Under the pieces are notes generated by a model, which saw only the letters and a program-made list of their open reading frames with translations, had not been told where the DNA came from and ran no database searches. The translations under genes and the position numbers were made by a program. Shown here piece after piece: positions 1 to 32,000 of a DNA stretch of 32,000 nucleotides. The stretch lies in assembly GCF_003231495.1 (NCBI RefSeq), contig NZ_PQWO01000011.1, positions 120,001-152,000 on the forward strand. The letters are read 5' to 3'. Numbering within the stretch: position 1 is the stretch's first letter; the number at the start of each line of letters is the position of its first letter. This DNA comes from Acaryochloris thomasi RCC1774. GTDB taxonomy: Bacteria; Cyanobacteriota; Cyanobacteriia; Thermosynechococcales; Thermosynechococcaceae.

Positions 1-148
1 AAGAAGAAAAGCTCCTTTAGCTCCTTTTTTCTGTGGCTCTTTACGGTGTCCTCACAGCCTTGAAGGTATCGCTTCTGAATAGCCACAATCCTCTCTCCTT
101 AAACCTTCCATTTTTCTATCGCATATTTTGTTTAGGTAATATCCTTAT

Positions 149-1909
149 ATGACAGATCAAAAAAATCAAAATAGCCTCAAAGTTATTCCTCTCGGAGGAC
201 TCCACGAAATTGGCAAAAATACCTGCGTCTTTGAATATGAAGACGAGATTATCCTTCTTGATGCTGGCTTAGCCTTTCCCACAGATGGCATGCACGGCGT
301 CAATATTGTGCTCCCAGATATGACCTATCTCCGGGAGAACAAGCACAAAATAAAAGGCATGATCGTCACCCACGGCCATGAAGATCACATTGGCGGGATC
401 GCCTTTCACCTCAAGCAGTTTGATATTCCGGTGATCTATGGTCCGCGACTGGCAATGGCGCTGCTCAAAGGGAAGCTAGAAGAAGCCGGCGTCGCTGGCA
501 AAACAAAGCTCAACTCTGTACTCCCGCGCGATGTCGTGCGCCTGGGTTCTAACTTCTTAGTTGAATATATTCGCAATACTCACTCCATTGCCGATAGCTG
601 CACCGTCGCTATCCACACCCCGGTCGGCGTCGTGATTCACACCGGAGATTTCAAGGTTGATCATACGCCCGTAGACGGTGAGTTCTTTGATTTTCAAAAG
701 CTGGCTGAGTATGGCGAGAAAGGCGTTCTTTGTTTAATCGCTGACTCAACTAACTCTGAAGTGCCTGGTTCAACTCCATCAGAGCGTTCTGTCTATCCGA
801 ATCTAGAGCGAGTCTTTCAGCAAGCATCAGGACGACTGCTGGTCACCACCTTTGCTTCATCGGTGCATCGCGTCAACATGATTTTAGATATTGCTAAAAA
901 GCAGCATCGAACGGTATCCATCGTGGGCCGCTCAATGCTCAACGTGATTGCCCACGCTCGTAACCTCGGCTACATCAAGTGTCCAGACAGCTTATTTGAG
1001 CCGCTACACGTGACGCGAGACATGCCCGATCATAAAGTCTTGATCCTAACAACCGGATCTCAAGGGGAAGAGATGGCCGCGCTGTCGAGAATCGCCCGCA
1101 AAGAGCATCGGCAAATTCGTATTCGCAAGGGAGATACTGTTGTCTTCTCAGCCAACCCCATCCCTGGGAACACCATCGGAGTCGTTAATCTAATCGATCA
1201 GCTGATGATGCAGGGGGCCAATGTTATCTATGGTCGTCACCAAGGCATTCACGTTTCAGGACATGGTGCTCAAGAAGATCAAAAGCTCATGATTGCCCTG
1301 ACGCGTCCCAAGTTCTTCTTGCCCGTTCATGGTGAACATCGAATGTTGGTAAAGCATTCCCAGACCGCCCAGAGCATGGAAATTCCTGCAGATAATATGG
1401 TTATTATCGACAATGGTGACATTGTTGAGCTGACGGAAGAGTCGATTGGCATTGCTGGGAAAGTTCCTTCTGGTATTGAGCTAATGGACCGTGCCGGGTT
1501 GGTGAAAGCCCACGTTCTTGAAGAGCGACAGCGGCTCGCAGAAGACGGTATGGTCACTGTTGCTGCCAGCATTGGCCTCAACGGACAGCTGTTGACCCAG
1601 CCGGACGTTCATTTACGGGGCGTCGTCACGAATGTTGGCACGGACAAGTGGCAAATGTGGGTGAAAGAGACGATTGAATTGGCTCTGCGGAATCGATGGC
1701 AGCAGGTTTCAGATACTGACGTTGTTGATGCTGCTTCTGTCGATTGGGTCAACCTCAAAAGCTATATCGAGCGGGAACTCAAGGGACTACTGCGCCGCGA
1801 GGTCCAAACGAGAGCAACGCTACTCTTTTTGCTACAGCACCCTCAGGATTCAGCCAAGCCCGTCGCTTCAACTCGACAACGTAAGATACCTGCGCCGGTT
1901 GCTTCTTAA
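149..1909 (+). CDS. rnj: Ribonuclease J (metallo-beta-lactamase / beta-CASP RNase)
   Basis: 586-aa ORF with ATG at 149. It has the metallo-beta-lactamase motif THGHEDHIGG. The N-terminus (LKVIPLGGLHEIGKNTCVFEY) and the length are typical of bacterial RNase J. A hairpin plus T-run follows 12 nt after the stop. Confidence 0.93.
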   Translation: MTDQKNQNSLKVIPLGGLHEIGKNTCVFEYEDEIILLDAGLAFPTDGMHGVNIVLPDMTYLRENKHKIKGMIVTHGHEDHIGGIAFHLKQFDIPVIYGPRLAMALLKGKLEEAGVAGKTKLNSVLPRDVVRLGSNFLVEYIRNTHSIADSCTVAIHTPVGVVIHTGDFKVDHTPVDGEFFDFQKLAEYGEKGVLCLIADSTNSEVPGSTPSERSVYPNLERVFQQASGRLLVTTFASSVHRVNMILDIAKKQHRTVSIVGRSMLNVIAHARNLGYIKCPDSLFEPLHVTRDMPDHKVLILTTGSQGEEMAALSRIARKEHRQIRIRKGDTVVFSANPIPGNTIGVVNLIDQLMMQGANVIYGRHQGIHVSGHGAQEDQKLMIALTRPKFFLPVHGEHRMLVKHSQTAQSMEIPADNMVIIDNGDIVELTEESIGIAGKVPSGIELMDRAGLVKAHVLEERQRLAEDGMVTVAASIGLNGQLLTQPDVHLRGVVTNVGTDKWQMWVKETIELALRNRWQQVSDTDVVDAASVDWVNLKSYIERELKGLLRREVQTRATLLFLLQHPQDSAKPVASTRQRKIPAPVAS

Positions 1910-1920
1910 CTTGATGACTA

Positions 1921-1960
1921 CCTTCTGAGCGACCCTCGTGATCGCTCAGAAGGCATTTTT
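1921..1960 (+). terminator. Rho-independent terminator of rnj
   Basis: Perfect 12-bp inverted repeat CCTTCTGAGCGA (1921-1932) / TCGCTCAGAAGG (1942-1953) with a 9-nt loop, followed by CATTTTT (1954-1960). It starts 12 nt after the rnj stop codon. Confidence 0.65.
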
Positions 1961-2055
1961 CATCGGAGGGGCGAGGGGGCAAGAAGATCGTCCTTTCTCT
2001 TAGATTCTTGAGCTGGGAAAAATTGCGATCGCAGCTTCTGTTCTAAAAGCATTGC

Positions 2056-2096
2056 AAAAAAAAGGAGCTTCGTGCCGCTAGAACGAAGCTCCTTTT
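2056..2096 (-). terminator. Bidirectional-type hairpin terminator, strongest on the minus strand (serves the 2169-2741 gene)
   Basis: Perfect 13-bp inverted repeat AAAGGAGCTTCGT (2061-2073) / ACGAAGCTCCTTT (2083-2095) with a 9-nt loop. An A8 run (2056-2063) flanks it on one side, which reads as T8 after the hairpin on the minus strand. T4 flanks the other side. It lies 73 nt downstream of the minus-strand gene end at 2169. Confidence 0.65.
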
Positions 2097-2168
2097 CGAA
2101 TATTTAAGCTATTTTATCGGCCACCGTAGCTACCTTGACTAGAAATTGTAGCAGTGCTGACCTCAGCG

Positions 2169-2741
2169 CTAGTTGCGGAAAATACTAACAACCCATGTCC
2201 CAATATATTTGCTCAAGGGGACATCTCCGGGGGAGGTGATTCGAGCATTGATAAAGTAGGTTCCGCCAGACCTCGGATTTTTCATGTTAGAGATCACAAC
2301 TTCAGAGCGGGTTCCAGCCGGTACAGGAGACTCCGGTACAAGCTCTAGAACACGATTATCCTCATCATATTCAACCGTGGCTAGGGGGATATCTTTACCC
2401 TTCTTGAAGTTGAAGATGTTGCTGCCCTTAGCACTTTCACGCAGGGTGACGTTCTTGGCACTGAACCGCCCATCAAAGTAGTCAGGGAATGCAACTGTGA
2501 TGCTGTCCATTGCGACACTTTGACGACCGAGCTTATAACGATGTCGATCATTGCGATGTCCGGGTGTACCGTACTGTAAAACATAGTTGAGCTGCTGCTT
2601 TCTTCCAGGGCCATCACCTCCCCAAATGAAGCTGAAGCCAGGATTTGTCTGAGCAATCGTCACAGCAGGCACGCCTGTAATCAAGGTACCGGCAATGGCA
2701 ACAGGAAGAAAACGGCGGATAGATGCTTTTCTGGCAGACAT
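2169..2741 (-). CDS. Secreted hypothetical protein, DUF2808-like (cyanobacterial family)
   Basis: 190-aa ORF with ATG at 2741. The N-terminus is signal-peptide-like (RRFLPVAIAGTLITGVPAVTIAQ). The pattern FIWGGDG...YKLGRQ...ITVAFPDYF...KNVTL matches my recollection of cyanobacterial DUF2808 proteins. This was not verified by search. Confidence 0.6.
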   Translation of the reverse strand: MSARKASIRRFLPVAIAGTLITGVPAVTIAQTNPGFSFIWGGDGPGRKQQLNYVLQYGTPGHRNDRHRYKLGRQSVAMDSITVAFPDYFDGRFSAKNVTLRESAKGSNIFNFKKGKDIPLATVEYDEDNRVLELVPESPVPAGTRSEVVISNMKNPRSGGTYFINARITSPGDVPLSKYIGTWVVSIFRN

Positions 2742-2973
2742 AAGCTTTTCTGGTTTTGTAAAGAAAGTGACAGTATTCTTTTGCTAGTAATCGTAGCAGG
2801 CTGGCAATAGCTTGACCAAGCCTAATGTGACAATTTGTGGAACGGTCTGGGCAAAGCCCTGCTTCGTATGGTAGACGCAGGTTCTTGTCAAAAGTGCCCC
2901 GCTCAACTCTTGAAGATCAAGGCTGCAGGATGAGTCTTCTCTTTTTGAATGTTGAGGCTTGCACCTCTACCCA

Positions 2974-4428
2974 TTAAGTACAAATTTTGGGTGATTGATT
3001 ATGCCAATCTGTCGCTTGCTCATAGGCGTAGGCCGTTTGCAAGACCTGATCTTCTCGCAGAATGTTGCCGATGATTTGGAGGCCGATGGGTAGCCCTTGA
3101 GCATCGAAGCCACAGGGCAAGCTCAGGCCCGGTAAGCCCGCGAGGTTGACCGGAATGGTCATCAAGTCAGAAAGATACATGCTGATCGGATCCGCTGTCT
3201 TTTCTCCCGCCTTGAAGGAGGTGGTTGGAGAGGTTGGAGAAACCAAGACATCAACGCTTTCAAACGCGGCTTCAAAGTCCTGCTTGATTAACGTTCTAAC
3301 CTTCTGGGCTTTGAGATAGTAGGCATCGTAGTAGCCGGAGGATAAGGCGTAGGTACCAATCATGATTCGCCGCTTAACCTCTGTGCCAAAGCCCTGAGCG
3401 CGGGTCTGAGTATACATTGACATTAAAGACTCAGCATCTTCAGCTCGATAGCCATATTTAACGCCGTCGTAGCGGGCCAAATTAGCGGAAGCCTCGGAAG
3501 GAGCAATCACGTAGTAAGTGGGTAGTCCGTAGCGAAATCGGGGGCAAGAAATTTCTTGAATTTCTGCCCCTAGTTCTTTGAGCTGTTCGATCGCTTTTTC
3601 AACGGCCTCGGCCACAACTTTATCGAGTCCTTCACCAAAGGTCTCTTTAATCACGCCAACTCGCTTACCCTTGAGATCTGGAACCAACGCCTGTGTGTAG
3701 TCAGGAATTTCAACATCAAGGCTGGTGGAGTCCTGCGGATCATATCCGGCAATGGCCTGCAGCAGGAGTGCGGCATCTTCTACGGTGCGACCGAAGGGGC
3801 CAATTTGATCCAGTGACGAAGCATAGGCAACGAGTCCATATCTTGATACCAGCCCATAGGTTGGTTTGAGGCCTACAACGCCACAGAATGAGGCGGGTTG
3901 ACGAATCGAACCACCGGTATCGGAGCCTAAGGCCACAACACATTCGTCTGCGGCAACAGCCGCCGCAGAGCCGCCAGAAGACCCACCTGGAACGCGGGCT
4001 GTATCCCAAGGATTGGCGGTCACTTGATAGGCTGAATTCTCTGTAGAACTGCCCATTGCGAATTCGTCGAGGTTGGTTTTACCCACCATGACGGCACCGG
4101 CTGCTGCAAGTTTGGTGGTGACAGTGGATTCGTAAGGTGGCAGAAAGTTATTTAGGATCTGCGAACCGCAGGTGGTGCGAATGCCCTTGGTACAGAGGTT
4201 GTCTTTAATGCCAATGGGAATGCCTGCTAGAAGACCAATCTCTTCTCCGGCCGCTAATTGGGCATCGACCTGCTTCGCTTGAGCCATCGCCTGTTCGGTC
4301 GTAACGGTCAGAAAGCTTTTTAGCTGAGGCTCAAGTTGATTGATGGTTTCCAGAGCTGCTGTGGTGATCTCTGTCGCTGATCGTGCTTTGCTCACGAGTT
4401 GCTGATGCAGCTCACGGATGGATGCCAT
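2974..4428 (-). CDS. gatA: Glu-tRNA(Gln)/Asp-tRNA(Asn) amidotransferase subunit A
   Basis: 484-aa ORF. It has the amidase signature [12 protein letters not shown] and the [12 protein letters not shown] motif. The N-terminus [14 protein letters not shown]...A is typical of GatA, and the length is typical. Confidence 0.95.
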
Positions 4429-4556
4429 TTAGCCATTCCTTTGTCGAAGTTCCACCCAATAGTATAAGGTTTTCGCTCTGCAACAGTAGACGTTCAATGA
4501 CGGAGCCGCTAGGGTAATTCAAGGGTGTGCTGTTGAACAAATGTCGAGGTTGCGTG

Positions 4557-4958
4557 ATGTCTGACTCTGATTTAGATCTGTCTCAGTTCCTGGCTCCTGA
4601 GATTTGCCGCCAGTTACTGGCCTATCAGCAACAGCAGGGACATTCTTCTGTGACAGAAGCGCTAAATCATCTGCTTGAGAGGCATTTTGCCCAGGGGGTT
4701 GATTCTACTGCCCAGCAGCAAATAGAGGGGTTAGAGGGGCGAGTTTATACGCTGACCCGTGAGGTGATGCTGCTGCGGCAGTCAGTGCCGGATCAGTGCG
4801 ATCGCCTGCGCGAACAGCTAGCGGCAGTCCGTCTGAGTCATTCTGGGCTTTTGCAGAATCTGCGGCAGCGCCTTGAGGCTGTGGAGCAGGTGACCGAGGC
4901 TGGGAATCTAGATATCCAGAAAGATGTAGAGTCAAGATCCGACCTAGATCTGAGTTAG
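4557..4958 (+). CDS. Hypothetical small protein (possible ribbon-helix-helix-like N-terminus plus coiled coil)
   Basis: The ORF-track start at 4527 is GTG. The first ATG is at 4557 (MSDSDLDLSQF...), giving 133 aa. Residues LAPEICRQLLAYQQQQGHSSVTEALNHLLERHF resemble an RHH/CopG-like strand-helix-helix. The C-terminal half is heptad-like and rich in Q, L and R. I recognise no family. Confidence 0.45.
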   Translation: MSDSDLDLSQFLAPEICRQLLAYQQQQGHSSVTEALNHLLERHFAQGVDSTAQQQIEGLEGRVYTLTREVMLLRQSVPDQCDRLREQLAAVRLSHSGLLQNLRQRLEAVEQVTEAGNLDIQKDVESRSDLDLS

Positions 4959-5224
4959 CGTTATATGGGCTTACCGTCGGATGGCCTGAAGCGGTGTATT
5001 CAGCGTCGGGAGCCTTGTTCCGCGAGGTCAAGGTCATCTAAATAAGGATATTCGTGATGCAGCCCATGAATGTGGGACTTAATCCTCCGGTGGACTTGGA
5101 TTGTCGACTTGGGATATTTTTGTTCTTCTATTGGTGTTGGCAGGCCATTTTTCTCTGTGTTCTAGTGGACGGGTAGGGTATGCTAGTCCAAACTCTTTAG
5201 TTCCGCACATTGGTTGGCTTTGAC

Positions 5225-6397
5225 ATGCAACTGGCAGACCGCGTGAGTCAAGTCTCGGCTTCATTGACTTTGGCAATTTCAGCTAAGGCGAAAGCGATGA
5301 AGGCTGAGGGCATAGATGTACTGGGTTTCAGTGCGGGTGAACCTGATTTTGATACGCCTAGGCACATTAGAGAAGCGGCGAAGCTGGCGCTTGATCAGGG
5401 TAAAACAAGATACGGGCCAGCGGCGGGTGAACCGGCTCTGAGAGATGCGATCGCATCCAAGCTCAACCGCGATAATCAGCTCAGCTATACACCGGACCAG
5501 ATTATCGTCACCAATGGCGGCAAGCAGTCTTTGTATAACCTCATGCAGGTTCTCATCAATCCTGGTGATGAGGTGATCATTCCAGCTCCCTACTGGCTCA
5601 GCTATCCCGAGATGGTAAAGCTGGCGGGCGGGGTACCCGTGATTCTAAAGACAGATATTCAGAGCCAATTCAAAATTACTCCTGACCAGCTGCGCGCTGC
5701 CGTCACGCCTAAAACTCGCTTGTTCATCTTTAATTCGCCTTCCAATCCAACCGGAATGGTGTACACGCCTGATGAAGTTCGAGCATTAGCGGCGGTGATT
5801 GTAGACGAAGACCTGCTGGTCGTCACTGACGAGATCTACGAAAAGATTCTCTACGATGGCGCGGAACACCTCAGCATTGGCTCTATCGGCCCTGAAATTT
5901 TTGAGCGCACCATTGTCAGCCACGGATTCGCTAAAACTTACGCCATGACGGGTTGGCGAATTGGGTATTTGGCCGGTCCTTTAGATCTGATTAAGGGCGT
6001 GACTAAGCTGCAAAGTCACAGCACCTCTAACGTCTGTACCTTTGCTCAATATGGTGCGATCTCAGCCCTGGAGGGCTCGCAAGACTGTGTCGCTGAGATG
6101 CTGCAGGCTTTTACCCAGCGGCGTCAGGTCATGCTAGAGCTACTCAATGCGATTCCTGGTGTGTTCTGCCCTGCCCCTCAAGGCGCTTTCTATCTCTTTC
6201 CTGACATTAGTGCGTTCGGTTTAGGGTCTGTGGAATTTTGCGAGACTCTCCTAGAGTCCTATCAGGTCGCTGCCGTGCCCGGTCTAGCGTTTGATGCAGA
6301 TCAGTGTATCCGGCTCTCCTACGCCACCGATTTAGCCAGCATCCAAAAGGGAGTGGAGCGTCTCTCAGCCTTCACTGCAGCGGTTGGCAAAAGGTGA
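5225..6397 (+). CDS. Pyridoxal-phosphate-dependent aminotransferase, class I (aspartate aminotransferase-like)
   Basis: The ORF-track start at 5210 is TTG. The ATG at 5225 gives [32 protein letters not shown], a typical AspAT N-terminus. It has the PLP-lysine region [14 protein letters not shown] and the SPSNPTG motif. Confidence 0.9.
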
Positions 6398-6414
6398 GGG
6401 AGCGCCCTCTTTGA

Positions 6415-7893
6415 TTACTCAGTGAGCGTGTAATCTAATGGACTCGTCCACGCTTCGGCTCTCGCTTGAAGCTGGGGCTGCAGTAATCTATCCTCAAAAG
6501 CGTTTTTCTCAACGCTCTCGACTGTTTCCGATTGCGGGCCTGGCTGCTGGGCGACTTGAATCGCTTCTACTAAAACGCTGAGGGCGACCTCGACCTGTAT
6601 ATCTGTATCAATCAGAGCATAACCCTGGGGGGTTCTCTGCATGGCCTCAAAGTGCAGATGTGGTCCTGTGGAATGTCCAGTGCTGCCCACGAGACCAATG
6701 ACAGTTCCCTGATCTACAACTTGACCGGGCTGGACAAAAATCTCAGATAGGTGAGCGTAGCGCGTGGCGTGCTCGCCTTTATTGTGGTGAAGGAGAACGG
6801 AGAGACCGTAGCCGCCGAGGTAATTTGCGATCGCAACATTCCCATCATAGGCCGCGACCACCGGCGTCCCCATCGGTGCTGCGATATCAGTTCCCGAGTG
6901 GAATCTTTGCTGACCACTGAGGGGATGCACCCGCCAGCCAAACGCCGACGAAATCCGAGCTGGAATTGAAAGTGGAAAGATCATCTGCTTGCCATCCGAC
7001 AGCAGCCACTTTAGTGGGTTGGCACCCTTGTAAGCCTTAGCCTTATAAGACTTACCTTGTTGATAAGGCTTAGCCGCAAATGTCGGCGCACTGGCAGGCG
7101 TTAATCCTCTTTGTACATTGGCAGCTGCAGAACGGCTCTGGAAACGGTTGGCAATATAGGGCTGTCGCAGTTTAATAGGCGCAGCCTGCTGCTGGGCAAC
7201 TGCGCGGGCGGGCTGTACCCGAACCACACGAGCGGGCGGTGTGCCACCACCACAAATACTGGATGAAACAGAGCGACCGACAACAGCCTGACAGCCACTG
7301 GAGCGTTCTGACACCACAACCCGGTTGGGTTTGACGTAGGGCTTGGCTTGGGTCGCGCCTAAATCATAGTTGCGAGAGGTATCAATCAGTGGATTGCCCC
7401 TCTTTGCCTGCGGAGCCGACGGGATGGCGTTTGGCTTAGCGATGGGCTGCGACGTTGGCACCGGGCTTTTGATAATCACGGAAGGTTTCGTCTGAGGTTG
7501 AGTGCTTGCCCCAGAAGAGGCGGGCGGCGCTAACTGTTGCCCCACCGGAGCCGATTGAATAATGGGGGCTGGCTTGACCACTGGCTTTGGTGCAGGGGCC
7601 GAGCGAACGACGGGTTTGGGGGCGGGTGCAGAACGAACGACGGGCTTAGGGGCAGGTGCAGAACGAATCACCGGCTTGGGAGCAGGCGCTGAGCGAATCA
7701 CGGGTTTGGGGGCTGCGGGTCGGGCCGCGGGAGGTGAATCCACCGGAATGATCAGATCTGCCGCCTGAGCCTCCAGCGCAGAGAGGGACAGATGACTCAG
7801 GCCCGACATCAGACTAATCCATGTCCACAACAGTAAGAGGGGAGTGGAGCGTACTCTATTGGAGGGTTTGTCAGTGGGGGGCTGCTGAGGCAT
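6415..7893 (-). CDS. M23 family metallopeptidase with N-terminal signal/anchor and proline-rich repeat linker
   Basis: 492-aa ORF. M23 motifs HSGTDIAAPMGTPV (HxxxD) and GHSTGPHLHFE (HxH) sit in the C-terminal third. The N-terminus has a hydrophobic segment (LLLLWTWISLMSGL). Next comes about 4.5 copies of a 10-residue unit RSAPAPKPV(I/V). Confidence 0.88.
   Translation of the reverse strand: MPQQPPTDKPSNRVRSTPLLLLWTWISLMSGLSHLSLSALEAQAADLIIPVDSPPAARPAAPKPVIRSAPAPKPVIRSAPAPKPVVRSAPAPKPVVRSAPAPKPVVKPAPIIQSAPVGQQLAPPASSGASTQPQTKPSVIIKSPVPTSQPIAKPNAIPSAPQAKRGNPLIDTSRNYDLGATQAKPYVKPNRVVVSERSSGCQAVVGRSVSSSICGGGTPPARVVRVQPARAVAQQQAAPIKLRQPYIANRFQSRSAAANVQRGLTPASAPTFAAKPYQQGKSYKAKAYKGANPLKWLLSDGKQMIFPLSIPARISSAFGWRVHPLSGQQRFHSGTDIAAPMGTPVVAAYDGNVAIANYLGGYGLSVLLHHNKGEHATRYAHLSEIFVQPGQVVDQGTVIGLVGSTGHSTGPHLHFEAMQRTPQGYALIDTDIQVEVALSVLVEAIQVAQQPGPQSETVESVEKNAFEDRLLQPQLQARAEAWTSPLDYTLTE
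7583..7716 (-). repeat. 30-bp tandem repeat (about 4.5 copies) encoding the RSAPAPKPV(I/V) repeat of the M23 peptidase
   Basis: Units are at 7583-7612, 7613-7642, 7643-7672 and 7673-7702, with a partial unit from 7703. Plus-strand consensus is GGYTTRGGRGCRGGYGCWGARCGAAYSACS. Differences between units are mostly synonymous or conservative. Confidence 0.9.
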
Positions 7894-8145
7894 CTAAATA
7901 TCTTCCTTCGATGGGCTGCTAAGGCCAGGTTGCACAGGCATTGATTCTGAGACGTGACGGTCGCTTGTCATTCCAGAAAATTAATAATGCTCAATAGAGC
8001 TAATACCGCTACTACAGTTTGATTATTGATTACCTTAACAATTTTCGAAGCAACCTAAACTACATGCAAAGCAAATCGCGGGTTATCAGTGGTCCGAGAA
8101 CCAATGACAGAGCGTTGCATAATTGGTGTTAAGGCAGAGCCTTGC

Positions 8146-8604
8146 CTAGATTTCTCCCAGTTGGCGGCGTGCCTCAAATAGCCCTAGCGCCACACTGACA
8201 GAAAGGTTGAAGCTTCGTACTTTAGGCTGCTTGATCGGAATTTGCAAGATATCGCTGCAGGCTTCCATAATTTCTGGCGGTAACCCTGCCGTCTCACAGC
8301 CAAACAGCAGCCAGTCATCGGCCTCGTATGCATGTTGTATATAATTTGTTTTTCCTGACTTGCTGAAGCCCACCCAGCGGCCTCCTTGGGCTTGGCTAAA
8401 CTCAACAAAAGCTTCCCAAGAGCTGTGGCAGGTTAGTTTGACGTAGGGCCAATAGTCTAGCCCTGCCCGTTTTAGATAGCGATCGCTAATTTCAAACCCC
8501 AGGGGTTCAATCAAGTGTAGCTCGGTCTCGGTGGCGGCACAGGTGCGGGCTATAGCCCCAGTGTTGGGGGGGATTTGCGGATGAACTAAGACAACTCGAA
8601 CCAT
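8146..8604 (-). CDS. trmL: tRNA (cytidine/uridine(34)-2'-O)-methyltransferase, SpoU/TrmL family
   Basis: 152-aa ORF. The N-terminus VVLVHPQIPPNTGAIARTCAA, then IEPLGF...DRYLKRAGLDYW and a C-terminal SLNLS-type motif (SFNLSVSVAL) are typical of TrmL (YibK). The start lies 6 nt after the gshA stop, so the two are probably co-transcribed. Confidence 0.85.
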   Translation of the reverse strand: MVRVVLVHPQIPPNTGAIARTCAATETELHLIEPLGFEISDRYLKRAGLDYWPYVKLTCHSSWEAFVEFSQAQGGRWVGFSKSGKTNYIQHAYEADDWLLFGCETAGLPPEIMEACSDILQIPIKQPKVRSFNLSVSVALGLFEARRQLGEI

Positions 8605-8610
8605 TCAGAG

Positions 8611-9756
8611 CTAAACCGTTACGGGTTCACAGAGACTGTCTTTGAGGTCGTTCTCTTCTTCGAGCATGGATGCGATCGCATGTTTCACAATTGCGTCGGG
8701 GCTCACGCCCTGGTTATACAAACCCAACCACTTCTGAGCCTCATTCCCCTCTGCCAAAATTTTCTTCACCGGAGATAAGAAGCAGCTGAAGCCCTCTTGC
8801 TTCGCCATTGGCCACACCTGCTCATAAATCTCAGCAATCCAGTCTCGGGCTGAAATCGTGCGGCCATCCTGCCAGTGGGTCAACTCAGCATCCAAACTCA
8901 AGTGTGCGGCTTTCGCTTCGTTGGCATCTGCGATTTCGGCCAACGTCTCTGGTTCCTTTCGCCATTTACTCGACACCAATGGATCTAACTCTGGATTCGC
9001 AATGAGCTGCAGCAGCCGAGCCTCCAACAAGGCCGTCACCGCCAGCAAGCTAATAGGACTTGAGGGGAGATCACAAATCCTCAGCTCAAGGCGATTGAGA
9101 TCGTAGGGACGACGATTACCATTGGGGCGCACCGCACTCCACAGATGGCGGACGTTCTGCATCGTACCCGCCTTGAGCTGGGCTCGGGTCCAGTCAATAA
9201 AGTGGCAGTGATGCTTGAAAATCGGCACCTGAGCCGGTGTTTTGGGGAATGTCGCCCATCGGGAAGAATGATTACCCGTTGCCTGACCATCAATGAAAGG
9301 CGAAGACGCCGTGAGCGCCAGCCAGAGCGGTGCTTCTAGGCGAATAAGACGACAGGCCTTAATCAAAAGCTCCGGGTCAGAGATGCCGAGATTAATATGG
9401 ACGCTGGCGGTTACAACTGAGGTGCCGTAGGTCTCTTCAATGTAGGCGTGGTAAGGATTGCTAGGGTCAGAGCGATAGAAGCGGTCGCTGCCTCCCAAGG
9501 CCAGCGTACTGCCAGGAATGATGGTGTAGTCCCCTAGTTGGCTGAGATACTGACGCAACCGCGCCCGTGGCCGCAGCAGGTCGCACATGATCGGCTCATA
9601 GCAATAGGCCGGGGAAGTCGTATACTCAACGTTCCGGCTATCGGGTTCGCGCACAAAGCCCTCTAGCTCAGCAGCGATTCGGCCTGAGAACCCAACCACT
9701 TCACCCTTGGGTGTACCTGTGTAGACTTCGACTTCAAAACCTTTGGAGAGGACCAC
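8611..9756 (-). CDS. gshA: Glutamate--cysteine ligase, cyanobacterial/plant-related type (GCS2 family)
   Basis: 381-aa ORF with a GTG start at 9756. The N-terminus LSKGFEVEVYTGT and internal TASVHINLG and WLALTASSPF resemble cyanobacterial GshA as I recall it. The length is typical. Confidence 0.8.
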   Translation of the reverse strand: MVLSKGFEVEVYTGTPKGEVVGFSGRIAAELEGFVREPDSRNVEYTTSPAYCYEPIMCDLLRPRARLRQYLSQLGDYTIIPGSTLALGGSDRFYRSDPSNPYHAYIEETYGTSVVTASVHINLGISDPELLIKACRLIRLEAPLWLALTASSPFIDGQATGNHSSRWATFPKTPAQVPIFKHHCHFIDWTRAQLKAGTMQNVRHLWSAVRPNGNRRPYDLNRLELRICDLPSSPISLLAVTALLEARLLQLIANPELDPLVSSKWRKEPETLAEIADANEAKAAHLSLDAELTHWQDGRTISARDWIAEIYEQVWPMAKQEGFSCFLSPVKKILAEGNEAQKWLGLYNQGVSPDAIVKHAIASMLEEENDLKDSLCEPVTV

Positions 9757-9931
9757 TGCGGTACCTTACTAATCGCAACAATAAGACTAGACCCATAATT
9801 TAGCGCATCCAGTCCGATCAACCCTTATCGTCTCATAGGTTTGCCGAGTCTTTCCACCTGAAGACGCTTGTCTGCCTCATGCTGTATGAAGATTCTTCTA
9901 GCTCAATACCTTGGGCCTGTTCACTTGGGAT

Positions 9932-9971
9932 ATGATTTTACCTACCGATGTCGTTAAAATCATCGTTTTTT
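9932..9971 (+). terminator. Orphan terminator-like hairpin in an AT-rich spacer (possible 3' end of an unannotated small RNA)
   Basis: 9-bp inverted repeat ATGATTTTA (9932-9940) / TAAAATCAT (9955-9963) with a 14-nt loop, followed by CG and T6 (9966-9971). It is plus-oriented, but no plus-strand ORF lies upstream. The stem is all A/T, so stability is modest. Confidence 0.3.
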
Positions 9972-10314
9972 GGGGTCAGGCGTTAAAGATTTTATGTGAT
10001 AAATATTCGGGTAGTCACGGGGTAAATTGCTGCTGCGAGAATGATAGAGACACTGCTCGTTTTTCTCATATCTAATGATTGACTAAATTTGATTGAATTT
10101 GGCCCTTCCAGCGTATTGTTGGCGCGGAGAAAGTTTCTGTGCCAGAATCTTTGGTTGTGAGTTCTGTCTGATGACGTTTCTAATGGTGTCTTTTGCTTAC
10201 TTGCCAGTGCTTTTAGCCATGGAACAGTTTTTTTCAGTTGGCTAAAGCGCAATCGCTAGCCTCCAATGCGTAAACCTATTACTTATTCAAAACACAACGT
10301 TAAATATAAAGATA

Positions 10315-11055
10315 ATGGCACTTAGTCAGCAAAAGAAGTCATTTCTATTCGCCCTTGGTCTAGTCTTGTCATTTCTATATGGAATCATTACGGTTGAATA
10401 CAAGATATTCCCTTATAAAAATTTGCGAGCCGTTAAGAAAACGGTCGCTCCGGAACCTGCTTTGAGCCACGCTAAAAAATCAAACGCTTCAAATATTTAC
10501 CTGCAAAGAAAATCTTTCTTCAGTTTTCATGGTCAGCCCCACAACATTGTCATGGTCGGAGACAGCATTACAGGCCGAGCAGAGTGGGTAGATCTGTTCC
10601 CGTCTCTGAGTATTGCAAATCGAGGCATAGACGGCGATACAGCCGAGGGGATTCTCGCCAGACTTGACAGTATCTATTCTACGAAAGCTCAGAAAGCTTT
10701 TATTCAGGTAGGTGTCAATGATTTTAGTTTAGGTGTACCTGTTTCTGAAGTACAGGCCAACTATAAAGAGATTGTCATGCGCTGCAAAGAGCGCGGCATG
10801 AAGGTTTATATCCAGTCCACGATTTTGGCTGGAGCAAAATATGTAGAGATCAACTCCAACATTCTCGCTCTCAATACGTTCCTTAAACGGCTAGCCGATG
10901 GCAGTGAGGGTGTAACCTACATTGATCTCAATCAAAGACTTGCCAAAGATAACTTTTTAGATACTCAGTTTTCACCGGATGGCATCCATCTGAACGGAGC
11001 TGGCTACAAAGTTTGGAAAGATATGATTCATGACGAAATGCTGAGTCATTCATGA
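10315..11055 (+). CDS. SGNH/GDSL-family hydrolase with N-terminal membrane anchor
   Basis: 246-aa ORF with ATG at 10315. All four SGNH blocks are present: GDSIT (block I Ser), NRGIDGDT (block II Gly), GVND (block III Asn) and DGIHLN (block V Asp-x-x-His). The N-terminal hydrophobic helix is FLFALGLVLSFLYGIITV. The gene is visibly more AT-rich than its neighbours. Confidence 0.82.
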   Translation: MALSQQKKSFLFALGLVLSFLYGIITVEYKIFPYKNLRAVKKTVAPEPALSHAKKSNASNIYLQRKSFFSFHGQPHNIVMVGDSITGRAEWVDLFPSLSIANRGIDGDTAEGILARLDSIYSTKAQKAFIQVGVNDFSLGVPVSEVQANYKEIVMRCKERGMKVYIQSTILAGAKYVEINSNILALNTFLKRLADGSEGVTYIDLNQRLAKDNFLDTQFSPDGIHLNGAGYKVWKDMIHDEMLSHS

Positions 11056-11064
11056 CTCAACAGA

Positions 11065-11709
11065 TCACTTCAAAAATGAATCGATGCGCCTAAGCAAATT
11101 CTCTAGCAAGGGTTGAGAATCTTGGCCCAGAATCTTTTGAGCATCTTCTCCATAGGCTTTGACCTGATTAAAGCGGCGGATGACTTTCACAAGCCGACCG
11201 CCTTCGACTTCCACTTCGGGGGTGGGATAGTTTTCTATCGTGTCAATGAGTGTAATTTGCTGATCATCACTGGCATCTAGAATGAGTGCTGACCTGAGTG
11301 CCTGTTGATTGGATCGGTCAGAGGGGGTATGAATAACGTCCCCCACTTCTTTGAGTAACAGATCGCCGGGTGTGCTGTTGAGTAGTCGGTCAAGCTGCAC
11401 GGGGTTCATCGCTATTGGGTTGGTCAGCGTTTCTTGAACTTTATCGGGATCCTGCTTAGATACTTTCATGTATTTCCGTAGCTTGCGTGAGGCTTTGCCG
11501 GTTTCAGCAAACTCACGCAGGTCACTGACGGGAATAGAACGCGAAAGAGGGCCGTAGTTTAAGCGAACGCTGTCTGCAGCCAAGGTCGGTTTCATCGCAA
11601 AGCCAAGCGCTGCTATACCCACTGAGAGACCATACAAGAGGGTGCGTGTTCTCTGACTGCCGACTAACTGATGTGGAAAGAGCTGCACTAGCGGGAATCT
11701 CAAGTTCAT
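11065..11709 (-). CDS. DUF1400-like protein (cyanobacterial family; secreted/anchored)
   Basis: The ORF-track start at 11781 is TTG. The ATG at 11709 gives MNLRFPLVQL.... A signal-like segment follows (LLYGLSVGIAALGFAMKPTLAA). The core RLNYGPLSRSIPVSDLREFAETGK...ALRSALIL matches my recollection of the DUF1400 consensus. Confidence 0.6.
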   Translation of the reverse strand: MNLRFPLVQLFPHQLVGSQRTRTLLYGLSVGIAALGFAMKPTLAADSVRLNYGPLSRSIPVSDLREFAETGKASRKLRKYMKVSKQDPDKVQETLTNPIAMNPVQLDRLLNSTPGDLLLKEVGDVIHTPSDRSNQQALRSALILDASDDQQITLIDTIENYPTPEVEVEGGRLVKVIRRFNQVKAYGEDAQKILGQDSQPLLENLLRRIDSFLK

Positions 11710-11882
11710 GGTCTCTACGGGTCTTATTGACTGGGCATTCTCAATGCCCACGACCGCTTGCTGTAAGAGGAAGTTCCGCAAGTTTTTACTTCAAAACAGA
11801 ATCCTTAAGGAGAGCCAATAAAATTGAGTCAGTCTCTAACGCATGGCTAAACTGAATTAAGCAACGCTCAAGGAAAATTACG

Positions 11883-12740
11883 ATGAAAAAAGTGGGTCGT
11901 CGCAGCCGCAATGTTGAAGATCGGCGAGGGGGTGGCGTTCCCTCGGGGGCTGTGGCCACGGGAGGCTTGGGCACACTGGTCCTGGCGCTGATTGTGCTGG
12001 CTTTGGGCGGTGATCCGAGCTTTCTCTTAGACCAAGGATCCCCTTCCAATCCCGGCCAACAGGGGACTACGGTGAGTCGTGCGCGCTTGCCAGAAGAAGA
12101 CCAGCTTGCTGATTTTACGTCTGTGGTGCTGGCGGACACTGAGGATACCTGGAATGTTTTGTTCCGGGAGATGGGGCGTACTTATCAGGAGCCTAAGTTG
12201 GTTCTATTTACGGGGGCCGTCAATTCTGCCTGCGGTTTTGCAAAGGCTGCGGTGGGACCGTTCTACTGTCCGGGTGATCAGAAGGTCTACATTGACCTGA
12301 GCTTTTACAATGATTTAAAGACACAGCACCAGGCTCCGGGAGATTTTGCCCAAGCCTATGTGGTGGCCCACGAAATTGGTCACCATGTCCAAACGCTGCT
12401 GGGAATTTCTCAACAGGTGCAGGCTGCTAAGCAAAGGGTGAGCCAGATACAGGGCAATCAGCTTTCTGTCCGCCAAGAGCTTCAGGCAGACTGCTTTGCC
12501 GGGGTCTGGGCGCACCACGGTCAAAAGGAACGGCAAATTTTGGAAGAGGGGGATGTAGAAGAAGCCCTAAATGCGGCCTCTAGCATCGGGGATGATCGGC
12601 TGCAGCAGCAGGCTCGGGGCTATGTCTCGCCAGAGTCGTTTACCCACGGAAGTTCAGAGCAGCGGGTGCGCTGGTTTAAGCAGGGCATCAAAACCGGAGA
12701 CGTCAATCAGTGCAATACGTTTGAGGCGGCTAAGCTCTAG
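11883..12740 (+). CDS. ypfJ: YpfJ-like neutral zinc metallopeptidase
   Basis: 285-aa ORF. The N-terminus RRSRNVEDRRGGG is followed by a hydrophobic helix. The zinc motif is HEIGHHVQ, with a conserved LQADCFAGVW downstream. These match the YpfJ family as I recall it. Confidence 0.8.
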   Translation: MKKVGRRSRNVEDRRGGGVPSGAVATGGLGTLVLALIVLALGGDPSFLLDQGSPSNPGQQGTTVSRARLPEEDQLADFTSVVLADTEDTWNVLFREMGRTYQEPKLVLFTGAVNSACGFAKAAVGPFYCPGDQKVYIDLSFYNDLKTQHQAPGDFAQAYVVAHEIGHHVQTLLGISQQVQAAKQRVSQIQGNQLSVRQELQADCFAGVWAHHGQKERQILEEGDVEEALNAASSIGDDRLQQQARGYVSPESFTHGSSEQRVRWFKQGIKTGDVNQCNTFEAAKL

Positions 12741-13398
12741 GCTGCCTCATTTGATCGGCGGCTTTCTCGAAGGTCTCGGCAGCTTGAAGGGTGGCGTCAA
12801 CGTCGAAAAGCTGGGTTGCGATCGCATCCCCAACGGTAAACGTATCCAACCCCTGCCGCGCCAAAAACACGATATCTTCCACAGCCCGAATACTGGCAAC
12901 CAAAAGCTTCATGTCACTGCCTACACCATCCAGCGCCTGCTGCATCTGGGCCAAATCATCTCGCCCGTTGCGCCCTGAGTCCGTAATTCGTCCTAAATAA
13001 GGAGCCGCATATTCAGCTCCTAAAGAGGTGGCGAGCAGCACCTGATGACGAGCATAAACGCCGGTCATCGTCACCCGAATGCCGTCAACAATGAGTCGTG
13101 CGGCGGCAGTACAGCCCGCCTGCGTGATCGGAACCTTGACTACGATGCGATCGCTGATTTTGGCAAGCGCGTGCCCATTTTTATACAGGGTTTCTGGTTC
13201 TCTGCCCCAGGTTTGCATCTGGATCTCTTGGACGCCGAGGTCGAAGCCAGATTGGGCTAGAGATTTGAGGCTTTCTAGGGTGCAGGGGACTTGCGATCGT
13301 TCTAGCAGTGTTGGGTTGGTCGTAATGCCATCAAATACACCTAGGGGAAGCCAGCGATGCCATTGAGATTGATCAGCGGTGTCTAAAAATAGGTGCAT
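12730..13398 (-). CDS. Short-type transaldolase / fructose-6-phosphate aldolase family protein
   Basis: 222-aa ORF. It has FLDTAD and GITTNPTL motifs near the N-terminus and a Schiff-base lysine context IVVKVPIT. The 3' end overlaps the ypfJ-like 3' end by 11 nt in convergent orientation. Confidence 0.85.
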   Translation of the reverse strand: MHLFLDTADQSQWHRWLPLGVFDGITTNPTLLERSQVPCTLESLKSLAQSGFDLGVQEIQMQTWGREPETLYKNGHALAKISDRIVVKVPITQAGCTAAARLIVDGIRVTMTGVYARHQVLLATSLGAEYAAPYLGRITDSGRNGRDDLAQMQQALDGVGSDMKLLVASIRAVEDIVFLARQGLDTFTVGDAIATQLFDVDATLQAAETFEKAADQMRQPRA

Positions 13399-13500
13399 GG
13401 AGGTATAAGCGATTCATCAATTATTCAGCACAGTAGCACCCGATTTGCGTTTTTGACGCGCTGCTACAATCGAAGCGTTAGAGCCTCTTGACGGAGCAGT

Positions 13501-13956
13501 ATGCCGATCATCCGAGTAGCAGAACTGCACGAAATTTCAGCAATCAGATTGTTCTACAGCCGATGTGACTATGGCGGAGGCATAGAAGCAGGCGATCAGC
13601 TCTTTGTGGCTCAAGCAAACGGAGAAATTGTGGGGGCTGTCCGATTGTGCCCAGGCAATGATTTCATTGTGCTCAGAGGGATGCAGGTTCTATCGACCTT
13701 TCAGGGTCGAGGGATTGGAACAGAGTTACTTCAAACCTGTGCTCAGAAACTTGCCGATCACGTTTGCTATTGCCTTCCCTGGCGACATCTGCACTCGTTT
13801 TATAACCAGGCGGGGTTTTACACTCTTTCGCCTGCCGAAGCACCAGATTTGATGCGTGAGCGATTTGATGCTTACACAGATAAAGGTTTGAACGTCCTTT
13901 TGATGTGTCGATGCCCCAGCTTCGATGGGGAGACTGGGCATTCGTACACTTTGTAA
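13501..13956 (+). CDS. GNAT family N-acetyltransferase
   Basis: 151-aa ORF with the acetyl-CoA-binding motif FQGRGIGTELL (Q/RxxGxG/A) preceded by the beta-strand IVGAVRL. The size is typical of a single GNAT domain. Confidence 0.8.
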   Translation: MPIIRVAELHEISAIRLFYSRCDYGGGIEAGDQLFVAQANGEIVGAVRLCPGNDFIVLRGMQVLSTFQGRGIGTELLQTCAQKLADHVCYCLPWRHLHSFYNQAGFYTLSPAEAPDLMRERFDAYTDKGLNVLLMCRCPSFDGETGHSYTL

Positions 13957-14028
13957 TTACACTTGTGATGCTGCGCTAGGGTGAAAGTGGCACAGTGGGC
14001 AAAGCAACCTTTTTCCCAAAAATGACCG

Positions 14029-14274
14029 ATGAGTCTTGTAATTCCTGATGACATCCTCCAATCTACTCAGATGACCGAGGGTGAATTAAAGCTAGAAATT
14101 GCCATAATGCTGTACAAGCAGCAGAAAGTCAGCAGTGGCAAGGTTCGTGCCTGGACAGGGCTAACAGTGATTGAGTTCCAGCACGAATTAAAGGAGCGAG
14201 GACTTTACGCAAATTATGATGTAGAAGATTTTCAGTCAGATATGAGAACTTTGCAATCAAACGGTTTGCTTTGA
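14029..14274 (+). CDS. UPF0175-family antitoxin-like protein
   Basis: 81-aa ORF. LKLEIAIMLYKQQKVSSGKVRAWTGLTVIEFQHELKERGL matches the UPF0175 pattern as I recall it (...lYeegklSlgkaA...eF...L.erGi). Its stop overlaps the start of the next gene (TTGA at 14271-14274). Confidence 0.7.
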   Translation: MSLVIPDDILQSTQMTEGELKLEIAIMLYKQQKVSSGKVRAWTGLTVIEFQHELKERGLYANYDVEDFQSDMRTLQSNGLL

Positions 14275-14768
14275 TCATCGTTAGTGATACTTCACCGATT
14301 ACCAATTTGGCAGCGATCGATCAATTGGATTTGTTGCATCAACTCTATGGTTCCATCGTTATTCCGACAGCCGTTTACAACGAAATGGTTGCTGTGGATA
14401 AAGTTGTTCCGGGTGCCCTTGAAGTTCAGACCTTAAGTTGGATTCAGATGCAGGCCGTTGGTAACACCCGAAGCGTTGCTGATCTTCAAGTTAATCAAGA
14501 TGCGATTGATTTAGGTGAAGCTGAAGCAATTATCCTGACACAGGAACTCAACGCTGACTTACTCCTGATGGATGAACGACGTGGCAGAACGCTAGCGATC
14601 GCTTATGGTCTCAATGTGATAGGCCTTTTAGGCATTTTGCTGCAGGCTAAATCTAAAGGCTTGATTCCCACTGTTAGGCCCGTAATGGATCAGTTAGTTG
14701 ATGTGGCAAATTTCCGGGTGAGTACTCAGCTGTATGCAACGGTTCTACGAACGGCTAGAGAGTCGTGA
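14271..14768 (+). CDS. DUF3368-family PIN-like protein (putative toxin of the pair)
   Basis: 165-aa ORF with a TTG start overlapping the upstream stop. The N-terminus IIVSDTSPITNLAAIDQLDLLHQLYG and later GEAEAI are characteristic of DUF3368 (PIN-like), the usual partner of UPF0175. Confidence 0.7.
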   Translation: MIIVSDTSPITNLAAIDQLDLLHQLYGSIVIPTAVYNEMVAVDKVVPGALEVQTLSWIQMQAVGNTRSVADLQVNQDAIDLGEAEAIILTQELNADLLLMDERRGRTLAIAYGLNVIGLLGILLQAKSKGLIPTVRPVMDQLVDVANFRVSTQLYATVLRTARES

Positions 14769-14770
14769 CT

Positions 14771-15466
14771 CTAGAGACGATAGCTGCTGACGACACGACC
14801 TGCACCTCGAAACTGTTGATAGTAGGTTTTGCGAACAAGATCGCCTTCATCTAGTCGGTCAATGGCAATGGTGTTTCGCCCCTTCTCATGACCTGAACTA
14901 TGTATATATTCTCCATCACCGATATACATCGCAACATGGTCTGTCTTTTCAGGTTTACCGAAAAAAATTAAATCTCCTGGCTGCAGATGATTAAGGCAGT
15001 CTTCTGGATCTGATCCAGGCTCAGCAATAGTTTCGGTGAAGTCTTGCTGCTGATAGGAATCGCGGGGGAGCCAAATCCCCTGTTCGCCGTAAGCTCGCTG
15101 CATCAAACCGGAGCAGTCGTAGTTGGGGCCAAGCGTGCCGCCCCAGAGATAGATGTTGGGAACAGAGAGGGCTGATTTTGTGAATGCGATCGCATCTCCA
15201 ATCCGTTCTTGAACCTGAGCTGCCGTCACAACAGGAGCAACGTAGGGCGTTGTCGTAGGCTGAATTGACTCCAGATCCGCCACAGAGATCCAGCCAGAAT
15301 ACCCATCTTCACAGAGGCAAACTTGGATCGCTGCTTCAGTTTGTCCCTCCTCCACTTGCCGGAGGTGTCGTCCCTGTAGGGCTTGCGTTGCCAATGCTTT
15401 CAGTTCAGGCGAATCGTAGAGATTCAAATGAACTTGGGTTTGATATTCAAGACTAGGTTGTGCCAT
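14771..15466 (-). CDS. NlpC/P60 (C40) cell-wall peptidase with N-terminal SH3b-like domain
   Basis: 231-aa ORF. The catalytic Cys context is YDCSGLMQRAY and the His context is DHVAMYIGDGEYIHS. The N-terminal approximately 90 residues resemble a bacterial SH3-like domain. Confidence 0.87.
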   Translation of the reverse strand: MAQPSLEYQTQVHLNLYDSPELKALATQALQGRHLRQVEEGQTEAAIQVCLCEDGYSGWISVADLESIQPTTTPYVAPVVTAAQVQERIGDAIAFTKSALSVPNIYLWGGTLGPNYDCSGLMQRAYGEQGIWLPRDSYQQQDFTETIAEPGSDPEDCLNHLQPGDLIFFGKPEKTDHVAMYIGDGEYIHSSGHEKGRNTIAIDRLDEGDLVRKTYYQQFRGAGRVVSSYRL

Positions 15467-15689
15467 TCACTCGATTTAAAGCTTTCCCAGAGCAACCATA
15501 GACTATGAAACTGACTCTGTACAATTTCTGAATGCAGAAGAATTTTGATCTTGGCGGTTTAAGGGTTCACTCACTGAAAGACCTGAAAAAATCCGATTGC
15601 GGCAGTCGCGCTTGTCCTCCACACTAAAAGCAGCCAAGTTTAGGCCCTGGCTGCTTGGCACAGATAAGGTGTATCGGTCAGAGGTGACG

Positions 15690-17048
15690 ATGAATGGAAG
15701 CGCAGATTTAATGCATGAACAGCTCATTGAAGCTGCGAATCGGGCTATCTTCCAGTGCGATCAAGAGTATTTGAGAACCATCGAGGTAGACGTGCTGGCA
15801 GAATGCTTGGCAGGCCTGACCTACGAGACAATGGCCGAGAGACTAAACTACTCTGCCCGCTTTATTGCGGCGGATGTTGCCCCGAAGCTCTTTATCAAGC
15901 TCACCAGAGCTACGGGCGAAAAGGTCAGGAAAGTGACGTTGAGAGAGGCTTTGAAGCGGCTTCTTAAACAGCAGTCCGCTCCAGAAAAATCACTGAAAAC
16001 GTCACCGCTGGCCTATCGCCCCTATCCCGAGGGACCCGTTCCGCTCAGTTCGACTTTTTATATCAAGCGATCAGAGATCGAGAGCCATTGCTGTCAGGTT
16101 GTAATCAATCCAAGTACTTTAATTCGCATTAAGGCAGCCAAAGGGATGGGGAAAACCTCCCTGGTGAATCGGATCTTGCAATATGCCGAGATTTATCAAC
16201 ATCAGACCGCTTATTTGGACTGTCAGTCGTCGAGTCAGGCATCGCTCAAAGATTTAGAGCGATTTTTGCAGTGGCTCTGTCTCCAGATTGGACGACAACT
16301 GAAGCTAGAGAATAAGCTAGCCGATTATTGGGATTCAGAGCTACTGACTAGCATCGATAACTGCAGTCAATATTTTGAAGACTATCTGCTGCCCAGTACT
16401 GAGGAACCCCTTGTCCTTGCGCTAGATAGTGTTGAACAGATTTTCCCCTACCCCGATGTGGCGGGCGATGTGCTGAGGATGCTCAGGAGCTGGCACGAGA
16501 AGTCGAAAAGCTCACCGCTTTGGGAAAAGCTGCGGCTAGTAATTACCCATGCCACAGAAGACTATGTCTCTCTGGATATCAATCACTCACCCCTCACCAA
16601 CGTAGGAGAACCCATCTCTTTGGACCGGTTTACATCGGAACAGGTTCAGGAATTAGCGGAGCGGTATGAACTGCAGTGGCAGACGCAGCAAATCGAAAGT
16701 CTGCAGAAGCGGGTAGGAGGACATCCCTATCTGATTCATTTGGCAATTTACAAAAGTGCAGTTGAACAGATGTCTCTCCAGCATATTTTGGAGGCCTCAG
16801 ATCAAGAGACAGGAATTTACTTTAGCCACCTCTTAAGGCTGCGGGAAGAGCTGCTGCAGTCACAGGATTTAGCTGCTGCGTATGGTGAGATCGCAAACTC
16901 CCCCACCGGCATAGAACTCAACTCACTGCAGATCTACCACCTCCAGAGTCTTGGCCTAGTGAAGCTAACCGGAAATCTAGTGCTGCCGTCCTGCAGTCTC
17001 TATCAGCAGTACTTCCAGCGAGAATTAGGTCGTGATGCCGTCACGTAG
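15690..17048 (+). CDS. HTH-like N-terminal domain + AAA_35/STAND-like P-loop NTPase (Walker B acid degenerate)
   Basis: The ORF-track start at 15597 is TTG. The ATG at 15690 is preceded by GAGGTG (15681-15686). The N-terminal module VLAECLAGLTYETMAERLNYSARFIAADVAPKLFIKLTRATGEKVRKVTLREAL is the HTH-like head seen on many cyanobacterial NTPase/WD40 proteins. Walker A is AAKGMGKTS (16134-16160). The Walker B strand is PLVLALDSVE, with D-S at 16425-16430 instead of D-E. It also has the SPLTNVG and GGHPYL (STAND GxP-type) motifs. Confidence 0.75.
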   Translation: MNGSADLMHEQLIEAANRAIFQCDQEYLRTIEVDVLAECLAGLTYETMAERLNYSARFIAADVAPKLFIKLTRATGEKVRKVTLREALKRLLKQQSAPEKSLKTSPLAYRPYPEGPVPLSSTFYIKRSEIESHCCQVVINPSTLIRIKAAKGMGKTSLVNRILQYAEIYQHQTAYLDCQSSSQASLKDLERFLQWLCLQIGRQLKLENKLADYWDSELLTSIDNCSQYFEDYLLPSTEEPLVLALDSVEQIFPYPDVAGDVLRMLRSWHEKSKSSPLWEKLRLVITHATEDYVSLDINHSPLTNVGEPISLDRFTSEQVQELAERYELQWQTQQIESLQKRVGGHPYLIHLAIYKSAVEQMSLQHILEASDQETGIYFSHLLRLREELLQSQDLAAAYGEIANSPTGIELNSLQIYHLQSLGLVKLTGNLVLPSCSLYQQYFQRELGRDAVT

Positions 17049-19644
17049 TCGCTCTCTCGGAGACTCACCCCCTGACTATCGCTACCAAGTTGGGGGCAGC
17101 CTGCCCGTCAATGCCCCTAGCTACGTTACCCGAGCCAGCGATTTCACCTTCTATGAGCAGTTGCAGAAGGGAGAATTTTGCTACGTCCTCAATTCTCGCC
17201 AGATGGGTAAATCCAGCTTGCGAGTTCAAACGATGCAGAAGCTGCGAGAGGAAGGTGTTGTTTGTGCCGCGATCGACCTCACAGGGTTTGGGACCCAGGG
17301 CATCACACCCGAAAAATGGTACGGCGGTTTTATCAAAGCCCTGGTGAGCGACTGTCAGTTAGAGCTGAACTGGCGAACCTGGTGGAAACAGCAGGATCCA
17401 GCTACCCCGGTCCAGCGATTGCATACGTTTATTGATGAGGTTCTACTACAGGATATTCAGCAAAACGTTGTCATTTTTATTGATGAAATTGACCAGATTC
17501 TGAGCCAAGATGTCTCTGCCGATGATTTTCTATCACTGATTCGGTTTTTCTACAATCAGCGTGTGGATCGGCCCGCCTATCAACGGATCACCTTTGCGCT
17601 GCTGGGTGTGGCAACGCCTTCGGCTCTGATGCAGGATCACGAGCGGACGCCCTTCAATATTGGCAAAGCTATCTATCTGGAAGGCTTTCAGTTCCAGGAG
17701 GCGATGCCGCTTGCCGATGGTCTTCGCGGTAAAGTTCAAGATCCAGATCAGGTGCTGCAAAATATTTTGGACTGGACCGGAGGACAGCCCTTCCTGACGC
17801 AAAAGCTCTGTCAACAGATGGAGGCAGCCGTTAAAGTTAATCCTGACATCACGGTGGACCAGGTCGTCCAAACACAGATCCTTGATAACTGGGAATCTCA
17901 AGATGAACCCGTGCATCTGAGAACGATTTGCGATCGCATCCTCTTCAACAAACGCAAATCGGTCCAGCTTTTGGGCCTTTATCAAAGGGTATATGGCGGA
18001 AACGTCTCAACGAAAAGCAGCCCTGAGCAAATCGAGCTGCGGCTCTCAGGCCTCGTTAAAGACCACGACGGAATCCTTCAAGTTTATAACCGCATCTATC
18101 ATCAAATCTTTAACCAACAATGGATCCAGAAAACGCTCCTTGAACTCCGCCCCTACGCAGCGGCCTTTGATGTTTGGGAGCAATCCCAAGCTCGACCAGA
18201 CAAGCTCCTGGAGGGTAGGGCATTAAAACAAGCCCTCAACTGGGCCGTCGGCAAAAGCCTCAGCGATCGCGACTATGACTTTATCCGGCTCAGCCAGGTC
18301 AAAGCAGAACGGGAAAAACTGCAGCGCAATATCCTGATTCGCAACGTGCTGGCGGTTGTTGGATTGGGCGGCTTATTGATCGGCAGCATCCTTTGGGGAA
18401 GCGATCGCTGGCAGGTCGATCAGAACCAGCAAACCCTCTCGAAAATGAGGAGCCTGCATGAGCAAGTGGACCAGGCTAAAAGACAGAACCGTCAAGCCGA
18501 TGCCCTTTCCCTTGCTCTTCAATCCGGGAAAAAACTCAGTAACTTAGTCCAAGACCAACCGCTCACGACCTACCCCACAACGACACCGCTGCTGGATCTG
18601 CAGCAGCTTCTCAGCGATGAACGTCAGCCTAAACCTCCCACAGAAAACACGCGCTGGAATTTACAGGATCTCGAAGAAGAAGCGATCTGGGACTTAGATA
18701 TTAGCCCCGACGGAAACAGTATTGCCGTCTCCGGCTGGGGCAATACGGTCAGAGTGTTGCAGACGGATCTTCAAAAGCAACTGACCCACAAAGATTCAGA
18801 AATGGTGATCAGCACAGACTTCGATCCTCAAGGTGATCACATTGCAACGGCCTCTTTGAACGGTAACGTCACGCTTTGGTCTCTCTTCGGGCAGTCACTC
18901 CAATACTGGAATACAGAGCAAGAGGCCATTTGGAGCACTCGCTTTAGCCCCAGCGGACAAGTTCTCGCCACCGCTGGCTGGGATGGCACCGTTCGCCTCT
19001 GGGATCTGAAGGGCAGACAGCGCTTTCAGACCTCAAAAAAGCACAAAGGCCCCGTCAAAGACATTCGCTTTAGCCCTGATGGGGAATGGCTTGCCACCGC
19101 GGGAGAAGACGGCATCATTCGACTGTGGAAAGTCTGTTTAAGCCCCCAATGCCCGACAACTGACGGTTCTCAAACGCTGGGTCTCTACAAAAAATGGGAA
19201 GGACATCAAGGCTGGATTTGGAGCCTCGATATCAGTCCCGACAGCAAAGTGCTGGCTTCTGCTGGAGAAGACGGTCTGATTCGATTCTGGAATATCGACG
19301 TCCCTAACACCCCACCGAAACGATGGCGATACGGACAGGGCCGAATCACTCAAGTTCGCTTCAGCTCCGATGGACAGTGGTTAGCGATCAGTGGCTGGGA
19401 TGGGAGGGTGCAGATTCGCGATCGCAACGGCAGACTCTTTACCCAATGGCAGAGCAACCGCCCCGTCACCAGCCTCAGCTTCACCCCAGATCAGCAGACA
19501 ATCTTAGCTGGAACAATCATGGGGGACGTTCATCAATGGCCCGTCAGAAATCTGGAGCAGTTACTAAACGAAGGGTGTGAGCAGCTTCAAAGACTCGATC
19601 CACACCAGGCCACGAAGACTTGTTTAGAACAGGACTACCCTTAG
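17035..19644 (+). CDS. AAA_35/STAND-like P-loop NTPase + hydrophobic helix + 7-bladed WD40 beta-propeller
   Basis: GTG is at 17032 and ATG at 17035. The start overlaps the upstream gene, whose stop is at 17046-17048. The N-terminus YQVGGSLPVNAPSYVTRASD is followed by Walker A SRQMGKSS (17194-17217) and canonical Walker B VVIFIDEID (D-E at 17482-17487). It has TPFNIG and GGQPFL motifs. A hydrophobic segment NILIRNVLAVVGLGGLLIGSILWG lies at 18328-18399. Seven WD40-like blades follow (for example ATAGWDGTVRLWD, ATAGEDGIIRLWK, ASAGEDGLIRFWN) from about 18660 to 19580. Confidence 0.8.
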   Translation: MPSRSRSLGDSPPDYRYQVGGSLPVNAPSYVTRASDFTFYEQLQKGEFCYVLNSRQMGKSSLRVQTMQKLREEGVVCAAIDLTGFGTQGITPEKWYGGFIKALVSDCQLELNWRTWWKQQDPATPVQRLHTFIDEVLLQDIQQNVVIFIDEIDQILSQDVSADDFLSLIRFFYNQRVDRPAYQRITFALLGVATPSALMQDHERTPFNIGKAIYLEGFQFQEAMPLADGLRGKVQDPDQVLQNILDWTGGQPFLTQKLCQQMEAAVKVNPDITVDQVVQTQILDNWESQDEPVHLRTICDRILFNKRKSVQLLGLYQRVYGGNVSTKSSPEQIELRLSGLVKDHDGILQVYNRIYHQIFNQQWIQKTLLELRPYAAAFDVWEQSQARPDKLLEGRALKQALNWAVGKSLSDRDYDFIRLSQVKAEREKLQRNILIRNVLAVVGLGGLLIGSILWGSDRWQVDQNQQTLSKMRSLHEQVDQAKRQNRQADALSLALQSGKKLSNLVQDQPLTTYPTTTPLLDLQQLLSDERQPKPPTENTRWNLQDLEEEAIWDLDISPDGNSIAVSGWGNTVRVLQTDLQKQLTHKDSEMVISTDFDPQGDHIATASLNGNVTLWSLFGQSLQYWNTEQEAIWSTRFSPSGQVLATAGWDGTVRLWDLKGRQRFQTSKKHKGPVKDIRFSPDGEWLATAGEDGIIRLWKVCLSPQCPTTDGSQTLGLYKKWEGHQGWIWSLDISPDSKVLASAGEDGLIRFWNIDVPNTPPKRWRYGQGRITQVRFSSDGQWLAISGWDGRVQIRDRNGRLFTQWQSNRPVTSLSFTPDQQTILAGTIMGDVHQWPVRNLEQLLNEGCEQLQRLDPHQATKTCLEQDYP

Positions 19645-19676
19645 AATGGATCACCATAGAGTTAGCACCTATTGGC

Positions 19677-22600
19677 ATGAAGATCCTACACGGCACCTGG
19701 ATTCCAGACGCAGAGGTCGCTTTTGTCCAACACGGAGCCTTTTACCTATGGATCGAAACAACAGACCCACCGACTCAAAAGTCTAAACAAGCGAACAGCC
19801 ATCCACTGCAGTTGCCTGCAGCATCCTTTGCAGACTTTCTAAACCATGAGTTGGGCATCAAGATCCTTGATAGAGATCTAGAGAAGGCTATTGTTCAACG
19901 CTATTTCTTATTGCCGAGTACTTCTAAGGCCCCTCTCCCTTCCCTAGAACTCTCTCGCTACCTAGAACAAGACAGTTCTGAAACCTTTGAGTGGCAAACT
20001 TGGCAGGTCAACTGCTACACCGTCACGACCTACGACAAATCTGGGTCTCCCGTCAGCAATGTGATCAGGCTGCTCAATGAACTGCATTTTATTGCCCTCC
20101 ATAATCTTGCAGAGATTCAGCTCGGGGCCGATCTCCTGTTTTGGTATCACTATACCCAAGCCTTCAAGACCGTCATCCTGAAAGACCAATACATTCCAGC
20201 CCTGAAATATCAACAGGCCAATGCCTCGCCCAGCCGCAAAGAGAGGAGAACCAGGCGATCTAAAAGTACCAAAGCCTCTCAGCCAGAGCAGCAGACCATT
20301 GAACTCTACCCTGCCTGGGAAATTGTCAGCGAACAGTACGAGTCCACCATTGAACGATATTTAGATTCTATGCCCTTGGTCTGCGTCGCGGGTTTTGCGA
20401 CCCCTCCCGAGGCGCAGCAGTTCTATGACCGTGAAACAATACTGCGGCACTGTTCAGAATATCTGCTTCAGGACATTGTTACGCATACGCCCTCTGCCGC
20501 CAGCTTCGAGAAAAAAATTGCGGATACCCTCATCCATGACTGCATGTTCGCTGACCGCCACGGCAAGAACCATAACTGGGAGACCTATGAGCAGTGGCGA
20601 GGATGGCGCGATCGCATCCAACATACCCAAACCGCGATTCCCTTTAATCTTTGTTTTCAGCTTCAAGATCCTGCCAAAGCAGAAGACGCTTGGGAGTTAC
20701 AGTTTCTTGTCGCCCCCAAATCAGATCCCTCCAGACAGATCTCTCTGTTGGACTATTGGCGATTGAAACCTGAGCGCCAGGAAGATCTGCTCAAGCATGT
20801 CGGCGAGGGCTTTGAGCAACATCTGCTGCTCAATCTAGGTTATGCCGCTCGTATTTACCCCAAACTATGGCAGGGGTTAGAAACAGATCAGCCCACCCAT
20901 ATTTCTCTCTCTCTAGATATAGCCCTGGATTTTCTACAGGAAGCAGCCTGGGTGCTTGAAGCTGCTGGGTATAAGGTGATTGTGCCTGCTTGGTGGACGC
21001 CCCAAGGTAGGCAAAGAGCCAAGGTCAAGCTACGGGCCAAAGGCAAATCACTGTCCTCAGGTGAAGACAAAGCTAACAGCTATTTCTCCATTGAGAAACT
21101 GGTGCAGTACAAGTATGAGCTAGCGATTGGTGGCAAAAAAGTTTCTGAGCAGGAATGGTCAGAGCTGGTGCAGGCAAAATTTCCGTTAGTCCAGTTCCGA
21201 GGTCAGTGGCTCCATCTAGACCAGGACAAAATGCAGCAGATGCTGGAGTTCTGGAAAACACGGCAGGCCGAGAATCCCGAAATGTCGCTCCTAGAAATTA
21301 TGCGACTAGGGGCAGACGGAGGTGACGATCTCGAACTTGACTTTAACCGTGACCAAAGCTTGGCTGAGATGATGGCTAAGCTCCACGATAAGAGTCAACT
21401 GGACACCATCGCCGATCCCGAGCAGCTTCAAGGCACGCTGAGAGACTACCAAAAGCGAGGAGTGTCCTGGCTTCATTACCTTGAGCAGTTGGGTCTCAAT
21501 GGCTGCTTGGCTGATGACATGGGTCTAGGCAAAACCGTCCAGGTCATTGCCCGACTGGTCCAAGAGCGGGAACTGGCAGCACAGGAGAATCTCAAGGTAC
21601 CGCCAACGCTATTAATTGCACCCACCTCTGTTGTGGGGAACTGGCGACGGGAGATGCAGAAATTTGCGCCTCACCTAACGGCAATTGTCCATCATGGGGG
21701 CGAACGTGCCCAGGACAGCAAAGACTTTAAGGCAATGGTCCGCCAGAACGATCTGGTGATCACCTCTTTTACCCTGGCTCGCAAAGACAGCAAATTGCTC
21801 TCAGCGATTACGTGGCAGCGGGTGGTCTTAGACGAAGCCCAAAACATCAAAAACCCCAAGGCCGCGCAAACCAAAGCCATCTTGAAACTAAACGCCCAGC
21901 ATCGTCTTGCACTGACGGGAACCCCCGTAGAAAATCGACTCTTGGATCTGTGGTCAATTTTCAACTTCCTTAATCCGGGTTATCTAGGTAAACAGGCCCA
22001 GTTCCGCAAAAGCTTTGAAGTGCCGATTCAGAAACAAAATGACCGGGTTCAATCTGCTACTCTCAAAAAATTGGTGGAACCCTTCATTCTGCGCCGCATG
22101 AAGACAGACAAATCAATCATCAAGGATCTACCCGATAAGGTCGAGCAAAAGCTCTACTGTAATCTCACAAAAGAGCAAGCCTCTCTCTATGAAGCCGTTG
22201 TCAAAGAAGTCGCAGGAGAACTTGATGAGCTAGACGGCATTCAGCGAAAAGGCATGATCCTCTCCACGCTGATGAAGCTCAAGCAAATCTGTAACCATCC
22301 GCGTCAGTTTCTTCAGGATGAAAGTGACTTCATTCCCGAGCGATCGCATAAGCTCGGTCGGCTGACAGAGATGATCACTGAGGCCATTGATGAAGGAGAA
22401 AGTCTACTCGTCTTTACCCAGTTCACTGAGCTGGGGGATGCGCTGCAAAAATATATTAGTAAGACTCAACACTACAAGACCTACTACATCCACGGTGGAA
22501 CCAGCCGCAATAAGCGCGAACAGATGATCTCAGAATTCCAAGACCCAGAAACGGAACCCTCGGTGTTTATCCTTTCCCTTAAAGCAGGCGGCGTCGGCAT

Positions 22601-22886
22601 CACCCTCACAAAAGCCAACCACGTCTTCCACTTTGACCGCTGGTGGAACCCTGCCGTCGAGGATCAAGCCACCGATCGCGCCTTCCGCATTGGGCAAAAA
22701 AAGAATGTCTTCGTTCACAAGTTTGTGGCGATGGGGACTTTGGAAGAACGCATCGACGAAATGATTGAAGATAAAAAGAGATTAGCGGGTTCCATTGTCG
22801 GATCTGATGAGTCTTGGCTAACGGAGCTAGATAACGAAGCATTTAAGAAATTGATTGCCCTCAACAAAACCGCCATTTTGGAGTGA
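19677..22886 (+). CDS. SNF2-family DNA-dependent ATPase/translocase (bacterial YwqA/HelZ-like, with SNF2-associated N-terminal region)
   Basis: The ORF-track start at 19620 is TTG and overlaps the upstream gene. The ATG at 19677 gives MKILHGTWIPD, a typical N-terminus of this family. Helicase motifs are LADDMGLGKT (I), LDEAQNIKN (II), ALTGTPVEN (III) and ATDRAFRIGQKKNV (VI). The upstream region FLQEAAWVLEAAGYKVIVPAWW is typical of the bacterial SNF2-associated domain. Confidence 0.92.
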   Translation: MKILHGTWIPDAEVAFVQHGAFYLWIETTDPPTQKSKQANSHPLQLPAASFADFLNHELGIKILDRDLEKAIVQRYFLLPSTSKAPLPSLELSRYLEQDSSETFEWQTWQVNCYTVTTYDKSGSPVSNVIRLLNELHFIALHNLAEIQLGADLLFWYHYTQAFKTVILKDQYIPALKYQQANASPSRKERRTRRSKSTKASQPEQQTIELYPAWEIVSEQYESTIERYLDSMPLVCVAGFATPPEAQQFYDRETILRHCSEYLLQDIVTHTPSAASFEKKIADTLIHDCMFADRHGKNHNWETYEQWRGWRDRIQHTQTAIPFNLCFQLQDPAKAEDAWELQFLVAPKSDPSRQISLLDYWRLKPERQEDLLKHVGEGFEQHLLLNLGYAARIYPKLWQGLETDQPTHISLSLDIALDFLQEAAWVLEAAGYKVIVPAWWTPQGRQRAKVKLRAKGKSLSSGEDKANSYFSIEKLVQYKYELAIGGKKVSEQEWSELVQAKFPLVQFRGQWLHLDQDKMQQMLEFWKTRQAENPEMSLLEIMRLGADGGDDLELDFNRDQSLAEMMAKLHDKSQLDTIADPEQLQGTLRDYQKRGVSWLHYLEQLGLNGCLADDMGLGKTVQVIARLVQERELAAQENLKVPPTLLIAPTSVVGNWRREMQKFAPHLTAIVHHGGERAQDSKDFKAMVRQNDLVITSFTLARKDSKLLSAITWQRVVLDEAQNIKNPKAAQTKAILKLNAQHRLALTGTPVENRLLDLWSIFNFLNPGYLGKQAQFRKSFEVPIQKQNDRVQSATLKKLVEPFILRRMKTDKSIIKDLPDKVEQKLYCNLTKEQASLYEAVVKEVAGELDELDGIQRKGMILSTLMKLKQICNHPRQFLQDESDFIPERSHKLGRLTEMITEAIDEGESLLVFTQFTELGDALQKYISKTQHYKTYYIHGGTSRNKREQMISEFQDPETEPSVFILSLKAGGVGITLTKANHVFHFDRWWNPAVEDQATDRAFRIGQKKNVFVHKFVAMGTLEERIDEMIEDKKRLAGSIVGSDESWLTELDNEAFKKLIALNKTAILE

Positions 22887-22891
22887 TCGTC

Positions 22892-23728
22892 ATGGCTCAA
22901 TTTAGTCGCACTTGGTGGGGACAGCGGTTCATCGCAGCCCTAGAGAGATTAGTCGATCCCGGTCGTCTCAGTCGTGGTCGCTCCTATGCACGGGGGGGCA
23001 AGGTTAAAAGTTTCAGGATTAAGAAGGGTTTGGTCACGGCTGAAGTTCGCGGCTCTGTTAATCCCTATTTCGGAGTCTATAAGGAACCGCTCTACATCAC
23101 CACTATTGAATTCCAGTCGATTAGTAAAGCAAACTGGGCGGCAGCGATTGCCTATGTGGCCTCTAAAGCTAGCTTACTTTCGCGCCTAATGCTCAACGAA
23201 ATTCCTGACAACATTGACGATGCATTTGCCAAGCTAGATTTGCATCTGCTGCCAGACAGTGAATCAGATTTCACCACCACCTGCTCATGCCCAGACTGGA
23301 GCAATCCCTGCAAGCATATTGCTGGGGTTCATTACTTAATTGCCAAAGAGCTAGATAATGATCCGTTTTTGTTGTTTGAGCTGAGGGGACTCTCTAGGGA
23401 TAACCTTAAAGCTGAGCTAGAGAAATCGCCACTGGGGCAGGCGCTCTCAGCCGAACTGGCGGCGCAGCAATCGACATCCGAACCCGACCCGACCTATTTC
23501 ACGCAGCCTAAAACACAAACAATAGAGACCCCAGACCTCAAGGAATTTTGGCAGGGGACCAAACGGTTACCCCAGACGCTTGAGCCATTGCCACCGGCCA
23601 CAGTGCCTGCAGTCTTGATCAAAAAGCAGGGAGACTATCCGGCCTTTTGGCCCAAGGACGGATCTTTTATTGCGGTGATGGAAGAACTCTATGAGCGAGT
23701 TAGAAATAAAAATTCAGGACTTCTCTGA
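22892..23728 (+). CDS. SWIM zinc-finger protein (partner of the SNF2 ATPase)
   Basis: The ATG at 22892 (MAQFSRTWWGQRFI) lies 5 nt after the SNF2 stop. An alternative GTG at 22883 overlaps that stop. The SWIM signature CxC-x6-CxH is CSCPDWSNPCKH (23282-23317). The N-terminal WWGQRF...RGRSYARGGKV is typical of stand-alone bacterial SWIM proteins encoded beside SNF2 genes. Confidence 0.87.
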   Translation: MAQFSRTWWGQRFIAALERLVDPGRLSRGRSYARGGKVKSFRIKKGLVTAEVRGSVNPYFGVYKEPLYITTIEFQSISKANWAAAIAYVASKASLLSRLMLNEIPDNIDDAFAKLDLHLLPDSESDFTTTCSCPDWSNPCKHIAGVHYLIAKELDNDPFLLFELRGLSRDNLKAELEKSPLGQALSAELAAQQSTSEPDPTYFTQPKTQTIETPDLKEFWQGTKRLPQTLEPLPPATVPAVLIKKQGDYPAFWPKDGSFIAVMEELYERVRNKNSGLL

Positions 23729-23760
23729 GTTCAGGGGGGGATGCCTTCTTCGTGAATCCG

Positions 23761-24783
23761 TCATCGATATTGCCCTACCTGTTGCTGAATAAGAGCAACA
23801 TTATTGCGGTCGACAAAGCTAGGCCCAGTCGAGATGATAGGGCTAGGGGGACTAAACGCATGGCGCTGAATCCAGGTCAGCCACTGGACCGCCAAATAAC
23901 CTTCTAGATAGGGCTGCTGATCAATCGCAAATAGCGTTGTCCCCTGTTCAATTTTGTTGAGAATAGTGCGACTCAGATCGAATGTCCCATGGCTAAAGGC
24001 CCCCTTTCGATCTGGAATGACCTGATAAAAAGGTACGGCTGCTTCTGGCCCCAGAGTCAAAAAAAGATTGGTCTCAGGATTCTCATCCATATAGCGCTGC
24101 AAAATCTTTTTAGATTCGGCTGGATTCGGCGTGATTTTGACCATCTCCGCCTCCACACCAGCTTCACTCAATGCTTCAAAGAAACCCTGGCAGCGAGCCT
24201 CAAGATTTAAGGCACCGGGCTGATGATTAATACAGGCTCCCTTGGTTGCAGCCTCAGATTTCGCCAGCAACCGTTTCCCAGCCTCATATCCGCCCTGTCG
24301 TTCATCAGCTCCAATGTAAGCCCGATAAGGAATGTTGTCCTGCTCTGGTCCTGAACCTGCGTTGTAGGCAATTACAGGGATATCAAATTCCATCACTGCC
24401 TTTGTTAGTGACGCTCTGAATTTGTCTGGATCGATCACAGCGACACCAATAGCGTCTGGCTTCGTGGGGGCATTGACCGCTGACTCTATTAGCCGCGTCA
24501 CTTCATCTGGATCAAACGTATTGGGGCGGCGAATCGTCACCTCAACGCCTAAATCCTGGGCGGCATCATGGATTCCAGTTTCAACAACACACCAAAAGTA
24601 AGCCCAGGGACAGGAAGCGTGCTGAATTAACGTCAAATTCAGATTGTTAGCTCCAGACTGCTCCAGGCTCTGATTTGCGACAGGCGCTATTGCAGAGGGT
24701 CGGATCTGTGGCCGACAGGCAACCATCACAAACACCAACAGACAGATCACCATCGCTTGGCGCACAAATTTGACTCTCACCAT
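23761..24783 (-). CDS. Periplasmic sugar-binding-type (PBP1/LacI-like fold) substrate-binding lipoprotein, orphan
   Basis: 340-aa ORF. The N-terminal signal has a lipobox-like VMVAC. The body resembles ribose/monosaccharide-type ABC substrate-binding proteins (GVAVIDPDKF..., IPVIAYNAG..., YIGADERQGGYEAGKRL). No permease or ATPase gene lies adjacent. Confidence 0.72.
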   Translation of the reverse strand: MVRVKFVRQAMVICLLVFVMVACRPQIRPSAIAPVANQSLEQSGANNLNLTLIQHASCPWAYFWCVVETGIHDAAQDLGVEVTIRRPNTFDPDEVTRLIESAVNAPTKPDAIGVAVIDPDKFRASLTKAVMEFDIPVIAYNAGSGPEQDNIPYRAYIGADERQGGYEAGKRLLAKSEAATKGACINHQPGALNLEARCQGFFEALSEAGVEAEMVKITPNPAESKKILQRYMDENPETNLFLTLGPEAAVPFYQVIPDRKGAFSHGTFDLSRTILNKIEQGTTLFAIDQQPYLEGYLAVQWLTWIQRHAFSPPSPIISTGPSFVDRNNVALIQQQVGQYR

Positions 24784-25026
24784 AATTTATTCAGAAAAAT
24801 AAATTTAAATATAGTGCGATTATACCGCGCTAAAAATTGCAACCTGAATAATCCTGAATATATTTCATTTAACTACTGAAAAGCAGAACAAATCCTATTG
24901 TCGACAAGAGATATTTTATTGATAATCAGAACATGAATTAAACGAGATAGGCCTACTGATTGTTTTTTTGTCAAAAAGGAATCAGAAATACAAAGACAAA
25001 GCCTGAGGCTTTAAAGGATCTGAGTA

Positions 25027-25377
25027 ATGAACAATTTAAAACTGGAGCGAAACTGGCCTCAGGCGATCGTGGCTTGCTTAACTGTTATGCCACTTGTCGC
25101 TTATCCAATCTTTCAACATGCGACGCAAGATGATGTCACTTTTACCATTGATAAGGCAGAGCGAGTTCTAGACGGAAGATCCTCTCGGTATTTGATCTTC
25201 ACGAAAGATGAAACTTTTGAGAATACAGACTCTATCGCATTCTTTAAATTTGACTCCTCTGATATTTATGGTCGCATAGATGAGGGTAAAACCTATAGAG
25301 CAAAAGTCTCGGGAGCAAGGATGCCGCTGTTCTCTTCGTACCGAAATATTATCGAAATTCAGGAGAAATCAAAATAA
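25027..25377 (+). CDS. Small membrane-anchored protein, DUF1523-like
   Basis: 116-aa ORF with ATG at 25027. The N-terminal hydrophobic anchor is WPQAIVACLTVMPLVAYPIF. The core YLIFTKDETFENTDSIAFFKFDSSDIYG...KVSGARMPLFSSYRNIIEI resembles the DUF1523 consensus as I recall it (...FRNEDT...YFKFDSADLQA...YGWR.P.LS.FPN). The gene is AT-rich. Confidence 0.5.
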   Translation: MNNLKLERNWPQAIVACLTVMPLVAYPIFQHATQDDVTFTIDKAERVLDGRSSRYLIFTKDETFENTDSIAFFKFDSSDIYGRIDEGKTYRAKVSGARMPLFSSYRNIIEIQEKSK

Positions 25378-25444
25378 TTCACTATTGTTTTGTCGAAGAG
25401 CAGTTATCAGAAATTTTGCGGTTATAGAAGGTGGAATAGAAGAC

Positions 25445-26131
25445 ATGAATCGGTCACAAACGGTCATTAGAGCGACCTGGAATTGGTTATGGGGGATGCC
25501 GATTGAGGCAGGGGGCGAAATCTCTGCTCAAATCGGTGAAGACAGCATTGATGATCTAGCCCAGTCATTTCAAAAGCTGGTTGATTCAGTGGGGCTTCAA
25601 AGGTCCGCATTAGCAGAGGCTCTGCGTTTACATGAAGAGACCGAGCAACAGGTGAAAGCCCTCGGTGAACAAGCGGAGCAACTAGTGGCGGCAGGTGAAG
25701 ACAATTCAGCCCTTGCCGTACTGGCAGAACAGGATGTTTTGGATGAGTATCGACCTCAGCTTGAGGCCCAGGTGCAGTTTGCTAAACAGAATCTAGCTGA
25801 AGGAACAGCCCGGATGCAGGAAACCCAGCTAGAGCTGAGAAAGATGCAGGCTCAGCAGAAAATGGGGGCTTCAACGATGCGGGTCACCCAAGCACTTGAG
25901 CAAGCGAACCAAGCGGCAGGCATCGATAGTCAAGCTGCAATGCGGCGCTTTGAAAAATCTCAAGCCGCAATTCAACGTCGCAATTTCAAAGCGCAGGCCA
26001 CCTCCGAGGTTCAGGGGGAATTAAAGGGAACGTCCAGAGCGATTAAAGCCCTGAATGCTCAAGAGCGCTTAGCCAAGCTGAAGGCAAAACAGGCTGCAGA
26101 CAATCTAGAAGAAGGAGAAAAACAGTCATGA
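25445..26131 (+). CDS. Divergent PspA/IM30-family (ESCRT-III-type) coiled-coil protein
   Basis: The ORF-track start at 25280 would overlap the upstream gene. The ATG at 25445 is preceded by GAAGGTGGA, giving 228 aa. The protein is almost entirely helical heptad sequence. The segment AEQLVAAGEDNSALAVLAEQ parallels the PspA hallmark A..AL..G.EdLAreAL..k. The late segment DSQAAMRRFEKSQAAIQRRNFKAQA parallels PspA ...a.FeRme.ki...eAeA. The N-terminal amphipathic stretch is TVIRATWNWLWG. Confidence 0.62.
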   Translation: MNRSQTVIRATWNWLWGMPIEAGGEISAQIGEDSIDDLAQSFQKLVDSVGLQRSALAEALRLHEETEQQVKALGEQAEQLVAAGEDNSALAVLAEQDVLDEYRPQLEAQVQFAKQNLAEGTARMQETQLELRKMQAQQKMGASTMRVTQALEQANQAAGIDSQAAMRRFEKSQAAIQRRNFKAQATSEVQGELKGTSRAIKALNAQERLAKLKAKQAADNLEEGEKQS

Positions 26132-27675
26132 CGATCGAAAGGAAAGGACTTCCTCCCATCGCGTATATCAGTGTTGCGTTGCTGGTCGGTACCGGATATT
26201 TTGGTCTCAATTTGATCAATCAAGGGGAGAGTGCTCCTCTCGCACAGGTTCAGGCTTACGGCAATGAAGAAAGACAGCTTACGGTGCTGGGCGATACGTT
26301 CTCTGGCTACAGCACGCTTAGGGCTGGTCCCTTTGCCGCGAAGGTCACCAAGGCAGAGTTGGGGATTCAGTATCAAGATGAATTTGATCAAGCTGCCAGG
26401 GCGAAGGCGCTCGGCGGTAGAGCAGACATTATTGTCACGACGCTAGACCAGTATCTTAAGCATCAGCCGAAAGGCCGGATCGTGGGCTTAATTGATAAGA
26501 CGGTGGGTGCTGATGCGGTGGTGCTCAATACTCCGCAATATCCAGACCTCAAGAGCTTGAGTGATGTTGCCAAGGTTCGGGCCTCAGTCTCTGCCCCTCT
26601 AAAGCTGGTTTATTCTGCTGGAACCCCCAGTGAGTATCTGGCGAAGCTCTTGGATCTTAAGTTTGAGGGGTTGAGCCTATCTGATTTTGAGGTTGTAGAG
26701 GTGGAGGAATCCACTCAGGCTTATGAGTTGTTGAGGTCAGATGAGCAGGTTGCGATCGCAATCCTTTGGGAACCCTTTGTTTCCAAAGCCCGCCAAGAGG
26801 GCAACACGGTTGTTCTCTCTAGTAGCGACGTTCCCGACGCCATTATTGACGTGATTGTTGCCAGCGATCAGCTCATCAAAAGTCGCCCCGATGACCTGAG
26901 CCAGTTCTTGACGCTCTACTACCAACACACCGACCAGCTTATTCGTGACTCTGGTGTACTGAGTCAGCAGATCGGCGACGACGGCGATCTCTCTACAGAT
27001 GACGCTGCTTCAGTCGCCAGTGGCATCGACTTCTTTACCGCCCTGGAGTCAAACCAGTGGATGAACGCTGGAACGCTAGAGAAACGGATTGAGACCACCT
27101 CCGCCGTCCTCTCGCTAACGGGAGAAGTAACCGACATGATCAAGAGTCCTCAAACCCTTTATACCCGTGATTTCATTGCTCAGGCTGTGAAAAATACCAA
27201 ACAGGTTGTTGCTTCAATCTCAGCCACTGATCCAGAGTTAGCGAAGGTGCTACAGGGCCAGAAGTCCTCGACCACTAAAGCAAAAGCAAAGGTTACCCCA
27301 CAGCAAATTCAAGCCGCACCGAAGGTGGGTAACTTCAAAGTTAGGGGTGAGGTCAAGTTCGCAACCGGGTCTGCCTCGCTCACGGGAGAAGGCCAATCCA
27401 CGCTCACAGCGCTAGCCAAAGAGATCAACGAATTTAATCCCGTTACCATTGCCATCAACGTCGTGGGACATACTTCAAAGACAGGTTCTACCACTACAAA
27501 CCAAGCTCTGAGTCAGCAGCGGGCGCAGGTCGTGGCGAATTATCTCCGTTCTAGCGATGTGCAGCCCACTCTCGTGGCAGAAGGCAAAGGCTTCTCTGAA
27601 CCTCTGTTAGGCATCGATCCAGCTAGCCCCGAGCAACAGCGTACAGAAATACAGCTCAGACGAGTCGGGGGATAG
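26128..27675 (+). CDS. Membrane-anchored fusion: NMT1/SsuA-type solute-binding-fold domain + C-terminal OmpA-like domain
   Basis: The ATG at 26128 overlaps the upstream stop (ATGA) and has the SD-like GAAGGAG at 26111-26117. The N-terminal TM helix is IAYISVALLVGTGYFGLNLI. The middle region (GADAVVL, TPSEYLAKLL, AILWEPFVSKA, IIDVIVAS) resembles nitrate/sulfonate/taurine-type periplasmic binding proteins. The C-terminal 113 aa (27334-27672) match the OmpA_C pattern F..GSA.L...G...L..LA......I.V.GHT...G....N..LSQQRAQ.V..YL. Confidence 0.7.
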   Translation: MTIERKGLPPIAYISVALLVGTGYFGLNLINQGESAPLAQVQAYGNEERQLTVLGDTFSGYSTLRAGPFAAKVTKAELGIQYQDEFDQAARAKALGGRADIIVTTLDQYLKHQPKGRIVGLIDKTVGADAVVLNTPQYPDLKSLSDVAKVRASVSAPLKLVYSAGTPSEYLAKLLDLKFEGLSLSDFEVVEVEESTQAYELLRSDEQVAIAILWEPFVSKARQEGNTVVLSSSDVPDAIIDVIVASDQLIKSRPDDLSQFLTLYYQHTDQLIRDSGVLSQQIGDDGDLSTDDAASVASGIDFFTALESNQWMNAGTLEKRIETTSAVLSLTGEVTDMIKSPQTLYTRDFIAQAVKNTKQVVASISATDPELAKVLQGQKSSTTKAKAKVTPQQIQAAPKVGNFKVRGEVKFATGSASLTGEGQSTLTALAKEINEFNPVTIAINVVGHTSKTGSTTTNQALSQQRAQVVANYLRSSDVQPTLVAEGKGFSEPLLGIDPASPEQQRTEIQLRRVGG

Positions 27676-27676
27676 C

Positions 27677-28141
27677 ATGATGGCTGAATCTTTACGTCAT
27701 GCTTACCGACGCTTTGGAGGCATGAAACAGTCTGAGGTGCCTTGGCTGGTTTGGCTCTTAGAGAACCCAGACAGCCCCTTGGCCCTAGCTGGAGCTATCC
27801 CGTTAAAAGAACATGATTACCTGCATATCTTGCTCAATCGAGGGAAATCCCCAGACGACGAGGCTTTTATCATTGGTTTTACAATGGGGAATGATATCCA
27901 CCTCAACAAAATTCACATATGGATATTTAAGCGGGTCGTTCGTTTTCTATACCCAACAGACTATCGACTGACACTGAAGCAGCTAGAGAGCTTTGATTTA
28001 GGACTGCAGCTCGGGAAACAACTTCCCACGAAAAATCTCTGCCGCTTTGATTATTCATCTGTTGAGAGCTGGAGCGTAGATCGAGTGAGAGCGATTCTAC
28101 ACCTCAATCCAATGGTGTCTCTTGCTAAGAGCGACAGATGA
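27677..28141 (+). CDS. Small hypothetical protein with a Coq4-type HDxxH-x11-E motif
   Basis: The ATG at 27677 (a second at 27680) lies 1 nt after the upstream stop, giving 154 aa. The motif HDYLHILLNRGKSPDDE (27812-27862) fits the Coq4-family metal-binding signature HDxxH-(x)11-E exactly. At 154 aa the ORF appears shorter than I would expect for a full Coq4 domain (not checked), so the assignment is tentative. Confidence 0.4.
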   Translation: MMAESLRHAYRRFGGMKQSEVPWLVWLLENPDSPLALAGAIPLKEHDYLHILLNRGKSPDDEAFIIGFTMGNDIHLNKIHIWIFKRVVRFLYPTDYRLTLKQLESFDLGLQLGKQLPTKNLCRFDYSSVESWSVDRVRAILHLNPMVSLAKSDR

Positions 28142-28146
28142 CAACG

Positions 28147-31100
28147 CTAGGCAGAGAAATATTTTGCGATCGCATGATATACAATAATCGCCGTCGTAGA
28201 TTGTTCTGGGTGCAACTGCTCACTCTCATCCATCGTCAGATTAATGCGCTCCGTCTCCAGTAAATTGAGCTGGGTAATCTGGTCCTGCATATTGGGGCAA
28301 GCCGGATAACCAAAGCTATAGCGAGAACCCTGATAACGCTGGGCCAGCATATCTCGAATATTGTCCGGCTCAGACTCGCCATACCCCAGCTCCTGTCGAA
28401 TTTGAACGTGGGTCCATTCAGCCAAAGCCTCTGCCGTTTGGACAGCAAGACCATTGAAATAGAGATAGTCGGTATATTCATCAGCGGCAAAAAGCTTCTG
28501 AGCGTATTCAGATGCAATCTCACCCACCGTCACCGCCTGCATCGGAAAGACATCAAAGCGACCTTGAGCCTGCTCTTTTGGTAAAAAGAAGTCAGCAATA
28601 CATAATCGTCGCAGAGATCTTTGACGCGGAAACTCAATGGTAGCAATCGGTTCAACGCCATTCGAGCTACCCCCATCTTGAGCCACCTGCGGATCATAGA
28701 TGAGCAGCGTATTCCCCTCTGACAGGCAAGGGAAATAACCATAGATGGCCTGTGGATGGAGGAGCTTCTCCGCCACAACCTTCTGCTTCCATTTCTCTAG
28801 AATCGGATAGGCTTTCTCTGCCAACATTGCGTCATAGTCTTCCCGTGACTGCTCTTTGGGTTTACGGAACTGCCACTGTCCTGCGATTAGAGCCTGCAGA
28901 TCTAAGTACCAAAACAGCTCTTCTAGAGAAACGTCCGTTGGCTGGATGACGCGAGTGCCCCAGAATGGCGGTGTGGGTCGCTCAATATCAATCTCAACCG
29001 CTTCCGAACGTCGAGTATCAACGGGGCCATCGGCCTTCGCTTGCTTTTCCTTCGGTAGCTTCTGGGCGGCGAGAGGTATCTCATCTTCTTCATCGAGGAA
29101 TCCTTTGAGGTTATCCCAGTTATCTGCGGTCTTGGCAGGCATCAGTTTTTCCATGAAGTGCAGGTCAGCAAAGGCATCTTTGCCGTAGATGACGCGACCG
29201 TTGTAGGCTCCCTGACAGTCTTGATAGACAAACTTCTGAGTCAGGGCTGCGCCCCCCAAAATAATAGGAACATCAATGCCTTTCCCGTTGAATGTTTCGA
29301 GGTTGTCCTTCATAAAGGCGGTTGATTTTACTAACAAGCCGCTCATTGCAATACAGTCAGCGCCGTGTTCTCGGTAGGCCGCAATGATGTTATCTACGGA
29401 CTGCTTAATGCCGAGGTTGATGACGGTATAGCCGTTGTTGGACAGAATAATATCGACGAGGTTTTTACCAATGTCGTGGACGTCGCCCTTAACGGTGGCA
29501 ATGATCACCGTGCCTTTGGTGCTGGCGGTGTCCTCTTTATCCATGAACGGTTCTAGAAAGGCCACTGCAGCCTTCATCGTTTGAGCCGACTGGAGCACAA
29601 AGGGGAGCTGCATTTGACCGGAGCCAAACAGTTCACCGACCACTTTCATGCCGTTGAGCAAAAAGGTGTTGATGATTTCTAGGGGTGGATACTGCTCTAG
29701 GGCTTTATTGAGCTGATCATCTAGGCCAATGCGTTCGCCATCGATAATGTGATTTTTAAGTCTCTCTTCGATGGGGAGGCTTTCATCAACGCTGCGATCG
29801 CGTTTTGTCGTCTTCCCTTCAAATAATGTTGTCAGCTTCGTCAACGGGTCGTAGGAGCAAACCTCACCGTCAAACTCACGGCGATCGTAAATGAGATCCA
29901 GGCAGACCTTTTTGTGATCTTCTTCGATCTTGGCAAGGGGCAGAATTTTGCTGGCACTAACAATGGCCGCATCCATGCCCACCGCCATCGCCTCATTGAG
30001 GAACACTGAGTTGAGGGTTACCCGTGCCGCTGGATTGAGACCAAAGGAGACATTAGAGACCCCCAGAATGATGTGACAGCCCGGAAGATTCTCTCGAATT
30101 TTCTGAATCGCCTCAACGGAGGCTTTACCATTCTCACGATCTTCTTCAATTCCAGTGGAAACCGGCAGTGCCAAAGGATCAAAAAAGATCTCATAGGCAG
30201 GGATGCCGTATTCAACAGCGGCTCGATAGGCCCGCTGGGCGATCTCGAACTTTTTCTCGGCAGTTCGAGCCATGCCGTCTTCGTCAATGGTGCCGACAAC
30301 CACACCTGCACCATATTGCTTGGCGAGTTCTAATACCTTGAAGAAGCGTTCTTCGCCATCTTCGTAGTTGGTGGAGTTGAGGATGCACTTGCCCCCGGCC
30401 ACTTTAAGACCCGCCTCCATCTTGGTCCACTCAGTTGAGTCGAGCATCAGCGGGAGCGAGACCGTATTAACCAGGCGAGAGGCCAACTCCTTCATGTCTT
30501 TTTCGCCGTCGCGGCCCACGTAGTCTACGTTGACATCGAGGATATGTGCGCCCTCTTTGACTTGCGATCGCGCTAGTCCGACCAACCCATCCCAGTCTTC
30601 ATCATTGAGCAGCGTCCGACATTTCTTAGACCCGCTGGCATTCAGCCGTTCACCTACAATCAAGAACGAGTTGTCCTGTTCATAGGACTGGGGACTCATA
30701 ATTGAGGCCGCAGACGGTGTATAAGACAATGGTGTATAGGGTGGCAAGTCAAAACGAGACCCAATTTCACGTTGCTTGGGTGTTAGATCCTTAGCCATCT
30801 CAGCAAGTTGAGCAATATGGTCTGGACGCGTACCGCAGCAGCCTCCGATAACTTGAACGCCCAAATCTTCAATGAAATGCATCAACGCCATCCGCAACTC
30901 CATCGGCGTTAAGCGATAATGAGCCTGACCTCCGACATTCTCCGGCAAACCCGCGTTGGGTATGCAGGACACTACAAAAGGAGACTGCTCAGCAAGATAC
31001 TTGATGTGCTCTTTCATTAAGTCTGGGCCTGTCGCACAGTTGAGACCCAAAATATCAATAGGATAGGGTTCCAAAACAGTCAGCGCAGCCCCAATCTCTG

Positions 31101-31719
31101 ACCCAACTAACATCGTGCCAAAGTCTTCCACCGTCACCGAGACCATCAGTGGCAGGCGAGACCCTTTCCTTGAAAAGACTTCTTCGATAGCCGTCAGCGC
31201 AGCCTTAATCTGTAAAACATCCTGGCAAGTTTCAACTAAAAGCAGATCAACCCCACCGTCATACAGCCCTTCTGCTTGTTCGATGTATGCGGCCTGCAGT
31301 GCATCAAAATCGATGTGGCCCAACGTCGGCAGCTTTGTTCCTGGTCCCATCGAACCGGCGACAAACCGGGGCTTCTCCACTGTTGAGAATTCTGCGGCGA
31401 CAGACTTCGCTAACTCTGCTGCTGTTTTGTTCAGTTCGTAGGCGCGATCGCCTAAATCGTACTCGGCCAGAGTCACAGAAGTTGCGCCAAAGGTGTCGGT
31501 CTCAACCACATTGGCACCGGCCTTGAAAAAATTACGATGGACCGTTGCCACCGCCTCTGGCTTTGTCTTTACAAGATACTCATTGCAGCCCTCATACTCA
31601 GCTCCACCAAAGTCCTTGGCAGTCAGATTTTGATCCTGCAGAGAAGTTCCCATCGCCCCGTCAAACACAATTACAGGACGCTCAGGACTGTGGAGATGGT
31701 CTAAAAAGGGGCTACGCAT
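28147..31719 (-). CDS. metH: Cobalamin-dependent methionine synthase
   Basis: The ORF is open to 31809, but the homology-like start is the ATG at 31719 ([25 protein letters not shown]). It has the Hcy-binding domain with IGGCCGT, a pterin-binding domain, the B12-binding DVHDIGKN (DxHxxG) motif and a C-terminal AdoMet-activation domain. The approximately 1190-aa length is typical. Confidence 0.95.
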
Positions 31720-32000
31720 AGGACTGCCATAGGACTGCATCAGACAAGAAAAAATTAGTAATTTCGCTGCAATCAGGATAATCGCTAGAATTGCTATCCA
31801 TTGTGCCAAGTTTTAGACACGGTGTTCCAGCGTCGTCGCTCAAGAAAGCAGTTTTCAAAGGATCATTGTGCTATTAGCCTCGCAAAGCTTGTCAACCTTG
31901 AAGCAGTCGCTTTACTCTGTAATCGCATAGACTGCCCGATAAAGATAACTAATTGAAGCAATAAAAAAATCTATTGTCTGATGCCTCTACTTGAGCGACC

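Follow-up and report, generated by a model that had tools for sequence, protein, structure and literature searches.

Does the overlapping pair of NTPase genes in this stretch of the Acaryochloris thomasi RCC1774 genome (32,000 nucleotides, here called the window) form a functional unit, and do its two members share nucleotide hydrolysis unequally? Gene A (15690-17048, ATG start) encodes a 452-residue protein and gene B (17035-19644) an 869-residue one, both on the + strand, as are all features given below. An earlier note, which took the genes for a canonical and a degenerate paralogue, had also claimed that they overlap by 14 nt, and they do (ATGCCGTCACGTAG, 17035-17048): the TAG stop codon of A (17046-17048) lies over the ATG of B at 17035, the sole other candidate start of B being a GTG at 17032. 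The same -14 overlap is found in the orthologous pairs of two related genomes (G013 and G003), and one of -11 in a third (G024). A repeat search of the leader, 34-62 nt before the start of gene A, found an inverted repeat (AAGCAGCCA-N11-TGGCTGCTT, 15628-15656), which sits 3' of a sequence block conserved among the orthologous loci; a 7-bp hairpin is common to five orthologous leaders, with one pair fully compensated.

Both proteins belong to the Pfam family AAA_35, with scores of 434 bits for A and 114.5 bits for B against a cut-off of 27 bits. They are deeply diverged (21% identity over 255 residues, BLASTP E = 1e-10), and an hhalign comparison matches their two family profiles across 330 columns (probability 99.4%, E = 2.5e-21), which agrees with their description as paralogues of one NTPase family. 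The motifs that the earlier note had seen in both, Y..G..P...Y(V/I).R, SP(F/L).N(I/V)G and GG(H/Q)P(Y/F)L, turned out to be conserved columns in both subfamilies, and its reading of the Walker motifs holds (GMGKTS and LALD-S-VE in A, RQMGKSS and FIDEID in B). Nor had the Walker B strand of A been misassigned, because the AlphaFold2 model places LVLALD (strand E241-246) at the expected position of a Walker B strand and the model of B has VVIFID on strand E145-150; the two strands occupy identical columns of the hhalign alignment.

Protein A is built of an N-terminal HTH-like domain followed by nucleotide-binding, helical and winged-helix domains. The best Foldseek matches to its model (pLDDT 89.9) were PABY2304 (2qen), NRC4, ORC2/Cdc6, MalT, Avs3/4 and CED-4; as modelled, the fold of the three latter domains in A and B resembles that of NLRs, Apaf/CED-4, MalT, Avs and ORC/Cdc6. 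The N-terminal domain (residues 25-96, 15762-15977) is helical (H30-40, H45-52, H56-75) and resembles the helix-turn-helix of LuxR and sigma-70 region 4. Family members gave weak matches to GerE (2.7e-4) and Sigma70_r4_2 (3.8e-4), and there were weak PDB matches to NarL-type response regulators; the HTH assignment draws on these sub-threshold matches, and DNA binding by A is putative. Precomputed annotation of homologues gives the domain as PF26355 (Pfam). Its Walker A motif (GMGKTS with Lys155 and Thr156, 16143-16160) is conserved among homologues, in which the G and K are present in 120/120 and T/S likewise in 120/120. Walker B, LVLALD-S-V-E (16410-16436), contributes Asp246, Ser247 (codon AGT, 16428-16430) and Glu249. 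At the end of strand beta-4, in the sensor-1 region, A reads H-A-T-E (16548-16559), and the acid after the Thr, conserved in type A, is missing in type B (GVATP). The helical domain carries a GxP-type motif, GGHP (16716-16727), of which GGQP is the counterpart in B.

Protein B joins its NTPase module through a linker and a hydrophobic helix to a WD40 propeller (AlphaFold2 pLDDT 75.7). Its Walker A is SRQMGKSS (17194-17217), and a motif of the RQMGK[ST]S type was present in all 51 B partners described below; its Walker B is VVIFIDEID (17467-17493; Asp150, Glu151, Asp153). The hydrophobic 19-mer VLAVVGLGGLLIGSILWGS (residues 438-456, 18346-18402; Kyte-Doolittle mean 1.99) is predicted to be a single transmembrane helix with its N-terminus inside. 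A comparable helix was present in 91/120 B homologues, flanked by 4.5 K/R on the N-side vs 2.2 on the C-side (N>C in 84 of the 91). This hydropathy and charge bias suggest that what follows the helix would lie outside the cytoplasm; in B homologues, CHASE2 or periplasmic-binding-protein domains occupy the same position. The WD40 domain (Pfam E = 2.3e-50; 18667-19554) would form a propeller of about 7 blades, with the corresponding strand pattern across residues 551-836 of the model.

The catalytic sites of the two subfamilies are conserved very differently. That of B is essentially invariant: each of the D, E and D of Walker B DEID was found in 119/120 homologues, and all 51 B partners matched [DE]E[IVL]D. 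In the A proteins encoded beside these 51 genes, the position following the Walker B Asp (+1) held an acid in 26 and the Asp itself was lost in 8. A tree of 153 A domains required at least 30 switches between acidic and non-acidic residues at +1 and at least 10 losses of the Asp, so that the subunit carrying the output repeatedly loses catalytic residues. In about 10% of A lineages the Asp that coordinates Mg, or residues of Walker A, have been lost as well, as in the A paralogue on contig C19, where neither the Thr of Walker A (GKRS) nor the Asp of Walker B (LALSHVE) remains; nevertheless, 99% of A domains have an intact Walker A. The claimed contrast between a canonical and a degenerate partner therefore stands as a contrast between an invariant site in B and a variable catalytic-Glu position in A, but a non-acidic +1 defines neither the A subfamily nor its HTH-bearing members, and the system is not characterised by an active/inactive split, since +1 is still D/E in about 70% of the lineages (70% of 152 non-redundant A domains), with DEVD the commonest form. 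The Ser, whose conservation in the HTH-bearing clade the earlier note proposed to check, is fixed in 11/11 orthologues of gene A, and in this orthologous clade only; among near homologues with the HTH, about 46% keep an acid.

The most serious alternative, which we regard as possible but the less probable account, is that both proteins are active NTPases, the variation at +1 being neutral and the Ser uninformative on hydrolysis. The base in A would then be the +3 Asp/Glu, in an extended Walker B of NACHT type (D-[small]-x-[DE]), or the sensor-1 Glu. The +3 acid is indeed kept in 97% of near A homologues and 82% of non-redundant A domains, and is invariant in B as the last residue of DEID; the acid of H[SA]TE is conserved in 148/152 A domains and absent from B. 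A D-[small]-x-E-type Walker B pattern is found in NACHT proteins that hydrolyse, and NACHT NTPases reportedly have a small +1 residue with acids farther downstream and yet hydrolyse ATP. Against this, Glu at +1 and Asp at +3 are alike invariant in B, so that +3 is not obviously a substitute for +1 in the AAA_35 family, and the loss of Asp or Walker A residues in some A lineages suggests that catalysis has genuinely relaxed in type A. The protein in the window departs from the canonical site at +1 only, retaining Asp246 and the near-invariant Glu249. That A is 'hydrolysis-impaired', as the earlier note had it, cannot be read from the sequence, because A keeps the Walker A Lys/Thr, the Asp and the D-[small]-x-E pattern; impairment is plausible, and Glu249 or the Glu of HATE might serve as catalytic base.

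The earlier note had made the co-occurrence of the genes in related genomes a test of their pairing, and the outcome favours the pair because the ordered A-B arrangement recurs. The genome of RCC1774 itself contains three such pairs. In a sample of 41 related genomes we obtained 74 A-type matches from 33 genomes, and a B-type gene lay directly downstream on the same strand in 50/74, always in the order A, B. Subfamily HMMs re-confirmed the pairing (43 tight and 8 loose pairs), giving an order maintained in 51 pairs across 33 genomes. Most A-B junctions lie between -26 and +110 nt, and at least 11/43 are overlaps. Distances between A proteins and between B proteins were correlated over the 43 pairs (r = 0.85), a value reached by none of 2000 within-genome permutations of partners; the A lineages diversify together with those of B. 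Fusions occur as well: the 150 non-redundant A representatives included five B-A, two A-B and one A-A, and B-B tandem proteins were found too. Thus the A-B unit is a conserved cyanobacterial two-gene module and no local oddity. Linkage, co-diversification and fusions suggest that A and B interact physically, although the first two could also stem from a pathway in common, with no complex between the proteins.

The accessory domains of the two subfamilies are complementary. Those attached to A-type proteins are outputs or effectors (TIR, kinase, CHAT, caspase, cyclase, GGDEF, REC, EAD, sigma-r4/GerE), and B-type proteins, as membrane sensors, carry WD40, CHASE2, PBP-like, TPR or other domains after the transmembrane helix. 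Such complementarity argues against A and B being neighbouring paralogues that act as independent homo-oligomeric switches, their adjacency a relic of tandem duplication. Unpaired genes do exist (23/74 A and 24/74 B, with one solo gene of each type in the RCC1774 genome), therefore some members function unpaired or pair in trans, and the B-B and A-A tandem fusions make pairing of like with like possible. The subfamilies are nevertheless ancient, being separated by HMM scores in every genome, and yet have kept their order, tight junctions, co-diversifying partners and mixed fusions, which makes independent switches improbable. Least credible, and very improbable in our judgement, is a four-gene cassette of A, B, an SNF2 helicase and a SWIM protein that would couple an NTPase sensor to a DNA translocase: the genes are co-directional with no terminator-like site above background, a 32-nt gap from B to SNF2 and a small SNF2-SWIM overlap, and the SNF2 protein resembles ZorD/DpdE-type defence helicases, but SNF2 and SWIM form a self-standing pair, the other two A-B pairs of RCC1774 have different neighbours, and tblastn with the SNF2 protein gave no match downstream of the other 73 A loci, the three orthologous pairs with similar overlaps included.

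The nearest precedent, although from another family, is the nSTAND2 two-gene system (Kaur, Iyer, Burroughs, Aravind 2021, eLife, PMC8195603, GT4-domain section), an operon for two proteins, each with a STAND-type NTPase core, that are predicted to assemble into a hetero-multimer, the partner with eroded nucleotide-binding motifs bearing the variable effector domain. The nSTAND2 alignment lacks a P-loop like that of A, and AAA_35 P-loop strings were not found in the supplementary alignments of PMC8195603; most nSTAND2 effectors are GT4 or HEPN domains, and Pseudomonas is among the hosts given. In the A-B pairs, by comparison, Walker A is nearly always intact, the erosion of A is partial, lineage-specific and recurrent, and the partner is a predicted membrane-spanning protein whose sensor would lie outside. 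The iSTAND components of MoxR-vWA ternary systems (Kaur et al. 2020, eLife, PMC7159879) are likewise enriched in cyanobacteria; in them a catalytically inactive STAND module serves as the constant scaffold to which effector or adaptor domains are joined. One source calls an A homologue 'vWA-MoxR associated protein N-terminal domain', and inspection of the neighbours showed no MoxR or vWA genes beside the A-B pair; unlike iSTAND, A keeps its nucleotide-binding residues largely intact, and its partner is a paralogous NTPase rather than a chaperone pair.

Among the best Foldseek matches to A were ORC/Cdc6-type structures (1w5s/1w5t ORC2, 7jgr, 5uj7). Orc1/Cdc6 proteins have a DE[IV]D-type Walker B. 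ORC/Cdc6 heteromers and clamp loaders resemble the pair in combining paralogous AAA+ subunits of which only some hydrolyse, an analogy also cited by Kaur et al. 2021 (PMC8195603). They differ from AAA_35, which has no replication context, has signalling or effector accessory domains and comprises two genes vs five or six subunits. In paired NLRs (plant sensor/helper pairs; animal NAIP-NLRC4), side-by-side or co-acting paralogous STAND proteins split sensing from execution, and the nucleotide site of one member is often dispensable. TIR and caspase-like effectors are shared with type A, and plant resistosomes are fold matches; however, in plant pairs it is usually the P-loop of the sensor that is dispensable, whereas in the A-B pairs it is the effector-bearing A that is labile and the sensor B that is invariant, and B is predicted to span the membrane whereas NLRs are cytosolic. 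MalT (8bob), also a fold match to A, is a STAND NTPase with a LuxR/GerE-like HTH output, but it unites all parts in one polypeptide, in which the HTH is C-terminal and the sensor cytoplasmic; in the A-B pair the HTH lies at the N-terminus of A, whereas the sensor belongs to the other chain. The best Foldseek match of all, PABY2304 (2qen, E = 6.6e-9, TM 0.52/0.64), belongs to the archaeal Walker-type ATPases of Pfam ATPase_2 (PF01637), to which A also gave a weak cross-match; it shares only 14% identity and comes from a single-gene family of unknown function without paired architecture.

On balance we consider it probable, with some reserve, that A and B together make up one copy of a cyanobacterial module made of two anciently diverged AAA_35 STAND/ORC-like subfamilies, in which B is the receptor and A the output of a hetero-oligomeric switch and A of the Ser lineage hydrolyses slowly or not at all. 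The receptor would combine a cytoplasmic NTPase of invariant site, one membrane helix and a variable sensor, here a WD40 propeller that is probably extracytoplasmic; the output subunit would pair the same NTPase module with a variable effector domain, here the LuxR/sigma-r4-like HTH. A signal at the sensor of B may drive nucleotide-dependent assembly of a hetero-oligomer of B and A, in which the HTH domains of A would cluster and switch transcription, and hydrolysis by B would reset the switch, with A, its Walker A and Asp intact, presumably binding nucleotide. The pair is best read as a split, membrane-spanning, NLR-like heteromer.

Gene A (15690-17048, 452 aa) and gene B (17035-19644, 869 aa) lie on contig C11 (120001-152000) of a 5.9-Mb cyanobacterial assembly; both begin with ATG and they overlap by 14 nt (ATGCCGTCACGTAG). 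The earlier note had described them as translationally coupled paralogous NTPases, and the features on which it relied (the overlap, the Walker A and Walker B motifs, and the common family of both proteins) are all present. Walker A of gene A reads GMGKTS (16143-16160) and its Walker B LVLALD-S-V-E (16410-16436), with the Ser codon AGT at 16428-16430, while the same motifs in gene B are SRQMGKSS (17194-17217) and VVIFIDEID (17467-17493). Both proteins pass the whole-protein gathering cut-off (27 bits) of Pfam AAA_35 (PF14516, model length 331 positions), gene A with 434 bits over model positions 1-330 and gene B with 114.5 bits over positions 4-330, and both were also recovered when the whole genome was scanned with PF14516. 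Neither has a match in NCBIfam or a significant match among the PADLOC defence-system models, and their nearest named homologues come from Acaryochloris and Thermosynechococcaceae. The two proteins are 21% identical (E = 1e-10), and an hhalign comparison of the A and B family profiles extends over 330 columns (99.4%, E = 2.5e-21) and brings their Walker B strands into register. AF2 models place LVLALD of A (pLDDT 89.9) and VVIFID of B (pLDDT 75.7) on the expected central strand. Misassignment of Walker B in A is ruled out by these strand positions together with the profile alignment, in which LALD-S is aligned with FID-E, so that the strand chosen for A in the earlier note was the right one.

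Compared with the definition of STAND NTPases, A and B both have a P-loop core of the ASCE type, in which beta-1 carries Walker A and beta-3 carries Walker B; in the AF2 models the strands that carry the two motifs are E144-149 and E241-246 in A, and E49-52 and E145-150 in B. The predicted structures also run in the STAND order, from the nucleotide-binding domain to the helical domain with its GxP motif and the winged helix. The GxP-type motif is conserved as GGHP in A and GGQP in B, and both models contain, besides the helical domain, a 'wing' formed by a beta-hairpin (E424-427/E430-433 in A, E341-344/E347-350 in B). An H-L-[RK] motif in the winged-helix domain is conserved in both subfamilies, and its His may contact the nucleotide in the manner of an MHD motif. 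Sequence searches detected no solved structure. With the A model as query, Foldseek matched PABY2304 (2qen, an archaeal Walker-type ATPase), ORC/Cdc6, MalT, Avs3/Avs4 and CED-4, and among the matches were the plant resistosomes NRC4, Sr35, Roq1, RPP1 and ZAR1. As modelled, the fold of A is the nucleotide-binding, helical, winged-helix module of STAND/ORC-like AAA+ proteins. Kinship with RecA/DnaB, raised by weak PDB sequence matches, was rejected because these cover the P-loop only (about 40 residues) and the fold search favours STAND/ORC relatives.

The pairing of the two genes recurs in related genomes, so that the reading of the earlier note withstands its own check on co-occurrence. The AAA_35 family is present in 33 of 41 such genomes, where a type-B match lies downstream on the same strand for 50 of 74 type-A matches, always in the order A->B. 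In the host genome, the PF14516 scan matched four type-A genes strongly and four type-B genes weakly, and these are arranged as three A->B tandems (contigs C10 and C19, and the window) plus one solo A and one solo B, both on contig C4. When the 70 A loci of other genomes and the four of the host were classified with subfamily HMMs, 43 fell into tight and 8 into looser pairs, and 23 proved to be solo A genes; a single genome has up to five pairs. The junctions mostly fall between -26 and +110 nt, at least 11 of the 43 are overlaps, and the 14-nt overlap of the window is found again in the orthologous pairs of two other genomes (G013 and G003). Over the 43 pairs, A-A and B-B pairwise distances correlate with r = 0.85, against a mean r of 0.29 when partners are shuffled within a genome; because none of 2000 shuffles attained r = 0.85, we conclude that paralogous pairs diversified as units. 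Fusions were also found, with five B-A, two A-B and one A-A among 150 non-redundant A relatives (50% identity clusters). Linkage, co-diversification and fusion are classic comparative signs of a partnership that is functional and probably physical.

Some arrangements depart from the tandem pair. Three single-contig genomes of about 2.5 Mb from the same family (G011, G019 and G023; loci L022, L023 and L026) have exactly one type A and one type B gene, far apart from each other. Their type A proteins (860-925 aa) read DEVD and are extended at length on the N-terminal side, and their type B proteins have about 1194 aa. As the two genes are non-adjacent, A and B may pair in trans in these small genomes. 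Among proteins of other cyanobacteria (P0126-P0141), some carry two full type-B modules in tandem, with RQMGKSS and DEID intact in both copies, and then a transmembrane helix. In P0143, P0148 and P0152 the repetition, three- to fivefold, is confined to the C-terminal half of the type-B module.

The earlier note set a canonical partner against a degenerate one. This contrast is real at the family level, where B is essentially invariant and A variable, but type A is not defined by a non-acidic residue after the Walker B Asp (position +1). Of 120 type-B homologues, 119 keep the Walker B Asp, 119 the Glu that follows it and 119 the Asp at +3. All 51 B partners from the 33 genomes read [DE]E[IVL]D at Walker B, and 49 of them read RQMGKSS at Walker A, the other two being single conservative variants. 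By comparison, the A partners of the same 51 B genes have an acidic +1 residue in only 26 cases, and the Asp itself is replaced in eight. Position +1 is acidic in 70% of 152 non-redundant A domains, DEVD being the commonest form, and the Asp is kept in 90%; type A looks ancestrally canonical. On a maximum-likelihood tree of the non-redundant A domains, the state of +1, acidic or not, has changed at least 30 times, and the Asp has been lost at least ten times. Between paired and solo A genes there is a weak trend (acidic +1 in 21/43 tight pairs and 14/23 solo genes; loss of the Asp in 8/51 paired and 0/23 solo genes), which was not used as evidence because the samples are small and related.

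The Ser that window A carries at +1 (Ser247) is confined to its own orthologous clade and is fixed there (11 of 11, down to 62% identity), so that its conservation holds among orthologues but not in the HTH-bearing clade at large: in 120 close homologues of A, mostly HTH-bearing, the residue is N in 45, E in 34, D in 21 and S in 11. Those orthologues with +1 Ser that could be placed share their contigs with B orthologues. This Ser is the only departure of window A from the canonical motifs. GKT and Asp246 are kept, whereas proteins of the iSTAND type have lost the Lys/Ser-Thr of Walker A as well as the Asp of Walker B. Other paralogues of A are fully eroded, for example the one on contig C19. 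That paralogue (L002:1333-3084; contig C19 of host genome G000, 11391-13142) lacks the Thr of Walker A (GKRS) and the Asp of Walker B (LALSHVE), and it ends in a GGDEF diguanylate-cyclase domain; a canonical B with WD40 repeats begins 3 nt past its stop.

Whether Ser247 means that hydrolysis has been lost, as the earlier note proposed, can be argued both ways. The pattern D-[small]-x-[acid] matches the Walker B of NACHT proteins, which hydrolyse ATP; Koonin and Aravind are said to have described it in 2000 as a small residue after the Asp with acids two to three positions on. D-S-V-E of A resembles this Walker B in pattern only. The NACHT family model PF05729 has no match in A, and a match to NPHP3_N is marginal (26.7 bits, cut-off 24.8) and lies under the far stronger AAA_35 match. 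Window A also keeps Lys155/Thr156, Asp246 and the +3 acid, Glu249, a position near-invariant in both subfamilies. Further, an acid directly follows the sensor-1 Thr (H[SA]TE, 16548-16559) in 148 of 152 type-A domains, where type B has GVATP and no acid, and it could serve as an alternative catalytic base or as an interface residue. Against this, neither the +1 nor the +3 acid has been given up in B, and one in ten A lineages is without the Asp as well, which suggests that catalysis has truly been relaxed in type A. We give impaired hydrolysis in window A marginally less than an even chance, and nucleotide binding is likely retained.

The two partners differ in their accessory domains. Residues 1-100 of A form a helical domain, PF26355 in the precomputed annotation, and one source names an A homologue 'vWA-MoxR associated protein N-terminal domain'. 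The N-domain of window A matches neither LuxR/GerE nor sigma-70 region 4 at E <= 0.01. In its family, two of 20 members give weak matches to GerE (best 2.7e-4) and Sigma70_r4_2 (3.8e-4), HTH_38 is weakly matched as well, and the profile finds NarL-type regulators weakly in the PDB (E about 0.7-0.8); the helix pattern in the A model is compatible with a tri-helical HTH. An HTH fold is likely for this domain, with DNA binding as a putative function.

Gene B has a WD40 sensor architecture, seen in both the Pfam match and the AF2 model, as would suit a STAND protein that oligomerises with nucleotide once a ligand binds its C-terminal repeats, and a hydrophobic 19-mer (residues 438-456) lies between its NTPase module and the propeller. 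A comparable helix occurs in 91 of 120 B homologues, with 4.5 basic residues on its N-side and 2.2 on its C-side (the N-side is richer in 84 of the 91). In other B proteins the helix is followed by CHASE2 or periplasmic-binding-protein domains, both of them sensors of the extracytoplasmic side; given this shared position and the basic N-side, the WD40 propeller of B is probably outside the cytoplasm. Extra domains on 74 type-A representatives with added sequence comprise TIR (17-20), protein kinase (10), CHAT (10), nucleotide cyclase (7), GGDEF (6), caspase (3) and receiver (3), as well as EAD1/EAD4, trypsin and sigma-r4/GerE. At their C-termini, type-B proteins mostly have WD40, CHASE2, PBP-like or TPR domains; some kinases, CobW-type GTPases and one trypsin+TIR also occur. 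The module thus resembles an NLR divided over two chains, A with the effector or output and B with the sensor, the membrane lying between sensor and NTPase. For the window pair, with a probable HTH as its output, a transcriptional signalling device is more likely than a suicide system, and we consider it probably a transcription-regulating sensor pair.

Upstream of A there is a divergent NlpC/P60 gene and, beyond it, a UPF0175/DUF3368 (PIN-like) pair (14029-14768) with a 4-nt overlap, a predicted type II toxin-antitoxin system. B is followed after 32 nt by a SNF2 helicase of the DUF3670 type, ZorD/DpdE-like in its PADLOC scores, and then by a SWIM zinc-finger protein, the two together at 19677-23728. 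We left SNF2/SWIM out of the A-B system because a SNF2 homologue is absent downstream of all the other 73 A loci examined, orthologous pairs included; neither gene adjoins any further A-B pair examined. The leader of gene A (15575-15656) contains a block (AAATCCGATTGC...CTTGTCCTCCACACT) conserved among five orthologous loci, upstream of a hairpin of 7-9 bp formed by an inverted repeat (15628-15656, AAGCAGCCA-N11-TGGCTGCTT). The five leaders have a 7-bp hairpin in common, with one fully compensated pair. This leader may combine a promoter with an RNA structure or an operator. In scans for promoters and terminators, no signal rose above that of shuffled sequence.

Among published systems, nSTAND2 comes closest in concept: two STAND genes are predicted to form a hetero-multimer with one eroded partner bearing the effector (Kaur et al. 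2021, PMC8195603). The A-B module likewise consists of two adjacent STAND-core genes, with effectors and erosion on A only, but nSTAND2 belongs to another sequence family and has other effectors and other hosts. The nSTAND2 alignment row that was compared has no GK[ST] P-loop and is unlike A or B, and the AAA_35 P-loop strings QMGKSS and QMGKTS are absent from all 26 supplementary files of that paper. Comparison of texts and supplements shows that nSTAND1, nSTAND2 and iSTAND of the Aravind group are different sequence families, which excludes identity with any of them; by analogy, the A-B pair would work like nSTAND2 without being a member. Further analogues are iSTAND of MoxR-vWA systems, ORC-type mixed assemblies and paired NLRs. 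We found no paper on AAA_35 pairs in the searchable literature, and an earlier mention in a STAND classification is possible.

The interpretation offered in the earlier note is partly supported, and the module itself is real, widespread and apparently uncharacterised. More tentatively, and with somewhat less confidence than doubt, we propose that AAA_35 A/B pairs are an undescribed cyanobacterial class of split, membrane-spanning NLR-like receptors in which B senses and the eroding A delivers the output. The catalytically invariant STAND-like NTPase B would bear a sensor outside the cytoplasm (WD40, CHASE2 or a binding-protein fold) and would signal across the membrane by co-assembling with its catalytically eroding paralogue A. 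Depending on its output domain, A would then act on transcription (HTH), through second messengers (GGDEF, cyclase) or by suicide of the cell (TIR, CHAT/caspase).

In animals, plants and bacteria alike, STAND/NLR-type switches have a central part in immunity and cell death, and how their paired members split sensing, nucleotide turnover and execution is an active question. The practical consequence for the window locus itself is modest. For the family, the A-B module is a natural, highly replicated experiment, in dozens of lineages, in which one ATPase site is frozen while that of its partner decays repeatedly. The predicted topology, with a cytoplasmic NTPase, one membrane helix and a sensor outside, would be unusual for the class and, if confirmed, would extend NLR-like signalling to extracytoplasmic cues.

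Follow-up and report, generated by a model that had tools for sequence, protein, structure and literature searches.

Organization of the locus

The window, i.e. the whole stretch of DNA analysed, comprises 32,000 nt from Acaryochloris thomasi RCC1774. Related loci that were compared with it carry labels such as L001. Four plus-strand ORFs, encoding the proteins p1 to p4, lie between an AT-rich spacer and the convergent metH gene:

23761-24783, minus strand: divergent Peripla_BP_4 protein, 340 aa (Pfam Peripla_BP_4, 7.7e-32)
24784-25026, no strand: AT-rich divergent intergenic spacer, 243 nt (GC content, conserved columns, hexamers)
25027-25377, plus strand: p1, small N-terminally anchored DUF1523-related protein, 116 aa (Pfam, relatives, phrog_301)
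25445-26131, plus strand: p2, divergent PspA/IM30-family protein, 228 aa (family profile against Vipp1 structures)
25475-25501, plus strand: TWNWLWGMP motif, p2 residues 11-19, N-terminal helix-alpha0 region (18-sequence alignment)
26128-27675, plus strand: p3, bitopic membrane protein, 515 aa (Pfam, AF2 model, Foldseek)
26152-26169, plus strand: PPIAYI juxtamembrane motif, p3 residues 9-14 (locus comparison, PspA-linked versus unlinked)
26275-27282, plus strand: p3 solute-binding domain, NitT/TauT (NMT1) type, about residues 50-385 (AF2 model, Foldseek)
27340-27663, plus strand: p3 OmpA-like domain, about residues 405-512 (Pfam, PDB matches, alignments)
27677-28141, plus strand: p4, short Coq4-like protein, 154 aa (motif, profile, AF2 model, Foldseek)
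28147-31809, minus strand: metH, 5 nt past the p4 stop codon

The p1 and p2 genes are separated by 67 nt, p2 and p3 overlap by the 4 nt ATGA (26128-26131), and 1 nt lies between p3 and p4. An earlier note on this DNA had given the ORF coordinates, the junctions, the spacer and the distance to metH, all correctly. The longest ORF for p2 extends from 25280. Because all orthologues begin with MNR(S/T), 25445 is considered the true start; it is preceded by the Shine-Dalgarno-like sequence AAGGTGG. The p4 product at NCBI has 153 aa and therefore starts at the second ATG (27680), a trivial difference.

The spacer has a GC content of 29.6% compared to 50.2% for the whole window, and only 0.07% of all 243-nt windows in this stretch are as AT-rich. 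An alignment of the window with L006, L007 and L001 revealed conserved blocks across the four genomes, among them the tandem CCTGAATAAT/CCTGAATATA at 24843-24862. Promoter-like hexamers are located at 24837-24864 and 24898-24926. The spacer has no match in Rfam.

p1 and the flanking genes

p1 had been called DUF1523-like, and this weak signal recurs in its orthologues. For p1 itself the match has E=0.017, and in the three orthologues DUF1523 is the sole Pfam match (E=6e-4 to 0.017, below the cut-off). Related representative clusters number 1785, and 33 of 40 relatives match DUF1523 (best 1.5e-10). p1 also matches phrog_301, 'secreted protein', at 3.8e-19, and homologues occur in 402 GenBank phage records. 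Its GC content is 0.41 compared to 0.51-0.52, the genome-typical value, in p2 and p3. The gene was found only in the window, L006 and L007; in L001 (A. marina NIES-2412) it carries an in-frame stop. p1 is a lineage-specific accessory, a low-GC add-on from a phage-borne family.

On the other side of the spacer, the Peripla_BP_4 protein carries an N-terminal signal followed by a cysteine (VMVAC), which suggests a lipoprotein. Its gene occupies the same position in L001, L006 and L007 with 78-87% identity and differing outer flanks. It had been left out of the proposed cassette. Within the Acaryochloris clade it is as conserved as p1. No ABC permease or ATPase gene adjoins it. Further upstream, the window contains a pair encoding an SNF2 helicase, with strong matches to DpdE and ZorD models, and a SWIM protein. 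The A. marina locus has a TacA/acetyltransferase pair instead, so the SNF2/SWIM pair lies outside the conserved block.

p2 is a divergent PspA/IM30 protein

p2 is 100% identical to C1752_03902, which is named PspA/IM30 family protein in UniRef and hypothetical protein at NCBI. Alone, it matches Pfam PspA_IM30 with E=0.018, below the Pfam gathering score. Its family profile, however, aligns colinearly over its full length with the solved Vipp1 sll0617 (7o3w/8qfv; residues 4-218 versus 5-217, E=2e-11), and 17 of 18 family members match PF04012 (best 1e-12). These two results rule out a generic coiled coil. Judging from the family, p2 is a real, divergent member of the PspA/IM30 family (ESCRT-III superfamily), as had been proposed from its sequence.

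The region of the N-terminal motif TWNWLWGMP aligns with Vipp1 helix alpha0. T11, W12, N13, W14, L15, G17 and P19 are invariant in an 18-sequence alignment that includes relatives with 23-25% identity. The summed Wimley-White interfacial energy amounts to -4 to -5 kcal/mol versus +3 for the Vipp1 segment.

p3 is a membrane-anchored solute-binding protein with an OmpA-like domain

p3 begins with a short tail in the cytoplasm and a single TM helix; a TauA/SsuA-like solute-binding domain comes next, and a linker connects it to an OmpA-like domain. Pfam (OmpA 2.6e-14, NMT1 2.4e-4) and Foldseek agree with the architecture that the earlier note had read from the sequence. The AF2 model has a mean pLDDT of 83.6, mostly >90 in the solute-binding domain. 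A sequence-profile search detects no solved relative of this domain. In Foldseek, it is closest to TauA (6ssy; TM 0.80 on target, rmsd 3.2 Å, 319 columns), followed by SsuA, NrtA and CmpA; ThiY-like proteins are also among the matches. The PPIAYI motif is located at the cytoplasmic start of the TM helix.

The OmpA-like domain scores 53.8 bits against Pfam OmpA (cut-off 27.2), and its PDB matches include PA0833, YiaD and OmpA. In p3, GHTS (27466-27477) replaces the canonical G(Y/H)TD. As seen in alignments, Ser450 is found where solved OmpA-like domains carry the Asp of the TD motif, and the Arg of N-x2-LS-x2-RA is retained. S450 is invariant in 17 homologues. Since this Asp contacts diaminopimelate, wall binding may be altered or lost.

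p4 is a short Coq4-like protein

The metal motif HDxxH-x11-E previously noticed in p4 comprises residues 46-62 (nt 27812-27862), and H46, D47, H50 and E62 are invariant in 35 homologues. In the PDB, the family profile matches best (E=0.07) the Coq4-like structure 3msq, annotated as 'putative ubiquinone biosynthesis protein'. Nine of the 35 family members weakly match Pfam Coq4; p4 itself has no match to this model. The AF2 model (pLDDT 93) yielded one meaningful Foldseek match, Alr8543 (6E12; prob 0.98, TM 0.54). By motif and predicted fold, p4 is Coq4-like.

The p4 gene follows p3 directly in eight distinct loci, nine with the window, all in one clade. It does so in 7/7 distinct related loci for which each of the genes p2, p3 and p4 was read (the window, L001 and L006-L010), with a p3-p4 gap of -4 to +5 nt where both starts are clear. 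In the Acaryochloris clade, p4 begins 1-5 nt after p3. Like p1, the p4 family is also present in phages and unrelated contexts. It was found on 71 IMG/VR viral contigs and next to T4-like baseplate genes, and on two viral contigs an OmpA-domain gene overlaps the p4 homologue by 4 nt. None of the viral p4 genes has a PspA or p1 homologue beside it.

The p2-p3 pair is conserved in two cyanobacterial clades

The GTDB genome collection contains p3 relatives in 335 stretches, and 80 loci were kept. Their titles name cyanobacteria in nearly all cases, and a few bear only the label 'uncultured bacterium'. Of 72 informative distinct loci, 22 have a p2-clade PspA gene directly upstream of p3; these belong to two separate p3 clades. 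The distance from p2 to p3 is -4 to +2 nt in the Acaryochloris clade (L001-L003, L006-L008 and the window). A gap of 97-338 nt separates the two genes in the Leptothoe clade, so that co-transcription is not assured there. The flanks are otherwise unrelated, with carboxysome ccm genes in Leptothoe and the Peripla_BP_4 gene in Acaryochloris. Within the cyanobacterial clades, p2 and p3 are distributed vertically. The conserved core is thus a PspA protein and an anchored binding protein. Of the four-gene cassette initially proposed, the p2-p3 pair stands, whereas p4 is confined to one clade and p1 to three genomes. The block as such recurs in L001, L006 and L007, i.e. the synteny in other genomes on which the proposal had been made to depend beforehand was found.

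The remaining approximately 50 of the 72 loci have no PspA neighbour, and their many contexts comprise SelO, NfeD, a ROK kinase, a 2OG oxygenase and an unknown protein of 590 aa. All 22 PspA-linked p3 genes carry the PPIxYI anchor motif, versus 5/50 unlinked ones (L020, L040, L060, L066, L078; Fisher p=4.5e-14, uncorrected for phylogeny, with loci that are not phylogenetically independent). The same coupling was observed outside the p3 family. All examined distant PspA relatives with WNWL[WL]G (P0020, P0021, P0023-P0026) precede an anchored binding-domain protein. The Pfam types of these downstream proteins are Peripla_BP_6/ANF_receptor and PBP_like_2, excluding P0024 and P0026, whose downstream genes touch the contig end. 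The anchor is PPPIVFI in all but one; the protein after P0021 (L164) has PFPPIVPI. The p2-type and p3-type N-terminal motifs co-occur across three binding-domain families, with the cross-family cases coming from a few metagenomic contigs, several of which are close relatives. Judged by these motifs, a pairing of PspA with an anchored protein whose binding domain is interchangeable recurs across cyanobacteria.

A candidate membrane-maintenance module

The p2 and p3 proteins might form a two-gene PspA-type membrane-maintenance module in which the p3 anchor recruits p2. We give this reading about an even chance. p2 would be a cytoplasmic ESCRT-III-type PspA with an unusually tryptophan-rich N-terminal helix (TWNWLWG-P). 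p3 is predicted to be a bitopic inner-membrane protein whose OmpA-like domain would tie the periplasmic part to the cell wall. Its only cytoplasm-facing element would be the short basic tail with the conserved PPI[VA][FY]I start of the TM helix, which makes the anchor the putative membrane partner of p2, a role likened to that of PspB/PspC for PspA and LiaI for LiaH. At wall-tethered sites, p3 may recruit p2 to the inner membrane face or nucleate it there, with a possible input from the periplasmic binding domain of p3, either ligand occupancy or envelope geometry. The functional unit would be p2 and p3, to which p4 was presumably added in the Acaryochloris/Synechococcales lineage. p4 may be a small protein that binds metal and is related to a family of prenyl-lipid-binding proteins; its probable role in the p2-p3 pathway is to act on a membrane lipid or to sense one.

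Alternatively, p3 could be a wall-tethered accessory protein that binds substrate for a NitT/TauT-family ABC importer whose genes lie elsewhere in the genome, and the PspA-like protein would merely protect the membrane around the transporter or respond to it. Popp et al. (2024; PMC11237479) suggested essentially this reading for PspA-PBPB+OmpA-ABC operons; the published contexts contain genes for an ABC permease and an ATPase. It agrees with the structural proximity of the p3 binding domain to the transporter binding proteins TauA, SsuA and NrtA. In addition, 12 loci from Nostoc, Coleofasciculus, Symploca and others have a p3 homologue immediately before the genes for an NMT1-type binding protein of 345 aa, a permease and an ATPase. 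Since a complete ABC importer is located beside the Nostoc/Coleofasciculus paralogues, a transport role fits them, rather than recruitment. However, these ABC-linked genes form a different clade that lacks the PPIxYI anchor motif, and 0/22 PspA-linked loci have an ABC permease or ATPase within four genes on either side of p3. None was found either from 22 kb to the end of the window (ORFs listed over 22000-32000; Pfam on genes at 15.6-28.1 kb). Furthermore, because p2-type PspA proteins occur together with binding domains from three transporter classes that are unrelated, a shared anchor is an easier explanation than a shared substrate. For the locus analysed here, a transport-centred function appears unlikely.

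It is improbable that there is no dedicated module at all and that the genes are neighbours by descent which happen to be co-transcribed, with p2 as a general-purpose PspA paralogue and p3 as an independent envelope protein. The many p3 loci with varied contexts and no PspA would agree with this, as would the restriction of much of the four- and five-gene synteny to close Acaryochloris relatives. Against it stand the adjacency retained in two p3 clades despite unrelated flanks, the overlap of start and stop codons, the co-occurrence of the N-terminal motifs across non-homologous binding domains and the analogous contexts in other phyla.

A phage-derived or anti-phage element, acting e.g. in superinfection exclusion or abortive-infection membrane remodelling, is suggested by two of the four gene families being phage-carried, by the adjoining SNF2/SWIM pair and by ZorB models matching the OmpA-like region of p3 (4e-10), but is very improbable, as PADLOC has no match for p1, p2 and p4, the ZorB matches cover a generic OmpA/MotB-like domain only with no ZorA/MotA partner, the SNF2/SWIM pair is missing in A. 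marina, p2 and p3 have genome-typical GC and vertical distribution, and viral p4 genes lack PspA and p1 neighbours.

Comparison with known systems

The best-scoring solved relative of the p2 profile is the cyanobacterial Vipp1/IM30 (sll0617; PDB 7o3w, 6zvr), with a match that is colinear from helix alpha0 through alpha6. In contrast to Vipp1, p2 lacks the C-terminal extension (228 aa versus 266-277 aa for the matched chains), carries an insertion of 5 residues behind an alpha0 that is rich in tryptophan, and as a single sequence is too divergent for the Pfam threshold. With MotB/ZorB/TssL-type proteins, p3 shares one TM helix at the N-terminus and, after it, an OmpA-like domain in the periplasm, an architecture that links the inner membrane to the wall; ZorB and MotB models match residues 354-494. 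Unlike these systems, p3 has no MotA/ZorA/ExbB-type partner gene, its TM helix (IAYISVALLVGTGYFGLNLI) has no acidic residue, and a 340-residue solute-binding domain is inserted between TM helix and OmpA-like domain.

Cyanobacteria synthesize plastoquinone rather than ubiquinone, and a Coq4-type enzymatic role of p4 is therefore not assumed. In Alr8543 of Nostoc PCC 7120, a Coq4-family protein (PDB 6E12), the metal site HDxxH(x)11E adjoins a hydrophobic tunnel (PMC10680789). p4 carries exactly this motif, invariant in its family. With about 150 aa compared to 210-230 aa, it is shorter and matches the C-terminal part only.

The closest precedents come from comparative genomics. Popp et al. (mSystems, 2024; PMC11237479) list 'PspA->SIG+PBPB+OmpA->...' and 'PspA->SIG+PBPB->...' contexts in Cand. 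Handelsmanbacteria (OGG56892.1) and Archangium gephyra (AKJ06548.1), and suggest peptidoglycan as the binding target of OmpA and a solute as that of the PBP domain. As in p2-p3, a PspA gene is followed directly by a gene for a signal- or TM-anchored periplasmic-binding-domain protein, in one case with OmpA, and both arrangements are known from genes alone. At L004, which encodes a cyanobacterial p2 relative, a DUF3352 gene is located downstream as in Archangium. The arrangement of PspA with a PBP+OmpA protein is hence already known, uncharacterised, in other phyla, the cyanobacterial version is a variant of it, and the term 'undescribed' used previously was too strong. Further downstream, the published operons encode an ABC permease and ATPase, a TM-anchored Snf7 and a tandem AAA+ ATPase, all absent here, whereas a Coq4-like gene comes next at this locus. 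The binding domain of p3 is of the NMT1/TauA type, compared to PBPb in the published contexts. Neither the main text nor one supplementary file of that study mentions the cyanobacterial version, its Coq4-like partner, the WNWLWG/PPPIxFI motif pair or the swapping of binding-domain families.

In the classical systems, PspA of E. coli acts with PspB/PspC, and LiaH of B. subtilis with LiaI. By analogy, p2-p3 would likewise place a PspA/IM30 effector next to a small-tailed integral membrane protein as a possible receptor or anchor. Homologues of PspB, PspC (toast-rack), LiaI and LiaF are absent among the four proteins, and no PspF-type or LiaRS-type regulator is adjacent. The classical partners lack large periplasmic ligand-binding and wall-binding domains, whereas p3 has both. 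The pairing of PspA with a wall-tethered binding protein thus points to a candidate way of recruiting PspA to the membrane.

Locus layout and surroundings

The block consists of four open reading frames:

25027-25377, + strand: p1, a DUF1523-related protein with a sub-threshold Pfam match
25445-26131, + strand: p2, a PspA/IM30 protein as recognized by its family profile
26128-27675, + strand: p3, a protein with Pfam OmpA and NMT1 matches, an AlphaFold model and Foldseek relatives
27677-28141, + strand: p4, a protein with a Coq4-type motif and 6E12 as Foldseek neighbour

The layout proposed in an earlier note is exactly reproduced: the junctions amount to +67 nt, an ATGA overlap (26128-26131) and +1 nt, and the convergent metH gene lies 5 nt downstream of p4. 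The spacer of 243 nt in front of the block is indeed AT-rich, with a GC content of 29.6% compared to 50.2% in the window; only 0.07% of all 243-nt stretches are equally AT-rich. Neighbours of the block are a Peripla_BP_4 gene, SWIM and SNF2 genes and metH. An Rfam scan of 24500-28400 yielded zero RNA families, no tRNA was found in the window, and consensus scans for promoters and terminators did not beat shuffled sequence. In the divergent intergenic region (24830-24905, in particular 24843-24862), several blocks are shared by four Acaryochloris-clade genomes, in which the divergent Peripla_BP_4 gene is kept with the cassette, too. The conserved repeats (CCTGAATA) include a 10-nt tandem repeat, CCTGAATAAT/CCTGAATATA, and a partial third copy, ACTGAAAAGC. 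These blocks may be an operator common to the Peripla_BP_4 gene and the cassette.

Further upstream, an AAA_35 ATPase gene (15597-17048) and an overlapping AAA_35+WD40 gene (17032-19644) form a STAND-like pair, which precedes the cassette in A. thomasi as well as in A. marina NIES-2412 (locus L001, 1434-5334). Between this pair and the cassette, SNF2 and SWIM genes (19620-23728) are present only in A. thomasi, and TacA and acetyltransferase genes only in A. marina. The SNF2 helicase gene (1088 aa, 19620-22886) overlaps the gene of a 281-aa SWIM zinc-finger protein (22883-23728) by 4 nt. The helicase matches the PADLOC models DpdE and ZorD at about 1e-132 via its helicase region (residues 482-1078). 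No further Dpd or Zorya components were seen.

p2 is a divergent relative of PspA and Vipp1

p2 corresponds, at 100% identity, to C1752_03902 from Acaryochloris thomasi RCC1774, listed in UniRef as a PspA/IM30 family protein. As a single sequence it reaches 15.1 bits (E=0.018) with the Pfam model PspA_IM30 (PF04012), below the gathering cut-off of 33.9, and PDB sequences searched with p2 alone returned chance matches only. Single-sequence searches being insufficient, a family profile (A1) was built from 18 members, 17 of which match PF04012 (E<0.1, best 1e-12). Profile A1 matches Vipp1 sll0617 with E=2.2e-11 in a colinear manner (profile 4-218 to residues 6-218), Nostoc Vipp1 with 8e-11 and, weakly, E. 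coli PspA (4whe, 0.014) and Snf7 (0.022). This near-full-length match to a solved Vipp1 (E=2e-11) bears out the suspected relationship to PspA/ESCRT-III and thus removes the objection that p2 might have none.

The p2 family is small: near homologues occur in Acaryochloris and Thermosynechococcaceae, and others, at 24-30% identity, are clear PF04012 members. An N-terminal T-W-N-W-L-x-G-x-P block, aligned with Vipp1 helix alpha0, is invariant across the family. It favours the interface far more strongly than the Vipp1 helix does, with a computed hydrophobic moment that is not above that of Vipp1. A scan of metagenomes using the PspA alignment was dominated by a low-specificity pattern, and the sole locus it returned is uninformative.

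p3 combines a membrane anchor, a binding domain and an OmpA-like domain

p3 is composed of a short basic tail, one hydrophobic helix, a binding domain, a linker and an OmpA-like domain. The latter matches PF00691 at residues 411-493 (53.8 bits, 2.6e-14; gathering cut-off 27.2), and its PDB relatives include PA0833-PD (6e-12) and OmpA. The match to NMT1 (PF09084) is marginal (21.5 bits, cut-off 20.5). Because the p3 sequence profile found solved relatives in the PDB for the OmpA-like domain only and none for the binding domain, relatives of the latter were obtained by structure search. The AlphaFold model (pLDDT 83.6) contains one well-defined solute-binding domain with a predicted type-II binding-protein fold. 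Its best Foldseek neighbour is TauA (6ssy, E=7e-13, target TM 0.80), followed by SsuA, NrtA and CmpA. TauA and SsuA are taurine- and sulfonate-binding proteins. Cognate ABC permease and ATPase genes are absent near p3 in the window.

In solved complexes of OmpA-like domains, the Asp of the TD motif and the Arg of the motif N-x2-LS-x2-RA contact the peptide stem. p3 keeps this Arg (R465), but the Asp position is taken by Ser450 (GHTS compared to GYTD/GFTD in the aligned PDB chains), which is invariant in the family. Because the Arg is kept and an invariant Ser replaces the Asp, wall binding by p3 appears plausible, albeit in a non-canonical manner.

p2 and p3 form the conserved core

p3 belongs to a widespread family with relatives in 335 stretches of the GTDB genome collection. 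For the comparison of neighbourhoods, 80 loci around p3 homologues, whose titles are nearly all cyanobacterial (a few say just 'uncultured bacterium'), and contigs of PspA homologues were used; ORFs were called and neighbours clustered and searched with family profiles. Among the 72 distinct p3 genes with upstream DNA, 22 directly follow a PspA gene of the p2 family. These linked p3 genes belong to two p3 clades: the first includes Acaryochloris, Thermosynechococcaceae and some MAGs of Synechococcales, the second Leptothoe, Adonisia and marine Leptolyngbyaceae. Between the two, the outer flanks are unrelated (Peripla_BP_4 gene versus carboxysome shell genes and a DM13 protein). Within the Acaryochloris clade, junctions measure -4 to +5 nt, and the gap between PspA gene and p3 is 97-338 nt in the Leptothoe clade. 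p4 is found directly downstream of p3 only in the Acaryochloris-containing clade, at 8 distinct loci (9 with the window). p1 is confined to the window, locus L006 and A. marina MBIC11017 (L007).

The earlier note had assumed a four-gene cassette. Of this, the p2-p3 part stands, while p4 is restricted to one clade and p1 to the three loci named. From the neighbourhood distribution across p3 loci, p2 and p3 constitute the conserved core, p4 a lineage-specific third member and p1 a recent, dispensable add-on.

In the Leptothoe/Adonisia clade, p3 is followed by the gene for a conserved protein of about 590 aa without Pfam match (L014, L016, L019, L037, L041, L042 and others) and then by a 2OG-Fe(II) oxygenase gene (PF13759). 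Upstream, a carboxysome shell gene (tandem BMC) and the DM13 gene are present.

A constant motif pair and exchangeable periplasmic domains

In all 22 PspA-linked p3 proteins, the transmembrane (TM) helix starts with PPI[AV]YI after the basic tail, compared to 5 of the 50 unlinked ones (Fisher p=4.5e-14, uncorrected for shared ancestry). More distant PspA relatives that keep WNWL[WL]G are followed not by a p3 homologue but by the gene of an anchored protein from another binding family. It is of the Peripla_BP_6/ANF_receptor type on the contigs of the PspA homologues P0021, P0023 and P0025, at separations from a 4-nt overlap to 57 nt, and of the PBP_like_2 type downstream of P0020 (a Microcoleaceae contig), where a DUF3352 gene comes next. 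Pfam typing thus covered the genes after P0020, P0021, P0023 and P0025, those after P0024 and P0026 running into a contig end. An anchor of the form ...(K/R)xxxPPPIVFIL... begins all but one of these downstream proteins; the exception, on contig L164, has the variant PFPPIVPI. In these few metagenomic contigs, several of which are closely related, PspA N-terminus and membrane anchor thus stay constant together, and the periplasmic domain is what changes. The combination of constant motif pair and swapped periplasmic domains is the strongest evidence presented here for p2 and p3 being a functional unit. It also points to the anchor, and not to the periplasmic domain, as the probable p2-p3 contact point.

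On contigs L160 and L161 (4980-5927), a protein of about 315 aa without Pfam match, containing a long Gly/Ser-rich stretch and a hydrophobic segment, is encoded upstream of the Peripla_BP_6-linked PspA gene. A divergent gene for a Cache/PAS histidine kinase comes next, together with a gene for a GerE-type response regulator. These may be further partners of the Peripla_BP_6 variant.

Two other explanations of the pairing have to be weighed. p3 could serve solute transport, essentially as Popp et al. suggest for their operons. This would agree with 12 loci in which p3 paralogues adjoin an NMT1-type ABC importer (binding protein, permease, ATPase); others adjoin unrelated genes. However, none of the 22 PspA-linked loci carries an ABC permease or ATPase gene within four genes, and three unrelated binding-domain classes are in use, so that a role centred on transport is doubtful. 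Adjacency by descent alone, without a dedicated module, is unlikely, as it is hard to reconcile with the co-occurrence of the motifs across binding-protein families.

The ABC-linked loci (L052, 3290-7497; L022, L023, L027, L029, L055, L062, L063, L065, L069, L070, L075) come from Nostoc, Coleofasciculus, Symploca and Xenococcaceae. There, the p3-type gene is located directly upstream of the gene for a 345-aa NMT1 binding protein. L052 has two tandem p3-type copies, and four of these loci contain a CobW/HypB/UreG-type GTPase gene. The arrangement corresponds to an ABC importer with an additional wall-tethered binding protein.

p4 is a shortened Coq4-like protein

The motif HDxxH(x)11E is the metal motif of Coq4, whose family combines a binuclear metal site with an adjacent hydrophobic tunnel (PMC10680789). 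In p4, it comprises H46, D47, H50 and E62, with exactly 11 residues from H50 to E62, and is invariant in 35 homologues. Across the family, WLLENPxSP and GFTMGN are conserved as well, next to the motif in the form HDxxH-x11-(D)E. p4 itself has no match in Pfam and NCBIfam, and 9 of 35 relatives weakly match Pfam Coq4 (PF05019; best 0.0018). The top PDB sequence match of the family profile is the Coq4-like 3msq (E=0.07, C-terminal 100 residues). For the p4 model (pLDDT 93), Foldseek found one meaningful neighbour, the cyanobacterial Coq4 homologue Alr8543 (6E12; prob 0.98, query TM 0.54, E=0.15). Coq4-like proteins exceed p4 by about 60-80 residues, and the most fitting description of p4 is a shortened Coq4-like protein; its membership in Coq4 proper would be a tentative assignment. 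A profile search found no p4-like domain in the HDIWGH-containing Leptothoe protein of about 590 aa downstream of p3. The look-up of an A. thomasi p4 paralogue, P0188, yielded no record.

The p4 family is phage-borne, and relatives are encoded on 71 IMG/VR viral contigs (L089-L159). A 147-aa homologue with 42% identity is present on two marine contigs (L086, 5001-5444; L087, 1398-1841), where it adjoins a Peptidase_M15 gene and genes of a T4-like baseplate (gp25, gp6 and gp8). On the IMG/VR contigs L123 and L137, the gene for a 152-aa OmpA-domain protein (3423-3881) overlaps by 4 nt the beginning of an ORF (3878-4531) with the p4 homologue in it, and the order OmpA-then-Coq4-like is that of the window. 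A tblastn search of GenBank phages with p4 and the phage-contig homologue P0228 and a BFVD structure search with p4 gave no match. The tight linkage together with the 4-nt overlap on two viral contigs suggests that the connection between p4 and p3 is real.

p1 is a DUF1523-related accessory

p1 scores 14.9 bits against DUF1523 (PF07509; cut-off 23, model positions 92-141 of 176). DUF1523 is the sole Pfam match in all three p1 orthologues, and it is always sub-threshold (orthologues 15.6-19.6 bits); 33 of 40 sampled relatives match it (best 1.5e-10). For this reason, p1 represents a related short-form family and is not a clear DUF1523 member. In an exhaustive search with E=0.001 as the upper limit, 1785 representative clusters fall into the family, which matches phrog_301 ('secreted protein') and is present in 402 GenBank phage records. 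The GC content of p1 (0.41) is below that of the neighbouring genes. In A. marina NIES-2412 (L001, 7740-7919), p1 is reduced to its C-terminal half with an in-frame TAG and is apparently a pseudogene; the remaining block is intact.

That the block is a phage or defence element is very improbable: the p1 and p4 families do occur in phages and the SNF2/SWIM pair is nearby, but this pair lies outside the conserved block and there is no system-level support from PADLOC. As PADLOC gave no match for p1, p2 and p4 and only generic OmpA/MotB-type ZorB matches for p3, a known defence system was rejected.

Proposed mechanism and significance

In the reading that we regard as the most likely, p3 is the membrane partner of p2; we infer both the interaction and the signalling steps. 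In characterised systems, PspA helix alpha0 sits on the inner leaflet. The cytoplasmic part of p3 is a tail of about 8 residues. Since p3 has no cytoplasmic domain beyond it, its output would have to go through the TM/juxtamembrane segment to an inner-leaflet protein, which would be p2. The input would come from the periplasmic binding domain; the role of the OmpA-like domain would be to hold the complex in position with respect to the wall. For p4, binding or modification of a membrane lipid, prenyl or other, is possible.

We tentatively consider it possible that the pair represents a distinct, cyanobacteria-centred class of PspA/ESCRT-III systems. In this class, a WNWL[WL]G effector would be recruited or gated by a single-pass PPPI[VA][FY]I-anchored protein with an interchangeable periplasmic domain (TauA-like plus OmpA, LivJ-like or PstS-like). 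It would act as a remodelling switch controlled by ligand or envelope state, independently of PspBC, LiaI and AAA+ ATPases, and in the Acaryochloris version a lipid-binding metalloprotein of Coq4-like type, with phage-borne relatives, would be linked to it.

To our knowledge, targeting of bacterial ESCRT-III-type proteins (PspA, Vipp1) to membrane sites is understood in a few model systems (PspBC, LiaI) and not in cyanobacteria. If a periplasmic ligand-binding anchor recruits this PspA clade, it would provide a simple, genetically defined two-component handle on targeting and a direct link from periplasmic chemistry or wall attachment to cytoplasmic membrane remodelling. Such a pair would be accessible to motif, ligand and localisation tests. 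That binding domains are swapped while the anchor stays constant amounts to a natural experiment, which argues for modular sensing. The phage-borne relatives of the Coq4-like partner hint at phage manipulation of the same membrane/lipid process. Were the pairing related to transport only, it would be an ordinary variant of an already catalogued operon type.

Comparison with known systems

PADLOC ZorB matches to p3 are restricted to residues 354-494 (linker and OmpA-like region). Unlike Zorya ZorB and flagellar MotB, p3 has neither a ZorA or MotA gene nearby nor, by sequence inspection, an Asp or Glu in its TM segment. A MotB stator-like role was rejected because both the partner gene and the acidic residue are missing. 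In contrast to classical Psp/Lia systems, the window contains no adjacent PspB/PspC, LiaI/LiaF or PspF/LiaRS partner genes, and these families have no match among the four proteins in Pfam and NCBIfam. p2 weakly matches the model of LiaH (E=0.0011), an effector and PspA homologue.

The block had been regarded as a candidate undescribed module. This is too broad a claim, since a comparative-genomics catalogue of PspA contexts already lists the general association of PspA with PBP+OmpA proteins (Popp et al., 2024; PMC11237479). Its contexts include 'SIG+DUF3352->ABC-ATPase' in Archangium, and the PspA-PBPB+OmpA context, according to the strings in the supplement, holds ABC, Snf7 and AAA+ genes. 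Its authors proposed peptidoglycan as the ligand of OmpA and a transported solute as that of the PBP domain (PMC11237479). Like this context, the window has a PspA gene followed by an anchored PBP+OmpA gene, with p2 and p3 overlapping by 4 nt. Unlike it, the window lacks ABC permease/ATPase, TM-anchored Snf7 and tandem AAA+ genes, and p4 and the convergent metH alone follow p3. The binding domain is of another type, and a Coq4-like partner and a conserved motif pair are present. The main text and one supplementary file of Popp et al. (PMC11237479) do not mention a cyanobacterial version. The PspA/PBP+OmpA association as such is known from catalogued genomic contexts alone; new here are its cyanobacterial version, the Coq4-like partner, the motif pair and the other type of binding domain.
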